From NCBI GenBank assembly GCA_965216755.1, contig CBDCGL010000011.1:4352001-4416000 (forward strand): 64,000 nucleotides of DNA. The letters run 5' to 3'. This DNA is from Alphaproteobacteria bacterium. GTDB taxonomy: Bacteria; Pseudomonadota; Alphaproteobacteria; UBA7887. Of the stretch, positions 1 through 64,000 are shown in pieces. The translations under genes were made by a program, and so were the position numbers. The notes below the pieces were generated by a model, which saw nothing but the letters and a program-made list of their open reading frames with translations, did no database searches and was not told the origin of the DNA. Every line of letters starts with the position of its first letter. The stretch's first letter is position 1.

Positions 1-672
1 GCCAACCTTCTCAGCTACCGATGTTTTGCCGTTGCCGGGTGGACCGTACAACAAGATGGCGCGGCCTGAATTCACGCCCGGGCCCAGCTTGCGGATGAAC
101 TCCTCGCTGACCACCAAATCGGTCGAAAAGGCGCTCACGATTTCTTCCGGGCTGATCCGCTCGTTGGAAATGCTCTGCATTTGCACCCGGTCGGTATATT
201 CGGCGAGCGAAATTGGTGCCGGTCCGACATATTGGCTTTGGTTCAGACATTCCACGGCGAAACTGCGCCCAGTTTCGGTCATCACATAGCGGAGTTCCGC
301 GGTGGCGGCGCCGTTGGCCCCCAATATCTCGAAGAACCGGCGACTGATCCCCTCTTTCAGCAGCGGTAATACAATACCCGGCGGCAATCTCAGCGCCTTG
401 GAGGCTTCCGACGGCAATTCCAGGCTGCCCACATACATGGTCTTGACCAGCAGTTTAAGGAGCGCGGCCTGGCTGATTCCGGTTTCCTGCAGGGTCTTTG
501 GCGCGGACGGTGCGGAATGTAGCACCGCCGACAACTTTTCCTCGGTGATCAGATTGAGCGCCAGCAAACAATCAGATAACCGGCCGCCATTCTCATTTTG
601 GTAGGCGATGGCATGTTCGACATCGTTGGGGGTCACCAAGCCTTGCGCGACCAAGATATCGCCGAGCTGCAT
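1..672 (-). CDS. MshEN-like N-terminal domain fused to a P-loop AAA-type ATPase (partial, runs off the left edge)
   Basis: Manual translation from ATG 672 (RBS AAAGGA): MQLGDILVAQGLVTPNDVEHAIAYQNENGGRLSDCLLALNLITEEKL...YVGPAPISL...LLYGPPGNGKTSVAEKVG. Open to position 1; absent from the ORF track because there is no stop in the window. Confidence 0.85.
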   Translation of the reverse strand, partial: MQLGDILVAQGLVTPNDVEHAIAYQNENGGRLSDCLLALNLITEEKLSAVLHSAPSAPKTLQETGISQAALLKLLVKTMYVGSLELPSEASKALRLPPGIVLPLLKEGISRRFFEILGANGAATAELRYVMTETGRSFAVECLNQSQYVGPAPISLAEYTDRVQMQSISNERISPEEIVSAFSTDLVVSEEFIRKLGPGVNSGRAILLYGPPGNGKTSVAEKVG

Positions 673-815
673 GTTAGGGTCCTTTCACCACCGGAGATGG
701 CAGCCGAGGGCACGGGCGCAACGAACGCCCGGCTGCTCGGACAGTGTCACGAGTGAAATTGCGGCCGATTTCGGTGAGTCAAGGTCTTGGACAGAAATTC
801 CGGCGTCACGGCTGC

Positions 816-1866
816 CTATGAAGCGCGGAACGTGCCGTGGAAGCTGATCGGCACGTGATGGGTCAACGCAGCGTCGACAACCGGCCCGGCAGTCAGGTCA
901 TCGGCCCGCAAAATGGCCAAAAAATGCCGTTCCGGTGGTGCCGTCCAGCCCCGCGGTCAGCAGCCAGCCAGCGGCCTCATCCGGACCCGAACGCGGTACA
1001 AAGTTCGGTTCGCCGATATGCCGATCCAGGCCAAAATCGCAGCTCACCACACCGCCGTTTTCGAGGTCAATGCGTGCCACACGGTGCAGCAAACGATCAT
1101 CTGCTGTGCTCGCGACGAAATATCCGTAGCTGTTGTCGTGCAGGCTGCGCCGCGGGTCGACAATGGGAAATTCATAGCTCTGTTCTGCCGAGATCGTCTC
1201 TTCCGTCACCGTTCTACGGGCCACGTTCACGCGGTATCGACGCACAGTACCTTGAAGTGCGCTTGCCCCATGGCGTCCTGTCATGATCGCCGCGAACATG
1301 GGATCCTTACCGACAAAGTGGTCGGGCTCGCCGTAGGCGACAAAGGTCGCGAAGATCTCGGCATCGCTGTCATATGCATTCAGACCATGCCACATGACCG
1401 GCATCACGCCAGCTTGGGATACCGTCGGAATCGCCGGCACATTGTCCATCCAGCTGAGGGCAAGCGTTGTCCAAGTTGGGTAGAGAAACGCACCCGCACG
1501 GGATTCCTCGACAAACTTCTCGGTCCGCACAAAACGGTTGCGATTTCGGACCCGGCCATCCGCGAAATCGAAAGCCTGGATCATGCCATCGCCGTCCAGC
1601 AAATGACGTTTGCGATAGCCGTCACGGTCAAACAATCCGGGACCATTCCGGTACAACGTGCCATTCAGGGTTGGTGGCGGTTTTCCCGATTTGGCGGCGT
1701 GATAGTCATACGCGGTGGTCAGCGATTCGCCCAAGGTGGAAAGCCAAGCGCGCGATCAACTCTTGTTCTGTAACGTCGCGTGATTTGGCTTAACACAAGC
1801 CGGCGCTAATGCGGTCAGGGCGGCCGACGCGCTGCCGTTCATCAAAAACCGTCTCCGTATCAGCAT
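816..1866 (-). pseudogene. Carotenoid/stilbene cleavage oxygenase (RPE65 family) pseudogene with Tat/lipoprotein-like leader
   Basis: Motifs LNGTLYRNGPG, HLLDGDGMI, EFP, GEPNFVP. Leader MLIRRRFL...LAPAC is followed by an in-frame TGA (1756-1758). The central part appears deleted. An extra base in the A6 run at ~919-924 shifts out the C-terminus AILRADDLTAGPV...HVPISFHGTF*. Confidence 0.85.
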
Positions 1867-1893
1867 TTTTCTCACCGAACAAATCTTGAACAA

Positions 1894-1912
1894 ATGTTAA
1901 CGATGTCAACAT
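1894..1912. promoter_or_regulatory. Palindromic operator, probably TetR-bound
   Basis: ATGTTAAC-GAT-GTCAACAT near-perfect inverted repeat between the divergent oxygenase and TetR genes. Confidence 0.55.
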
Positions 1913-2039
1913 GGTTGCGAAATCGACCTGTCGTAGTGACCGAAGCTGGTCTAGAAGAAGGCGCGGAGAAGGAGCGTGCGTGACGAAATCAACGAAAAAC
2001 CGCACGGTGGAGCCATCAGAGTAGTCCATTGCGAAAAGA

Positions 2040-2378
2040 TTGGGCGCCTACCACCACGGCGATTTGCGCGCGGCCTTGCTGCAGGCGTCGATTGAAATTT
2101 TTGAAAACGATGGTATCGCGGCGCTGTCTTTGCGCGCCGCGGTGCGCGACTCGAGTAGGGCGGCCGCCATAGCGGCCTGGGCCTATGTACATGGACTGGC
2201 CACACTGATTGGCGACAGACAGATTGTTCCCGGTAAGAATGGGGCGCCAGAGCTTGAAGACTTGATGCGTGGCGCCGGATCAACATTCTTGAAGGGGTTT
2301 ATAGGTCATGCTGCGGGCATCGCCGATCATGCGCCGGAGGGCGAGACGCGTTCGGAGCAACGGCCCGAAAAAGGGTAG
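2040..2378 (+). pseudogene. TetR/WHG-family regulator with internal deletion
   Basis: N-terminus YHHGDLRAALL...LSLRA joins almost directly to the C-terminal AWAYVHGLATL. The HTH recognition helix and middle region are missing. Confidence 0.75.
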
Positions 2379-2386
2379 CGTTAGAC

Positions 2387-3112
2387 ATGCGATGTGATCT
2401 GAGTGGACGACCGGCCAGGGCGTTGGCAATTGCGCTGTCGCTATTTTGGTTCATGGCGGGCGCGCAAGCCGATGTATTTGATGCGCATCGTCAGCTTATG
2501 GTCGATGCCATACGCGATGGTGATCATGGTCGTGTGGCGGCGCTGTTGAAAACACCGTACATAGATATCCACGAGCCCGTCGGCGCGCAGGCACTGAGTT
2601 TTCTGTATCTGGCGGTTTGGCGGTTGCAGCCAGAAATCGTCGAAACGCTGTTGGCAGCCGGCGCGAGTCTCAAGACCGTCACCAAGGGCGGCACCACGGT
2701 GTGGTGGCAGGCCATAAATGGAGGCACCTATTCAAGTACCCTGCCGGCAGACCAGGCAGCGGGCATTCGCCAGCGTCAATACGAGGTGTTCGCGCGATTA
2801 TATCGATCTGAAGGTTTTCCGATCGTGGTGCGCAACAAGAACGGCTACCTAAATCCTAACGGAAACATCTTCCATGTGATTGCCAGCCGCTGCGCGCGGG
2901 GTGCGGAAAACCAAGTGGCCGATGGCTTGTTTGCGATGCGCATTTCAAGACTTTTGACCGAGCCCGAGGTGATGCCTGTATCGCGCTTGATGCTGCGCGA
3001 ACCCACGCCACAGGGACTGGCGCCAGCCGACGTGGCCCGTGCCGTCGGTCGCCGCCATGAAGCCGCGCGTTGCGATGAGCTGGCCGCCTACTACGACGAA
3101 ATGGCGAAGTAG
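2387..3112 (+). CDS. Secreted ankyrin-repeat-like protein
   Basis: Signal peptide ending AQA; ankyrin-like segments LYLAVWRLQPEIVETLLAAGAS, GNIFHVIA, GLAPADVA. Confidence 0.65.
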   Translation: MRCDLSGRPARALAIALSLFWFMAGAQADVFDAHRQLMVDAIRDGDHGRVAALLKTPYIDIHEPVGAQALSFLYLAVWRLQPEIVETLLAAGASLKTVTKGGTTVWWQAINGGTYSSTLPADQAAGIRQRQYEVFARLYRSEGFPIVVRNKNGYLNPNGNIFHVIASRCARGAENQVADGLFAMRISRLLTEPEVMPVSRLMLREPTPQGLAPADVARAVGRRHEAARCDELAAYYDEMAK

Positions 3113-3138
3113 GGGCGCACGTCCAGTTTCCGTTGTCG

Positions 3139-3166
3139 AAAAAAAAGCGGGGCCCGAAAGCCCCGC
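3139..3166 (-). terminator. Rho-independent terminator (possibly bidirectional)
   Basis: GCGGGGC-loop-GCCCCGC hairpin with a T8 tract on the minus strand, between convergent genes. Confidence 0.85.
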
Positions 3167-3193
3167 CAAATTTTGTGGGTCTGGTCAGGCCGC

Positions 3194-4702
3194 CTAGGCG
3201 GTCGACTTGGCCACGAAGCCACATGAGGTTTCGTTAACCAATCCCGGCAGGCCACCAGCCACTTGGTATTGCGTCTTGATCTGCGCGAATTTGTCCTCGG
3301 TGAACGGACTATAGTCCGCCTGCAAATCAAGGTTGTAGAGCCGTGCGGAGTTGAATCCGAAGATCTGACTCTTGACGAAGCTGTCCGCACCGCCCATGGG
3401 TGCAAATCCGTGCTTCTCTTGCATATCTTCGGGAATTTCAAGCCGGCGCATGGCTTCAATCTGCCATTGCGGCGACCCGTACCACAGCGAATCCGTACCC
3501 CAAACCACGTGGTCGGCGCCCATGCCCTTAATGTAGGTGCCGAGCAACGCGGCCGCGAAACGCGGATTGGCCGTCGCGGAATTGGCGAACGAGGTGCCGA
3601 GTTCGGCATACACGTTTGAGACACCATATTCTTGCGGAATTTGCGCCAAGTGGCTCGCCCACTCGATTTCTCCGCTTTCTTCGAACTTCGCCAAGGCGGC
3701 ATCTGGCAGTTCCAAGAACGCGCGCAGGCAACCATGGTAGATGACAAAGTTCATGTCGGGCCAATCTTGTGCCGCCTTGCCAATATCCCAATGGGTATTG
3801 TATTGCCACACGCCCTTCCAGCTTTCCTCGTAGTCCGCCGGCAACAGGCCCTTGTGAATGGCGATCGTGTTTATACCCGCCGCGAGTGCTTTCTCATAGA
3901 ACGGGTACATCAGCTCTTCGTCGTCGAGCCGCCACGGGAATTTGGTCGCCGACGACAAAGGATCGCCAATGGTATAGGACTTCCACGCATCAGGTGACAC
4001 CTCCGCCAGCGCCCGGTCGACTTCGTCCATCCACCCGTCTTGGCCCGGCGTGATCACGAAGTGGCCCAGCAGGCGTCGGCTGCCGGCAACATCGTTGATC
4101 ATGTTGACGGCTTCTTTGATTTGGTCATTTGGCAGCAACCACCATTCAGGATCGTCGAACGGTGCGCCGCTCAATAACGCTACTTTCGTGTCGCTGTTCA
4201 TATAGATTTGGCGTACATAGTTTTCAAACTTATAGTACGCTAAAGTAAGTTGGCTCTTGTCCAGCGACGGGTTCCAGTGGTCCGAAGCAAAGATGCCAAG
4301 CCCCAACAGCCCTTCTTGGTTGAAGTCGTCGTGCACAAAGTGCGTTTGATCATCAAGGATGAATTGGTGCGACAAGGCGTCGGCGCGGGCTGCGGCCAGT
4401 TCCGGCTGCGCGGCTTCGGCTTCTGAAACCTGGAAAACATCGCCATAGACCTGGTTCATGGCCAAGAAAGCGGCGGCCATGCCAGAGCTTGTGCGCAAAA
4501 ATTGGCGCCGGTCCATGCCAAGCTTTTTGCCATAGAGATCCGCCAATTCGGCGATTCGGCCCTCGACTTGTTTTTGTTGCGCGGTTTGCGGCAGCGGATT
4601 GAATTCGCCGTTCGACATGATTTGTGTCGGTACCGGCGAATCAAAAGCAGCTTGCGCGGGATTAACCCGGTCAAACTCACGGTCGCTGAAATACGTTCCC
4701 AT
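3194..4702 (-). CDS. Amidohydrolase family protein (Amidohydro_2-like)
   Basis: DDQTH, IAIHKG, FVIYH and WGTDSLWYGSPQWQIEA motifs; RBS GGGGAGG; internal DRRQFL twin-Arg-like segment. Confidence 0.9.
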   Translation of the reverse strand: MGTYFSDREFDRVNPAQAAFDSPVPTQIMSNGEFNPLPQTAQQKQVEGRIAELADLYGKKLGMDRRQFLRTSSGMAAAFLAMNQVYGDVFQVSEAEAAQPELAAARADALSHQFILDDQTHFVHDDFNQEGLLGLGIFASDHWNPSLDKSQLTLAYYKFENYVRQIYMNSDTKVALLSGAPFDDPEWWLLPNDQIKEAVNMINDVAGSRRLLGHFVITPGQDGWMDEVDRALAEVSPDAWKSYTIGDPLSSATKFPWRLDDEELMYPFYEKALAAGINTIAIHKGLLPADYEESWKGVWQYNTHWDIGKAAQDWPDMNFVIYHGCLRAFLELPDAALAKFEESGEIEWASHLAQIPQEYGVSNVYAELGTSFANSATANPRFAAALLGTYIKGMGADHVVWGTDSLWYGSPQWQIEAMRRLEIPEDMQEKHGFAPMGGADSFVKSQIFGFNSARLYNLDLQADYSPFTEDKFAQIKTQYQVAGGLPGLVNETSCGFVAKSTA

Positions 4703-4968
4703 TGAGGTTTACCTCCCCTTCGACGTGCTGAGTATCGATCTCGCAGTTCACGATCAAATCTTGCGTCAAGTAAAAACGGTTCTCAGTTGCAGTTGTTTCC
4801 GCAACATATCCGCGTTACCGCGAAACCCATCGCGTGCTCAACGCTCATTTTATAGTCTGTCGAAATGTCGCGGCGAAAACAACCGCTATGCACGATGTGC
4901 TGACAAACGAACGACCGCCGCGCATGGCGCGCGACGGTCGCCTATCGCAATCGAAATTGAGTTCTTGC

Positions 4969-5157
4969 TTAGCCGCCGGCGTCACCGGTTGATTGCTTGG
5001 TGGTTTTGGTCTTGGTGTCAGCCGTTTGTAGCGCATCCGACGAAACTTCATGCGATTTGCCGCTACAAAGACCGCCGGCCATCGCCGGAGCCGAGAGCGC
5101 AACGACCCCAAGCGCTAACAGGACCGCGGCCATAACTCGCCTGCCACATCCGAACAT
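4969..5157 (-). CDS. Small secreted hypothetical protein
   Basis: ATG 5157 with GAAGGGA upstream; signal peptide ending AMA followed by a short hydrophilic mature part. Confidence 0.55.
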   Translation of the reverse strand: MFGCGRRVMAAVLLALGVVALSAPAMAGGLCSGKSHEVSSDALQTADTKTKTTKQSTGDAGG

Positions 5158-5393
5158 CGGACATATCCCTTCGGTGATTTGCGATCGTTCAAGCACGACA
5201 GACCGGGCTTGGCTTGTCAAGGAAGGGCGGTTCACGACTTTGGGACTCGGGGTATCGCGCGTGGTCGCCATCATGGTGCATCCGGCTCATGCGGTATCTG
5301 GGGTAATTGCATAAAATCCCACGCATTCTCGGGATTTCGCCGGACGCGACGTGCGAACTGGCTAAATACAGAGCTATTTCAGGATGTTAGTGG

Positions 5394-5756
5394 ATGTCCG
5401 ATCTGATTCCGATTTCCTATACAGTTATGCATCTGCCGCCGGCGGCGGGCAGCACGGCGACCGCAGATAAGGATGACGATCGGACGGAAACGCGCCATGC
5501 CACAGGGCTCTTGCGTCGTGCCAACGCGGCTTACCGCAATGGCCGAAGAGCCGGCGACCTTAGCGGTCATGAGTGCGCGCCCGTTGGTGTCGTTTCGCCA
5601 CGATTTCTCGCGCAGGTGATCGCTCAGAACTTGACCTGCGATAAAGGGACTTTGGTTGCTGCCGATCCAGACGATTACGCCACCCACTATCAAGAGGCGA
5701 TCGACCGTGCCGATGCCGATCAAGGGCTGAGCTTTGTTCTAGATGTCAATGTCTAG
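5394..5756 (+). CDS. Hypothetical protein
   Basis: 120-aa ORF filling the gap; AGGA upstream. Confidence 0.5.
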   Translation: MSDLIPISYTVMHLPPAAGSTATADKDDDRTETRHATGLLRRANAAYRNGRRAGDLSGHECAPVGVVSPRFLAQVIAQNLTCDKGTLVAADPDDYATHYQEAIDRADADQGLSFVLDVNV

Positions 5757-5834
5757 ATAGTTAGGCCGAGATCAAAAGCGGTATGTCGACGCCGAATTTC
5801 GGCCACTCTGGCGATGGCTGGTGAATTGTTGCGT

Positions 5835-6584
5835 CTACAAAGATGTGCTGAGATTTTCCAAGGCGCCGGGTTGGCGGATCGTAATTACGCCCCTTTCCAT
5901 GGTGAGCAGCCCTTCCGATTGCCAGACCCCCATAACTTTGTTGATGCTCTCGCGGGTTGTCCCCATGAGGTTGCCAAGGTCTTGTTGTGAGAGCTTCAGC
6001 GAAATTCGGGTCCCGTCGGGAACCTGGTGTCCGAAATGCTCTGCGAGCCGCAACAGATGTTTCGCAAGGCGGGCTGGGAGATTCAGAAACACCACATCTT
6101 CGTAAAGGTCGCTGACCCACCGGATACGCCCGCACAAAACTGCCAAAAGGCGTACACAAAGCTCAGGCCGCTGCTTCAGAAAGGGCATGAAATCAGCAGC
6201 ATCGATGACCAGCAGTTCGCTGGGCTCCATAACCACGGCGTCCGCCGTCCGTTCCTTGCCGTCGATCAGCGCAATTTCGCCGAACAGTTCGCCCGGGCCC
6301 AGAATGTTCAGAACGACTTCCTTGCCTTCTTCCGAAAGCGTGCTGATCTTGATGCGCCCGCGCAGAATCGCCAGCAGGGCGTTACCGGCGTCACCCTTTT
6401 GGAATAGAATCTCGCGCGGCGTGCAGCGCCGCAAATGCGCAAAAGCCAACAACGACTGCCATTCGCTGTCATCCAAATGATGCAGCAAGAAGTGCTTGGA
6501 TAGGATCTCCCGCCATTCGCTTCGGCTGACTGGTGCCACCACAGCCACTCCCGGGTACCGCCATTGTTCTGACTGTTGCGGCAA
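5835..6584 (-). CDS. Crp/Fnr family transcriptional regulator
   Basis: cNMP-binding motif FGEIALIDGKERTADA and HTH SQQDLGNLMGTTRESINK; start uncertain. Confidence 0.95.
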   Translation of the reverse strand: MPQQSEQWRYPGVAVVAPVSRSEWREILSKHFLLHHLDDSEWQSLLAFAHLRRCTPREILFQKGDAGNALLAILRGRIKISTLSEEGKEVVLNILGPGELFGEIALIDGKERTADAVVMEPSELLVIDAADFMPFLKQRPELCVRLLAVLCGRIRWVSDLYEDVVFLNLPARLAKHLLRLAEHFGHQVPDGTRISLKLSQQDLGNLMGTTRESINKVMGVWQSEGLLTMERGVITIRQPGALENLSTSL

Positions 6585-6747
6585 TCATACCGTCATGTGG
6601 CCGATGGCGCACGGCTAAGTGGCTTGGTGGCGGATATGCGATGTCCAAGTAGAAGCGCCGCACGGTCAGAACCAGCGGCACGGCGGCCCTCTACCCGCAT
6701 CAGAACGGCATTAGCCTACGGTCGTATTTTGTCTCGGAAATCGCGCC

Positions 6748-7056
6748 CTATAGAGTCGACGTCCCGCGGTGCCACATACGCGCCGCGGTGCGCACGCCGG
6801 GGCGCTGATCGGTATGCGCGATCATCCGGTGCTGAGACCATTTGCCCTTGCGTGCGTGTGTCTCAATGGCCGCAAATTGTGCCGCCGCAATAACCATATC
6901 CGCGGGCGAGCGCACATCGCCGGTACGTGCGTCCGCTTCCAAGGCCGGGCCGCACGCCTGCGCCACAGTCGCCGTGACAACGAGCGCGCCCGCCAGCATT
7001 GCGCCAGCGAGGCGCCGCATTACGACGGGTTTGGAAACAGGAAACATGTCCATCAC
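6748..7056 (-). CDS. Hypothetical exported protein
   Basis: RBS AAGGAG; signal-peptide-like RRLAGAMLAGALVVTATVAQAC. Confidence 0.5.
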   Translation of the reverse strand: MMDMFPVSKPVVMRRLAGAMLAGALVVTATVAQACGPALEADARTGDVRSPADMVIAAAQFAAIETHARKGKWSQHRMIAHTDQRPGVRTAARMWHRGTSTL

Positions 7057-7217
7057 TCCTTGGCGTCGAATTCTTTGTGCGCGTATCCTATAAATGCTTA
7101 CGTAAAAACGCTGTTAACTGGTTCACAGGCGAAGGTTCATAGCGTGATCACGTTTGCGCGACTGGGATCCGAATAGACTTGTCGGATACGGTTTCGACGC
7201 GGAATGGGACTTGGGGC

Positions 7218-8465
7218 GTGGCTGAATCCAACTTCGACGACGCGGCCTTTGTGCGAGACTTCGACACGCGGACGTTGACCCAGGAGTTCTTGGACAATCC
7301 CTATCCCTATTACCGTGCCCTTCGCGATCACGACCCGGTGCATCTTTGCCCCGATGGTTCGTACTTCCTGACGCGCTACCAGGACGTATCCGCGGTCTAC
7401 CGCGATCCCCGCATGAGCTCCGATAAAAAGTTGGAATTTAAGGAAAAATTCGGTGATGGCCCACTGTATGACCATCACACGACCAGCCTGGTTTTCAATG
7501 ATCCGCCGCTCCACACGCGGGTGCGCAAGTTGCTGGCAGCCGCGTTCACGCCACGCGCGTTGCAGGCCATGACGCCGCGTATCGTGGCCTTGGTCGACGG
7601 CTTTTTGGACGTGGCCGAAGACGCCGGCCGCATGGACCTGATTGGCGATTTTGCTTTTGCGCTGCCGGTTGAGGTGATTTGCGAAATGCTCGGCGTGCCG
7701 CGGCATGAAAGGGCACCCTTGCGCGATTGGTCCCTGGCGATTTTGGGTGCTCTGGAACCGACCATCAGCATGGAGGCGCTCGTGCGGGGCAATCGCGCGG
7801 TCGAGGATTTCCTTGAGTTTTTGCGCCGACTTGTGGCGGCGCGCAAACGGAACCTGCGCGATGACGACATTCTCAGTACTCTTATTGTCGGCAAAGTTGA
7901 TGGTGTTGGGTTAAGTGACGACGAGCTGCTCCAGAACTGCATTTTCATTCTCAATGCCGGCCATGAGACGACCACCAACCTGATCGGCAACGGCATCAAT
8001 GCCTTGCTCGAAAATCCCGATGAACTGCGACGGTTGCGGGACAATCCGGAGTTGATCGACACGGCGATCGAAGAGTTCCTGCGCTATGAAAGTTCAAACC
8101 AACTGGGTAATCGCCTGGTGGCGTCGGCGGCGGAAATTGGTGGCGTCGAAATGCCGGCCGGGACGCGCATCACCATGTGTATCGGAGCCGCCAATCGAGA
8201 TCCGGACGAATTCAACGATCCAGAGCGGCTGGATATCGGGCGCGCGCCGAACCGGCATTTGGCGTTTGGCGCCGGCCCACACATTTGCCTTGGCAATAGT
8301 CTGGCACGGATTGAAAGCAGGGTCGCGATTGGGGCGCTATTGGCAAGATTTCCAAAGATGCGCCCCGATGGCGCGCTTGTGCGTGGTGGCCGTGCCCGGT
8401 TTCGCGGCTTTCGATCCAACCGGTCACGTTTTGACGTCGCTCGGGGCGAAGTGATTTCTCTCTAG
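7218..8465 (+). CDS. Cytochrome P450
   Basis: AGHETT I-helix, EEFLR ExxR motif and heme signature FGAGPHICLG. Confidence 0.97.
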   Translation: MAESNFDDAAFVRDFDTRTLTQEFLDNPYPYYRALRDHDPVHLCPDGSYFLTRYQDVSAVYRDPRMSSDKKLEFKEKFGDGPLYDHHTTSLVFNDPPLHTRVRKLLAAAFTPRALQAMTPRIVALVDGFLDVAEDAGRMDLIGDFAFALPVEVICEMLGVPRHERAPLRDWSLAILGALEPTISMEALVRGNRAVEDFLEFLRRLVAARKRNLRDDDILSTLIVGKVDGVGLSDDELLQNCIFILNAGHETTTNLIGNGINALLENPDELRRLRDNPELIDTAIEEFLRYESSNQLGNRLVASAAEIGGVEMPAGTRITMCIGAANRDPDEFNDPERLDIGRAPNRHLAFGAGPHICLGNSLARIESRVAIGALLARFPKMRPDGALVRGGRARFRGFRSNRSRFDVARGEVISL

Positions 8466-8627
8466 TGTCCCGATTCCGAACTCGTTGTATCTATCCGCAG
8501 CATCTTTCCGAACTTCGGAATCGGAAGGGCACTGTCTAACTTTATGAAACGAGTGTGGTTTTCGGATCTGAAATTTCTAATCCAGTTTGCCACAATAATC
8601 ATCGGAAGTTCAGATCCACCACACGAG
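8462..8627. repeat. CTAG-anchored double-hairpin extragenic palindromic element (MITE/RIME-like)
   Basis: GTGTCCCGATTCCGAA...TTCGGAATCGGAAGGGCAC followed by GTGTGG..GGATCTGAA...TTCAGATCCACCACAC; begins at CTAG overlapping the P450 stop. Confidence 0.7.
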
Positions 8628-8662
8628 TGGCGCAACACACAATGTCAGAGGAGATTGGCAAA

Positions 8663-9550
8663 ATGGGCAATGGAAACGTTCGGGTTGGCTATATCGGTCT
8701 CGGTTTTATGGGTGGGCCGATGGCGGCGCGCCTGGCCAAGGCGGGATTGCCCCTGACCGTGTGGAATCGCAGCGCTGACAAAATGGCGCCAGTGACCGCA
8801 CTTGGCGCCACGGCCGGTGAAACACCAGCGCAGGTTGCGGCGGCCGGCGACGTCATTTTTCTGTGCCTGACTGACACCGCGGCCGTGGAAACCGTCGTGT
8901 TCGGCGAAAACGGAATCGCCGCGGTCGCGGATGCCAGCAAAATTGTAGTCGATATGTCGAGCATTCGACCCGAAGCGACCCGCGACATGGCCAACCGTTT
9001 GCGCGACCAAACCGGGGCCCGTTGGATGGACGCGCCGGTTTCGGGTGGCATTCCCGGCGCCGAACAGGGCACCTTGGCTGTGATGGCCGGTGGCGACGAA
9101 GCCGATTTCGCGGCCGTCAAACCGGTTGTGGCGCATCTTGCCGGCCGATTTACACTTATGGGACCGGTTGGTGCCGGCCAGGCGACCAAACTGGTCAATC
9201 AGGTGATCGTCGGTTGCACCGTGGCGGTTTTGGCGGAAGCCGTGGCGTTGGCGCGAGACTGTGGTATTGACGCCACGCGCATTCCCCAGGCGCTTGCCGG
9301 CGGGCGTGCCGATTCGCTCCCTTTGCAGCAATTCCTGCCCAAGATGGCCACCGGCGACTTCACACCGGAAAGCTACTTGAACACGATGCTCAAGGACTTG
9401 GATACCGTGCAAGATGTTGCACGCCAAGGGCCGACCGCCATGCCGATGACGGCGATCGCAGCCGAACTGCACCGTTTGCTGGTCAAACGCGGCAAAGGAC
9501 GCGCCGATGGCACGGCGTTGATGATGTTGTATCGGGATGAGCCAGTCTGA
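8663..9550 (+). CDS. NAD(P)-dependent beta-hydroxyacid dehydrogenase (3-hydroxyisobutyrate dehydrogenase/tartronate semialdehyde reductase family)
   Basis: GYIGLGFMG, DAPVSGG and catalytic K in TKLVNQ; RBS GAGGAG before ATG 8663. Confidence 0.95.
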   Translation: MGNGNVRVGYIGLGFMGGPMAARLAKAGLPLTVWNRSADKMAPVTALGATAGETPAQVAAAGDVIFLCLTDTAAVETVVFGENGIAAVADASKIVVDMSSIRPEATRDMANRLRDQTGARWMDAPVSGGIPGAEQGTLAVMAGGDEADFAAVKPVVAHLAGRFTLMGPVGAGQATKLVNQVIVGCTVAVLAEAVALARDCGIDATRIPQALAGGRADSLPLQQFLPKMATGDFTPESYLNTMLKDLDTVQDVARQGPTAMPMTAIAAELHRLLVKRGKGRADGTALMMLYRDEPV

Positions 9551-9577
9551 CCGACGGGCCGCTCGATTCGCGCGTTT

Positions 9578-10099
9578 CTAATCGCCCGGCGACGGCTTCG
9601 ACGCAGCGACTCGTGTAAAGCCGGTATCGCGTTCAATACCGGCCACATCGTCGGGCCGCGGAAAGGGTTCGGGTGGCGCTGTGCCGGGCTGGCGTTCGCG
9701 GCCGATCGCAGCAAAGAAATCCTCCAGGCCCGGCGGCGCGATCACCCACAGCATGACCAGGTCGTCGCTTGAATCGTTGATGATTTCATGGCGCACGTCT
9801 GCGCCCAAAAAGCATACCGTGCCCGGCACGCAACTATGGCGCGCACCATCGACAACCACAGTGCCGCGGCCCCGAAAACATATTTGAAGCTCGACTTGTC
9901 GGTCGTGGGCGTGGGCGCGTATGCGGCCGCCGGGCGCCACGGTTTGAAACCCCATGGAAAGGGCGTTGCAGCCGGTGGCCGCCGGTATCGCTTTCGGATG
10001 GGCAAATCCGTTGGCAGGCACGGGCTGCCAATAGGACATGCCGTCATCCGGTTGTAAAACAAGGGCTTTGCCCCGCGCCAGGTCCGCTTCGACGCTCAT
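9578..10099 (-). CDS. Cupin domain protein
   Basis: HAH-x4-E and RHEIIN cupin metal motifs. Confidence 0.9.
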   Translation of the reverse strand: MSVEADLARGKALVLQPDDGMSYWQPVPANGFAHPKAIPAATGCNALSMGFQTVAPGGRIRAHAHDRQVELQICFRGRGTVVVDGARHSCVPGTVCFLGADVRHEIINDSSDDLVMLWVIAPPGLEDFFAAIGRERQPGTAPPEPFPRPDDVAGIERDTGFTRVAASKPSPGD

Positions 10100-10203
10100 G
10101 ATGCGTCCCTATACATTGTGAATGACAAGATCTGTCCGTCAGAATAGGACGATGCGCGCGGCGATGCGACCGATTCGATGTCATCGGTCAGCCCCAGGGG
10201 GAC

Positions 10204-10833
10204 TCAATCGGATAGCATCAGGCCGATGATCAGGATGGCGATCAAAACACCGGCGATGGCCAGGCCGAGGCGGCGTCGGCGCGCGCTGGACCACGGTTTG
10301 TATCCGAACACGCCCTGCGTTCGGTCGCCAACTAGCCGGTAGGCCGGTAACGACTGATCGTCAGTATTCGACCCGCTGATCTTGCCAAATGTGAACGGGA
10401 GCCCCGCGTCAAGGCGATCGACGATTGACGCGGCGACAATCACATCACCGCTATCGGCGGACTTTGCCAATGCCCTGGCTTCGGCGATCGCCGCGGTTTG
10501 GCGATCTGGGCTGTCGTTCCGCGGAACCACCGCAATGCGGGGCGGCGGCGTGGCTTCAATGTGCCGCGGTCGATCGGCATAGGCACGCGCCAATGCCGCG
10601 CCTGCCACGATGGCCCGTAACGGTTCGTCAAACACTGCGACGAGCGGCCCATCTGGTTGGTCAATGATCTGGCCGCGTTGCTGGGCAACTGTGGCTGCGA
10701 AAGCGCGGCGCAGGCGGGCATAGTCCGCACCTGGGCGCGCATCTTGCTCGGGTGATTCGAGGGATTGAACGGTCGCAGCCCACAAAAGGGCAGACATCGT
10801 ATCGGCGCTCCCAGCAAGAGACCCAGCCGCCAT
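10204..10833 (-). CDS. Degenerate class III nucleotide cyclase-like protein with C-terminal TM helix
   Basis: Spacing resembles the cyclase fold (QRGQIIDQPDGPLVAVF, AEARALAKSADSGDVIVAASI, AYRL) but the canonical catalytic motifs are absent; C-terminal hydrophobic helix. Confidence 0.6.
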   Translation of the reverse strand: MAAGSLAGSADTMSALLWAATVQSLESPEQDARPGADYARLRRAFAATVAQQRGQIIDQPDGPLVAVFDEPLRAIVAGAALARAYADRPRHIEATPPPRIAVVPRNDSPDRQTAAIAEARALAKSADSGDVIVAASIVDRLDAGLPFTFGKISGSNTDDQSLPAYRLVGDRTQGVFGYKPWSSARRRRLGLAIAGVLIAILIIGLMLSD

Positions 10834-10960
10834 GGCGATTGATGTTGGTATCAGCTCGCCGCGCGAAAATCTCCCAAAATCCGCCTGTCCTCAACCAGTC
10901 ATTAACGATTGCCCACGTAATTTGCCAATCTGAGAAAAAGAACTGTTTGGGGGGCAATAT

Positions 10961-11689
10961 ATGTCCGTTTCCAGGCGGACCATGTTGGTCGGTGGATTGG
11001 GTATTGCCGCGGGTGCGGTCACTGGCGCGACGCCAATAGTTGCAGCGCCAAACAGTTTTGCGTTTCGTGCGACGGATCTGCTCTTCTTCTATGGTACAAT
11101 TGGCTTGATGCGACCGCGCAACGAAGGTCCGCCCGGTCCAGGTTGGGTGCGCAAATGGGCGGCACCGGCCGAGGTTGTGTTGCGTGGACGCGTCAAACCA
11201 GAGTTCGGCGCCACCATCGACATTATTCTGCATCGCCTTTCGGTTTTGACCGGGCAAGAGTTTAGGCGCGTGCGTGGTTTCGATCCGACGGCCAAACGAC
11301 AGCAGATCGTGGTTGATTTCTTGCCGCGCGACGAAATGGCCCGGCGCTATCCGGGACGTTGGCGGGTTTATGGATTTACGCGCACTTGGGGGCATCGTGG
11401 CAAAATTCATGCGGGCCGTATCGAAGTCGACGAGACCGCGCTCGATTGTTTGCATCACGAATTTATGCACGCCATTGGCTTCGATAATCACTGGCCGGGC
11501 GCGGTCGGCAATGTACAAGCCCATTCGGCATTGGCGCGGCGTGACACGGCCCACCGCGTAAATGGCTTTTCGCCCTGGGATGAACACGCGATCCGCGTGC
11601 ACTACGACAATCGGATATGGCCCGGGACGCGCCGAGACGACGCATTGTCGGTGGCTCACAATGTCATCGGCGAGTTTTCGGCCGCCTGA
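10961..11689 (+). CDS. Tat-exported DUF2927-like putative zinc metallopeptidase
   Basis: SRRTML Tat signal; VRKW motif; CLHHEFMHAIGFDNH HExxH motif. Confidence 0.75.
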   Translation: MSVSRRTMLVGGLGIAAGAVTGATPIVAAPNSFAFRATDLLFFYGTIGLMRPRNEGPPGPGWVRKWAAPAEVVLRGRVKPEFGATIDIILHRLSVLTGQEFRRVRGFDPTAKRQQIVVDFLPRDEMARRYPGRWRVYGFTRTWGHRGKIHAGRIEVDETALDCLHHEFMHAIGFDNHWPGAVGNVQAHSALARRDTAHRVNGFSPWDEHAIRVHYDNRIWPGTRRDDALSVAHNVIGEFSAA

Positions 11690-11764
11690 CTGACCCTCGA
11701 TTGGGCCGCCACTCCTTCGTTTTTCTTGACAGCACGACGCGGCTTGGCGCCCGCGACGATGGCC

Positions 11765-12088
11765 TTAAAGGCTGTCCCCAAATACCGCATCGGGCAGCGG
11801 GCCGGCCCAATCATGACCCGATGCGATCACGCATGCGGTGCGATTGGTGCGGGTCTTTAGCACCATCCAGCGGCCCTCACCATTGACATAGAGTTCGGTC
11901 ACGGTTCGTCCTTGGGCGCCGAGGCCGGCGCCCAGGCGTTCGACGCCATAGCGGTCTTTCAACACTTTGACCGCGTCGTCGTAGGGCAAACAGTCCAAAT
12001 CGGCGTGGCTGGGCCGTACCTGTAGCCCTAAGGCAACGACTGCGGCCACGGTCAGGGTCCATATTGTTCGTTTGGCGACGCGTTCCAT
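11765..12088 (-). CDS. Small secreted two-Cys hypothetical protein (paralogue of 40792-41109)
   Basis: Signal peptide; C...YG...GL...TELYV...W......C...G..W pattern shared with 40792-41109. Confidence 0.75.
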
Positions 12089-12247
12089 CGTGCGTCCGCT
12101 CCCTGTCTTTTGCCAGGGAGTCTGTTTTCTGACGCCATTGTGGTCATGATCCAAATGGACCATGCGCCGCCTGTTCCGCGCCATCCTGAATTTCTCTGCA
12201 ACTGGCGCTATATTTGCGGCGTGAAAACGCACCGCCCGGGGGGCGCT

Positions 12248-14572
12248 ATGGACCAGGCGATAGAGGCTGAAACAACTGGCGAAACGACCATCGACCCGGT
12301 TTGCGGGATGACAGTCACACCGGCGACGGCCCGCTTCACGCATGGTCACGAAGACCAGACGTACTATTTCTGCTGTGCACGCTGCCAGGAGCGCTTCGCC
12401 GGCGATCCGGCCCAATTTATGGCCGGCGGCGCGCCACCGGAACCTTTGCCGGGTGCTGAGTCGATCACCCATACCTGCCCCATGCACCCCGAAGTCGTGC
12501 GGCTCGGGCCCGGCGATTGCCCGCTGTGCGGCATGGCCTTGGAGCCGGCGGCGATATCCTTGGATGAGGGTGAGCCACCTGAATTGATCGACTTTCGCCG
12601 CCGATTTTGGATCGGTGCGGCATGCGCGCTGCCACTGATCGTGCTCGCTATGGTGCCGCACCTGACCGGCTTCGACTTTGGCTTGTCAGGCCAGTCTTCG
12701 GCTTGGCTGCAGTTCATATTGGCGACGCCGGTTGTGTTGTGGGCCGGTTGGCCCTTTTTTCAGCGTGGCTGGGCTTCGGTAAGAACGCGCCATCTCAACA
12801 TGTTCACGTTGATCGCTTTGGGTTCTGGTGTTGCCTATGTCTATAGCGTCCTTGCGACCTTGGCACCGGCCTGGTTCCCGGATGGGTTTCGACGCCCTGA
12901 TGGGGCCGTTGATGTCTATTTCGAGGCTGCCGCCGTCATCGTGCTTTTGGTATTGCTGGGTCAGATCTTGGAGCTCCGGGCCCGTGACCGCACCCGTGGT
13001 GCGGTGCGCGCGTTGCTCGATCTCAGCCCCAAGACCGCGCGGCGGGTCTCCGGCGACGGCGACGAGCAGGATGTTGCCCTTGATGACGTGGTGCCCGGTG
13101 ACGTTCTGCGCGTGCGGCCGGGCGAAAAAGTGCCGGTTGACGGGACGATAATCGAAGGCAAAAGCGCGGTTGACGAGTCGATGGTGACGGGCGAGCCGGT
13201 CGCCGTCGTGAAGTCCGTCGGCGATACTGTGATTGGTGCCACGGTCAACGGCACCGGAGGCTTCGTCATGCGCGCCGATCGGGTCGGTGCCGAGACCATG
13301 CTGGCAAATATCGTGCGCTTGGTCGCGGATGCACAGCGTAGTCGCGCCCCGATCCAGAGCGTCGCCGACTCGGTTGCCGGCGTTTTTGTTCCACTGGTTC
13401 TGGTCATCGCAATTGCCGCGTTCACGGTCTGGTCGATTTTTGGCCCTGAGCCGCGCCTGGGCTATGGCCTGGTCGCGGCTGTGTCGGTGTTGATCATCGC
13501 CTGTCCGTGTGCGCTGGGCTTGGCGACACCGATGTCGATCATGGTGGGTACTGGCCGGGGCGCCCAAGCCGGCGTGCTGATTCGCAACGCCGCGGCATTG
13601 GAGCGGCTCGAAAAAGTCGACACGTTGGTTGTCGATAAGACCGGGACCCTGACCGAGGGGCGGCCGTCCGTGACCGACATCATCTGTGCCGAGGGCACCG
13701 ACCCACAAGATGTGCTGATTTGGGCCGCTGCCATTGAGAGGTCCAGCGAACACCCGCTGGCTGCGGCCATCGTCGAAGCTGCGGCTGAAGCTGCAACCCG
13801 GGTCCCTTCGGTCAAATCGTTCGCGGCCATGGCGGGCTTGGGCGCCCGCGGTATCGTTGGCGGGAAAATCGTCGTCGTCGGCAATGACGGCATGATGCGC
13901 GCTGCGGGCGCTGATTTGAGCGCGTGGCAAGATCGCTCTCAATCGTTGCGCGCGACCGGTGCCACGGTGGTATACGTCGCGGTCGACGGTGCGGTTATGG
14001 GCATGCTCGTAATTTCGGATCGCATCAAGGACGGTGCTGCTGAGACTTTGGCGACCTTGCGCGCCAGCGGACTGTCCATCGTCATGCTCACCGGGGATCA
14101 TCGGGCCAGCGCCAAGGCGGTCGCCGCGCAGCTCGGCATCGAGGTCGTCCATGCCGAGATATTGCCCGAGGATAAGGGGGCGACCATCAAGGCGTTAAGA
14201 GGTGATGGTCGACGGGTCGCCATGGCGGGAGACGGTATAAACGACGCCCCGGGCTTGGCTGCCGCGGACGTTGGCATCGCCGTGGGCACCGGCACCGACA
14301 TTGCCATCGAGAGTGCGGATATGACGCTGATACATGGTGACTTGCGTGGCATTTTAAGGGCCCGATGGTTGAGCTTGGGCGTCATGCGCAACATTCGGCA
14401 GAATTTGTTTTTGGCGTTTGTCTACAATGGCCTGGCTGTGCCGGTGGCGGCCGGTGTGTTGTTTCCCTGGTTCGGTGTGACGCTGAGCCCGATGATCGCG
14501 GCCGCGGCCATGAGCCTGAGTTCGGTATCGGTTATCAGCAACGCGCTGAGACTGAGGTCGCTGTCGCTCTAA
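12248..14572 (+). CDS. copA: Cu(I)-translocating P1B-type ATPase with YHS and heavy-metal-binding domains
   Basis: DPVCGM/YFCCARC, TCPMHP..CPLCGM, CPC, DKTGT, SEHPL, GDGIND, YN and MSLSS signatures. Confidence 0.95.
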
Positions 14573-14791
14573 CCGCGCATGCTCGTGGGAATCATGGCCC
14601 ATTCTTCAGCCGATCGCGCCTCGCGACGCGATCACTAACGTTCTCGAATAGCTGGTAAAACCGCTTCAACCTTGCGATTCCGCCCAATCTACGGTAGTAG
14701 GAGGTGCTCGAAAAAGGCCGACGTCCTGCGCCGGACGATCGATCTAAGGTCAGAATTGACCAGAGTTCTAGGGCCGAAAGGCTGGGGAGTT

Positions 14792-15277
14792 ATGTGCGGT
14801 ATCACCGGCAAGTGGCTGCGTCAGCTTTTTGCGCTGACGCTGATGGGTAGTTTTTTCGCGAATTTCTGTGGCGTGGCACATGCAAGTTTGGTGTCCGGCG
14901 GGGCTGAACCGCAGGTCGACCAAATGTCCGCCGGCTCGCTCGATCTGGACGGGTTGAAACAGGGCCTGCGCGAGACTGATGCGATCGGCTTGATCGCCAA
15001 ACTTTCGTTGCGCAGTGCTTTGTCTGATTTGGTGTCAGACTTCGAGCGTTATCACGATGGCACAAGTGAGCAGTCATTGGGCGCCCTTGAGGGTGCCTTT
15101 GATCGGCTTTATTTGCGGGCGCTCTTTGCCCTGGAAGCCGGTGATCCACCATTATTTGAATCTTTGGCGCGGTCGCGCACGGCACTATGGGATACCGTCA
15201 CTGACCCGGATTTGTTCCGCGCGGCGGTGGAACAAAGGCACCCGATTGCGCGCGGGCGCGGTGTTTCGAGCCGCTAG
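14792..15277 (+). CDS. Hypothetical exported protein
   Basis: RBS GGGGAG before ATG 14792; signal peptide; helical mature domain. Confidence 0.6.
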   Translation: MCGITGKWLRQLFALTLMGSFFANFCGVAHASLVSGGAEPQVDQMSAGSLDLDGLKQGLRETDAIGLIAKLSLRSALSDLVSDFERYHDGTSEQSLGALEGAFDRLYLRALFALEAGDPPLFESLARSRTALWDTVTDPDLFRAAVEQRHPIARGRGVSSR

Positions 15278-15380
15278 AGTATTTCACGCTCACATGCGTT
15301 GGCATGTCATGCTCTATCTATCTGATATCGATCAATTCAACTTCGTTCAAACGGTTTCGTTTGAACGAAGGTCGATCTGG
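15274..15380. repeat. Dispersed ~107-bp palindromic element, copy A
   Basis: Aligns end to end with 43232-43337 (CACATGC.T..GCATG.CA.GCT.TATCTAT.TGATATCGATCAA...TTCAAACG...GTT.GAACG...GATCT); starts at CTAG. Confidence 0.8.
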
Positions 15381-15460
15381 CACGTCGATTAAGAAGTCTG
15401 ACGAGACACCATCCGCACGATGGCGTGGCCTTAGTCGCGTCATACAAACGCCGAAACGCC

Positions 15461-17224
15461 TCAGTCTAAGCCGGCCGCCCGCAGCAACCCGGCAATCCGG
15501 TCGCGCACGGCCGCATCGCTGAATGGCGCCGTGGCCATAAGATTCGCGACGGTCTGTTTCGGATAGCGGGCCCGATATCGGTCCATGGCACGCCGTGCGT
15601 CTTCGTCCCGACCCAATGCGCCGAGGGCGGCCGCATACCAGCGCAGATAGAGCTCCGGCGAGCTATCCATACGTTCCATGGCATCGACGGCAGCCTGATA
15701 GCGCTCAGCGATCACATGTGCGACCACAACAACGCCCCGCGCCCAAGGTGATAAGTTTGGGTTGCGGCGGGACGCTTCTTCCATCAGGTCGATGGCCGTA
15801 TCCGACGCGCCGTTGAAGCAATGTGCATAGGCCAGGAAGCCGTAAGCGTCGACATCATTCGGATTTAGACGGAGCCCGCGTTCAAAGGCACGTATGGCGT
15901 CCTGAAGGTGACCGGACCATTGATGGACCAGTCCGAGCGTCAGGTGATTGGTGTGGGACGCGGGGTTTATCTCCACGCCCCGTTGGGCGAGCGTTCGCGC
16001 CTGCGCCAACGTCGCTCTGGGATCGGAGGTCCACTGATTGTCGTATTCAATCAGATAGGTCCAAGCGAGGCTGGCATAGGCGCGCGCATAGCTCGGGTCC
16101 AACTCGATCGCCTGCTGGTAAAGTTCGCGCGCCTTTTGGTTGTCTTCGGGTGTGAACCGAAACCAGAATTCACGCCCCTGCAGCACCAAATCGTAGGCCT
16201 GCAGATTCTCGGGCCGATCTTCGCCACGGACCCGACGACGTTCGCTGGTTTCTAGCTGCTGCGGCAATGACGCCACGATTCGCGCGGTGACCTCATCTTG
16301 CACCGCAAACACATCTTTAAGATCGCGGTCGAACCGTTCCGCCCACAAATGATGACCGTTCGTGCCGTCGACCAATTGCGCCGTGATGCGCACCCGTTCG
16401 CCTGAACGGCGCACGCTGCCCTCCAGCACATAGCGGACTCCGAGCTCACGCGCGACCGTTTGGACCTTGACCGGGCGATTCTTATAGGTGAACACCGAAT
16501 TTCGCGCGGCGACCGCCAATTCCTGGAAGCGGGCGAGTTCGGTGATGATGTCCTCGGTGATTCCGTCGGCGAAGTAGTCCTGGTCGTCACCGCCGCCCAT
16601 ATTGTCGAACGGCAGAACGGCGATGCTCACGCGCGCCGGCGGGCGTGTGGAGACAGCGGTATCGGCCGCGCTCGATGATGGGTCCGAGGCCTCGGTGTGC
16701 ATATGGAATACGTGCACCGGGGCATCGATATTTTTGACTTCGTGGGTGCCGCGATCGTCGAAATCGTAGGATACGCGCTTGCGAACTTGTTCGAAAACGC
16801 TCGCCGAGACTGCCACGCCGCCGGGCGCGGCAAGAGCCTGCAAGCGCGCCGCGACGTTGATACCGTCGCCGAAGATCGTGCCATCTGGCTGAACCACCAC
16901 GTCGCCCAAATGGACACCAATGCGAAACCGCATGCGTCGTTCTTCGGGTAGTTCAGCGTTACGCGCCGCCAGGTCCTCTTGAAGGTCGGCCGCGCACCGG
17001 ACCGCGTCGACGACGCTGGGAAACTCGGCCAAGATTGCGTCGCCGGTCGCGTCGACCAGCCGCCCACCATGTGCGTCCGAGCGGCCACGAAACACGTCGC
17101 GGCAGGCGCGCAGCGCGGCGATGGTGGCCACCTCGTCGTCTCGCATGAGTCGCGAATATCCAACCACGTCGGCGCTCATGAGCGCCGCCAATTTGCGATG
17201 TGGTGCCGTGTCGTTCACAAGCAT
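15461..17224 (-). CDS. Cytoplasmic class III nucleotide cyclase - TolB-like - TPR protein
   Basis: LMSADVVGYSRL, TGDA, GDGINVAARLQ, SIAVLPFDNM, TPR repeats; no TM segment. Confidence 0.93.
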   Translation of the reverse strand: MLVNDTAPHRKLAALMSADVVGYSRLMRDDEVATIAALRACRDVFRGRSDAHGGRLVDATGDAILAEFPSVVDAVRCAADLQEDLAARNAELPEERRMRFRIGVHLGDVVVQPDGTIFGDGINVAARLQALAAPGGVAVSASVFEQVRKRVSYDFDDRGTHEVKNIDAPVHVFHMHTEASDPSSSAADTAVSTRPPARVSIAVLPFDNMGGGDDQDYFADGITEDIITELARFQELAVAARNSVFTYKNRPVKVQTVARELGVRYVLEGSVRRSGERVRITAQLVDGTNGHHLWAERFDRDLKDVFAVQDEVTARIVASLPQQLETSERRRVRGEDRPENLQAYDLVLQGREFWFRFTPEDNQKARELYQQAIELDPSYARAYASLAWTYLIEYDNQWTSDPRATLAQARTLAQRGVEINPASHTNHLTLGLVHQWSGHLQDAIRAFERGLRLNPNDVDAYGFLAYAHCFNGASDTAIDLMEEASRRNPNLSPWARGVVVVAHVIAERYQAAVDAMERMDSSPELYLRWYAAALGALGRDEDARRAMDRYRARYPKQTVANLMATAPFSDAAVRDRIAGLLRAAGLD

Positions 17225-17381
17225 CCCCTCAAGGCACCGGCGCGGGTCCGTGGTGCTGCTTGCCAAGGTCGTTCGATGCCGCACTGGTCGCGATATGGGC
17301 GCCCGGTTCGGTCGTTACAACGCGTGTCAAGTCATGGTGAAACGGCAGTCCTGGTTTTTTCGATGGTCCCACAGTGTCAAA

Positions 17382-18341
17382 CTACCGCTTTTCGGTGTCG
17401 CGATCCGCGCTCAACGCGGCGGCAACGGCGGTGCGACCGGGGATTGGGGCGACCGCGCCATAGCCGCAGGTCGACAACGCGGCCGCAACATTCGCGGTCG
17501 TCGCGGCCTCAAAGACCGGCGTTTTAGCGATCAATGCCGCCAGAAACGCACCAGCGAATGTGTCGCCCGCGCCCGTGGCGTCAACCGCGTTCGCTTTGTA
17601 TGGCGCAATGCGGCGCCGCGCCCGGCCCGTCGCGACCAAGGCGCCGTTCGCACCCATTTTCAGCGCGACCACGTCGCAACCTAGTCCCAAATAAAAATCG
17701 ACGATCGCATCCGGTTCTCTGAGCCCGGTTAGCAGCACGGCATCGTCCAAACTCGGCAGGGCAATGTCAGCTTGCGCGATGGCTCCATGAATGACCGCGC
17801 GTGCGCGGGCCAATGGCCACAACTGCGCTCTGAAGTTTGTGTCGTAGGACACGCGCACGCCATTGGCCTTGGCGATGTCGATGGCGCGAAAAGCGGCGTC
17901 ACAGGCGCCGTCGCTAATTGCCTGGCTGATTCCGGACATGTGGACGATCTGCGCCTGGGCGATCAATGTCTCGGGAATTTGCGCCGTGCCAAAGCGGCTG
18001 GCTGCGGAGCCGGCGCGGTAATAGGTAAATGCGTGGCCATCATCATGGTGGGTCACGAAATAAACGCCGGTTGGGGCGTCGGGGTCACGAAGGACGTGGC
18101 TGTGATCCACTCCTTCGCGCCGCCATAGTTCCACCAAGGCATCGCCGAAGACGTCGCGGCCAACCGCGGTGACATAGGCGACACGCGCGCCCTGGCGTGC
18201 GGCCGCGATGGCACAATTCGACGTGTCGCCGCCGTAACCCCAGGTGAATGCGCCGAGAACGCGGTCAGGCCCGGCCTGATTAAACTCGACCATGGGCTCG
18301 CCGAAGCAAACGATCTGAGCGACAGGCGGTGTGGTTGCCAC
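17382..18341 (-). CDS. kdgK: 2-keto-3-deoxygluconate kinase (PfkB family)
   Basis: GGDTSNCAIAAARQG, YYRAGSAAS, YDTNFR and DATGAGDTFAG; directly downstream of eda. Confidence 0.85.
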   Translation of the reverse strand: MATTPPVAQIVCFGEPMVEFNQAGPDRVLGAFTWGYGGDTSNCAIAAARQGARVAYVTAVGRDVFGDALVELWRREGVDHSHVLRDPDAPTGVYFVTHHDDGHAFTYYRAGSAASRFGTAQIPETLIAQAQIVHMSGISQAISDGACDAAFRAIDIAKANGVRVSYDTNFRAQLWPLARARAVIHGAIAQADIALPSLDDAVLLTGLREPDAIVDFYLGLGCDVVALKMGANGALVATGRARRRIAPYKANAVDATGAGDTFAGAFLAALIAKTPVFEAATTANVAAALSTCGYGAVAPIPGRTAVAAALSADRDTEKR

Positions 18342-18345
18342 GGCC

Positions 18346-18981
18346 CTAGGCTTGTGCCGCCGCGGCACGATAGCCGCGGGCATTGGCGACGAATGCATCG
18401 CGCGCCCCGTCGCGGATCAATTCTTCATTGATCAAGTTGCCGCCAACGCCGACGAGGGCCGCGCCGGCCTGCAGATAGGCGTCAATGTCATCGCGGCCAA
18501 TACCACCTGTCGGCACCAACGGCACCGACGGAAACACCGCTTTGAGCGCGTGGATATGCGCCGGGCCGCCGGCGCTGGACGCGGGAAAAATCTTCACCGC
18601 ATCGGCGCCCGCGGTGGCGGCATTGTGAACTTCGGTCGGTGTATAGGCTCCCAACAAGCACGGGATCCGCGCCTCATGACAGAGTCCGACAAGGCTCGGC
18701 GCGGTGACCGGAGATACAATAAACCGCGCATTGGCCTGCAGACAGCGTTCAGCGTCGGCCTCGGACATCACCGAGCCAGCCCCGATAATGATACCCTGGT
18801 CATCGCGATATGAGTCGATGAGCGCGATGGCATCAGGGATCGTCAGCGTGATTTCGGCAGTATTGAATCCGGCCAGGTGTAGCCAGTCGACGGCGGTGCG
18901 CGCGCTTGCCGCTGTGGTTGTGCGAATGACCGGGATCACGCGCTGGCTGCCGAAAATGTGTAATTGCCTGTGGCCGATCAT
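18346..18981 (-). CDS. eda: KDPG/KHG aldolase
   Basis: PVIR, EITLT, GAGSV, FIVSP, TPTE, VKIFPA and PTGGI motifs. Confidence 0.92.
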   Translation of the reverse strand: MIGHRQLHIFGSQRVIPVIRTTTAASARTAVDWLHLAGFNTAEITLTIPDAIALIDSYRDDQGIIIGAGSVMSEADAERCLQANARFIVSPVTAPSLVGLCHEARIPCLLGAYTPTEVHNAATAGADAVKIFPASSAGGPAHIHALKAVFPSVPLVPTGGIGRDDIDAYLQAGAALVGVGGNLINEELIRDGARDAFVANARGYRAAAAQA

Positions 18982-19059
18982 GACAATCGCAAAGATAACC
19001 GAAAATGCCCCCATTGGTTAGGCGTTGGTTGGTGCTGCGGCGGCCCTTGGACGGGTTGT

Positions 19060-19092
19060 TTAAGGGTTTTTTCACGCTAACCGACTATTAAC
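19060..19092. promoter_or_regulatory. Two tandem near-consensus CtrA-like boxes
   Basis: TTAA-GGGTTTT-TTCA (19060-19074) and CTAA-CCGACTA-TTAAC (19077-19092) versus consensus TTAA-N7-TTAA, in the eda/alg8 divergent gap. Confidence 0.45.
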
Positions 19093-19163
19093 AAGATGTT
19101 TCGACCGGCGCGTCACGAGTGCGGTGACGGGGCCGGTTGTTCCTTGTTTGAGCCTGCCCAAAG

Positions 19164-21845
19164 ATGGTGCCTGCAGCCCACGCAACGACGTTGACCGCCA
19201 ATGCGCCGCAGCCAACGACCGCGCCGGCCATGGCGTGCTGGCTCGGCACGATGGCTTATGTCGCCGTCCTTGTCGCGCTGCTGATGGTGCTGCCAGCCTC
19301 GGTGCTCAATGCGGAAAGTGCGCAATTCCTGCTCATTATCGGTTGGATTGGCACCTGGCGTTATAGCTGGGCAACAATTCACGCGGGACGGGCGTTGATC
19401 TATGCGTTCATCCGGTTTCCGCGTTTGCGTGCCGCGGCCGATCGGTTGGGCCCGCGTGGTTTGCCGTCCCATCTTTTCGTGCTGATCACCTCTTATCGTA
19501 TTGATGCCGAGACCAACGCTGCCGTCTACGCGAGTTTGATCGACGATGTTTCTGAATGCGCTATTCGCACGATAATCGTTGCTGCTGTAAGCGATGAAGC
19601 CGACGAACGTCAGTTGCAAGCTCTGTTTTGCCGTCTTGCACCACCGCCGGGGGTTGAACTGGTCATAATGCGCCAAGATGGGACCGGTAAACGGACCGCG
19701 ATGAGCGAGGGTTTGCGTGCCATTTCGCGGCGCATCCCGCCCGCTGACAGTCTGGTCTTGTTCATGGACGGGGACGTGCGCTTGCCGCGGGGCACGCTGA
19801 GACGGACAATGCCGTTCTTCGCTTTGATGCCCCGCCTCGGTGGTGTGACGACAGACAATCGCGGCATCACGACGGGAAGCAATTGGGTCAAGGAATGGTA
19901 TGACATGCGCTTCGCGCAGCGCCATGTTCTGATGTGCTCGTTGAGCTTGTCGTGGAGGGTGCTGGTCTTGACCGGGCGTTTCAGCATGTTTCGCGCCGAC
20001 ATCGCCACCGACGCCGGATTCATCAAGGCGGTCGAGGAAGACCACATCGCCCATTGGCGCTTTGGCCATCTAAAGTTTCTGACCGGCGACGACAAATCGA
20101 CCTGGTATTGGGTGCTGAAGAACCGGTGGGACATGTTGTATCTGCCGGACGTTCAAGTTCACAGCTTCGAAGTTCTGCCATCGCCATCGCTGATCAAAAG
20201 TTCAATTCAGCTGATGGTGCGATGGTTCGGCAACATGATGCGCAATAACGGCCGGGCAATCGCCTTGGGGCCACGCGTCACGGGCGGATTCATTTGGTGG
20301 TCGTTGGTTGATCAACGCTTGTCGATGTGGACAAGCTTAACCGGGCCGGTGGCAACGGCATTTGCGGCAATGGTTGTCAGCCCGGTGTTGATTATCGTGT
20401 ATCTGACCTGGGTGATGATCACACGCTTTTTGCAAGCCGCGATCGCCGGCGGTGTGCGGCGACGTTTCAGTCCATATATGCCGTTTCTTCTGTACTACAC
20501 GCAAGTCGTTGGATCGTTTGTAAAGATCTATGTGAGCTTTCGGCTCAACCGGCAGCGTTGGACACGTCAAGGTATTGGGGGCAACAAACGTTTGACCCTG
20601 AAGCAACGCCTTCAGAATGGGGTCTCGCTTTATATTCATAGCTTATCGTTTGTGACCTTTTTGTTCCTGATGGCACTGGCATCAGGCGCGCTTTTTTTAC
20701 CAAGCGTCGGCGCGATCGATAGTGTTTTCGCCGGCCAAGATGGAACCGTGGCTGCGACCGATGATGCGCGATGGTTGCAGGCGGCCATCGATGCGGCGCC
20801 GCGCGGGGCCGTTGTGCGCATACCTGCCGGTGATTATCATTTGGGCGGACCTATCGTGATCGCGCGTGATGACATAACGCTTCAGGGAGCGGGCAGCAAA
20901 CAAACCCGACTTGTTGCGAGTTTTGCCGGCACCGACGATGCCTTAATTACGATCGCCGGGGAGCTACCGCGCGACGCGGCTGCGGGGCAATGTGCCGAGC
21001 TGTCTGTCGCGATCACAGCCGATCAGACGATGGTTCGGCTGAACCGAGGTTTTGGTTTGCAGCGTGGCGATTTCGTCTCGCTGCGTGCTGCCAACGATCC
21101 GTCATTTCTGCGCGAGTTGGGAGCCGAAGTTTGGCAGCGGCGATATCCACACCTTCGGCAAACACTCGCCCAAGTCAGTCACGCGGAGGGTGCGTCCGCG
21201 CGGCTCGTGGATCCGGTCGGGTTGGCACTGCCCGCGGGTGGTGAAGTATGCCGGCTAGATGTGGCGGAGAATGTGAGCTTACGCGGCTTCACATTGCGCT
21301 ATGACCTTGGTGTCGCCAGCGACGCGGCAGATTACAGCAACAGTCGCCCCGACCATCGGCTCGACGGTGTCGCGGTGCGCGGCGCCGCGGATGTGCGCCT
21401 GTCCGACATTGTCGTTGTGAATGCCGGCCGACATCCGATCCACTTGGACACTGTCGTCCGCTTGGTGGCCCAAGACCTCGCGGCGCACGGTGCGTACAAC
21501 AAAGGTAAAGGCGGTAACGGCTACGTCCGCTTGGCTCGGACCGTACGCTCGCAGTTCGATGGGCTGACCTTGCGCGGCTTGCGCCACCTCACCATTCAAT
21601 GGTCGAGCCACGGCAATCGCATCGTTGATTTGGATAGCGACAGCGATGTCAATTTCCATGGCGGTTACACACATGAGAATGTGGTTCACGCAACCCGTTT
21701 GTCACCGCGGGCCAATCATCCATGGGGCGCGGTGACGCGGACGCCGGCGGATGCCGTGTGGGCGCCGCCCGATGGACCGGGCAACAAAGTATTCGTCAAT
21801 GGCCGCGCAGTCACCGCGCCACCGCGCAAGCGCGAGGGCAATTGA
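19164..21845 (+). CDS. alg8: Alg8-like mannuronan synthase (GT2) fused to a C-terminal right-handed beta-helix domain
   Basis: GTWRY, QDGTGKR, MDGD, LTGRFSMFRA, FLTGDDKSTW, LMVRWFGNMMR and DQRLSMWT match Alg8. After the last TM comes DDARWLQAAID...IPAGDY...ITLQGAG, a pectate_lyase_3-type start. Confidence 0.88.
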   Translation: MVPAAHATTLTANAPQPTTAPAMACWLGTMAYVAVLVALLMVLPASVLNAESAQFLLIIGWIGTWRYSWATIHAGRALIYAFIRFPRLRAAADRLGPRGLPSHLFVLITSYRIDAETNAAVYASLIDDVSECAIRTIIVAAVSDEADERQLQALFCRLAPPPGVELVIMRQDGTGKRTAMSEGLRAISRRIPPADSLVLFMDGDVRLPRGTLRRTMPFFALMPRLGGVTTDNRGITTGSNWVKEWYDMRFAQRHVLMCSLSLSWRVLVLTGRFSMFRADIATDAGFIKAVEEDHIAHWRFGHLKFLTGDDKSTWYWVLKNRWDMLYLPDVQVHSFEVLPSPSLIKSSIQLMVRWFGNMMRNNGRAIALGPRVTGGFIWWSLVDQRLSMWTSLTGPVATAFAAMVVSPVLIIVYLTWVMITRFLQAAIAGGVRRRFSPYMPFLLYYTQVVGSFVKIYVSFRLNRQRWTRQGIGGNKRLTLKQRLQNGVSLYIHSLSFVTFLFLMALASGALFLPSVGAIDSVFAGQDGTVAATDDARWLQAAIDAAPRGAVVRIPAGDYHLGGPIVIARDDITLQGAGSKQTRLVASFAGTDDALITIAGELPRDAAAGQCAELSVAITADQTMVRLNRGFGLQRGDFVSLRAANDPSFLRELGAEVWQRRYPHLRQTLAQVSHAEGASARLVDPVGLALPAGGEVCRLDVAENVSLRGFTLRYDLGVASDAADYSNSRPDHRLDGVAVRGAADVRLSDIVVVNAGRHPIHLDTVVRLVAQDLAAHGAYNKGKGGNGYVRLARTVRSQFDGLTLRGLRHLTIQWSSHGNRIVDLDSDSDVNFHGGYTHENVVHATRLSPRANHPWGAVTRTPADAVWAPPDGPGNKVFVNGRAVTAPPRKREGN

Positions 21846-21852
21846 TCGCGTT

Positions 21853-23478
21853 ATGCTTGACGAACAAGACAAACTCACCCCGGTCGCGGTTTCTGGCCCG
21901 GTCACCCGCGAAAGTCGCAGCGGTCGACGCCATATCCGTGCGCGTATGCCCGTCGATTTGGAACTCGACGGGGCCCGCTATCGCGCCAACGACATCTCCA
22001 TCGGTGGCTTTGGTATCGAAGGCATGACCACGGTTCGCCAAGTCGGCGAGTCCCTCACTGTGTCAGTGTTACTGCCGTTCCGTGACTACGACTTCAAAAT
22101 GACGCTGACCTGCGAGGTTGCCCATATAGATCGGCAGAAGGTTTATATCGGTTTTCGATTTGTCGACATTACGGAGACGCAAGTCGCGCTGTTGGGCTAT
22201 TTAATCCAGAGCTACCTGTCGGGCGAGCTGGTCACGGTCGAGAACTTGTTGAGCGTGCCGCAAATTTCCGGTGGCGCGCGTGCGGTTGGCAAGGTGGCGG
22301 GTGTCGACAAGCCGACCGCCCGGCAATTGGTGGGCCAAGGTGTTCGCTACGTGGTGCTTGGCGTTGCCGGATTGGTCGTGATGGGGGTGCTGGGACTATC
22401 TTTCTACGATCGATTTTTCACTGTTGATGCTGAGCTGGCTGCGTTGACCGCGCCGCGTATTGCGTTGCGGGCGCCGGCCGACGGTCGATTGGTTGTGGAT
22501 CCGTCACTGGTCGGACGAAATGTCGAAATCGGCACGCGATTGTTCGCCATTCGCGACCCAGATGTGGCGAGTCTGATTGCAGAAGCCGAGGCAGTGATCA
22601 CCAAGCAGCAAGCCAAACTGGTGGGCTTGCAGGTCCAACTACGCGAACGCCGAAACTTCTTTAAAGCGTACAGCAAACTGGCGGCGGCCCAATTGGCTGA
22701 GGCCGAGGCGACATTGCACCAGGCGCGGATTGGTTTTGAAACGGCTGAAAGGGAGTATTTTCGCACGCAAGAACTGCGCGAGGCCGGGCATGCGACAGTG
22801 CGGTCACTCGACGATTCCCTTAATCGGTACGCGCAAGCCAAGGCCGCCATGGAGCAGGCCGCCGCCGCGGTTGATCGCGCGCGCACAAACGAGGGCCTGG
22901 CGGACCAAGGCCAATACTATACAAACAAGCGTGGCGACGGCGGTGAGATTGGTGAGATCCGGCGGGAGATCCAAGCCGTCGAAGCTGAAATTGTGGCACA
23001 ACGCGAGCGTGTTGCGGCGCTGCAGGCGCGCGAGTCCGATCAAGTGGTGGTGAGCCCCTGTAACTGTTTGGTACAGCATGTGCGCAGCGTCGATGGCGAT
23101 TGGGTCGCACAAGGCGAAGATGTCACGATCTTGGCGGAGGCAGGCGATTCGCAAGTCCTCGTCAGCGCGCTGGTCGATATTGTTGTCGTCGATCGGCTGC
23201 GACTTTATCAACGCGCCCACATCGCCTTTGCGGATCGTGACCAGCCCATGCGTGGACGGATTGTTGCGATTAATCGCACAGCCTTGCCGGAAGACCGCTT
23301 GGGATTGCCTCCGGGTGCCGATGGGCGTGCGGGCGTCGCCACGATCTTGGTGATGCCGGACCAAGCAATTGACGGCTTGCCCATTGGTTTGCCCGCGCAG
23401 GTGACGTTTCCATTGTCTTGGCGGCAGGCAACGTTTCGCTGGTTAGGCGGCCTACCCGCAACCACTGACGACGGCTAG
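21853..23478 (+). CDS. alg44: Alg44-like co-polymerase: PilZ + TM + HlyD/membrane-fusion domain
   Basis: RRHIR (RxxxR) and DISIGG (DxSxxG) c-di-GMP motifs, YLSGELV, one TM, long coiled coil, SPCNC. Confidence 0.87.
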   Translation: MLDEQDKLTPVAVSGPVTRESRSGRRHIRARMPVDLELDGARYRANDISIGGFGIEGMTTVRQVGESLTVSVLLPFRDYDFKMTLTCEVAHIDRQKVYIGFRFVDITETQVALLGYLIQSYLSGELVTVENLLSVPQISGGARAVGKVAGVDKPTARQLVGQGVRYVVLGVAGLVVMGVLGLSFYDRFFTVDAELAALTAPRIALRAPADGRLVVDPSLVGRNVEIGTRLFAIRDPDVASLIAEAEAVITKQQAKLVGLQVQLRERRNFFKAYSKLAAAQLAEAEATLHQARIGFETAEREYFRTQELREAGHATVRSLDDSLNRYAQAKAAMEQAAAAVDRARTNEGLADQGQYYTNKRGDGGEIGEIRREIQAVEAEIVAQRERVAALQARESDQVVVSPCNCLVQHVRSVDGDWVAQGEDVTILAEAGDSQVLVSALVDIVVVDRLRLYQRAHIAFADRDQPMRGRIVAINRTALPEDRLGLPPGADGRAGVATILVMPDQAIDGLPIGLPAQVTFPLSWRQATFRWLGGLPATTDDG

Positions 23479-23626
23479 CCGCCCAAACTCGATTTCCCCG
23501 GATCGCGGATGTACTCTGGCGCGGGTCAATGGATCATGCAATGTGGTCACAGCGCAGTCGGAGACATGCCGCGAAATGATTTGTCGAAGATGGTGGCCTG
23601 ACGGCGTAGCGGGGAGATGTTCCCGC

Positions 23627-23827
23627 ATGTGGTTGGGGATATGGCTGTCGGTTTTGATATGCATCTTCTTGAGTGGTTGTGGTGTCTGTGTCGGCCGTGG
23701 CGGTAGTGCAAGCGCACCGTTCATTGCCTGCGGCCTGGGCATACGTGTCCAGGCGCCGGGTTCGGTCGGCGCTGAACTGGCTTGTCCCGCGCCGGTTCAC
23801 AACCCGTCTAGACGCCACTATCGCTAG
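23627..23827 (+). CDS. Candidate small Cys-containing lipoprotein
   Basis: GGGGAG upstream of ATG 23627; hydrophobic leader ending LSGC lipobox; no recognisable family. Confidence 0.3.
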   Translation: MWLGIWLSVLICIFLSGCGVCVGRGGSASAPFIACGLGIRVQAPGSVGAELACPAPVHNPSRRHYR

Positions 23828-23836
23828 GAGATTTGA

Positions 23837-24457
23837 ATGTCTCGTGAACGCGTATTGCTTGTTTACTCGGATTATAAGAGCCCCTATGCCTACCTTGCTA
23901 AGGACCTTGTCTACGACCTTCAAGACGAGCTTGGTTTTTCTGTAACCTGGCGCCCCTATACGTTGGATATAGCCGATTATCTCGGTGACGCGCGAGTTGA
24001 CGAGATGGGGGCCGTCATTGAAGAAAACCGCACAGATCATCAATGGCGCCGCGTGCGCTATTCATACATGGACGTGCGCCGTTACGCCAATCAAAGGGGG
24101 CTGATCGTCCGTGGGCCGAAAAAGATCTTTGACTCTTCATTGGCCGCGATCGGCATGCTGTATGCCCAGAACCAGGGTGTTTTTAGGCGCTATCACGATG
24201 CGGTGTTTGAACGGTTTTGGCGCCGCGAGTTGGACATCGAAAACCCTGAAGCGATTGCTGGGGTTTTGGCCGAATGCAGCGCGGACTCCAGGGATTTCTC
24301 GGCGTTTCTTTCTGGTTCCGGACGGGCCGCACATGATCATTATCGTGCCGAGGCCGAAGCGATAGGCGTGTTTGGGGTTCCAACGTTCGTCGTTGACGGC
24401 GAGTTGTTTTGGGGGCGTGAGCATCTACCCTTGATCCGCGAGAGGCTACAAGGCTAG
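23837..24457 (+). CDS. 2-hydroxychromene-2-carboxylate isomerase / DsbA-family protein
   Basis: DYKSPYAYL N-terminal motif and GVFGVPTFVVDGELFWG. Confidence 0.9.
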   Translation: MSRERVLLVYSDYKSPYAYLAKDLVYDLQDELGFSVTWRPYTLDIADYLGDARVDEMGAVIEENRTDHQWRRVRYSYMDVRRYANQRGLIVRGPKKIFDSSLAAIGMLYAQNQGVFRRYHDAVFERFWRRELDIENPEAIAGVLAECSADSRDFSAFLSGSGRAAHDHYRAEAEAIGVFGVPTFVVDGELFWGREHLPLIRERLQG

Positions 24458-24469
24458 GCGGTATCAGAT

Positions 24470-24964
24470 TTAGCGGTAACGATACTCTAAGAACATCAGG
24501 TTCGCTGGTGCCTTGGGTCCGTAGTTGCGATAGGCCGGAATCGAACTGAAGCCCAATTCATGATACAGCGCGATCGCGTCCGACATCACCGTGCTGACTG
24601 TATCCATGCGCATCGCTCGGTATTTTCGCCGGTGCCCTTCGGCAAGGATTTCCGTGATCAGGGCGCGACCCAGGGCCCGACCGCGCCAGGCCGGTTCCAC
24701 ATACAGCCGTTTCATCTCGCAATATCCCGGAGAGAGCGGACGCAGGCCGACCGTGCCGACCGGGCGGTCCGCGATGCGGGCGAGCAGGATGCAGCCATCC
24801 GGTTGCGCGTAGGGCCCAGGGAGTTTGGCAAGTTCGCCGGTGAAGTCTTGGAAGCCAAGATCGAGCCCAATGTTTCCGGCGTAGGCACGGAATAGGCGCC
24901 GCGCCGCGATCAAATCGGTATTGCAGATGGCCGGTGCGATGGTTGCCTTTTGCATAATGACCAT
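24470..24964 (-). CDS. GNAT acetyltransferase
   Basis: CEMKRLYVEPAWRGRALGR, AIALYHELGF. Confidence 0.92.
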   Translation of the reverse strand: MVIMQKATIAPAICNTDLIAARRLFRAYAGNIGLDLGFQDFTGELAKLPGPYAQPDGCILLARIADRPVGTVGLRPLSPGYCEMKRLYVEPAWRGRALGRALITEILAEGHRRKYRAMRMDTVSTVMSDAIALYHELGFSSIPAYRNYGPKAPANLMFLEYRYR

Positions 24965-25135
24965 GGTGAAGGTGACATTGCCGCCAAATAGTCGGCGTCA
25001 ACGAAAAACGGAACACGCCGCGTGCTCCATCTGTGGTGCGCGCGGCGTGTTGTGCCTGACAATCCGCTTAAGAAACCCGGGGTTGCGCCGAATATCCGGC
25101 GCGCTGCGTCAACTGTTTTGTGGAACGCGGCGGAC

Positions 25136-25576
25136 TCAGACGCTTTCTTTCAACTTCGCACTCGCTTTGAAGCGTATGCCCTTGGAGGCCTTGATCCGGA
25201 TGGGCTCACCCGTCCGCGGATTGCGACCCTTGCGTGCCGGTCGCCGTGTGACTTCAAAAGTGCCAAAGCCGACCAATTGAACTTTCTTATTCTTTTTGAG
25301 TGATGCCGTAATCGACGCGAACACGGCATCCATGGTTTCTTTCGCCGCCTTCGCTGTCGAGCCCGTGCCCTGTTGAACTAAAGCGACCAAGTGATTCTTA
25401 TCTGACGTGCCTTCCGGTGTCGGCGATGCCTTAACGGCAGTTGATGTCGCTGCTTTTTGCACCGTTCGTCTTGCTGGCGCTTTCTTCGCCGCGCTCTTTC
25501 GAGCCGGCGCTTTGCGCGATGTGGTTGTGCGTGCAGTGGAGCGCCGAGTGGTTTTGGCCGAAGGTTTCCGAGCCAT
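25136..25576 (-). CDS. HU-family DNA-binding protein with Lys/Arg/Ala-rich N-terminal extension
   Basis: VQLVGFGTFEV, RKGRNPRTGEPI; about 55-aa basic tail; RBS GAGG. Confidence 0.93.
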   Translation of the reverse strand: MARKPSAKTTRRSTARTTTSRKAPARKSAAKKAPARRTVQKAATSTAVKASPTPEGTSDKNHLVALVQQGTGSTAKAAKETMDAVFASITASLKKNKKVQLVGFGTFEVTRRPARKGRNPRTGEPIRIKASKGIRFKASAKLKESV

Positions 25577-25981
25577 TATTTGTTACCTCTTCCCAAGTTC
25601 TATATGTGCCGTACCGATTGTCGGGTGTTCAATTGCACCCTTGGAACTCGTGAGACGTTGCCTGCAATGATCGTCCCCCCGCGCACGTACATTATCGACA
25701 ACGCATGGCCGGTCAAGCCTGCCACGGTCCACTTATTACCATTTCATGTAGGAGATGCAAGCAAAGCACATGGAAACTGGGCCGGATTGTTGTTCTTTTC
25801 GATTTCGTAACGAATTCACAGGATGTTTTTGCCCTGGCGCCGACTGATTGTACGGCTCACGAAACAGCGAAAGCCTCAATTGCCGTGGCACCAAGCCGTG
25901 GCGCGTTGCGTTCAATCTTCACAAAGGACGTCAGAGGCGCAAGCCAGGCTTGCGCAGTTGGACCACAATGCGTGGGTATTG

Positions 25982-26542
25982 CTAGAACCTGTAACCATAA
26001 CGGACGCCGAGCGTATCGAGGCCCTCGTTGGGGCTTGCAAGGTAGGCGTTGGAAATGTGGTCGAACATAATCGAGAACCTGTGTTGATCGCCGGCCTGAA
26101 AACCAATCTCTATAGGAATGCGAAAGAGCAGGTGAGATCCCAGCTCCTTTTTGTCGGGATCGCGGGTTTCCGTTTCGCCATCGTGTACCGTGATACCAGC
26201 CCCAAACGCGAGAAAGAGCTGCGCAGGAAGGTCGACCTCGATAACAAATCCGCCATAGAGTTTGCTGGTATCGTCGCCATTGTTGATCGACACACCAAGA
26301 TTTGGCCGCAAGACGGCATAAGGCAGAAGCGCGCGGTTCCACCCAAAAACCACTTCGCCGTTGAAATCGAATCCACTCTCGCGCCGAAAACCGCTCCAAA
26401 GTCCGTCGACATCATGCGCCAAAACGCCGAACTTGGCTTCGTAAAACCAGTGGCCAGCGCCGCGCTCGGACTCAAAGGGTGCTGCGACGCACGGGAACGA
26501 AGTGAAACATATCGCGGCGGCGATCATCACCGATCGTAACAT
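25982..26542 (-). CDS. Acyloxyacyl hydrolase / PagL-like lipid A deacylase outer-membrane protein
   Basis: Signal peptide, GVLAHD, LGSHLLFR, HISNA catalytic motif, C-terminal YRF. Confidence 0.88.
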   Translation of the reverse strand: MLRSVMIAAAICFTSFPCVAAPFESERGAGHWFYEAKFGVLAHDVDGLWSGFRRESGFDFNGEVVFGWNRALLPYAVLRPNLGVSINNGDDTSKLYGGFVIEVDLPAQLFLAFGAGITVHDGETETRDPDKKELGSHLLFRIPIEIGFQAGDQHRFSIMFDHISNAYLASPNEGLDTLGVRYGYRF

Positions 26543-26957
26543 TGCCGTGTCCTCAAATTGTCTATCTTGCAAAATCCTACCATACCGAACGATGGCCCCG
26601 ATGTCGGTCAAAAGCAAATGTTGATGTATGGTGACAGCTGGCCGACGCGAGTGGCGCGGGGGCGGCGTGGTCGCACCAGCGACAAGTCGATCTCGGCATC
26701 AGATATGTTTTGCGAATGATTAGTCATACACATAGGTATTTAAAACGGTTTGTCGCGTTTGACTGACAACGCCAGTAGAGCCCCGTGTGCTGCGAGTGCC
26801 GCCTTGGTACGCAGGTTCTTGGCTATGTACGCCGGTCGATGGGGTCGTCACGGCGACCGGTCTGTGGATGGTGGGGCGCCCATATCCGCGACCTGCCTCG
26901 GACCGCGCGCCCAAAATAGACACATTGGCAAGCTGTTGAATTTGGTGATGGTTGGGC

Positions 26958-27080
26958 AAAAGAGTGGGGAGGCCGACCTGAGCTCCGGCCTCCCCTGGCC
27001 TTCAAAAAGAAGGTCGCGAACACTGTGCAACCCCGGTCAACATCGGGGGCCTGTGGGGCGCACAACTCGCAGCGACATTC
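26958..27080 (-). ncRNA. Candidate structured small RNA ending in a terminator
   Basis: Nested stems GTCGC/GCGAC, TGTGC/GCACA and CCCCG/CGGGG, then GGGGAGGCCG..CGGCCTCCCC-ACTCTTTT; AT-rich upstream; in a long gene-free gap. Confidence 0.45.
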
Positions 27081-27335
27081 TTCATAAAGTGAACCCAATA
27101 AGGAAGCATAAAATTTGCCTAAAACTTCAATTAAATACGTGTGTTGCCGCGCGACGTGACGATGACGTCCGATATATGGGCCGAATCGCCCCAAAAATTC
27201 AGTGCAACCCGTGACGAAGGTCGTGGGTCGCGCCGATTTCTTGAACCGGGTTCGGGTTGCTGCTGACCCGTCTTCGTTTGTTGGCAGTGTGGGCCTAGCG
27301 ACCTGGCCGAGGCGACGGCGGTTGGTCCCAAGCAG

Positions 27336-28562
27336 TCACGACGAATGGCAGCCAGGCACACGCCGATCCGGCGGTGTCGGGGGCGAGCTGCGGTCGACCG
27401 TCGTCCAATGCTCCACGTAACCAAGTTGAATCAATGTGGTGCGGGCGCGGACCCACCCTTCGAGGCGTGTCGTGGCCAGTTGCGCCAGTTCCGCACGGGA
27501 GCTGGGGCGCATTTGGCCGGGCGACTGCTGCGCTTGGTTCTTGATCAGTGATTGGACTGCTTCAACGGCGCTTTGAGCCGCATCGGCCAGTGCCGCTTCT
27601 CGGGCGAGATAGTGCTGCTCAAATTCCTGCCGTGCCCAAGGTGCGCACCGCGTGACGTCGCCAACGGGCGGGTGCCGCCAGCAACTGTGCAACCCACACG
27701 AGGCCAACTGGCACCGCACCTGATACCACGACAAGGCCTGGCGCAATATTTGGTTAATCAGGTCGACATGCATCTCGGCCATTTCGGCATGATCGGCACA
27801 CGATTCTCGGAAATCGGCAAGTGTGCGCAGAAGCGACAAGACCAGCGTCAAGCGACCCGCAATATCTGCGTGGCGGTCCTGATCATCGACCGTTCGTGAC
27901 GATCGGCGCAGTCTCTGCCATTCACATTGAAATAGGTGCTGCACAAATGATTGCGGGAGTGCTGCGATAGAGCCAAGCAACGAACCACGAAACTGGATTG
28001 TGCGTTCAATGGCGTGCGGGTTGCTGATGAGATCGATCGGTCCGAATAAGTCAAAGATCGAACGGTGCCAGGCCAGCACAACAGGAAACGTGCTTGTTGT
28101 CCCCTCGTTGGCCAAAACCGTATCGCATGTCGGCGGTTCATCAAGCGGTGCTTGTGGCACTATGCCAACCACATGGTTGTCGTCGCGGTGCGCAATGTGT
28201 GCTTGGATGACTGCCGCGCCGGTTCGTTGCCGGCAATGCACCAAGCCGGCGATATAGTCGGGCGCCAAGTGCTTGTCGAGTCCGCCCAGAATGACAAAGT
28301 CGCCGCGCGCTCGCGCCATCATTTCATTGATCCGGGCGATTCGCGCAAAATCGTCGTCACCCACTGGCCCATCCAACAGCCGCCATTGCGGCGAGCCACC
28401 GGATGTCTCGCGGATAGCCGTCCATAGCGCCGTGTCTATCGCGGACCCGCTGGACACGATGACCTCGGTGGGCGGCAAGGTTTGCGCTAACAGGGCGTGT
28501 ACGGCATCCGACGCCACCGAGCCGTCGCCACGATCGCAAGGCAAAAGATACGAGATTTTCAT
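27336..28562 (-). CDS. Degenerate GT2-family glycosyltransferase-like protein
   Basis: KISYLLP..AVHALLAQT...EVIV, ARARGDFVIL; the DxD position reads GGLD. Confidence 0.6.
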   Translation of the reverse strand: MKISYLLPCDRGDGSVASDAVHALLAQTLPPTEVIVSSGSAIDTALWTAIRETSGGSPQWRLLDGPVGDDDFARIARINEMMARARGDFVILGGLDKHLAPDYIAGLVHCRQRTGAAVIQAHIAHRDDNHVVGIVPQAPLDEPPTCDTVLANEGTTSTFPVVLAWHRSIFDLFGPIDLISNPHAIERTIQFRGSLLGSIAALPQSFVQHLFQCEWQRLRRSSRTVDDQDRHADIAGRLTLVLSLLRTLADFRESCADHAEMAEMHVDLINQILRQALSWYQVRCQLASCGLHSCWRHPPVGDVTRCAPWARQEFEQHYLAREAALADAAQSAVEAVQSLIKNQAQQSPGQMRPSSRAELAQLATTRLEGWVRARTTLIQLGYVEHWTTVDRSSPPTPPDRRVPGCHSS

Positions 28563-28599
28563 TGCGGTCGTGCCAGATCCGTCAGCGAGAACGGTCGGA

Positions 28600-29406
28600 T
28601 CACGGTGTGACGCCAATCGGGACGTCGTGGCGTCGCAGCGCCCAGCGCCAAACGCCGCTACCGGATTCGGCAACCATGGCGGGACTTTGCAGGCCATGGA
28701 GTGCGCGTGCATTATGAATCAGCAAGGCATCGCCTGGGGCCATGACGGCCATGCCGGCACGTCCGGCGGCGACGATGTGGTGGTCGAGAAAATGGCCAAA
28801 CTCGGATATCAGCCGACGTACCAACGGGTCGCCGCCATCGACGATGTATGATGGGTCCCATGTGATCGTCCACCCGCCCGGGCCACCGCGAAAGACAGGT
28901 GTCAAATGACCCCCGCCATCCAAGCGTGCGAACCGAAGGGGTAAATTCGTCAGCTGCGCCCAAAGTCGCGGGACCGACATTTCGGCAGTCGCGGCAATGC
29001 ATCCCGCGTCGGCGAACACAATCCCGTGTCGCAAGATGGTGCCGACCGGCATCCCGATCAGGACCAGGTCGGGCGTTGCCGAATCATCGGCGCCGGCGGC
29101 GTGCAACGGCTCGTCGACCAAGGTTCGTCCCAGCGCGGGCGTGGTCACGAACGTCGATGCGATGTCTGTAGGTTCGGGGGGTGGCAAAACCGGCCAACGC
29201 CTCGGACGCCCGGCGGCGACGGTCTCCGAAAGCCTGATATCGCCCATGGCGGCGGCGATCGCGCGCCAGCATTCCTGATCGGCAAGCCCGAAGCCAAGCC
29301 CCACGACATGGGTCACCAAGGCGTCATCCACGGCTGTGGCCAAGCGCGCGGCAACTGATGGCGGTTTGGCGTCAGATAGATCCAGCCTTCGATACAACGC
29401 GTTCAT
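28600..29406 (-). CDS. Degenerate TauD/TfdA-like 2OG-Fe(II) dioxygenase
   Basis: PLHAAG at the HxD position, PDLVL, PGDALLIHNARALHG. Confidence 0.6.
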   Translation of the reverse strand: MNALYRRLDLSDAKPPSVAARLATAVDDALVTHVVGLGFGLADQECWRAIAAAMGDIRLSETVAAGRPRRWPVLPPPEPTDIASTFVTTPALGRTLVDEPLHAAGADDSATPDLVLIGMPVGTILRHGIVFADAGCIAATAEMSVPRLWAQLTNLPLRFARLDGGGHLTPVFRGGPGGWTITWDPSYIVDGGDPLVRRLISEFGHFLDHHIVAAGRAGMAVMAPGDALLIHNARALHGLQSPAMVAESGSGVWRWALRRHDVPIGVTP

Positions 29407-29613
29407 ACCCAACGCTTGCCCCAGTCTTGGCTGTCGCGCGCACGCATCATGCCCATCCCTGCCGGGGCATAAATTTGTCGTGACGGCCCTGTGGGCTTCG
29501 CGGTGTGTTGGGAGAATCAGCACGCATGAGTGATCGTTTTGCACAGGCGACGGAACGCCGCACAATACGGACGCAAACCTTAAGAAAGTGTGCCGCTTCA
29601 GCCTGTGTGGCCG

Positions 29614-29664
29614 AAAAAGAGACGCCCTCCCGACGGCCGGGGAGGCACGGCCGCCTGGAGGACG
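29614..29664 (-). terminator. Terminator hairpin with CCTCCC loop
   Basis: Minus strand CGTCCTCC-AGGCGGCCG-TGCCTCCC-CGGCCGTC-GGGAGGGCG-TCTCTTTTT, downstream of the PG-binding gene. Confidence 0.7.
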
Positions 29665-29742
29665 AGGGATGGTTGCGCGGCGCCCCGGGACGCGGGTGGG
29701 GACGCTGTTTCGGGCCTGTGTGACCCGAGGGACGGTCGGCCT

Positions 29743-30468
29743 CTAGGGGCCTGTTGCGCCCCGGTTAACGTCGCGCAACCAAGGCAAGGTTTCGAGTTCG
29801 TCGGGAAGCGGTTCGATCATCACCGTGTCGCGCCGCTGCGTTCGTGGCTCCGGCTTGGCCGCGGCGTGGGCGCGGGGACCATTGCACGAAGACAATTCGT
29901 GGTAGCGATCTTGGCAATCGATGAATCCTTCGGCGCGGGTTTGGCGCAAATGGTCCGTCAAGCTTGCCGTCAGTTCACCGGTGAGGGGCAAGCCATGGTC
30001 GCGTTGGTAACGACGCACGGCGGCCTGGGTTCGTGGTCCGGTGATGCCGTCGATGGGGCCAGTGTAATATCCCAGGTGATTGAGCATCATCTGTGTATCG
30101 GCGGTCAGGCGCGGGGCGTAGTACCTGCGGCGTGGGCTGGCGGTCGGTTCATGAAAAGGTGCCGCCGCATAGATTTTCGGCATAGCGAATTTTAGATGGT
30201 TGAGCAGCATATCGGTGGCGTGGCCATCGATCGGCAAATCGGCGTCGCGTTGGTAAAGGCGAATCGCGTTGATCGTATGCCGGCCGACAATGCCGTCGGC
30301 GGGCCCAGCGTAGTAGCCGTGGGCGGTCAGCTCTTCTTGTATGGCGCGAATATAAGCGTCGCGCATAACGGACGGCATTTCGTCGACCAAGACGGTGGCA
30401 GTGACGCTGGTCGCCGTCAACTGAAGCGCCAGGACGGTGCAGAGCATGGCGGTCAATATTCTATGCAT
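29743..30468 (-). CDS. Secreted protein with two peptidoglycan-binding (PG_binding_1) domains
   Basis: Two Q..L...GYY.GP.DGI.G..T..A.R.YQRD..LP..G repeats; signal peptide. Confidence 0.9.
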   Translation of the reverse strand: MHRILTAMLCTVLALQLTATSVTATVLVDEMPSVMRDAYIRAIQEELTAHGYYAGPADGIVGRHTINAIRLYQRDADLPIDGHATDMLLNHLKFAMPKIYAAAPFHEPTASPRRRYYAPRLTADTQMMLNHLGYYTGPIDGITGPRTQAAVRRYQRDHGLPLTGELTASLTDHLRQTRAEGFIDCQDRYHELSSCNGPRAHAAAKPEPRTQRRDTVMIEPLPDELETLPWLRDVNRGATGP

Positions 30469-31082
30469 AAGGATCTCGCCCCATTGCGGCCACGCCGCAA
30501 GTTTCTTAGGTGACAACGTTGATACAATGGCCGAATGACACTGAATGGGACCTGAGCATGGCGTTCATCCAGCGTTCAGGTTCAAGCACCCCACACAAGT
30601 GCTGTTTTCCCGCCACGTCTGGCTGGTGATTTTGGCCACCGTGGCGGTGAAGTTCAGGGTCGTCACAGACACTGATCATGATTACATGGTGGCAGTCGCG
30701 GTTTTAGTACGCGTTTGCATGCGCTAATCGGCACGTCGCTAAATATTGCGCGGAAGATGGTCGTGTGACATTTGATTCGGCGCGCGGCAATGCTGATCGG
30801 CGGGCGCCAGAACAAAATCACATTATGGTTCCTAATCTCGTCGCAAAGTCTTGACCAATCGGGCCAATAGGGTTCATGTTACGTTTTTGGGGGTCGACCC
30901 ACATATGTCTTGTTTATGGCCAGAGTTCCGATTGGAAATGCGGCGTCGTAGACTTTGGCTAAGGGCAAGGACATAGTGGATTACGGAATTGCTCGAACAA
31001 GATGGATTTCGACCATATTCAGGCAGCCGACAGAACGCCGGGGCAACGTGATGCGGCTGTCGGGGATGGGGCGAATAAGCAC

Positions 31083-31748
31083 ATGCGCATAGTTGCATTT
31101 GCATCCCAGAAAGGGGGTTCGGGCAAGACGACTCTCGCTGGGCATATTGCGGTTCAAGCGGAACGGGCCGGTGATGGCCCAGTTGCGCTTATCGACACCG
31201 ATCCGCAGGGCAGTCTATCTGACTGGTGGAACGAACGATCCCAAGAGACGCCGGTGTTCGTGCAGACTTCGGTCGAGCGCTTGTCAGAAGACATCGAACG
31301 TGTTCGTGCTTTGGGCGTCAACTTGCTGATTATCGATACCCCACCGGCGATCACGCACACGATTGGCATGGTGGTTGAGGTTGCGGATCTGGTGGTTATT
31401 CCGACGCGGCCAAGTCCTCACGATCTGCGGGCCGCCGGGGCAACTGTGGCATTGGTTGAGGACGCCAATAAACCTTTGGTGTTTGTGATCAATGGCGCCG
31501 CGCAAAGGGCGCGTATTACGGCGGAAGCTGCGATCGCGTTGTCACAGCACGGTGCGTTGGCACCGGCGATCGTGCATCAGAGGGTGGACTTCGCGGCATC
31601 GATGATCGACGGTCGTACGGTCATGGAACTTGACGGGCGCAGCCGGTCGCCGTCCGAAGTGGTCGAACTTTGGCGCTATTTGCGGGATTGCCTGGATGGC
31701 AAGTTGCAACGACCCATGCGTTCTTTGGAAAGTGCTGTTACGGCGTGA
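31083..31748 (+). CDS. ParA-family ATPase
   Basis: Deviant Walker A QKGGSGKTT, DTDPQGS, IIDTPP, PSPHDL. Confidence 0.95.
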   Translation: MRIVAFASQKGGSGKTTLAGHIAVQAERAGDGPVALIDTDPQGSLSDWWNERSQETPVFVQTSVERLSEDIERVRALGVNLLIIDTPPAITHTIGMVVEVADLVVIPTRPSPHDLRAAGATVALVEDANKPLVFVINGAAQRARITAEAAIALSQHGALAPAIVHQRVDFAASMIDGRTVMELDGRSRSPSEVVELWRYLRDCLDGKLQRPMRSLESAVTA

Positions 31749-31830
31749 TCGGTAGGCACGGGAAAGGGGGCGCCCGCCAGCGCGGCTGGTATATATGCCC
31801 GTCCGAACCACACGCAATTCAGGGAATGTT

Positions 31831-33540
31831 GTGAGCGAAAAGAAGAAGCCTGCGTCCTTAACAAGTGGTCTATTGGCCCGCAAAGGGGGCGCAAGTCCCG
31901 CAGGTCGGCGTGATCGGGCGTCTGCCAAGTCTGTCGGTACACCAAATATCCGTAGCGATGAGGTGCCAACCGCAAACCGTTCCGCCGGAAGCCTATCGCT
32001 TGTTTACACTTCGAACGATCCTGAAGCGCCGCGCCAGGGCGAGATTCTCGAACCACAGGGCGACACCGCCGAACCGGTGACGCCTGTTCAAACGACAGCG
32101 GCCAGCGAATCCGTCGCGACGTGCGAACCTGAAAAGAGCTCGACGCGACCGAATCATCCGGCGCGGTCTTTTACGCGCGTGAAACCGCCGAAGCGATCGC
32201 AGCAACGGCCATTTGACCGGCAGGAACGCGGGCCCGAAATGTCTGCCCCTGAAGTCCGCGCGGCAGTTGAGGCGAAGGCCGACGGCGATAAAGCGGCTGA
32301 CGCTGTGGCGAGCGCTGGTTCTGACCGACCGCCGCGTGTGGTTTTGCGTGCGACACGTGAGAGTGCGGATCGACCCAGATTTGATGCCTTGGCACAAATT
32401 GCCGACATTGAAGATAGACCGCAACGCGAACGGCGCCGGGTTGCGCGGCGTGCGATTGGCGGTGCGCTGATCGGGGTTCTGTTGGCAGGTGTGGCTTACA
32501 CGCATTTCGCTCTGGGTTGGAAAATACCGTCGTCCAGCGCGGCGACTGCGTTTGTCACGACAGTCCAGGAATGGGCGGGCACCGTGGTCGGTGCATTCCC
32601 CGGCGGCGATGATAGTTTGAGCGGCTATACCGAACCGGTGGATGTTGCGGATAACTCGGTGCAGCAGCAAGGATTGGCGTCTCCAGCCAAAGACCGCGCA
32701 GGCGAAGGCGCCGCGCCCGCCGGTGCTGGCGCTGTTAACGGTCAGATCCTCGATAATGCCTTTGCGCCGATTTCGGGCGCACAGGGGCGAACACAGTCGC
32801 GCGCCATGGCAACGGATTTTGGACCAGGTTCGGGGCGTGCAGAAGTTGCCAATACACCGAATGTTGCGGTGACCGCACCGACCCAGCCAGGGCCATCAGT
32901 GCGCGCACATCCGTTGGAGCCTGTCGCGGTTCGACCGTTGGTTGCAACGGACGCTGCGCCACGACCAGCGAGTGGCGCGGACGATCGCACTAACAGTGTT
33001 ACCGTGGCGGCGGCGGACGCGGTGCCGGACGGAGTGCGGCCGCGTGGCGCTTCGAATGCTGGTGAAGTTGGGTCGGCCCCACAAGCGGAAGCCACTGACA
33101 AAAAGGCGGCGGCGCCATCGGCCGAAGCCGCCGGCGACGATCCGCGGTCCGTCGCGGCTGCGCCAGCAAGTGAAGCAGCCGATGCGGCGCCGAGCCAGGC
33201 ACTGGTTGGAAATCCGGGGCAGGCGGTGGCCGAACAGTCAGACAACCAAGTCGCGGCGGCGCCGCCGACAATTGATCCGATTCCGGTTGGCAAATATGCG
33301 ATACAGCTTGCGGCGGTGCGCAACAATGATGGGGCCAAGCGGGAGTGGCAACGCCTGCAGGATGCGTTCCCCGAGGATCTTGGCGACAAGACATTGGTCA
33401 TAAGGGAAGCGCGGTTTAGCGATGGTGGTTCGATCTATCGCATACAGACCGGACCGTTCGACGCAAAAGATGCCGCCAGCGCGATTTGTACGCGTCTGAA
33501 AGCCGCATCTCAGGACTGCTTGGTTCTTCGCCGCAACTGA
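31831..33540 (+). CDS. Membrane-anchored SPOR-domain protein with N-terminal ASLTSGLLARKG motif
   Basis: N-terminal motif, disordered linker, one TM, Ala/Pro-rich linker, C-terminal YAIQLAA...YRIQTGPF...C..LK....C SPOR domain. Confidence 0.88.
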   Translation: MSEKKKPASLTSGLLARKGGASPAGRRDRASAKSVGTPNIRSDEVPTANRSAGSLSLVYTSNDPEAPRQGEILEPQGDTAEPVTPVQTTAASESVATCEPEKSSTRPNHPARSFTRVKPPKRSQQRPFDRQERGPEMSAPEVRAAVEAKADGDKAADAVASAGSDRPPRVVLRATRESADRPRFDALAQIADIEDRPQRERRRVARRAIGGALIGVLLAGVAYTHFALGWKIPSSSAATAFVTTVQEWAGTVVGAFPGGDDSLSGYTEPVDVADNSVQQQGLASPAKDRAGEGAAPAGAGAVNGQILDNAFAPISGAQGRTQSRAMATDFGPGSGRAEVANTPNVAVTAPTQPGPSVRAHPLEPVAVRPLVATDAAPRPASGADDRTNSVTVAAADAVPDGVRPRGASNAGEVGSAPQAEATDKKAAAPSAEAAGDDPRSVAAAPASEAADAAPSQALVGNPGQAVAEQSDNQVAAAPPTIDPIPVGKYAIQLAAVRNNDGAKREWQRLQDAFPEDLGDKTLVIREARFSDGGSIYRIQTGPFDAKDAASAICTRLKAASQDCLVLRRN

Positions 33541-33610
33541 CGCGAGGCCAAAGCGCTGACTGGTTGGGCCCCGTGTCGGCGGTAAACGTCAGCGGTGGGT
33601 TTGGCGGCTC

Positions 33611-34786
33611 TTATGGCGCGGTGCGAAAATGTTTGCTGAGCGCCAACCCCTGACGCTGATACGACGAGCCGATATCGGCCCCATAGGTCTTGTCTGGTTG
33701 GGCGGCGAGGGGCTCAAACGCTAGGCGTCCAATGAGCTGGCCATGTTCAACCATGAACGGAACGTCGTGCGATCGCACCTCGAGAACGGCTCGTGCACCG
33801 TGCTCGGGCGATGGCCCATAGCCAAAACCCGGATCGAAGAATCCCGCATAGTGGACACGAAACTCTCCAAAGAGAGTGTCATATGCCACCATTTCGGCGG
33901 CGTGGTCGGGCGGTACCGCGACCGCTTCCCGTGACGCCAAGACATAAAAGTGGTCAGGATCGAGGATCAGCGAGCCGTCATCGGCCGCGGTGATCGTTTC
34001 CCAATAGTCGGTTGGTGCATAGTGTCCGACGCGATCGATATCAAGCAACGGCGCATGGCGCCGCGCGCGATAGCCAATCAAGTTCGAACCGCCGTGGGCA
34101 CGCAGGTTGATTGTGATGGGAAGCGCACCGCGCAAGGTCGGCTCAATGCCGCGATTGTCGTGTGATGATGGTTCCAGCACTTGCTCATGCAGTCGCCGGC
34201 GCGCATCTCGGCCGAACACCGGTGATCCACGCTTTATGCGCAATTGGCTTAGACGCGAACCACGGCGCACGACGATGCTAAATGTCAACGGCGAAATTTC
34301 AGCGTAGAGGGGACCTTGGTAACCTGTCCGAACAAGGTCAAATTCTGTCGCGCCGTCCGCTATCAGACGCGTGAAAACATCAAGCCGTCCAACCGAACTT
34401 TTCGGATTGCCGACACAATAGTAGTCGCGCGGCAAATGAACGCTCTCTTCCAAGCGTACGACGTAAACGCAACCACGCTCGAGTACGGCGCCGTCGTCAA
34501 GTTGCACCTCGTGCATGGCATACTGAGCGATTTTTTCGTTAACTGTCGCGTCCGCGCCGGGAAGAAAGCTGGCGCGCATCCGATACGCTGATGCGCCCAG
34601 TCGCAAGTCCAAACTTGCCGGCTGGATTTGCGATTCGTCGATCGGTGTGATCGCCCGGAGGACCCGTCGTTGCACAAAACGCCGCAATGCCTGCGACGGC
34701 AGAATCCCTGTACCCAAGCGCTCGGGATCGGCCGTGTCGCCGTCGGCCGCAACAGCCGGCAAACATGGCTGAAGCTCACTGGTCAT
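33611..34786 (-). CDS. dcd: 2'-deoxycytidine 5'-triphosphate deaminase (long alphaproteobacterial type)
   Basis: QIQPASLDLRLG, NPKSSVGRLDVFTR, EFRVHYAGFFDPGFG, YQRQGL. Confidence 0.93.
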   Translation of the reverse strand: MTSELQPCLPAVAADGDTADPERLGTGILPSQALRRFVQRRVLRAITPIDESQIQPASLDLRLGASAYRMRASFLPGADATVNEKIAQYAMHEVQLDDGAVLERGCVYVVRLEESVHLPRDYYCVGNPKSSVGRLDVFTRLIADGATEFDLVRTGYQGPLYAEISPLTFSIVVRRGSRLSQLRIKRGSPVFGRDARRRLHEQVLEPSSHDNRGIEPTLRGALPITINLRAHGGSNLIGYRARRHAPLLDIDRVGHYAPTDYWETITAADDGSLILDPDHFYVLASREAVAVPPDHAAEMVAYDTLFGEFRVHYAGFFDPGFGYGPSPEHGARAVLEVRSHDVPFMVEHGQLIGRLAFEPLAAQPDKTYGADIGSSYQRQGLALSKHFRTAP

Positions 34787-34843
34787 GGTCGCTCACAATA
34801 AGCCGACGCGACAATATGTGGTTGCGCAATCATCGCCGCCATA

Positions 34844-35293
34844 CTAGCGCATTTGTGCGTGGATGCGACATTCAACCCGCGGCGCGGCCAGTTTTGCAGT
34901 GCCGCGAGTGGGATCGCACGATAGCGTTGAAACCATCCGGCGAATTTGCCGGCGCCGCGCCAGGCAGCATCTTAGGTCGTGGATAATCGCCAAAATGACT
35001 TTTTCCCTCGCCCGGTGCTTGCGGTGCTGCCAGTTGCGCTCGTCATGCGCTTGCTTGATCCCATGTCGCGCCGCGCGGAGTGCGCGGAGGTGCCGTAGAA
35101 CGTCAATATTAGCATCGCGATGGAGGCTCATCAGGCTAACGAGATTCAGCGCAGACACGTCGTCGCCCGGGTTCGTGTCGGCAGTCTCAGTGCGGGCGAT
35201 GGACGCCAGGCGCGGTGCGTCTACGCGTTGTCCACGGGCACGTTTTCTCGCCGGATTGCGATGGCGGTACGAACTGTTACTGGCGGAGCTCAT
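34844..35293 (-). CDS. Basic hypothetical protein
   Basis: 149-aa ORF with a promoter/operator-like AT-rich region upstream. Confidence 0.45.
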   Translation of the reverse strand: MSSASNSSYRHRNPARKRARGQRVDAPRLASIARTETADTNPGDDVSALNLVSLMSLHRDANIDVLRHLRALRAARHGIKQAHDERNWQHRKHRAREKVILAIIHDLRCCLARRRQIRRMVSTLSCDPTRGTAKLAAPRVECRIHAQMR

Positions 35294-35352
35294 GCCCGTG
35301 TCATGTTTGGATGGATTGCGCGGACATATTCGTTCCCACCATAGTCAATGCA

Positions 35353-35420
35353 AATTGTATCATAACAATTCATTATGTACTCAAGGTGGCATAAAATCAA
35401 CATAACACAACTAAAAGCTG
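35353..35420 (-). promoter_or_regulatory. Sigma70-like promoter with palindromic operators
   Basis: Minus strand TTGATT-N17-CATAAT; palindromes AATTGT-N6-ACAATT (35353-35370) and CAACT-N3-AGCTG (35408-35420). Confidence 0.5.
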
Positions 35421-35460
35421 TGTTTGAATTCGTCACATTCCATGCGATTCCCGATGGAAA

Positions 35461-36087
35461 TCAGGCTCTGTAGATCCAAACGACACGCGCGGCCCAAGCC
35501 AATGCAACATCCGACAATGGTGGTGCATTACTTGAAACCAGCGTGTATACGCCCGGATGGCGACCGTGTTCGACCCGCTTCAGATACATCCGCCCATTGG
35601 CCAATCTGACAACACACTCGCGTCCGACGACTTCCGCCTCAAGGTCACGTTCGCGCTTAAAATAGATGATGTCGCCATCTTTGTAGAACGGGTACATGGC
35701 GTCGCCGACAACACGAATGGCGGCAAGTTCGTCAGCGTCGAAAGCCGGAAGATCGATATCATCGATGGCAAACCAAGGATCGTCTCCGTTGCTGGGAAAA
35801 ACTTCGCAGCCTAGGCCGGCATGCCCGACTAAGCCGACCTTTTTGCCAACGTCCTGACCTCCCTCTCCCGTCAGAAGCCAAATTAGAGAAACATTGAACT
35901 TCTCAGCGTACCGCCGTGCCGTTTCCAATTTCAGTCCACGGCTGCCGTTCTCATGAGCTGCGTAAGTGGGAACCGGCCAACCACGCGAAACGGCGGCTTC
36001 TGTCGCGGTAGCATATCCCGCACGCCGACGCGCCCAGCGAAGGCGATCGCCAATTGTGCTGTTCGGGCTCCCTTGCGTCATGGTCAT
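35461..36087 (-). CDS. XRE HTH + S24 peptidase-like (CI/LexA-type) repressor
   Basis: RLRWARRRAGY...TYAAHENG...WLLTGEG HTH; RVVGDAMYPFYKDGD and YLKR S24 domain. Confidence 0.92.
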   Translation of the reverse strand: MTMTQGSPNSTIGDRLRWARRRAGYATATEAAVSRGWPVPTYAAHENGSRGLKLETARRYAEKFNVSLIWLLTGEGGQDVGKKVGLVGHAGLGCEVFPSNGDDPWFAIDDIDLPAFDADELAAIRVVGDAMYPFYKDGDIIYFKRERDLEAEVVGRECVVRLANGRMYLKRVEHGRHPGVYTLVSSNAPPLSDVALAWAARVVWIYRA

Positions 36088-36229
36088 TAGACGCCGCTGG
36101 TTTTACGGATCGAAACGGTACGTCGCGTTGCTTGTCGGAGCCGCCAAACCGGCTACGCGCAAATAACGCCGCACGTAACCAATGAACATCAACATGATCC
36201 GCTAGTGTGACGCGTAAAGTCCTGAATTG

Positions 36230-36242
36230 CAACTATAAGTTG
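36230..36242. promoter_or_regulatory. Palindromic operator upstream of the XRE repressor
   Basis: CAACT-ATA-AGTTG; a one-mismatch copy of the arms lies at 35408-35420. Confidence 0.45.
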
Positions 36243-36387
36243 ATAGTCGCTTATAGGCCTTTAGGGTAGTTCCCTGATTTATTTCTTGATTGGTTGTCGC
36301 TCATGACCAGATTCTTCCCAGTCAGACGCCGAATTATGCTCGCCACGGCGGACGATTACCGCCGTGGCGAGTGGACTGGCAGAGCGA

Positions 36388-36681
36388 CTAGGCAGCGCGT
36401 GGTCTCACTTCACGTTCAATTCGTTCACCGGCATGAACCTGTGCGCGTCGTAGATCGTAATTCTGCTGTAGATTCAACCAGAACTCTGGGCTCGTATCGA
36501 AATATCGCGCGAAGCGAAGGGCGGTATCGGCGGTAATTGCGCGGGTGCCATTGAGAATGGCGGTCACGCGATTGGTCGGGACGGACAACGCCTTGGCAAG
36601 CGCGTTCGCCGACATTTCGAATTCCTCAAGAATCTCGCGAAGAACGTGTCCAGGGTGTATTGGACGGGTTTCGAATGGCAT
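36388..36681 (-). CDS. higA: HigA-family antitoxin (orphan)
   Basis: PIHPGHVL, ITADTALR, FWLNLQQNYDL. Confidence 0.92.
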   Translation of the reverse strand: MPFETRPIHPGHVLREILEEFEMSANALAKALSVPTNRVTAILNGTRAITADTALRFARYFDTSPEFWLNLQQNYDLRRAQVHAGERIEREVRPRAA

Positions 36682-37856
36682 CGGGTGTTTCCTCGAACGC
36701 TGACCTTATGGACCGCAAGTACCGATCAGTGGTTCCAGCCCGAATCTGTGCAGAAACTTGGCGGCGCATAAGACATACTGAACCTACAAATAATTTGCGT
36801 TCGCACCGTGTGTATGGTGGAGACGCTAGAGCCCGGACCGCGACGCAGGTGCGTTGTGCCGTCGCTGAACCGTGTATCGATCATGCCTCGCGACCCACGA
36901 CAAGTAAAGGCGATCATACATATCCTGACGATGACTCGGGCCCGACCTACTAGATGTTGGGAGTGTGACTTATTGGGGTGAAGAATCGCGTTGTTGCTGT
37001 GACGGCTGCCCGAAGTCCGCGGTGAAGCTTGCCGGCGTGCGTAGTACGTCATATTTGGCATTGAGAATTGATATTTGCGAGGCTCACCCATTTGGAGGAT
37101 TGACCGCATCAGCACGTTATTGGATATTTGTCTGGTATAAAGGGGTAGTGTGCGCCGGATTCGGTTTTTGTAGCGAGTGAGCATCACGCTCTTGATTGTC
37201 ACAAAACTGACTCAACAAAAGCTTGATTTTGTCGCAGGCGTCATTTTTGCGTCGGTACGCGGATCGAGCAATGCGCGGCTAATAGCGTGATTTTGCGGCG
37301 GCTTTTTTTTCGACTTTGAAACGATTGCTGCTGATGGAATAGTTACTTTCGCCAATACATTAAGGCTATTTTGCGCTGATTCGCGTTTTATTTCTGGACC
37401 TTACAGCCGAAAATCTGTGCGCTGCCACTTGCACTTTTGGGCTGTGATTTAGGATCGCAATAAGCGCTAGCGGCGTATTGCTTTTGTCAATCATGCGTCT
37501 CGGAGCCTGCCGGCGCATTTCAGCCTCCGCGCCAGGCGCGTTTGCCTTGACCCGCAGCCGCGACGGCCACGATTGGCCCACCACAATATCTGGAACCGTG
37601 TCCGAAAATATTGAATCAATTCTGGTTGCGGCCCGGCGGGCGCCCACATTGTCGGATGGCGATACGATGGCGCGCAGGTTGATCCTGCGCGCGCCTGCTA
37701 TCAGAAATGCGGATCGCAAAATGTTTCGTAGAGCAATTATATGTTACGCTAACTAAATTGTCGTTTTTTCACGCCGTAATATTGAACTCTGCGGAGTTGC
37801 CGGCCGCGTGATGGGTCCTGGAGACTTGAAATGCGTTGCAATTGAACGCACACGAG

Positions 37857-37884
37857 AAAAAAGGGAGACCCAACGGATCTCCCT
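37857..37884 (-). terminator. Rho-independent terminator
   Basis: Minus strand GGGAGATCC-GTTG-GGTCTCCC-TTTTTT. Confidence 0.7.
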
Positions 37885-38064
37885 CCAAGTCGAGTTCGGG
37901 CTCTATGCGTCTCCAATTTCGACACCATTATCCTAGCAAACGCGACAAGCGATAGGTGTGACAAACCCGTGACATATTTCCGTTATTTGCGACACTACAT
38001 CGCGCAGCGTGCCATCGGCCGCCATATCGAGGTGTGATTAGTCTGGCAATGAAGCATGACCGGC

Positions 38065-38874
38065 TCACGCTTGGTTGGCCGCCGTCTTCGTCGCAGCTGT
38101 CTTGTGCCGTAAGGTGACTTCGGACTTCTCAGTCGTGACCGTGGCAACATGTTCGATATCGGCCCATTTTGGCGCTGTGGAGAAGTGATTTTGCAGGAAT
38201 GCGACCAAGGTTGCGATTTTGGCGTTGGTGCGACGCTCCCGTGGCCACACAGCGTGCAGGGCGCGGTCGGTGACGGCATACTCGCTCAGCACGGCCGTCA
38301 AGTGATGGCCCGTTAGGTCACGCCAACACATGTAACTTGGCAGTATGGCGATGCCGCACCCAGCGAGTGCCGCAAGACGAATCGCTTCCAGACTGTCGCA
38401 CGTCATCGGCCCACTGGCACGCACCGAAAATGCACCGCCGCTGCCGCGAAATCCCCACATTCCAGGCGGTACCGCAGCGGCATCACATAGGCACGGCCGA
38501 TGCGCGAGTTCCAGCGGATGTTGCGGCCGACCCCACAGCTGCCAGAACTCCGGTGTCGCACACACCACCTCGTGGTAGCCGACGAGTCTTGCCGCGTTTG
38601 GCCCTGGTTTCCGGTCGGTTGTGATCTCAATACGAATGTCGGTATGCACTCGCCGCGTCGCCGGCGGGTGCGGGCCATAGGTGACCTTGAGCCGCAGATC
38701 CGGGTGGCGAGCACAAAATGCGGGCAGCAGTGGGGCAATGTGGCGGATGCCGAAATCATGCGGAACACGAAGATGGATATCGCCGCTCAGCGGGCCATGC
38801 CTGTATTCGGTCGCCATCTGCAATCCCCGTAGCCCATGCGCGATCTGGTTACCAAGCGCGAACTGGGCCGCCAC
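38065..38874 (-). CDS. LysR substrate-binding domain lacking the HTH (truncated or stand-alone)
   Basis: SGDIHLRVP, FCARHPDL, CATP, AALAGCGIAILP; no N-terminal HTH. Confidence 0.65.
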   Translation of the reverse strand: MAAQFALGNQIAHGLRGLQMATEYRHGPLSGDIHLRVPHDFGIRHIAPLLPAFCARHPDLRLKVTYGPHPPATRRVHTDIRIEITTDRKPGPNAARLVGYHEVVCATPEFWQLWGRPQHPLELAHRPCLCDAAAVPPGMWGFRGSGGAFSVRASGPMTCDSLEAIRLAALAGCGIAILPSYMCWRDLTGHHLTAVLSEYAVTDRALHAVWPRERRTNAKIATLVAFLQNHFSTAPKWADIEHVATVTTEKSEVTLRHKTAATKTAANQA

Positions 38875-38937
38875 CCGCCATCATGTCGGAGATGGCGCCG
38901 GCCACCAGTGCGATCTGCCGTGCAATCGGCTTTCCCA

Positions 38938-39800
38938 TCAAGTCTCGGCGTCGGCACACCTGGCTCCTGGCGATTTGGTCGCGACCACGTCCGCGAAATT
39001 TGCCGGCGCGCCACGCGCATCGTCCCACGCGCCCAATGTCACATGCGGTTCGACGGCCCGCAGGGCGCGGATCAAGTTTGTGAGTGTATCGGCCGATGGT
39101 GCGTCTGGCGCGCGGCGCAACAATGACAATTCGACATGGACTTGGTTCGTGACCGGGCGTGTCAGAAAACCGTCCTTATGGGTCGACGTCGATGTCAGGA
39201 GCATGACCGCATTGGCCAGATGTATCGGACCGTTGGTCTTCGGTGGTTGTTGATGGGTGCCGCCGTCGATCGCCTCAAGATAAACGGCCAAATCATCTTT
39301 CTCGGACGGTGACAGACCAATCGCGAAATATCCATCGAAATAGTCGATGACGTCGGTCACACGATCGAACCGACCGTCATAAACCTATGGCGCCGATGTC
39401 TTGGTTTCCAGCAATGTCGGTGTCTCGAAGGCGTTGCCGATTTTGCCGGCCCGGCCCGTGCCAACATCGTGTGTCTGGCCGTCGGCGAAATGGTTCCGCG
39501 GGATAAGCCAAGCGGCGCCAGATTTCTCTGGCGCGACGGCAAATGGCCGAAGAAAAACCTGTTCGCCGCATTTGGCCGCCGGTGACGCAGTGGCGACCAA
39601 TCGGCCATTGGGATCGAGCAAGTCGTTGGCTGGAAACGGCAAGGTCTGCTGGTACGCAACCTTGGAATCAAGTTGCAGTTCGCTGGGGTTTGGGCCCGCA
39701 AACTCATTGACGATCGCGAACAACGTGAGATCTCGGATCGTTTCAAATCGACCGTCGCGGCCATTGGGTGCCGTGTGCCGTGTTGCGCCCAACGCGGTTC
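38938..39800 (-). pseudogene. Cytochrome c peroxidase/MauG-like remnant
   Basis: TAP.GRDGRF, VNEF, GEQVF, HDVGTG, FETPTL, SAP*VYDGRF (in-frame TAG 39385-39387), EKDDLAVYL; the CxxCH site appears decayed to SGAAWL. Confidence 0.75.
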
Positions 39801-39811
39801 CGGTTCGAGAC

Positions 39812-40123
39812 CTAACGGCAGCTGACCACGGCTTCGAGTCGGATCGGCCGAAAATCGTGGTCGGTGACGGCGCAACCGCTGGCTTGTTCGACGGCCGCGA
39901 TCATGCGGTCGCGAAAGTAGCGGACATCCTTGCCGTCAACATCTTTGGGAGACGAAAAGGTGAGGGGTTCGGCGACAAATCGGTTTCGGCTTACCGGAGT
40001 GATACGATAAACCTCAGTGCCCATTTCAACGGTCACGGGCTCACGCGGGACGGCTGTGCAGCCGATCTGGACAACGCCCACCGCCAGCACCAGCGCAGCG
40101 CCAAAGATTCTCTTCTGAAACAT
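39812..40123 (-). CDS. Small lipoprotein
   Basis: Leader ending QIGC; C-terminal A.EQASGC...C pattern. Confidence 0.7.
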   Translation of the reverse strand: MFQKRIFGAALVLAVGVVQIGCTAVPREPVTVEMGTEVYRITPVSRNRFVAEPLTFSSPKDVDGKDVRYFRDRMIAAVEQASGCAVTDHDFRPIRLEAVVSCR

Positions 40124-40303
40124 GGTGGTAAGTCCGCCTTCGCTGACCGCCGACAGACGGTCTTCCGCGATCAATAGATCGTGCTCAACAGCGTGATGCC
40201 AAGCCGTAAAAATACCGCAAACGCAATCGCAGGGCGACGCGCCCATTGAGTTCTGTCCAAGGCCCGCTACAGTGTCTTTGATATTGGAGAAAGGCGAGCG
40301 GAC

Positions 40304-40765
40304 ATGGCCGATTTCAAGATTCTGGCAACCAACCACACCAGTTTTACAGTCTCGGATTTGGACCGTTCCGTCGATTTCTATACGAATGTCTTGGGTTTCG
40401 AGCTGATTCATCGCGGCGGTCGCGACCCGAAATTCATTGAGCGCGTGGTTGCGGTGCAGGGTGCCGACATCGAAGTTGCCTATATTCAGGCGCCGGGGCA
40501 TCGACTGGAACTCATCGAGTATCGTGCGCCCGCCGATCGCCGCCAGGTCGAATGCCGACCCTGCGATGCCGGATTCGCCCATATCGCATTTGACGTTGAT
40601 GATATTGATGCGGTCTTGCGGGCGGTGCGCGCCGCCGGCGTCACGCCGCTTGGCGAGCCGTTGTCATTGGTGCACGGGCCAAATCGGGGCGGGCGGGTCG
40701 TCTATACGCGGGATCCCGATGGTGTCACGGTCGAATTCATTCAGCGACCCACTGGCAACGGGTAA
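40304..40765 (+). CDS. VOC/glyoxalase family protein
   Basis: HTSFTVSDL, ELIEY, HIAFDVDD, RDPDG..VE. Confidence 0.93.
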   Translation: MADFKILATNHTSFTVSDLDRSVDFYTNVLGFELIHRGGRDPKFIERVVAVQGADIEVAYIQAPGHRLELIEYRAPADRRQVECRPCDAGFAHIAFDVDDIDAVLRAVRAAGVTPLGEPLSLVHGPNRGGRVVYTRDPDGVTVEFIQRPTGNG

Positions 40766-40791
40766 CGTTGCAACTTGCGGGGCGGCAAGCG

Positions 40792-41109
40792 CTATGTCGG
40801 ATCGCCGGCCAAATTGGTGATGTCGGTCCAATTGTCACCGGCGGCGACAATGCAACTGATGCCGTTGGTGCGGGTCACCAGAATCGTCCATGTGCCGCTT
40901 TGGCTGACAAAGACTTCCGTGACCGTTTGACCCTGCGGGCTGAGACCCAACGCAATTGGCGCCTCGCCATATGTTTGGGCCAATTTGCTGACCGCATCGT
41001 CATGTCGGGCACAGGGCGCGCTTGATTGTGCATGCGCCGCCATCGGCAACAGCCATAGCCCAAGCGCGCACAGCGTGCTTAGACCGAAATTGGCAGTGCC
41101 GTTGTTCAT
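40792..41109 (-). CDS. Small secreted two-Cys hypothetical protein
   Basis: Signal peptide; C...YGE...GL...EVFVS..GTWTI.....C..AAG..W. Confidence 0.8.
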   Translation of the reverse strand: MNNGTANFGLSTLCALGLWLLPMAAHAQSSAPCARHDDAVSKLAQTYGEAPIALGLSPQGQTVTEVFVSQSGTWTILVTRTNGISCIVAAGDNWTDITNLAGDPT

Positions 41110-41292
41110 GTCGTGACCCTTGCTATGTGTCCGTCAGCACGTTTCGTCGCCGATTTCGGTTGGTTGATACCTGGATACCCGATCTCAGCCATTACGCGTG
41201 TCATACGATGTGGGGTCGGTTTGCCAAAGGTCAATAACGCACCGGTTCACGATGCGGTGTCGTGTGGTGACCGCTGTCACGGCCGGCCAACT

Positions 41293-42411
41293 TTAGAGCG
41301 GCGCGGCTTCGTTACGATGGCGGTCTGACCAATGTGGCGCCGGCGCGGTGTCGGTACCGAGTAGGCGCCGCAGGATCTGTTCGCCAACGTCCGCGGAAAC
41401 GCCATATAGGCCTGGCGTCGTGTTAACATCATTGATTGCGGGTTGGCACCGGTCGGGCGGTAGAGCAATGTCCTCGACAATGATATCGACGCCGCACAAT
41501 GTCGACGACATCACGTGGGCGGCCTGGATCGCCATCGCAAAATACGCGGGATGGGTTTGTGCGGTGACATCCTCGGCGACGCCGCCGCGATCAATGTTCG
41601 AAGTTGATTGCAGGCTGACGTGACGTCCCGGTTCCGGCACACTGCGGAGGTCACAGCCGGCTTTTGCCAACATCGCCTTTGTTTCCCGGTCCACTGGAAT
41701 TGGGCAGAATTGGCCGATCGCGTCGTTGGTGTCGCTGAGCGCCAGATTGCGCTCGTTGATCAGATCCACGATTGCGCGTCGACCGTCGCCGATCACATGC
41801 GCCGGGACACCCCGCATCACCGACAAAACGCGACCGTCCAAAACGCTGAGCCGATGCGCAAACCCTGGGACGACGGGCTCGATCATCACCTCATGGCTGT
41901 GCATTCGCGCGCGGATGAAGGCCTTGCGAAAGGCGCGCCGGGTGGAAACACCGACAGTGACGCCCGCACCGCCGGTACCATCGATGGCCGGCTTGACCAC
42001 GACCGCCTCGCCCAAACGCTGAAAATGGGTGGTAGCTTCGGCATAGCGGTCGAGTGTGAAACAGGCGAAGTCCGGTACCGGAAGGCCGTTGTCGGCTAGA
42101 ATCCTTGATGTGAGCGGCTTGTTTGCGCACAGCGAGTGGGCAATCAGCGTTTCAAAGGAAAACTCCGCCCCGCGGCACAAGGTGGTGCGACCATTGTAAG
42201 TCAGTCGCAGGGTGCCGTAGCCGATCGGCTCGGACGTTACGCCACAGGCGCGCGCCGCGGCGGCGATGATGGCGTTGTTCTTGGCCAAAGCGTCGGCGTG
42301 CGGTGGCCGGGGAGGGAGACCGCGCAGTGGGTCCAGGGACGCGCGAACCCGCGCGGCCATGCGCCGCAACGCGATTTCGCCCAGCATCGATGCTGTCCCC
42401 ACATTTCGCAT
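41293..42411 (-). CDS. Stand-alone ATP-grasp ligase (cyanophycin synthetase/GshF-like domain)
   Basis: NKPLT..IL...GLPVP, VVVKP..G.GG.GV, PAHVIGDG, SNIDRGG, GVDII, DVNTTPG. Confidence 0.82.
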   Translation of the reverse strand: MRNVGTASMLGEIALRRMAARVRASLDPLRGLPPRPPHADALAKNNAIIAAAARACGVTSEPIGYGTLRLTYNGRTTLCRGAEFSFETLIAHSLCANKPLTSRILADNGLPVPDFACFTLDRYAEATTHFQRLGEAVVVKPAIDGTGGAGVTVGVSTRRAFRKAFIRARMHSHEVMIEPVVPGFAHRLSVLDGRVLSVMRGVPAHVIGDGRRAIVDLINERNLALSDTNDAIGQFCPIPVDRETKAMLAKAGCDLRSVPEPGRHVSLQSTSNIDRGGVAEDVTAQTHPAYFAMAIQAAHVMSSTLCGVDIIVEDIALPPDRCQPAINDVNTTPGLYGVSADVGEQILRRLLGTDTAPAPHWSDRHRNEAAPL

Positions 42412-42662
42412 CTTTCGACCCCGCCCACCGTTGTGCGGCAATGTGCCGCAGTCACGATCCTTGCAAAGAAAACAAATATGGCGCGCGACCATCACGGCCA
42501 GCCGTCGCCGTACCGGGCCTGGCATGCGGATCGTGTGACCGCCAACACAGCTTGCGCGATTTGCCCGCCGAGCGGCTGAAACTCATGGTATATCTGACGG
42601 TTAGGACGGGGCCGGTCAGGCCTGCTCCGGCACATTCAGAAATGGCTTCGACAGGTGGTGAC

Positions 42663-43211
42663 ATGAGTAAAGTCGAAGATCTTCGGGCCGACGTGGACGA
42701 TGCATGTCGGCGCTTTTCCGACATCGACGAACATTGCAAGGACTTGAGCCGGCGCTTGGCCGAGGTCGGCTCGATGGTGGATGACGGGATTAGGCAGAAA
42801 TCCCAGATCTTGGCATTGCAGCAGCAGATCGATTCTCTGGAAGCTGAAAACCAAGAGTTGCGGGACATGGTGACATCGTTGATTGGCGCGGCGCGCGGCG
42901 CATCTTCGGATGCGCAGCTCGATGATCGGGTTGCGGCGATTGAGGACGGCTTGTCAACGCTGGTCGCGAATAGTGGCGACCACCCGTGTGAGCCGGTTGC
43001 CGTGTCAGAACCCGAGATGCAGCCGTTCGAAGAGCTGGCGGAATCGATTGACTCGGCGCCCGCGATCGACATCCAGACCTATCAAGCTGCCGACGACGAA
43101 GACGTTGATGGCTACGATGACCCGATTGTCGAAGACGGTGACCACGAAAGCCTGCAACCGGGCGGCACCGCCTTCTCCAAAATCCGTAAACATATCGGTC
43201 GGACGCGCTAG
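42663..43211 (+). CDS. Coiled-coil acidic hypothetical protein
   Basis: RBS AGGTGG; heptad segment LQQQIDSLEAENQELRDMV; acidic tail. Confidence 0.65.
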   Translation: MSKVEDLRADVDDACRRFSDIDEHCKDLSRRLAEVGSMVDDGIRQKSQILALQQQIDSLEAENQELRDMVTSLIGAARGASSDAQLDDRVAAIEDGLSTLVANSGDHPCEPVAVSEPEMQPFEELAESIDSAPAIDIQTYQAADDEDVDGYDDPIVEDGDHESLQPGGTAFSKIRKHIGRTR

Positions 43212-43231
43212 GGCTATTTCGTCGTGGCGCC

Positions 43232-43337
43232 CTGAGCCTGTCATGCGCACATGCATTCGCATGACAGGCTTTATCTATTTGATATCGATCAAATTAACTC
43301 CATTCAAACGACTCAGTTCGAACGGACATGGATCTAG
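43232..43337. repeat. Dispersed ~106-bp palindromic element, copy B (contains TTGAT-N4-ATCAA)
   Basis: Aligns with 15274-15380; ends GATCTAG; perfect FNR/FixK-type box at 43279-43292. Confidence 0.8.
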
Positions 43338-43410
43338 TTGACGCCAGCAGTCGTGCTACGCCATTGTTGCCCCATCGATGTGTCAACTGGTTGCAAACGG
43401 GATGGGCCTT

Positions 43411-44094
43411 ATGGCGGCCGTCAACACGGACAAGGAATTCTTTGGCGATCGCGCGGATAGTTTTGAGAACTTCATTCCGCGCATTGTCCCTTATTACCAT
43501 GAGGTCAATCGACTGCTGCTGGACCTTTTGCCGTTCCCATCCAAACAAGTGCTAAAGGTGTTGGATATCGGCGCCGGGACTGGCGTGCTGTCGCGTTTGG
43601 TGCTTGAACATTATGCGAATGCGCAAGTCGTTGTGACCGATGCCTCGCCGCAAATGGTCGACACATGCGTTGAGACCTTGGCGCCGTGGCAAGACCGCGT
43701 GCGCCTTCGGCAAATGCTCTTTCCTGAGGGCGATCTGGACGGCCCTTACGATTTGGTGGTTTCCAGCCTGGCCATTCACCACCTGGAGGATGCCGACAAG
43801 GCGCTCGGCTTTCGGCGCCTTTTTCAGGTGATGAACAGTGGCGGCGTGGTCATGGTCCGCGACTATGTCGCTGCGCCAACGCCAAACTTAGACCGCACTT
43901 ACGAACGGCTATGGCGTGGCTTCGTCGACGCGCATGGCCAAGACGACCTGAGTTGGTTCGAGGCGCACCGTGCCGATGATCGGCCGGCGCCGGTCGACGA
44001 CCAGTTGACGTGGCTGCGCGACGCCGGCTTTGCCGACGTCGCGTGCCATTGGCGTTACCTCAGCTATGCCTTGTTTGGGGGCCGCAAGCCGTGA
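43411..44094 (+). CDS. Class I SAM-dependent methyltransferase
   Basis: VLDIGAGTG, YDLVVSSLAIHHL, WLRDAGF. Confidence 0.93.
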   Translation: MAAVNTDKEFFGDRADSFENFIPRIVPYYHEVNRLLLDLLPFPSKQVLKVLDIGAGTGVLSRLVLEHYANAQVVVTDASPQMVDTCVETLAPWQDRVRLRQMLFPEGDLDGPYDLVVSSLAIHHLEDADKALGFRRLFQVMNSGGVVMVRDYVAAPTPNLDRTYERLWRGFVDAHGQDDLSWFEAHRADDRPAPVDDQLTWLRDAGFADVACHWRYLSYALFGGRKP

Positions 44095-44275
44095 GGAGCG
44101 CGGCCAGCTGAGCGGCGTCTGCCGCGATCGCGGCGAGACCGGGATGGGTTTCGTTAAGTTGCCGTCGGCGTAGGGCCGACAGCATGGAATCATCGTTCAG
44201 ATACTCCTCCATTTCGCGCCGCAAGCTGGAAAGCTTGCGTCCAAGTGTCAGGATTTCGTTTTTCTCCGTAATCAT
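44060..44275 (-). CDS. Small hypothetical protein
   Basis: RBS GAGGGGAG before ATG 44275; helical; 3' end overlaps the convergent methyltransferase. Confidence 0.5.
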   Translation of the reverse strand: MITEKNEILTLGRKLSSLRREMEEYLNDDSMLSALRRRQLNETHPGLAAIAADAAQLAALLTACGPQTRHS

Positions 44276-44593
44276 ACTCCCTCTTTCGAACGACCTGCCC
44301 GCGTGGCTTGCCGTGATGGCCCGTGCGGGACGTGTGAACGTGAGTGATCCCCACCATGCCGTGATCCGCGTGCCCCGGCCGTGATCGCGATCACATCCTG
44401 CGGGCAAGTCCGCATGAGGTCACATTTCATGCCCAACAGCCGTCACAACTGCTGGTCGTTTCCTACAAGTGTTTGAAAATTAACTAATTAATCCCTGCGG
44501 ACATTATGTAAGTAAATGCTATCGCTTTATGAGTCCGTTTGTCGTAGGATGGTGGTTGGAATTGCTGTTCACATCGATCGAGGGAGCCGCGCC

Positions 44594-45262
44594 ATGGATA
44601 AGTTTGTTCTCGACGCCGCGAGCGAGAGCTATCGGCAGAAACGTGAGGCGCTGCGCCGGGCGGAGATCGCCCTTAAGGAGCAACGCGAACAAGTCGCCGC
44701 CCTGCGCCGAGAACTTCCCGACGATACGCCGCTGGCACAGGACTATGTTTTCACCGAACCCGATGGCGACGCCACGCGGCCAGTGCGGCTATCTGAGCTG
44801 TTTGAGCCAGATCGCGAGGCTTTGTTGGTGATCCACTTTATGTGGGCGCCAGAGAACGATCAGCCGTGTCCGATGTGCACCATGTGGGCCGATGGCTACA
44901 ATGCGGCTGCGCCGCATGTGGCACGCACCGTGCCGATGGTGATCATTGCCAAACAGGACGCGCAGACACTACGCACGAACGCCGACCGCCGCGGCTGGCA
45001 TGACCTGCGTGTTCTGTCCAGCGGTGGCACCAGCTTCAATAAAGATTTTGGCATGGAGATGGATGACGGCAGCCAGTTGCCCGGCGTCAGCGTCTTTCTA
45101 AAAGGTGCCGACGGCCAGCTCCGCCACTTTTACACTGGCTCGGCGCTGCAAGGCGACGACCACTATCGCGGGCTTGACCTGTTGACGCCAGTTTGGAGCA
45201 TGCTCGATCTCTTGCCCAACGGTCGTGGCGATTGGTTTCCCAGCTTATCATACGACCAGTAG
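44594..45262 (+). CDS. DUF899 family thioredoxin-like protein
   Basis: AALRRELP, HFM, CPMCTMWADG, PGVSVF, LDLLP.GR. Confidence 0.9.
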   Translation: MDKFVLDAASESYRQKREALRRAEIALKEQREQVAALRRELPDDTPLAQDYVFTEPDGDATRPVRLSELFEPDREALLVIHFMWAPENDQPCPMCTMWADGYNAAAPHVARTVPMVIIAKQDAQTLRTNADRRGWHDLRVLSSGGTSFNKDFGMEMDDGSQLPGVSVFLKGADGQLRHFYTGSALQGDDHYRGLDLLTPVWSMLDLLPNGRGDWFPSLSYDQ

Positions 45263-45296
45263 CTATTTGTTCGCGATCTAAGCGACGCACGTGGTA

Positions 45297-45630
45297 CTAG
45301 GCCATTTTCCGATCATTCTGGTTCATATCCTGAGTTTGCGAAATAGTGGGCGCATTGAGCTGGCGCAAAAGCTTCTCAGGCGCTATCGATGGCCGGCCCA
45401 TATCCGAATAAACCGAGCCAAACTCCGCCGGTAAATTCTCAACCACATCGTTCACGATCACCCGGATCAAGCGCAAAGGGTGCTTCTTCGCAACCCGTGC
45501 CTCGAGATCCGCATAGCCAAAAAAGATCACCGCTCCGACCGTCCCGACCACGCATCGCATCCCCCCATCCTGCTCTACCAGCGAATCATGACACCGTGCT
45601 TAAGACGCGTCGTTTTTCAGCAGCCTGCTA
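45297..45630 (-). mobile_element. IS5-family remnant: left end plus N-terminal transposase fragment
   Basis: End sequence (C)TAGCAGGCTGCTGAAAAA; protein LEARV...HPLRLIR...GRPSIAPEKLLR truncated near 45362. Confidence 0.85.
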
Positions 45631-46827
45631 GAGTTGGGTGACGGCGACCTCCGCACCCTTGCGTTCCGCCGACAAGTAACCGCTGTAGATCGCCGCGATG
45701 CAATCGGCGGCCAACCCGGAATCGCTTTCGACCGGGTCGCCGTAGGCCACAGTGCGGAAAAAGGCTTCGACCTCTTGCGGGAAACCGGTGAAATGGTCCT
45801 CGTCCGGCGCGGTGAACGCCCAACCCTGCTTGGTGCCCGTTTTCTCGACCACATAGATGTCGTCGAAATTGGCGTCGACCGGATTGTAGGTCTGCATGGC
45901 CGTGTTGGGATTGATGTTGCACACCGCGCGATGGTTGTTGGCGGCGACCTCCAGCCAATTGTGAATACCGCCCATGACGATCTCCGAGGCGAAGATATCG
46001 GCGATCGTGCCATCATCGAACGTCACATGCATGATCCCGAAATCTTCGATGTCGTGATAGTCGGTGCGCAAATGCCCTTGGTCGATATAGCTAGGCAAGC
46101 GGGTCAATTCGTGGGTGCGGGCGGTCACCGCCTTGGGTCGTATCGGTCGGCCGTCGCGGGCCCGGCCCTCGACGCGTTTCAGATAAAGGGCCGCGGTCAG
46201 CGGATGGCAGGCCTTGCCGATCATGGACCCACCGCCGGCGAGCCGCCAAAAGCCATAGGCCTGCGAATGTGATCCGGAATGGGCTTCCTCGCCATGCATC
46301 CATAGGATTTGCGCACCGGTTTTCTCGATGATTTCGCGTTCCTTTTGAATCGCAGGCGCGTAGACCCAGTTCTCTGCGTAAAGAATCTTGGCGTCGCTCG
46401 CGCGCTCGGCCGCCAGCATGCGCTCGATGCTGGCCAGTGCGTCGTTCAACGCTTTTTCTTTCGATGCCGTGCGGCCATCGAAGTCGTCGCGCCCGTCGCC
46501 GAACGCACCGGTGAGAGGTTTTTCGACGACCGCATATTTGTTGCGTTCCAGGGCGGCGACCGCGACGGGTTCATGGGCGGCCGGCGGCGCGCAGACATGG
46601 ACCACGTCGACTTGATCGAGCAGGCTGTCTAGATCTTCGCACACGGGAATCCCGCGCGGTTCGGCAAAGCGGCGCGCGTTCGCCGTGGTCGGCGAATAGA
46701 GGCCAACCAAATCCACATTGGTGCCGAAAACCCGCTCCATGGCTTCATAATGCAGCGAGGCCGCGAAGCCCGAGCCGACAATGCCCGTCCGCACAGTTTT
46801 CTTGCCAAGCAATAGACCGCCTCCCAA
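45628..46827 (-). CDS. Gfo/Idh/MocA family oxidoreductase
   Basis: GIVGSGF, VEKPL, YAEN, HSGSHS, GGG...CHP. Confidence 0.93.
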   Translation of the reverse strand: MGGGLLLGKKTVRTGIVGSGFAASLHYEAMERVFGTNVDLVGLYSPTTANARRFAEPRGIPVCEDLDSLLDQVDVVHVCAPPAAHEPVAVAALERNKYAVVEKPLTGAFGDGRDDFDGRTASKEKALNDALASIERMLAAERASDAKILYAENWVYAPAIQKEREIIEKTGAQILWMHGEEAHSGSHSQAYGFWRLAGGGSMIGKACHPLTAALYLKRVEGRARDGRPIRPKAVTARTHELTRLPSYIDQGHLRTDYHDIEDFGIMHVTFDDGTIADIFASEIVMGGIHNWLEVAANNHRAVCNINPNTAMQTYNPVDANFDDIYVVEKTGTKQGWAFTAPDEDHFTGFPQEVEAFFRTVAYGDPVESDSGLAADCIAAIYSGYLSAERKGAEVAVTQL

Positions 46828-46848
46828 CAGTTGTGTGCCTATGTACGT

Positions 46849-47697
46849 CTATTTTGCAAGATATTCATACATGCCTTCAACGTTCAAGGGCGCCCAGTCA
46901 TCGTAGCGGCCCCAATCCTTGAAGGCGGTCATGTCGACCTGCCGTTTGGTATCGTCCAGCGACCGCCCGGCGCCAACATGATCGGAGACTTGAGCATAGA
47001 GCTGTTCGATATACTGCCGATGGGGCGCCACATCGTCGGGCGTGCCGATCGCGCCATGTCCCGGTGCCAGAATATCGTATTCCAGCGCTTCGAGTTTCTT
47101 CAGCGCCTCGATCCATCCCTCGATGTAGGCATCGGGAAAGTTGCGATAGGGCACGCGGTTGACGGTTACCATGTCGACCGCGAAGACGATCCGTTCCTCG
47201 GGAAAGCGCATAACGATCAAATTGTCCGAATGGCTTTGCCCCAGATAAATCAACTCAACTGATTTGCCGCCCAGCGACAAAGTCATGCGATCGCTGAACG
47301 TGAGGTCGGGCAGGGCCGTGGGATGCTGCCGTTCGATGATTCGCTTTTTCGCGTTCTCATGAGCGACGACTGTGGCGGTGTCGGCGAAGACTTCGCCGCC
47401 AGCGATATGGTCGGCGTGGTCATGGCTATACACCAAATAGCGGATCGGCAGTCCGAAGCGCTTGTCTATTTCAGCTTCGAGCCAGGTGGCGGCATCGGCG
47501 TTGATCGGGTCAGTTGCGATGACGCCGTCAGGCGTCACCATAAAAACCGAGTAGTGAAAGTTGTTCTGGAAGCGATAAACGTCGCCCGCGATGTTGGTGA
47601 TGTCGCGGGTCACCTCGTCCTGCGCCTGAGCGTCTGACAGCCCGGCAGTTGCGAGTAATGCTAAGCCCAACATGGCGTTCTTCAACCCATGGGTCAT
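46849..47697 (-). CDS. Secreted MBL-fold metallo-hydrolase
   Basis: SHDHADH, HS, PGHG; signal peptide; RBS AGGAGG. Confidence 0.92.
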   Translation of the reverse strand: MTHGLKNAMLGLALLATAGLSDAQAQDEVTRDITNIAGDVYRFQNNFHYSVFMVTPDGVIATDPINADAATWLEAEIDKRFGLPIRYLVYSHDHADHIAGGEVFADTATVVAHENAKKRIIERQHPTALPDLTFSDRMTLSLGGKSVELIYLGQSHSDNLIVMRFPEERIVFAVDMVTVNRVPYRNFPDAYIEGWIEALKKLEALEYDILAPGHGAIGTPDDVAPHRQYIEQLYAQVSDHVGAGRSLDDTKRQVDMTAFKDWGRYDDWAPLNVEGMYEYLAK

Positions 47698-47789
47698 GGC
47701 GATACCTCCTCGATCACTGCGTGTGTTCCGTCCGAATCGAAGAAACGATAGCTATAGACAGGTGACAAGTCGAGCCGCCGGCGTGCCGA

Positions 47790-48425
47790 TCACAAGATGA
47801 TGTGCGAATCACAATATCGGTGATAGCGCTGCACTTTCGGCTTGTCTCGGTCTTCCACGCGCACGTATTGGATCGACGACTGACCAAGCAGGGCATTGGG
47901 CAGGATCATGACGCGGATGAAGCGTGTCGGGCGCGCCGCATCGGCCTGTGCAAATACCTCCTCCGGACCGGATTCGAACCAGGCCTGACCGGGTGCGTAT
48001 GTCGTCGACACGCCGCCGGTATCTATCCGAATGGAGCCGTACAACAGGCAGCGGATTCCGGGGCCCTGATGGGTATGCGTATACGCGCACCCGCCAGCCG
48101 GAAACCAAACCGAATCGCAGCGCATCAGCCAAGGTGCGACAGGGTCTTGTTGTGGCAACGTCACCTGGTCATCACGCATATGACGGGTGTTGCCCAGATC
48201 AACTGGTTGACCGGATTCGCCATGAAGCTCCCAGCGCCACAGGGTGGCGTCTTCGTTGGCCGCGATCCTGACTGCGCCGGCGCCGAACCATGCCTCGTCC
48301 TCAACGCAGTTGTTGTCATCGATGTCAACCCGACCGCTCACCACATAGACGACGCGATTCGTCGCAGATAGCACAGTGGTGATGCCGGCGGTCACGCGAT
48401 CTTCGCTCAGCGTCAAGCGAACCAT
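47790..48425 (-). CDS. Cupin-like protein
   Basis: HTHQGPGIRCL, WFESGP. Confidence 0.8.
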   Translation of the reverse strand: MVRLTLSEDRVTAGITTVLSATNRVVYVVSGRVDIDDNNCVEDEAWFGAGAVRIAANEDATLWRWELHGESGQPVDLGNTRHMRDDQVTLPQQDPVAPWLMRCDSVWFPAGGCAYTHTHQGPGIRCLLYGSIRIDTGGVSTTYAPGQAWFESGPEEVFAQADAARPTRFIRVMILPNALLGQSSIQYVRVEDRDKPKVQRYHRYCDSHIIL

Positions 48426-48428
48426 GGC

Positions 48429-49005
48429 CTAAGCGACATGCCGCATCATCAACAGGGCGTCGCCGGTCGCCCGTATGAGTGCGTGCGGGGCAATCGCACG
48501 CCGGTCAATCATGATAGCCGTGGCGTTCATAAAGGCGTTTCGCGCCTTGGTTTTGTTCGAACACGATCAGGCTGAGTTTGTCGAGGTTCATTGTGCGGGC
48601 ACGTTCGACGGCGCGTTCCAAAAAGACCGTGCCAATGCCACGGCCGCGGACGGAGTCCAATGTCGCCACACCCGATATGTAAAGGCTGCCCGGCACTTCA
48701 AGTTCAGCATAGGGTCGCAAGATGGGATCGGGGTTTTCGTCCTGGTCGTCGTCATGCGATGCCATCGCGAAACTGTGTAGCATGCCGACAACGCGTTCAT
48801 GGTGCGTTGCGACCAAACAGTTTTCAAACGAAAAATCGACTCCGTCTCGCGCGTATCGGCGTTCGCCGACATCCAATAGAGATTCACCGGGTCTTGCCAG
48901 CAAGGTCCATATGTAGTCGGCGACACCGTCGGATGAGATCTGAAACAAGGCGGCGATGGCGCGGCTGTCCGCGCGTGTCGCAGGTCGATAATCGAATTCG
49001 GTCAT
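48429..49005 (-). pseudogene. GNAT acetyltransferase with 3' frameshift
   Basis: RGRGIG and AKRLYERHGY, then a stop at 48505. Another frame continues IDRRAIAPHALIRATGDALLMMRHVA* and ends 3 bp before the next gene. Confidence 0.7.
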
Positions 49006-51239
49006 AGCGTTGAGGCCCGACTGTCGGCGGGTGCGGTGCGCGCTCGAATTTGTGCCAAGGTTGCGGATAAGTCCTGCTCAAGTTGCTGACGAACCGCACC
49101 GTGCGGCGCTGTTCGAATGGCGTCAAGGCCGGCTTGGCAATGCCGCCGGGCTTCGACCAAAGCCGAACGTTCGGCTGCATTTTGACCGGCGCGCAGCCAG
49201 TATCGCGCGGCCCGTTCAGGCATGCGGGCTTCGGTCAAGTGGCGCGCGAGGAGTTCCGGTTCGCTGATCACAATGGCGCCGAACTGATTTTCGATGACGT
49301 ACGCGACACGGGCATGGATCTGTTGGCGGCGTGCCTTGAGTAAACTGGCGTAAGCCGCATCCTGAAGCAAGGCATGCTTGAAGACATAGCTGACGTCCGA
49401 TTGTGGGCCATGCTGGTGAATGAGCCCGGCATCACGCAAATGCGCCAAGGCCGCGTCGAGCTCCCGCGGTGCAACGTTGGCGACGGCGGTCAAAATGCGA
49501 TAAGGAAAAACTCGGCCGATCACGGCGCCGACCTGTGCGACGTCCTTTGCCGGCCCGAGTCTATCGAGCCGGGCCATGAATGAATCCTGGAGCGATGCCG
49601 GTACCGCAAACGCCGGCAATGGTCCATCCCATACATAGCTGTCGCCGACGTCACGAAACAGGTCGGAGTCCAAGACCGTGCGCGTCATTTCTTCAACATA
49701 AAGCGGTACGCCGTCGGTCTTCTCCAAAATGATATCGACAAATTGCTCGGGCAATGCGCGGCCACCCGCGACGGCTTCGATGATGCGACGATCATCGGCG
49801 TTGCCCAGCCGCGACAGAGAGATGTGTGAGACATGGTCTTGCGCCGGCCAGGGTGGCGCAAATTCAGGGCGATGGGTGATCACGACGAGGATCGGCGCAT
49901 CCGCCATGCGGCGCAAGATCAGACTCAAGGTATCCAGCGACGATGGGTCGGCCCATTGCGCATCCTCGAGCAGAAATAGCACCGGGCCATGGGTCGTTGC
50001 AGCCATCAAGCCGTCAGCCAATTGCTCAGCCGTACGTTGCCGCTGTTCCTGTGCACTGATTGCCAAAGGTGGATAGCGCTGGCCGGTCGGGACCGATAGC
50101 GCCGTGGCGAATAGCGGAGCAACATCTCGCACGGACACGCCCACTGCATCGAGATAGGTGTCCAGCTTGTTGAGCTTGGTCTCCGGCGGATCGTCGGGTC
50201 GAATTTGCGCTGCGGCCGCCATCTCGCGGCTGATCATGTAAAAAGGTGAGTCCTGGTGGTAGCGCGACCCGTAGTAGCGCAAAATCAAGTTCGCTTCGCC
50301 TTGGACCGAGTCCTTCAGGTCTTGGAGCAATCGAGTCTTGCCGATGCCAGGTTCGCCCGACACGATAACCGCGCGGCCGGTGCCGGATTTGGCCTGATGC
50401 CATGAATCACGCAACAGCGTGCGCTCTTGATGGCGCCCAAACATTGGCATCGTGCGTCCGCCAGACATCGCACTGTCGCTGTCCGCATGCTCACCCAGCA
50501 CCCGCCATACGCGCTGTGGTTGTGTCCATCCCTTCAGCGCATGCTCGCCGAGGTCCGCACAGCTGAAGCGATTTCCTATCAAACGATGCGTTGTCTGCGC
50601 GATTGCCACCTGGTGCGCCGCGGCAAGGCTCTGAATACGTGCCGCGGCATTCGGTGTCTCACCAACTGCCGTGTTGGGCATAGCCGTGTCGGTCGCGGTG
50701 TGACCGACTACGACCAGCCCGGTGGCGATCCCCACGCGCACGGCCAGATCTGCCGGCGCGCCCAGGCCGCGTACTGCTTCCACCACGTCAAGTCCGCTGC
50801 GCACCGCCCGTTCGGCATCATCTTCATGGGCATGGGGCCAACCGAAATAGACCATCAGTCCGTCGCCGAGATACTGGGCAACATAGCCGCCATAGCTTTC
50901 TATCACTGCGCCGGCAGCGGACTGATAGCTGCGCATGACGTCGCGCAAGTCCTCCGGATCCAACTGTGCAGACAAGGCGGTCGAGCCGACCAAGTCACAA
51001 AACATGACCGTGATTTGCCGACGTTCGGCCGGCTTTGAACGATTGGTCTGCGATGCCGACGCGGCTTTGAGGATCTTCAGCCTATGGCCGAGTGGTATCC
51101 CCAACGAACGCAAATGCGACTCGGTCAGCGACGGCAAAATATCCAAATCGATGGCTTCTCGCGCGAAGGTATCGGCATATTGCGCCAATCCCAAACGGCT
51201 TAGCCATTCGCGGATGTCGTTTAACTCACGAGGCACCAT
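49002..51239 (-). CDS. SAM domain - class III cyclase - AAA ATPase (STAND-like), short C-terminus
   Basis: WL..LGL.QY SAM domain; FCDLVGST, YLGDG, GETPNAAARIQ; GEPGIGKT; LEDAQWAD; ends after the first TPR-like helices. Confidence 0.9.
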   Translation of the reverse strand: MVPRELNDIREWLSRLGLAQYADTFAREAIDLDILPSLTESHLRSLGIPLGHRLKILKAASASQTNRSKPAERRQITVMFCDLVGSTALSAQLDPEDLRDVMRSYQSAAGAVIESYGGYVAQYLGDGLMVYFGWPHAHEDDAERAVRSGLDVVEAVRGLGAPADLAVRVGIATGLVVVGHTATDTAMPNTAVGETPNAAARIQSLAAAHQVAIAQTTHRLIGNRFSCADLGEHALKGWTQPQRVWRVLGEHADSDSAMSGGRTMPMFGRHQERTLLRDSWHQAKSGTGRAVIVSGEPGIGKTRLLQDLKDSVQGEANLILRYYGSRYHQDSPFYMISREMAAAAQIRPDDPPETKLNKLDTYLDAVGVSVRDVAPLFATALSVPTGQRYPPLAISAQEQRQRTAEQLADGLMAATTHGPVLFLLEDAQWADPSSLDTLSLILRRMADAPILVVITHRPEFAPPWPAQDHVSHISLSRLGNADDRRIIEAVAGGRALPEQFVDIILEKTDGVPLYVEEMTRTVLDSDLFRDVGDSYVWDGPLPAFAVPASLQDSFMARLDRLGPAKDVAQVGAVIGRVFPYRILTAVANVAPRELDAALAHLRDAGLIHQHGPQSDVSYVFKHALLQDAAYASLLKARRQQIHARVAYVIENQFGAIVISEPELLARHLTEARMPERAARYWLRAGQNAAERSALVEARRHCQAGLDAIRTAPHGAVRQQLEQDLSATLAQIRARTAPADSRASTL

Positions 51240-51368
51240 CTCAAGAGTCTAGCACAAACCGCGGCCGGCGATGGCGAGCGTGGTCGCTGTTTGACGGCCA
51301 CGGCTGTGGTTGCCAACATCCGCCGATACAGACAATATCCGCCACGTTTCACGTTGAAGGAGTCACTG

Positions 51369-52346
51369 ATGCGGCCCCGGATCGTATTTGCCAGCGGGTT
51401 TCCGGATTCGGTCTTGGCGGCCCGCGACATGGTGCCGGCGGCGTTCGAGTTGGTCGTGGCCGAGGGCGAGAGCCCGGACTATTGGGACGCTCTCAAAAGC
51501 GCCGAATATTTGGTCGGATTTGTCGACGGGTTGATCAATGAGACTTTGTTTCAAGGCGCACCGAACCTGCGGCTGATTCAACTGATCAGCGCCGGTTATG
51601 ACCGTGCCGATATCGAAGCGGCGCGTCGCGCCGGCGTGCCGATTGCCAACAATGGTGGCGCCAATGCGACAGCGGTGGCCGAGCATGCGGTGATGCTGAT
51701 GTTGGCCACGTCGCGCCAGCTTGTTCGTCAGCACGCCAACGTGACCGGTGGGCGTTGGCGCGGCAATGCGATTCCGCGGTTGCACGAACTGGTTGGCAAG
51801 ACACTCGGCATCGTCGGGTTCGGCACGATCGGGAAGAAAACGGCGCGGCTTGCCCACGCGTTCGGGATGAACTTGATCTATTATGACATTATCCGCCTGA
51901 GCGACGATCAAGAGGATCTGCATGGCGTGCGCTTTCGCTTGCTGCACGAATTGATGCACACAGCGGATATTGTCAGTTTGCACGTGCCGCTGAATGCCCG
52001 TACCCACCATCTTATCGGCGCGGCCGAACTCGCGCTGATGAAACCATCGGCGATACTGATCAATACCAGCCGCGGCCCGGTGATTGACGAGGCAGCGCTG
52101 TGCACGGCATTGGCTTCCGGCGCCATCGCCGGTGCTGGGCTTGATGTCTACGACACCGAGCCGCCAGCAGTCGACAATCCATTGTTCGCACTCGACAATG
52201 TGACGCTGACTGGTCACCTGGCCGGGCCAACCTGGGAAAGCAACGAGAGCCGGTTGCGCAATGCATTCGACAATGTCGAACGCGTCGCCCGTGGCGCGCC
52301 GCCGCTGTGGGTGATTCCCGAGTTGTCGGCGGCTAACATGTCCTAG
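51369..52346 (+). CDS. D-isomer-specific 2-hydroxyacid dehydrogenase
   Basis: AVAEHA, GIVGFGTIG, LINTSRG, GLDV..EP, GHLAG. Confidence 0.93.
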   Translation: MRPRIVFASGFPDSVLAARDMVPAAFELVVAEGESPDYWDALKSAEYLVGFVDGLINETLFQGAPNLRLIQLISAGYDRADIEAARRAGVPIANNGGANATAVAEHAVMLMLATSRQLVRQHANVTGGRWRGNAIPRLHELVGKTLGIVGFGTIGKKTARLAHAFGMNLIYYDIIRLSDDQEDLHGVRFRLLHELMHTADIVSLHVPLNARTHHLIGAAELALMKPSAILINTSRGPVIDEAALCTALASGAIAGAGLDVYDTEPPAVDNPLFALDNVTLTGHLAGPTWESNESRLRNAFDNVERVARGAPPLWVIPELSAANMS

Positions 52347-53284
52347 ACGCCGGCGCAGACTGTGGTAATCGCCTCGCGCAACCAGACCGTTGCGGGATTG
52401 GTGTCGGCCCCGCGTCCCCAATAGAGGCGCAGGCGCCACGGCGGCAAGGCAATCGGAAGCTCGCGAATTTGGATATTTGCCGTAAGTGAAAACCGCTTGG
52501 CGATGCGTTCGGCGATGGTCGCAACCAGATCGCTTTTTTCGACCATGAACGGCACGACCAAGAAGTGGGGAATTGTGACGGCGACGCGGCGCCGTTTCTT
52601 AATTCTGGCCAAGGCCTGATCCACCACCCCCGGACTGCCGGTGGGGGACACCAAGAGATGTGAAAGGCCGATGTAGGCGTCGAGCGTGAGCTGGCCGTTC
52701 AAGTCCGGATGGGACTTTCGCGCCACGCAAACGAAACGCTCTTGGAACAAGGGCGCCGATTGAATGCGTTTTGGCAGTTGCGGTGTGGTGTCGCCAGCGA
52801 ACAGCGATTGCGATAAAGACGGCACGATGCCAATCATAAAATCGATATCCCCGCTGTCGATCATGGCGACCGCATTCGTGGCCGTCGCGGCCCGCAGCTG
52901 TAGATCGACGCCGGGTGCGTGCTCGCGGATAAAGGTCGCCAGCCTGGGGATTACGGCAAAATCCGTATAGTCGGTGACGCCTATACGGAATTGCATTTCC
53001 GCCGTTGCTGGGTCGAACGCGGCGCGCGGCGCCAATGCGGCGCGGACTTGATTCAATGCGTCACGGATCGGCGGCGCCACGTCCTGGGCACGCGCGGTCG
53101 GTTGCATGCCCGCAGGCGTGCGCACGAACAACTCATCGTCAAAAAGGACGCGTAGCCGGCTCAGAGCATTGCTCATCGACGGCTGGGCCAAGCCGACGCG
53201 CTCGGCAGCTTGCGACACGTTGCGAGTTTCGAACAGCGCCTCAAAGGCGACGAGCAGATTGAGGTCGACCGCTGATAAATTCAT
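52343..53284 (-). CDS. LysR family transcriptional regulator
   Basis: VDLNLL...AQPSMSNALSRLR..FDDELFVR HTH plus substrate-binding domain. Confidence 0.95.
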   Translation of the reverse strand: MNLSAVDLNLLVAFEALFETRNVSQAAERVGLAQPSMSNALSRLRVLFDDELFVRTPAGMQPTARAQDVAPPIRDALNQVRAALAPRAAFDPATAEMQFRIGVTDYTDFAVIPRLATFIREHAPGVDLQLRAATATNAVAMIDSGDIDFMIGIVPSLSQSLFAGDTTPQLPKRIQSAPLFQERFVCVARKSHPDLNGQLTLDAYIGLSHLLVSPTGSPGVVDQALARIKKRRRVAVTIPHFLVVPFMVEKSDLVATIAERIAKRFSLTANIQIRELPIALPPWRLRLYWGRGADTNPATVWLREAITTVCAGV

Positions 53285-53427
53285 GAGATCAATTTACATT
53301 ATATGAAAAATCCATTTCAAGAATGAATTAGCCGGCTCTATATAAATATTCACCGAACACGAAACGCCGGCGGCTTGAAACGAAAAGCTTTTTTAGCGGT
53401 ATCCCCGCCGGTGCAAAGGAGTGAGAA

Positions 53428-53592
53428 ATGAACAAAAACAGCACAAACAAGACCCAACTGGCGCCTGTCGAGACTCCATCGGATTTGGGCCCGTATCTGG
53501 CCCGCGGCCGCGCATTACGCGCCGAGGCTTTCCATACTGTTGCAGAGCGTGCTCTTAAGGCGGCGGCACGGCGCTTAGGGCGGGTCTTCTAG
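53428..53592 (+). CDS. 54-aa small protein (RSP_7527-like)
   Basis: RBS AAGGAG; MNKNSTNKTQLAPVETPSDLGPYLARGRALRAEAFHTVAERALKAAARRLGRVF; below the ORF-track cutoff. Confidence 0.75.
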   Translation: MNKNSTNKTQLAPVETPSDLGPYLARGRALRAEAFHTVAERALKAAARRLGRVF

Positions 53593-53619
53593 CCTACGAA
53601 CTCTAGCTTAGTCAGAACT

Positions 53620-53697
53620 CCATTCTACCTTCTCTCCCTCAACTGCCGCGCCGCGGTGGGTCGCGTTTTCCTCCCCGACCTGCCGCGGCGCTTTTCT
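53620..53697 (+). ncRNA. Candidate 3'-UTR-derived sRNA/terminator with anti-SD motifs
   Basis: CTTCTCTCCCTC, then hairpin GCGCCGCGG-TGGGTCG..TTTTCCTCCC..CGACCTG-CCGCGGCGC-TTTT. Confidence 0.55.
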
Positions 53698-53744
53698 ATG
53701 ACGGGTTCCGTCATTCGCCGGGTCTGTCCGGACGCTGTCGCGCT

Positions 53745-54620
53745 CTATACGACCGGACCCTCGCCAGCGACCGTGGTGCGATGCAGGATGCGCCGGCAGC
53801 GGTGCATGTCGTATGGTCGGCCACGGTGCAAAACGCAGCGATTATCCCAAAGAACAGCGTCACCGTCGCGCCATGTGTGATGGTAGATCAGGGCCGCTTG
53901 GGTCGCGTGTTCGCGCAATGCGTCAAGCAGCAGCTGGGCTTGTCGATCGTCCATGCCCACAATACCGACCGCGTGCCGACCGATAAATAGAGATCGGCGG
54001 CCGCTAACCGGATGGGTACGAACGAGCGTGTGAATGGCCGGCAGATGGGCCGCGCGGTCGGCGTCCGTCATGCTGTCCCAGTTGCGCGGCTGCGACACCC
54101 TAATATCGTGGATCACCTTTAGGCTCTCCAAGGCCTCCTTTCGGTCAACGGGCAGGCTGTCATAGGCGGCGCGCATATCGGCGAACTCGGTGGCGCCGGC
54201 GCCAGGATCAACGTGCCGTGCGGATAGCAAGGACGCCATGGCCGGGTATCGTTTGAACGAACTATCCGAATGCCAATGCATATTGTAATTGAGAACCTGA
54301 TGATTGGCGTGATCGGCGGAAATCGGGACACCGGCCTCGTCGACATTGGCAATTTCGTAGATTTCGCGATGACGGTTCGAAGCGACGCCCCTGACCACCG
54401 TCTCTTCCAAGCGGCCAAATCGGCGCGTGAAGGCGATCTGTGTGTCGTCGTCAAGCCGCTGGTCACGGAATACGAGCACCGGATAGGTCATCCATGCCGC
54501 GTGGATTGCCGCGAATAAGCCGTCATCGACGTGAGCAAGTTCGACGCCACCAATTTCGGCCGCCAAGCTCGCCAGCAAAGGATGTATGTCTATGGACGCC
54601 GATTGTCCCGTTTGGACCAC
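53745..54620 (-). CDS. TauD/TfdA family 2OG-Fe(II) dioxygenase
   Basis: WHSDSSF, TEFADMRAAYD, HPVSGR, WDNRCVLHR. Confidence 0.95.
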   Translation of the reverse strand: MVQTGQSASIDIHPLLASLAAEIGGVELAHVDDGLFAAIHAAWMTYPVLVFRDQRLDDDTQIAFTRRFGRLEETVVRGVASNRHREIYEIANVDEAGVPISADHANHQVLNYNMHWHSDSSFKRYPAMASLLSARHVDPGAGATEFADMRAAYDSLPVDRKEALESLKVIHDIRVSQPRNWDSMTDADRAAHLPAIHTLVRTHPVSGRRSLFIGRHAVGIVGMDDRQAQLLLDALREHATQAALIYHHTWRDGDAVLWDNRCVLHRGRPYDMHRCRRILHRTTVAGEGPVV

Positions 54621-54755
54621 ACTACCCTCCGTGTCGTCTTGCCGCCGTTGGTTTTACAATCGCGTATCATTTCCGGGTTCGGCGGTGGGCGCAACTCGTG
54701 GGTGCCTGGTGCGACATGCTATTTTCCTAGACAATGGACCAAGGAGGAAAAGCAA

Positions 54756-55721
54756 ATGGTTGATGTGACCCTGGCGGAGCGCGTTCAGGATACCGACCCC
54801 GCGGACGGCATGCGCGCGGAACGGGTCCATACACCCTATACTGACCGCGCGCTGTTTTTCGATTCGGAAACTGGTTTCAATATCAAACGGCCACCGGTCC
54901 CTTGCCATCAGTTCATCGCCGAACGTGATCGGGCGTTTGACCCCGAAACCGCGACATCGCTCATTCCGCTGGACCTCAGCGCTGAAATGGACCTGCCATT
55001 CGCAGCGACCACGCCCTTGATCCTGACTCGTTTTGCGCGCATTCGGGCCGGCGAGTCACTGACGACCAAACTGCGTGCCAGCGGCGAAGTGTATTACGTG
55101 CTTGCCGGTCAAGGCCGCACCGTCAACGGCGCGGACGAAATTGCCTGGGGTGAGGGCGATGTGATGTGTCTGCCGGGCGGCGGAACGACCCGTCACGAAG
55201 CCGGCGATCGCGACTGTGTGTTGTGGGTGGTCACCAACGAACCGGCGTTGGCGTTTGAGGCCTTGGAGCCGCCGGCGCCCGGCACCAGCCCCGTCGAGGC
55301 CGTGCACTATCCCGCCGTGGAGATCGACCATCAGTTGGCGCTGGTCGGCGAGCGGCTCAAAGGCAAGAGTATCGCCGGGTTGGCGTTGACTTTTTGTAGC
55401 ACCAAGCAAAGTGCGTGGCGTAATGTGACGCCGACCCTGTCATTGGCGGTCAACCAACTGCCGGCCGGCGGCGCGCAGCGTCCTCATCGCCACAACTCGG
55501 CCGCGATCACCATGCCGCTGCAGGGTAGCAATTGTTATTCCGTCATCGACGGCTCCAGGGTCAATTGGCAGCCGCACGCGGTTATGGTGACACCGCCGGA
55601 ACATGTCCATTCGCATCACAATGCGGGCGATGAACATATGACTTGCCTGATCGTGCAGGATGGTGGTCTCTACTATCATTGCCGCACTATGGGCTTCGCC
55701 TATGATGACACGGCGCCCTGA
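54756..55721 (+). CDS. Bicupin protein, gentisate 1,2-dioxygenase-like
   Basis: QRPHRHNS, TPP..VHSHHN, QDGGL; RBS AAGGAGG. Confidence 0.8.
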   Translation: MVDVTLAERVQDTDPADGMRAERVHTPYTDRALFFDSETGFNIKRPPVPCHQFIAERDRAFDPETATSLIPLDLSAEMDLPFAATTPLILTRFARIRAGESLTTKLRASGEVYYVLAGQGRTVNGADEIAWGEGDVMCLPGGGTTRHEAGDRDCVLWVVTNEPALAFEALEPPAPGTSPVEAVHYPAVEIDHQLALVGERLKGKSIAGLALTFCSTKQSAWRNVTPTLSLAVNQLPAGGAQRPHRHNSAAITMPLQGSNCYSVIDGSRVNWQPHAVMVTPPEHVHSHHNAGDEHMTCLIVQDGGLYYHCRTMGFAYDDTAP

Positions 55722-56058
55722 TCCGTTTGAGAGATTCACCAACCGGCAGAGAGAATCAACGCGGCGTCGTTGACGCAACCGATTTCGGCACCCGTCGGCC
55801 GGTCCGACAGCAATTTGCTGAGGTGATCGAATGGGGGCGGGTGTGGCCAGCTGATCCGGGCCCCTGACGCGGCGTCGTCTCAATTTAATCAAACAGGACC
55901 GGCGGAACCGTTTCGCCGCTCTCTGTTCTTGTCATCGTTCGTCGACCCAAGAGCGCAAACAACCTGCGAATGCACGACACGTGTGTGTGGGGCTGCTGGC
56001 TCCGCATCGATCGGTTGAGACGGCCCCGTATCCGGCATACGATTTCAGGTGTGAGGGG

Positions 56059-57972
56059 ATGATGACAACCGAGGTGAAACGGAGACTTGCCGCGATCCTC
56101 AGCGCCGATGTGGCAGGCTACTCGCGGCTGATGGGACAGGACGACAGGGCGACGTTAGCGGCCTTGAAAGCACTCAGGGCCACCATGTCGCACTGGATCG
56201 AGTCCCATGACGGCCGCGTGGTCAACACACCCGGCGACGCTTTGCTCGCCGAGTTCCCCAGTGCGGTCGAAGCCGTGGAGGCCGCCATCGACATACAGGC
56301 CGCTATCGGCGAAATGAACGCTGACCGTCCGGTCGATCGCAGAATGATGGTTCGAATCGGTGTCGAGCTGGGCGATGTGTTGGTCGAACCGGATGGCACA
56401 ATTTATGGCGACGGGGTCAATATCGCGGCACGTCTTGAAAGCCTGGCCGACGAGGGCTCAATCAACCTGTCCGGTGCGGTTTACGACAATGTTCACGCCA
56501 AAGTGCAGACCTTTTTTGAATTTTTGGGTGACCATGCGGTCAAGAACATTCAAACGCCCATCCGCGTCTACCGCATTGTCGGCAGCGACCAAAGTGTTGT
56601 TCCCTCGCAGAAAGCACCGGAGCGCAATCGTGTGCGGCGCACCGTCAAGTTTGGCGTCGTCGCGGTAATCCTCGTTGTCGTCGCCGGTTTTGGCGTGTGG
56701 CAAGCTGGTCGGGTCAGCGACTGGGGTGCGCCCTCTGTCGGCCGCGCCGATCAGTTCCGGCCTGTGTTGCCGACCGGCCCGTCGATCGCCGTGCTGCCGT
56801 TTACCAATCTTAGCGGTGATCCGGAACAGGACTATTTCAGCGATGGGCTGACCGCCGATGTCATCGCCGCGCTGGGGCGATTTGCGAATCTGTCGGTGAT
56901 GGGGCGCAATACAACCCTGCCATACAAGGACACTGCTGTCGCGCCCGAAGAAATCGGCCGCGCGCTTGGCGTGCGCTATGTGCTTGACGGGGCCGTGCGC
57001 CGGGCCGGCGATCGGATCCGGGTGACGGCGCAGTTGACCCAAGCCGACAGTGGTGTGCATCTGTGGTCGGATCGTTTCGACCGTGCCTACGAAAACGTGT
57101 TCGCGGTTCAAGATGAAATTACGGGCAAGGTCGCTGGCGCGCTTGCGGTCGCGGTCGGTCGCCTGGAACGAGACCGGGCCTTAGAAAAGCCGACCGAAAA
57201 CCTCGAAGCCTATGACTATGTGTTGCGGGGATGGGCCCTCGTGCGACGCGAGACAAGGGCCACAAATTTCGACGCACGGGAAATGTTTGAACGCGCCGTC
57301 GCATTGGACCCCAATTATTCGGAAGCTCATGCTGGCATTGCCCTGACTTACACGCGACCGGTTGAATATGGTTGGACGGAGTTCACTAGCCGCAATTTGG
57401 GCCGGGCCGAGGAATTGGCCCGGCGCGCGCTTGCCTTGGGTCCAGACAATGTCGCTGCGCGCAGAGCGTTCGCCACAGTTCTGCTGAGCAAGTCCGAATA
57501 CGATCTGGCATCTGATCAGCTTCGACGTGCTTTGGAAGTCAATCCCAGCGACACCGATAGCTATAAGATTTATGGTCGTATCTTGGTTTATCTTGGCCAG
57601 GCAGACACAGCGATCGAGTGGTTCGAGGCGGCGTTGCGCTTGGACCCGAAGTCCGAATCCTGGGTATTCGGTGAACTCGGTTTGTCTTACTATTTGAACG
57701 CTCGATACAGTGATGCTGCCAAGTCCGCGGCAAAGGCGGCGGAAACGGAATTGGACTTTATTGGCCTGCCGGTCGTTGCCGCCGCTCAAGCGAAACTTGG
57801 CAACCAGACCGAAGCGGCACGCGCGGTCGGAGATTTGTTACGGCGCAGGCCTTTTTCTACGGTCGAACTAATCGTTGTCGCGCTCAAAGACCCCGAAGAC
57901 ATCGCACATTTTGCCGATGGTCTGATCAAGGCGGGCGTACCGACTTCTGGTGCGGTCGCGGGTGACAGATAA
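56059..57972 (+). CDS. Class III cyclase - TM - TolB-like - TPR receptor, copy 1
   Basis: ILSADVAGYSRL, PGDA, GDGVNIAARLE, one TM, SIAVLPF, TPRs. Confidence 0.95.
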   Translation: MMTTEVKRRLAAILSADVAGYSRLMGQDDRATLAALKALRATMSHWIESHDGRVVNTPGDALLAEFPSAVEAVEAAIDIQAAIGEMNADRPVDRRMMVRIGVELGDVLVEPDGTIYGDGVNIAARLESLADEGSINLSGAVYDNVHAKVQTFFEFLGDHAVKNIQTPIRVYRIVGSDQSVVPSQKAPERNRVRRTVKFGVVAVILVVVAGFGVWQAGRVSDWGAPSVGRADQFRPVLPTGPSIAVLPFTNLSGDPEQDYFSDGLTADVIAALGRFANLSVMGRNTTLPYKDTAVAPEEIGRALGVRYVLDGAVRRAGDRIRVTAQLTQADSGVHLWSDRFDRAYENVFAVQDEITGKVAGALAVAVGRLERDRALEKPTENLEAYDYVLRGWALVRRETRATNFDAREMFERAVALDPNYSEAHAGIALTYTRPVEYGWTEFTSRNLGRAEELARRALALGPDNVAARRAFATVLLSKSEYDLASDQLRRALEVNPSDTDSYKIYGRILVYLGQADTAIEWFEAALRLDPKSESWVFGELGLSYYLNARYSDAAKSAAKAAETELDFIGLPVVAAAQAKLGNQTEAARAVGDLLRRRPFSTVELIVVALKDPEDIAHFADGLIKAGVPTSGAVAGDR

Positions 57973-60411
57973 TGGATGCGCCTGGAGGCACGCGTAAGCT
58001 GGCGGCGATTTTGGCGGCCGACGCGGTCGGCTATTCGCGCTTGATGGCGGCCGACGAGACGGCGACGGTGGCGGCGCTGAATGAAAGCCGGACTATTTTT
58101 CGCGAACGAATTCAAGCGCACGATGGTCGTCTGATCGACACCGCCGGCGACAGCGTACTGGCTGAGTTTCCCAGTGTCGTCGAGGCGGTGCAATGCGCCA
58201 TGGATGTGCAGGTCGCGCTGGTCGCGCGCAACGCGCCGTTGGACGAGGACCGGCGCATGCCGTTCCGTATCGGCGTCAATCTTGGCGACGTCATCGAACA
58301 GGCGGACGGCACGATTTATGGCGACGGTGTCAATATCGCGGCGCGGCTTGAGAGTTTGGCGGAGCCGAGCGGGATCAACGTATCGGGCGCGGTCTACGAC
58401 AGCGTGCATGGCAAGATCGGATCCGGGTTCGCGTATCTCGGTGAACAGGCGGTCAAAAACATCGAACAGCCTGTGCGGGTCTATCGTGTCGCCGCTGACG
58501 AAACAGACCGTGATGTCGGTGTTGCCGGGCGCCTTGCGCGCCGGCCGCTCGCCATTGCGACGGCGGTCACCGTTGCTGTGCTGATCATGACCGGCGTTGG
58601 CGCATGGCATCAAGGCTGGATCGGCGGTGGTGAACAGATTTCGGTAGGGCACGCCGACCAGTTCCGGCCGGTGTTGCCGACCGGCCCGTCGATCGCTGTG
58701 CTGCCTTTCGCAAACCTTAGCGGTGATCCGGAACAGGACTATCTCAGCGATGGGCTGACCGCCGACGTCATCGCCGCACTGGGGCGGTTTGCGAATCTGT
58801 CGGTGATGGGCCGCAATACGACTTTGCCATACAAGGACACTGTTGTCGCGTCCGAAGAAATCGGCCGAGCACTCGGCGTGCGCTATGTGCTTGACGGGGC
58901 CGTGCGCCGAGCCGGCGATCGGATCCGGGTGACGGCACAGCTGACCGAAGCCGAAAGCGGTGTGCATCTGTGGTCAGACCGTTTCGACCGTGCCTATGAG
59001 GACGTGTTCGCGGTTCAAGATGAAATCACCAGCAATGTCGCCGGCGCGCTTGCGATCGCGGTCGGTCGTCTGGAACGAGAGCGGGCCTTGGAAAAGCCGA
59101 CCGAAAACCTCGAAGCCTATGACTATGTATTGAGGGGGTGGGCACTCGTACGGCGCGGGACGAGGGCCGCGAACTTCGACGCTCGGGAGTCGTTCAAACG
59201 AGCGGCGGCGCTGGACCCGCAATATGGCGACGCCTATGCCGGCATGAGCTACACATACGGCGCAGCAGTGGATTATGGTTGGACGGAATTCATTGCAAGG
59301 GCTGTCGACCAAGCCGAAGCGTTGGCGCAACAGGCGTTGGCGCTCGACTCGAGTAGTGTCGCTGCGCGACGCTCGCTGGCTCGGGTCCTTACGGCTAGGA
59401 ATCAGCTAGATCTTGCCGCAGAGCAGCTGCGGCACGCCTTGGAGATTAACTCAAGCGATGCGGACAGTTATAAAGCATACGGTGACATACTTGTTTATCT
59501 TGGTGATGCTGCGAGAGCGGCCGAGTGGTTCGAGGCCGGATTGCGACTGGATCCCAAAGCTGAATCTTGGGTATTTTCGAATCTTGGCCTGTCGTACTAC
59601 CTAATGCACCGCTACCAAGATGCGGTCCAAGTTGCATCTCGGGCCGTAGAAACCAAATCCGACTTTATGGGACTCGCGGTAATTGCCGCGGCTCAGGGCC
59701 AACTCGGCAACCATGCCGAAGCGCAACGCGCGACCGACGACTTGCTGGGTCGCCGACCCTTCAGCACAATTGAACAACTTACCGTGCCGTTTAGAGTTGC
59801 GGAAGACATCGCGCATTTTGCCGATGGTCTGATCAAGGCGGGCGTACCGACCTCCGGCGCGGTCGCAAGTGACCGGTAATGGCTGCGACTGAGGGCACGC
59901 GTAAGCTGGCGGCGATTTTGGCGGCCGACGCGGTCGGCTATTCGCGCTTGATGGCAGCCGACGAGACGGCGACGGTGGCGGCGCTGAATGAAAGCCGGAC
60001 TATTTTTCGCGAACGAATTCAAGCGCACGATGGTCGTCTGATCGACACCGCCGGCGACAGCGTACTGGCTGAGTTTCCCAGTGTCGTCGAGGCGGTGCAA
60101 TGCGCCATGGATGTGCAGGTCGCGCTGGTCGCGCGCAACGCGCCGTTGGACGAGGACCGGCGCATGCCGTTCCGTATCGGCGTCAATCTTGGCGATGTCA
60201 TCGAACAGGCGGACGGCACGATCTATGGCGACGGTGTCAATATCGCGGCGCGGCTTGAGAGTTTGGCCGAGCCGTGCGGGATCAACGTATCGGGGGCGGT
60301 CTACGACAGCGTGCATGGCAAGATCGGATCCGGGTTCGCGTATCTCGGTGAACATGCGGTTAAAAACATCGAACAGCCGGTGCGGGTCTATCGTGTTGCC
60401 GCTGACGAAAC
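56746..60411 (+). repeat. Imperfect tandem direct repeat with 1907-bp period
   Basis: 56746 pairs with 58653 and 57972 with 59879; near-identical blocks flank a diverged TPR block. Confidence 0.88.
57972..59879 (+). CDS. Class III cyclase - TM - TolB-like - TPR receptor, copy 2 (mosaic)
   Basis: Same architecture; TAATG overlap with copy 1. Confidence 0.95.
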   Translation: MDAPGGTRKLAAILAADAVGYSRLMAADETATVAALNESRTIFRERIQAHDGRLIDTAGDSVLAEFPSVVEAVQCAMDVQVALVARNAPLDEDRRMPFRIGVNLGDVIEQADGTIYGDGVNIAARLESLAEPSGINVSGAVYDSVHGKIGSGFAYLGEQAVKNIEQPVRVYRVAADETDRDVGVAGRLARRPLAIATAVTVAVLIMTGVGAWHQGWIGGGEQISVGHADQFRPVLPTGPSIAVLPFANLSGDPEQDYLSDGLTADVIAALGRFANLSVMGRNTTLPYKDTVVASEEIGRALGVRYVLDGAVRRAGDRIRVTAQLTEAESGVHLWSDRFDRAYEDVFAVQDEITSNVAGALAIAVGRLERERALEKPTENLEAYDYVLRGWALVRRGTRAANFDARESFKRAAALDPQYGDAYAGMSYTYGAAVDYGWTEFIARAVDQAEALAQQALALDSSSVAARRSLARVLTARNQLDLAAEQLRHALEINSSDADSYKAYGDILVYLGDAARAAEWFEAGLRLDPKAESWVFSNLGLSYYLMHRYQDAVQVASRAVETKSDFMGLAVIAAAQGQLGNHAEAQRATDDLLGRRPFSTIEQLTVPFRVAEDIAHFADGLIKAGVPTSGAVASDR

Positions 60412-61783
60412 GGGCCGTCATATCGGTGTCGTAGGGCGCCTTGTGCGCCGGCCATTCGTCATCGCCGCGGCCTTGGCTGTAATCGTCATCGGCGGGATCG
60501 GGGCATGGCAGTTTAGCTGGATCCCAAGCGGCGGCGGAATTTCCTTTGTGCCGGCCGATGAAGTCCATCCGCCGCTGCCAACCGGCCCGTCGATCGCCGT
60601 GCTACCGTTCACCAACCTCAGTGGTGATCCGGAACAGGATTATCTGAGCGATGCGATTACCGAAGATATCATTGCCGTTCTTGGCCGGTTTTCGAAATTT
60701 TCGGTTTTGGCCCGCAATGCGACTGTGCGGTTCAAAGGCCAGGACTCCACGCCCAGGCAAATCGGCGACGCATTGGGCGTCCGCTATTTGCTCGACGGCA
60801 GCGTACGCCGCGCCGCCGATCGCATCCGGGTGAGCGCCCAGCTGACCGACGCCAAGACGGGGCAGCATTTGTGGTCCAACCGCTATGACAACGAATTTGA
60901 CGATTTGTTTTCGGTTCAGGACGACATCACCGAGGAAGTCGCTGGCGCCTTGGCGGTCAAGTTGGCACGCGTTGAGTACGCCCGGGCGGCAAAAAAGACC
61001 ACCGACAATCTCGAAGCCTATGACTTTGTGGTGCGCGGCTGGAACCTGGTGCGGCGCCAAAACCGCGCGCCGGTCCTGGAGGCACGTAGATTGTTCGAAC
61101 GCGCGATTGAACTCGACCCGGCTTATGCCACCGCCTATGTCGGGCGCGGCGAGACTTACCGGCTTGCCGCCGGTGAGGGCTATACGGAATTTTATGCGAA
61201 GGCACTCGAACAGGCTGAGGCACTGGCATTAAGAGCGCTGGAACTCGATCCGGACAGCGTTGAAGGTCGCGGCTTGCTGGCACTCATCAAAGTCCATATA
61301 GGCCATTATGACCAGGCGGCCGAACTACTAGACCAGGCGCTAAAGATTAACCCATCGGATGCCCAAAGCTACAAAATCTATGGCGATGTCATGTTATTCT
61401 CGGGTCATGAGCAGGCCGCGATCGAATGGCACGAAGCGGCCTTGCGACTAGATCCGAATATGGAAGCCCGCCGCCGGAACAACTTGGCCTTGGCATATTA
61501 TTTGGACCGTCGCTATGACGACGCGATCACGACCGTTCAAGCCGCCCTCAGGCAAGAGCCGGATCTCTATCTCGGATACCTGGTATTGGCAGCCGCGCAC
61601 GCGCAAACAGGCGACGACGAGAAAGCCGCTCAGATGGCTGCCGAAGTGCGTCGCCTACGTCCGTTTTTCTCGATCGAATGGTTTACGACCTGGGTGGCGG
61701 CGTCGCCGGAGAATGTCGCTCATTTGGCGCAAGGCCTTGAAAAAGCGGGGTTTCCGATCGGCTTCTCCGGCGACAAACAATGA
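59879..61783 (+). CDS. Class III cyclase - TM - TolB-like - TPR receptor, copy 3
   Basis: Same architecture; TAATG overlap with copy 2. Confidence 0.95.
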   Translation: MAATEGTRKLAAILAADAVGYSRLMAADETATVAALNESRTIFRERIQAHDGRLIDTAGDSVLAEFPSVVEAVQCAMDVQVALVARNAPLDEDRRMPFRIGVNLGDVIEQADGTIYGDGVNIAARLESLAEPCGINVSGAVYDSVHGKIGSGFAYLGEHAVKNIEQPVRVYRVAADETGRHIGVVGRLVRRPFVIAAALAVIVIGGIGAWQFSWIPSGGGISFVPADEVHPPLPTGPSIAVLPFTNLSGDPEQDYLSDAITEDIIAVLGRFSKFSVLARNATVRFKGQDSTPRQIGDALGVRYLLDGSVRRAADRIRVSAQLTDAKTGQHLWSNRYDNEFDDLFSVQDDITEEVAGALAVKLARVEYARAAKKTTDNLEAYDFVVRGWNLVRRQNRAPVLEARRLFERAIELDPAYATAYVGRGETYRLAAGEGYTEFYAKALEQAEALALRALELDPDSVEGRGLLALIKVHIGHYDQAAELLDQALKINPSDAQSYKIYGDVMLFSGHEQAAIEWHEAALRLDPNMEARRRNNLALAYYLDRRYDDAITTVQAALRQEPDLYLGYLVLAAAHAQTGDDEKAAQMAAEVRRLRPFFSIEWFTTWVAASPENVAHLAQGLEKAGFPIGFSGDKQ

Positions 61784-61877
61784 CGAATCAATTCGACCCG
61801 CTTCAAAGCCGTCAATCAGAGAACTGGATTTGAACCGGGTGCGGATCGCGAATGGCCGCGACCAAACGTCTGTGCGG

Positions 61878-62429
61878 CTATTGCGCCGCCGCCCGTTGTG
61901 CCTTTAGCGCTTCAATCTTGGCGGTCTTCGCCCGTTCTTGTTCGAGTTCGTCCAGGGACTGCGCCCATTTGACGTCAGCCTTGCCGACATTTTCAGCCAA
62001 GTTCTCGAAAAACAGCTCCTTGGCGTAGTTGTCATAGTTGAGGTAAAGCATCTCGTCGACAATCGCCCAGACTTCCGGGTCGGCCTTCACCACGGTGCCA
62101 TACGTCATCGCGGCCGCGCAAAAGCCGCCGAACTGCGGTGCGTATTGTTCAGGATCGGATTCGAACAAATCGCGATGCGCGGCTGACGAAAAATACCACG
62201 TCGCATCCTGCCAGGAGCTCTGGAATTCGGCTGAACCCTTCATCGATTCGCCGACAGTGAAATAAGCCACCGTATCGTAGCCGGAGATGGCCACACCCTC
62301 GTCAGTCGCGTTCCAATGCACAGTTGGGCTCGTTGCAGGCGACATCAACCCGTAAACCGCAACGCCACTCGCGCCTAATGCCACAAGTGCAACCGCCCCG
62401 AAAGCGATCCATTTCATTGAGACTTTCAT
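61878..62429 (-). CDS. YHS domain-containing (seleno)protein family, Cys form
   Basis: AISGYDTVAYF, YAPQFGGFCA, W.IVD..LYLNY. Confidence 0.9.
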   Translation of the reverse strand: MKVSMKWIAFGAVALVALGASGVAVYGLMSPATSPTVHWNATDEGVAISGYDTVAYFTVGESMKGSAEFQSSWQDATWYFSSAAHRDLFESDPEQYAPQFGGFCAAAMTYGTVVKADPEVWAIVDEMLYLNYDNYAKELFFENLAENVGKADVKWAQSLDELEQERAKTAKIEALKAQRAAAQ

Positions 62430-62657
62430 TTTGATCACCAACTTCGATCATTGCGCGTATCTGTGTCGCGACGAAAGACACTTAAGCTTACCGGATAGTG
62501 CTAGTTCATGCTACCGTTGCAAGGGTCGAGGGCCGAGAGTGAGTATGGGAAACTTGAACGCAGATTTCCGTCACGGTTGTAGCGCCGACAGGCAGATAAT
62601 ACGGTAGTTCTCGACGCCACAGGTCGGGCACCGCGACGGCATATGGGAGGGTGCCGC

Positions 62658-63344
62658 ATGACGAGACTCTGGGTAATGGTGCTGTCGGGGCTCGGGTGGA
62701 GTGCCACAGTCTGCGCTGGCGATGCAATCGAGCTGACGTTCGCAGGTCACATTCATTGGGATTTGGTCGAACAGCACGTCTATGTCGAGCGTGAGCCGGG
62801 ATCTGGGGTTGCGTACAGGGTAACACCGGTCGACGTTCACCGTTATCTCGAGGCACCGGTTTACGCGGCCGCGGAAGCGGTGTCGAACGCGCCGTTCGAC
62901 CATGGCGAGGTTGGCCCCTACGCGCTCGGACCGGCACTGGGCGTTACGCTTGGTGATTGGCTGGCGGCGGCCGGGACGGCGACTTACACGTGTACGGACG
63001 ACATCGGCACGGTCACAGCTGAATTTGAGAACTTGGTGCCGAATGGCGTCTATACCATGTGGTATTCTTTCATCCCCCGTCCCCCACTCGAACCGTTTGT
63101 CGCCCTTGATATTCCCCTTGGTGCGCGCGACGGGTCCGACACGCTGTTTGTTGCCGACGCCGATGGCCAGGCCAGCTACGACGTCGTTTTCAGCCCGTGT
63201 TTGCAAATGTCGGGTCGGCAAACCGATACATCTTTGACGATTGCCTGGCATAGCGACGGCGCAACTTACGGCGCGGAACCCGGGCCGTTTTCGACTGCCA
63301 CGCATGTGCACATTTTTGCGAATTTTCCGATTGAGGACCGGTAA
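62658..63344 (+). CDS. Secreted hypothetical protein with several His/Trp motifs
   Basis: RBS GGGAGG; signal peptide; HIHW, LVPNGVYTMW, WHSDG, HVH. Confidence 0.75.
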   Translation: MTRLWVMVLSGLGWSATVCAGDAIELTFAGHIHWDLVEQHVYVEREPGSGVAYRVTPVDVHRYLEAPVYAAAEAVSNAPFDHGEVGPYALGPALGVTLGDWLAAAGTATYTCTDDIGTVTAEFENLVPNGVYTMWYSFIPRPPLEPFVALDIPLGARDGSDTLFVADADGQASYDVVFSPCLQMSGRQTDTSLTIAWHSDGATYGAEPGPFSTATHVHIFANFPIEDR

Positions 63345-63379
63345 CGGAACATTCGCCGAAACCCTGACGCGGGGCTGGA

Positions 63380-64000
63380 ATGAAACAAGCGTCAAACCGG
63401 GCGAATGGCGCATCGTTTGACCGAATGCGGACGCCGATCATGTGGCTTTTTTTTGTCGGATTGGCGCTGATATTCGCTGTGTCACAAGGCGGTGGCACCG
63501 TGGCCCGCGCCCTCGAGCCCGTCGACGATGAGGATTTCTACGACAACGGCGCGCCACAGCTGGCCAAATTGGCGCTCGGGCGTTTGTTGTTCTTCGATAA
63601 AATTCTCAGCGGCAACCGCAATATCGCGTGCGCCACGTGCCACCATCCACGATTTGCCAGCGCCGACGGATTGGCTCTGCCGCTCGGCGAGGGCGGCCGC
63701 GGCATCGGTACCGAACGCGAAGTCGGCGCTTCTCAGCCGGTGATCGACCACGTGCCCCGCAACACGCAGGCGTTGTTCAACCTGGGTGCGCGCGAGTTTA
63801 CACGCCTGTTCCATGATGGCCGTGTCGCCCTGGACCCGGATCGGTACTGGCGTAGCGGATTCCGCTCGCCAGCGGTCCAGGTTCTACCGACTGGGCTCGA
63901 CAATGTGCTGGCGGCACAAGCGATGTTTCCAGTCGCGTCCGAAATCGAAATGGCCGGCCACGAGGGAGAGAATCCGATCGCTGATGCGGCCGCGATCCGC
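63380..64000 (+). CDS. Di-heme cytochrome c peroxidase/MauG family protein (partial, runs off the right edge)
   Basis: Manual translation: signal peptide, LGRLLFFDKILSGNRNIACATCHHP, VPRN, LFHDGR, EMAG; start may be 63380 or 63425. Confidence 0.92.
   Translation, partial: MKQASNRANGASFDRMRTPIMWLFFVGLALIFAVSQGGGTVARALEPVDDEDFYDNGAPQLAKLALGRLLFFDKILSGNRNIACATCHHPRFASADGLALPLGEGGRGIGTEREVGASQPVIDHVPRNTQALFNLGAREFTRLFHDGRVALDPDRYWRSGFRSPAVQVLPTGLDNVLAAQAMFPVASEIEMAGHEGENPIADAAAIR

Follow-up and report, generated by a model that had tools for sequence, protein, structure and literature searches.

In Pseudomonas and Azotobacter the Alg8 synthase is a protein of 493 aa which terminates at its last transmembrane (TM) helix. 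'Atypical' alginate operons outside Pseudomonas lack algKE and/or algGXLIJF according to main-text passages of Bundalovic-Torma et al. 2020 (PMC7112194), and an alg8-alg44-lyase cluster is described for Halomonas in passages of PMC11890756. Those passages of the two papers contain no mention of an Alg8-beta-helix fusion. As far as such passages of PMC7112194 describe them, the known fusions BcsA-BcsB, BcsZ-BcsC and the two-domain PgaB also combine neighbouring exopolysaccharide functions in one polypeptide, but none couples a catalytic synthase to a modifying or depolymerising periplasmic beta-helix. The mannuronan C5-epimerases and epimerase/lyases AlgG (periplasmic) and AlgE1-7 (secreted, RTX), which act on the polymer after synthesis, are right-handed beta-helices.

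The locus analysed here is located in a stretch of 64 kb (the window) and is best explained as a synthase module of two genes, gated by c-di-GMP and belonging to a non-canonical Alg8/Alg44 branch. In contrast to Pseudomonas/Azotobacter Alg8, its synthase carries an additional C-terminal beta-helix of roughly 380 aa. The features are listed in the table.

Features of the locus and its neighbours (positions within the window)
Feature	Position	Strand	Basis
PfkB sugar kinase, nearest 2-dehydro-3-deoxygluconokinase models	17382..18398	-	Pfam PfkB, 1e-55
KDPG/KHG aldolase (eda-like), divergent from synthase	18346..19014	-	Pfam Aldolase, 4.6e-37
Fused gene, Alg8-type GT2 synthase + C-terminal beta-helix	19164..21845	+	single 893-aa ORF
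Cytoplasmic GT2 catalytic domain, aa 104-356	19473..20231	+	Pfam PF13641 (Glyco_tranf_2_3), E 2.3e-29
Last transmembrane helix, aa 486-512	20619..20699	+	hydropathy peak 485-523
Right-handed parallel beta-helix (modelled), aa about 531-883	20754..21812	+	AF2, Foldseek, family conservation
Alg44-like gene, 541 aa	21853..23478	+	Pfam PilZ 6.4e-9, HlyD_3 9.2e-7
PilZ domain of Alg44-like gene	21916-22206	+	Pfam, 6.4e-9
Single TM of Alg44-like protein, aa 166-184	22348-22404	+	prediction, 541-aa numbering
HlyD_3 in predicted periplasmic HlyD/MFP-like part	23044-23295	+	Pfam, 9.2e-7

The fused synthase and its Alg44-like neighbour

The ORF list and translation revealed no internal stop in the fused gene, and the protein collection contains an identical 893-aa gene call. 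Its N-terminal half is a complete Alg8-type processive GT2. The motifs DGD202, TGRFS270, GDDKS308 and RWFGN353 are present and invariant in 30/30 aligned fused homologues, and like the GT2 motifs the TM layout is that of Pseudomonas/Azotobacter Alg8. Alg8 proteins from Metapseudomonas and Azotobacter loci share 43-44% identity with the synthase. A structure model of the whole protein (pLDDT 87.6) found its best fold matches in the hyaluronan synthases 8smp/7sp8 (E about 5e-13).

The fusion is genuine and conserved. Among the 119 non-self relatives listed, 29 were full-length fusions (856-924 aa, at least 92% query coverage), from sources including Sorangium, Ramlibacter, Rhodospirillaceae and Alphaproteobacteria MAGs, and an all-against-all search added 18 fused-like cluster representatives. 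In an alignment of 30 rows (the window protein and the 29 full-length fused homologues) residue conservation continues across the synthase/domain junction, and D734, G755, R756, N779, K780, G781, H808, S814 and N839 of the C-terminal half are invariant in 30/30. An artefact of assembly or annotation, with two genes merged by a sequencing error, is extremely improbable in view of these independent fusions from several sources and lineages, the further representatives and a junction spanned by conserved residues; no support for it was found.

The beta-helix is appended exactly at the end point of canonical Alg8, since the last TM helix is the one at which the 493-aa protein terminates. A K/R-rich linker (aa 459-485) leads into this helix. 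In the 30 homologues the linker contains on average 5.6 K+R versus 1.5 D+E, whereas the segment past the helix contains 6.6 D+E versus 3.1 K+R. Because of this positive-inside charge bias the domain is predicted to be periplasmic; the last TM helix would carry the chain end, and hence the beta-helix, into the periplasm. Signal-peptide-like N-termini of stand-alone relatives of the domain, together with its RTX and CBM_2 relatives, support this siting. An earlier note on this DNA, which had described a one-ORF fusion with Alg8 motifs in the N-terminal half and a domain beyond the final TM, was confirmed in these points.

The second gene encodes a PilZ/TM/membrane-fusion protein of the Alg44 type and, as in Pseudomonas/Azotobacter, directly follows the synthase gene. 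Its likely start is the ATG at 21853, 7 nt past the TGA of the fused gene (21843-21845), and an exact 541-aa protein with this start is present in the protein collection. The start at 21751 given in the earlier note was set aside; it yields a 575-aa translation overlapping the fused gene, in which Pfam places PilZ at residues 56-152 and HlyD_3 at residues 432-515. The claim of a PilZ-HlyD gene with intact c-di-GMP motifs held: R25xxxR29 and D47xS49xxG52 (541-aa numbering) are complete, and among solved proteins the PilZ domain of Alg44 (4rt0/4rt1, E 1.9e-5) comes closest. Activation by c-di-GMP is presumably shared with the Pseudomonas/Azotobacter system.

Fold and family of the C-terminal domain

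Modelling of aa 510-893 by AlphaFold2 with the 30-row alignment resulted in a structure with pLDDT 93.0 and pTM 0.90, whose strands are all beta. A Foldseek search against the PDB yielded 43 matches with E<=1e-3, and those listed were all parallel beta-helix enzymes or adhesins. From this confident model and these matches the C-terminal half is predicted to be a beta-helix. The closest solved folds are the phage tailspike/capsule lyases 4ru4 (6e-10) and 7w1c (TMq 0.52); AlgE4 (2pyg, E 1.1e-5, TMq 0.46) and 8ja4 (4e-5) were also matched, and the matches in BFVD were tailspikes and depolymerases. All these fold matches are generic, with TMq <=0.52 across the PDB.

The earlier note had likened the start of the domain to pectate_lyase_3. 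The Pfam match to PF12708 covers aa 531-595 only and its 25.2 bits are under the 27-bit cut-off. Sequence matches to solved proteins or Pfam models are confined to the N-terminal cap (aa about 520-590). Unlike a member of PL6 or another known lyase family, the domain matches no Pfam-modelled lyase family; its identity to the tailspike/capsule lyases is 9-15%, and tblastn found no phage sequence homologue. Membership in the AlgG/AlgE family was rejected as well: homology is confined to the N-cap, hhalign against an AlgG-like profile gave a probability of 1.4%, the Beta_helix/NosD Pfam matches obtained with AlgG-like proteins are missing, and the window protein has no DPHD/E motif (1/30 fusions has one, in the pre-domain linker).

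By sequence, the domain belongs to a large, unnamed and uncharacterised beta-helix family with 648 cluster representatives at E<=1e-3. These are mostly RTX-secreted, CBM2-linked or signal-peptide proteins; 47/61 longer relatives contain RTX secretion repeats and 14/61 a CBM_2. Language-model neighbours bear the names GH55 or pectate-lyase superfamily. Across 134 family members a stack of residues is conserved, (R756/H757), N779/K780, R807/H808, D828/N830/H832 and N839, which differs from the conserved set of AlgG/AlgE. K780 is found in 133/134, R807 and H808 in 134/134 and H832 in 132/134, and one acidic residue only is conserved family-wide. According to DSSP of the whole-protein model, K780, R807, H808 and H832 probably occupy equivalent turns of successive coils. 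PL6 enzymes likewise have a conserved Lys and Arg on adjacent coils. In 4/80 fetched loci the domain is encoded on its own beside alg8, and a further such gene lies by the alg8 cluster of a Salipiger plasmid (5 cases in all).

Synthase clade and surroundings

A FastTree analysis of 121 sequences placed the synthase in an Alg8 clade (B) apart from Pseudomonas/Azotobacter Alg8, with a split support of 100. The Halomonas-type Alg8/Alg44 loci are clade-mates, but their Alg8 has no C-terminal extension or one of about 130 aa (the 'ext' relatives, with such a tail in place of the full domain), and unlike the window they have PL5/PL14 lyases as genes of their own, together with a Sel1/AlgK-like protein and a dehydrogenase. 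In the 24 fetched clade-B loci, which are non-independent because 19/24 stem from one Halomonadaceae/Caenispirillum lineage, algG, algX/J, algI and algE are all absent (AlgG homologue 0/24, versus 44/54 in clade A) and PL5 and/or PL14 lyases are nearly always present; 22/24 are without the full beta-helix domain and with a PL5 or PL14 lyase. In three annotated loci this lyase gene is located immediately 3' of alg44.

Where a dehydrogenase is present in clade B, it is UDP-glucose-dehydrogenase (Ugd)-like and not AlgD-type as in the canonical system, and the sampled loci contain no GDP-mannose pyrophosphorylase. Since such dehydrogenases occur in a separate clade, the sugar may differ and the polymer may be other than alginate, which makes the 'alginate-type' label of the earlier note doubtful. 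Its statement that the canonical accessory genes are not nearby was correct for the 64 kb: Pfam and tblastn with 9 query families detected no homologue of algD/K/E/G/X/L/I/A in contrast to the Pseudomonas/Azotobacter operon, and algJ/algF were likewise not found. The window also contains no PL5/PL14 lyase, whereas the domain is present, and no genes for outer-membrane export, sugar-nucleotide synthesis or diguanylate cyclases were seen. The alphaproteobacterial host assumed in the earlier note is plausible: for a housekeeping protein no relative exceeded 65% identity, and the named hits came from MAGs of Proteobacteria, Alphaproteobacteria and Geminicoccaceae and from one Gammaproteobacteria MAG.

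Possible roles of the tethered domain

We consider it fairly probable that the tethered beta-helix is a periplasmic enzyme which processes the polymer of its own synthase. Binding of c-di-GMP to the PilZ domain would license polymerisation; the synthase would polymerise an acidic beta-1,4-linked polyuronate and thread it through the inner membrane, and the beta-helix at the periplasmic channel exit would act on the emerging chain. The periplasmic or oligomeric product suggested in the earlier note is speculative. This reading is suggested by the nearest solved folds, tailspike polysaccharide lyases and AlgE epimerases, by the family-wide conservation of K780, R807, H808 and H832, and by the separate domain genes beside alg8, which link the domain to the polymer system. 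Passages of PMC4436075 cite an interaction of Alg8 with AlgG in P. aeruginosa as a precedent; the fusion would render such a contact covalent. The missing export, sugar-nucleotide and diguanylate cyclase genes speak against a processing module, and the generic fold matches, with the N-cap alone matching, against a catalytic assignment from sequence. An Alg8-type synthase with its own beta-helix and a c-di-GMP sensor suggests that the machinery for acidic exopolysaccharides has an unstudied branch.

As to the chemistry, a beta-eliminative lyase is our tentative choice, favoured over an epimerase but unproven. Unlike tailspike or secreted lyases, the domain would be tethered to the membrane with the synthase, and could trim or clear the polymer in the role of the separate PL5/PL14 genes of related loci without the full domain. 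This is indicated by the complementarity of domain and lyases in clade B, the fused side of which consists of one locus, the window itself. Caenispirillum, which combines two lyases (PL5 and PL14) with a secreted copy of the domain, is more readily explained by an epimerase or some other role.

A polymer-level C5-epimerase acting on the nascent polyuronate, analogous to AlgG/AlgE and possibly with a side lyase activity, seems rather unlikely. The fold matches include AlgE4, AlgE6 and an alginate epimerase/lyase, which also appear among weak N-cap profile matches (E 0.005-0.013). AlgE enzymes consist of an A-module and an R-module, and the main family layout of beta-helix plus RTX resembles this. 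The epimerase slot of clade B is empty, as none of the 24 loci has an AlgG homologue. Against this stand the family comparisons with AlgG-like proteins given above and the Rhodobacterales loci, where a secreted copy of the domain accompanies an AlgG-like protein.

A glycoside hydrolase or other non-lyase depolymerase, or a non-polyuronate polymer made by a synthase with different sugar specificity, is improbable. Fold and sequence searches also matched beta-helix hydrolases, namely GH110, the GH87 alpha-1,3-glucanase 7c7d (E 0.0016) and iota-carrageenase, and the GH55 names, the cellulose-binding module CBM_2 and the conserved acids D734 (fused set) and D828 would also suit a hydrolase. The conserved polar residues are mainly basic, however, a pattern more in keeping with an anionic substrate than with a hydrolase of the two-carboxylate type. 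A uronate-precursor gene was not found in the window, but relatives of the synthase adjoin nucleotide-sugar 6-dehydrogenases and uronate lyases.

Quite improbable is a mainly structural domain, which would stand in for the AlgG/AlgK/AlgX scaffold as a guide in the periplasm and have no chemistry of its own. AlgG retains a scaffold role without catalysis. It is described as a component of the periplasmic scaffold in passages of PMC4436075, homologues of AlgK, AlgE, AlgG and AlgX are absent from the window, and in the 'ext' forms the synthase dispenses with most of the domain. Conservation of the charged and polar stack in 134 members with four architectures, secreted stand-alone forms included, argues for catalysis over docking.

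If the domain is a lyase, the products of the adjoining kdgK-like and eda genes could consume the unsaturated uronates released. A functional tie between the eda-like aldolase (TIGR01182, 156.5 bits, cut-off 156.05) and the synthase is possible; this support is weakened because both enzymes serve many pathways and the kinase, with 206.7 bits for its best NCBIfam model (KDG/KDGal kinase), is below the curated cut-off of 400 bits. A kdgK-like kinase and eda represent the final two steps of uronate catabolism.

The synthase fusion and its Alg44-like partner

The ORF scan returned gene 1 as one frame encoding 893 aa with zero internal stops, and the same product is present in the public protein collection; an assembly artefact as the origin of the fusion is excluded. 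Residues 104-356 matched Glyco_tranf_2_3 (PF13641, E 2.3e-29, Pfam), and the motifs DGD202, TGRFS270, GDDKS308 and RWFGN353 were present and invariant across 30 aligned fused proteins. Using tblastn against the fetched loci, aa 28-488 were 43-44% identical to the Alg8 proteins of Azotobacter and of Metapseudomonas resinovorans, whose locus is a textbook algD-8-44-K-E-G-X-L-I operon according to Pfam. The alignment extends through the last transmembrane helix (TM) with the same TM layout. These data bear out the Alg8 motifs that the earlier note had read in the N-terminal part, and gene 1 was shown to encode a complete synthase of the GT2 type, with motifs of the DxD, TED-like and (Q/R)xxRW-like kinds. 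An AlphaFold2 model of the whole protein (pLDDT 87.6, pTM 0.59) had the hyaluronan synthases as closest fold matches, followed by cellulose and chitin synthases; neither sequence nor fold search found a solved Alg8 structure in the PDB.

Alg8 and Alg44 are a textbook protein pair, and the order alg8 then alg44 was seen in 62 of the 80 related loci listed. The second gene is real, but the start at 21751 assumed in the earlier note overlaps gene 1; an ATG located 7 nt past the TGA of gene 1 is preferred, and the resulting 541-aa product is an exact entry in the public protein collection. Both genes have a GC content of 0.59-0.61, like the flanking DNA. The N-terminus of gene 2 is a PilZ domain (PF07238, 6.4e-9, Pfam) with intact R25xxxR29 and D47xS49xxG52 motifs, and its best PDB matches are the Alg44 PilZ structures 4rt0, 4rt1 and 4xrn. 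One TM is predicted at 166-184, and the membrane-fusion part that follows it, predicted to be periplasmic, matched HlyD_3 (Pfam) as well as several MFP models of NCBIfam, the latter all below cut-off. The Alg44-like character of this gene and its intact c-di-GMP motifs were thus correctly recognized. From the motifs alone, gene 2 is predicted to bind c-di-GMP, which may be needed for polymerisation. A sequence-collection search with the 541-aa protein returned itself and one weak match, which is no gauge of rarity; coiled-coil words probably swamped the candidates behind this meagre result.

A canonical Alg8 of 493 aa stops just past the helix equivalent to aa 486-512 of the fusion. The fusion runs on at this point, so the domain is simply appended and nothing is inserted. 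In the linker preceding this helix (aa 459-485) the 30 fusions contain on average 5.6 Lys and Arg versus 1.5 Asp and Glu, and in the 33 residues past the last TM 6.6 Asp and Glu versus 3.1 Lys and Arg. The helix at 438-458 has a mean hydropathy of 0.73, too polar for a membrane span, and is flanked by positive residues on both sides. According to the positive-inside rule this charge bias places the domain, located past the final TM as the earlier note stated, in the periplasm, which is a prediction from sequence.

Fold and family of the beta-helix domain

The AlphaFold2 model of aa 510-893 (pLDDT 93.0, pTM 0.90) consists nearly entirely of beta strands. Foldseek against the PDB gave 43 matches at E<=1e-3 with identities of 7-15%, headed by the tailspikes of Pseudomonas phages LKA1 and phi297 (6e-10). 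The Klebsiella K1 capsule lyase (TMq 0.52) and further capsule depolymerases were also matched, with the AlgE4 A-module (1.1e-5, TMq 0.46), AlgE6, an alginate epimerase/lyase, GH110 and iota-carrageenase at lower rank. Tailspikes and depolymerases were likewise the matches in a viral structure library, and tblastn detected no phage homologue of the domain. The model and its matches uphold the assignment of the C-terminal part as a beta-helix, although the fold matches are generic.

The resemblance of the domain start to Pectate_lyase_3 holds for the N-terminal cap but not for family membership: PF12708 (Pect-lyase_RHGA_epim, formerly Pectate_lyase_3) stayed at 25.2 bits, short of its cut-off of 27, and covered model positions 14-80 of 213 only. 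The precomputed annotation of the protein collection assigns PF12708 to the window protein. Sequence methods matched only the first 60-70 residues of the domain. A direct search of solved structures paired the domain start with a GH87 glucanase, and a profile search found a phage pectin-lyase-like protein (7chu among the matches), AlgE4/AlgE6 and pectinesterases (E 5e-4 to 0.5), all at profile positions about 481-614. This stretch is the N-terminal cap common to many beta-helix proteins, and because nothing else was matched, no functional family could be assigned from the sequence and profile searches of solved structures or from NCBIfam. Scanning gene 1 against all of Pfam-A (E<=0.1) yielded just PF13641, PF12708 and PF00535 and no Pfam-modelled lyase family. 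Among roughly 40 PDB matches listed to rank 50, no chain was described as PL6 or PL31. Besides PL1, PL3, PL6 and PL9, the known beta-helix lyases include PL31, PL41 and PL44, which PMC11890756 names as newer alginate lyase families. Neighbours in a language-model atlas were the generic "pectate lyase superfamily / GH55 / DUF4955" and serve as leads only.

Membership of the domain in AlgG or AlgE was considered and rejected; what it shares with these epimerases is the right-handed parallel beta-helix and, in the case of AlgE4/AlgE6, the N-terminal cap. A profile of 21 domain sequences aligned by hhalign with 11 AlgG-like proteins from the fetched loci gave a probability of 1.4%. The AlgG-like proteins match Beta_helix (PF13229) and NosD (PF05048) strongly, whereas Pfam detected neither in gene 1. 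Canonical AlgG ORFs carry the catalytic motif DPHD. The window protein has no DPH[DE], and a single one of the 30 fusions has it, within the linker that precedes the domain.

Searched with the domain alone, a set of 1.84 billion cluster representatives contained 648 matches at E<=1e-3, of which 343 reached <=1e-10 and 90 reached <=1e-30. Among the best 150 of the 648, 133 contained a near-complete domain: 18 are Alg8 fusions, 24 are proteins of <470 aa (many with a signal-peptide-like N-terminus, two evident fragments of fusions), 65 are longer proteins with an N-terminal copy of the domain and 26 show other layouts. In 61 longer members scanned with Pfam we found RTX repeats (47) and CBM_2 (14); three were truncated fusions and seven showed no further domain. 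The RTX, CBM_2 and signal-peptide layouts indicate that the family is overwhelmingly extracytoplasmic. Polar residues conserved among 134 members are R807, H808 and N818 (all 134), K780 (133), H832 and N839 (132), D828 and N830 (131), Y787 (130) and N779 (129); R756 and H757 are conserved in fusions only. The spacing of 757, 780, 807/808 and 828-832 fits the coil repeat in the DSSP string of the model, and we infer that the conserved residues would stack along one groove.

A separate domain gene lies within a few kb of alg8 in four of the 80 loci listed, namely in Caenispirillum salinarum, Yoonia maritima and two Rhodobacterales MAGs. The protein from Caenispirillum salinarum is 1060 aa long and combines the domain with CBM_2 modules (three matched stretches) and with RTX repeats. 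Its gene is divergent from a ugd-alg8-alg44-PL14-PL5-Sel1 cluster and adjoins genes for an ABC transporter and a HlyD protein, which make up a type I secretion set. In Yoonia maritima and one MAG, the two loci scanned with Pfam, the domain is RTX-linked and its gene is located upstream of a regulator-algD-alg8-alg44-GMP-AlgG-like-MBOAT-AlgX operon. This arrangement recurs on a Salipiger plasmid, where the domain protein is annotated "hypothetical". On Thermus plasmids a stand-alone copy occurs in unrelated surroundings, which shows that the family also exists outside Alg8 systems. Taken together, the domain represents a large unnamed beta-helix family of hundreds of sequence clusters, mostly secreted and repeatedly tied to alg8-type loci.

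Alg8 clades and their accessory genes

A genome scan with the fused alignment, using patterns in the Alg8 half, listed 80 Alg8 loci, all of them unfused; the genome of the window was not among them. A FastTree analysis of 121 Alg8 parts, a quick method giving an unrooted tree, separated two groups with a support of 100. Clade A comprises 56 sequences (all canonical forms) from Pseudomonas, Azotobacter, Marinobacter, Rhodobacterales, Rhizobium and Microvirga, without extension except for two long ORFs. Clade B, with 65 sequences, takes in all 30 fusions together with 24 "ext" forms (600-673 aa; Halomonadaceae, Caenispirillum, Geminicoccaceae and other sources) and 11 plain forms, of which some are possibly truncated at contig ends. 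The window synthase therefore falls outside the clade of the canonical Pseudomonas and Azotobacter Alg8. The fusion label requires five changes on the tree, only two of them enforced by well-supported branches; given the quick method and the unrooted tree, we do not claim an ancestral fusion.

The "ext" proteins (loci L001-L014, L016-L018, L024 and L030) have a periplasmic tail of roughly 110-180 aa past the last TM, whose start aligns loosely with a beta-helix N-cap. The family HMM gave four weak matches (11-12.5 bits) on 21 long (>=590 aa) Alg8 ORFs, a hint that the tail might be what is left of the full domain.

Nine accessory families were surveyed in 78 loci, 54 of clade A and 24 of clade B, after removal of L047 and L070 as loci without a clean Alg8 ORF.

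Accessory families detected in Alg8 loci of the two clades
Family	Clade A	Clade B
AlgG	44/54	0/24
Sugar-nucleotide dehydrogenase	44/54	18/24
AlgX/J	32/54	0/24
AlgI	28/54	0/24
AlgK-like (Sel1)	27/54	18/24
GDP-mannose pyrophosphorylase	26/54	0/24
PL5 lyase	24/54	21/24
AlgE porin	12/54	0/24
PL14 lyase	0/54	19/24

None of the nine was found in the 64-kb window, in contrast to the canonical operon algD-8-44-K-E-G-X-L-I-J-F-A, and the control locus L056 showed a full operon; the absence of alg accessory genes near the pair, remarked on from the sequence, is thereby substantiated. All 18 clade B dehydrogenases are like the Halomonas type. That type reaches 475-506 bits on TuaD, a UDP-glucose 6-dehydrogenase model that it covers in full, compared with 227-262 bits for the two AlgD-type proteins scanned; the clade A dehydrogenases (46/46) are closer to AlgD-type queries. 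Together with the lack of a GDP-mannose pyrophosphorylase in all 24 clade B loci, this casts indirect doubt on GDP-mannuronate as the substrate and poly-beta-1,4-mannuronate as the product of the window synthase. Since 19 of the 24 clade B loci belong to one Halomonadaceae/Caenispirillum group, these counts represent few independent observations. No full fusion is among the 24.

In nine clade A loci (L041, L045, L046, L055, L065, L066 and L068 from Microvirga and Rhizobium, L035 and L039) an AlgG-like beta-helix forms the C-terminus of an ORF of roughly 1230-1280 aa, with DPHD near residue 975-1030 in six of them. This suggests AlgG fused to an upstream periplasmic component, perhaps AlgK-like, but could be an artefact of choosing the longest ORF in GC-rich DNA.

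Possible role of the fusion and its surroundings

In the mechanism we propose, binding of c-di-GMP to the PilZ domain of gene 2 would switch on synthesis of an acidic polymer, and the nascent chain would exit into the periplasm beside the tethered beta-helix, which would act on it. We favor a lyase function for the tethered domain on four grounds: lyases are its closest structures, basic residues prevail among its conserved ones, kdgK-like and eda genes lie alongside, and a lyase gene is present in nearly all clade-mates that lack the domain whereas the window has none. In three annotated clade-mate loci a dedicated lyase gene is located just past alg44. The adjacent genes are divergently upstream of gene 1: the eda-type aldolase scored just above the cut-off of TIGR01182, and the best model of the PfkB kinase was KDG/KDGal kinase with 206.7 bits, below the cut-off of 400. 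KDG kinase and eda aldolase catalyze the final two steps of uronate catabolism and also serve other pathways.

An epimerase is a serious rival to the lyase: the module logic would be like that of AlgE, the AlgG slot is empty in clade B, and Caenispirillum has two lyases in addition to the domain. Alternatively, the domain may be a hydrolase, the synthase may make a non-uronate polymer, or the domain may be purely structural.

A wider and rather improbable reading is that the Alg8 clade of the fusion is the missing synthase of a non-alginate polyuronate, for which beta-1,4-glucuronan with UDP-glucuronate as precursor would be the simplest candidate, and that the domain represents a new lyase or epimerase family acting on polyuronates, placed at the synthase mouth in fusions and extracellular in RTX and CBM2 forms. 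Hints of this are the Ugd-like instead of AlgD-like dehydrogenases of clade B loci and their lack of GDP-mannose pyrophosphorylase, AlgG and acetylation genes. Further hints are the adjacent PL14 lyases, a family that includes glucuronan lyases (PMC11890756), and the cellulose-type CBM_2 on secreted copies of the domain. Full-text searches on glucuronan brought up no paper that ties a bacterial glucuronan synthase to this gene family, and no named synthase.

Most work on synthase-dependent exopolysaccharide systems concerns Pseudomonas, in which separate proteins carry out polymerisation, modification and degradation and their contacts are hard to map. A conserved fusion of a synthase with a periplasmic polymer-active enzyme tells which activity sits at the channel exit, and together with gene 2 provides a simple system of two proteins in which the coupling of synthesis and processing can be studied structurally and biochemically. 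The domain family is also a candidate source of new polyuronate-active enzymes. Many annotations as "Alg8 / mannuronan synthase" (Halomonas, Rhodospirillales, Sorangium, Ramlibacter) may hide a non-alginate product, as the gene differences between the clades suggest, and this bears on the reading of biofilm and marine carbon-cycle genes. Searches of the running text of freely available papers brought up no description of an Alg8-beta-helix fusion. PMC7112194 describes "atypical" alginate operons without algKE or algGXLIJF, and PMC11890756 a Halomonas genome with alg8 and alg44 beside a lyase.

Farther upstream of the pair lies a gene for an adenylate/guanylate cyclase-TPR protein, and downstream one for a DsbA-like protein. 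The whole window contains no Rfam element and hence no riboswitch upstream; no promoter-like sites were found, and terminator-like sites did not exceed shuffled expectation.

Positions of features in the window and in the Caenispirillum salinarum locus L002
Sequence	Position	Strand	Feature
Window	5835-6584	-	Crp-family cNMP-binding regulator
Window	10661-11659	-	ORF, no Pfam match
Window	12110-14572	+	Heavy-metal P-type ATPase with YHS and HMBD
Window	15461-17284	-	Adenylate/guanylate cyclase paralogue
Window	17382-18398	-	PfkB kinase
Window	18346-19014	-	eda-type aldolase
Window	19164-21845	+	Gene 1 (fusion)
Window	21853 (ATG)	+	Gene 2 (Alg44-like)
Window	25823-26539	+	ORF, no Pfam match
Window	27336-28712	-	ORF, no Pfam match
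Window	28600-29565	-	ORF, no Pfam match
Window	33611-34786	-	Two-domain dCTP-deaminase-like protein
Window	49002-51239	-	Adenylate/guanylate cyclase paralogue
Window	55981-57972	+	Adenylate/guanylate cyclase paralogue
Window	57972-59879	+	Adenylate/guanylate cyclase paralogue
Window	59879-61783	+	Adenylate/guanylate cyclase paralogue
Window	61878-62441	-	Small separate YHS-domain protein
L002	3136-6223	-	ABC transporter and HlyD protein
L002	6259-9441	-	1060-aa domain protein

Four of the five cyclase paralogues are fused to TPR repeats, three of those in tandem; the fifth is joined to SAM and AAA_16 domains. With the Crp-family regulator, cyclic-nucleotide signalling is heavily represented in the window, where neither a GGDEF nor an EAL gene was seen. 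The four ORFs without a Pfam match would encode 238-458 aa, and NCBIfam gave no match for the three at 25823, 27336 and 28600. The best matches of the dCTP-deaminase-like protein were 57-65% identical, with none >65% among the 120 best, most of which are MAG proteins, and the host seems to be without a close sequenced relative in the searched collection. The P-type ATPase and YHS genes represent ordinary copper or metal homeostasis.
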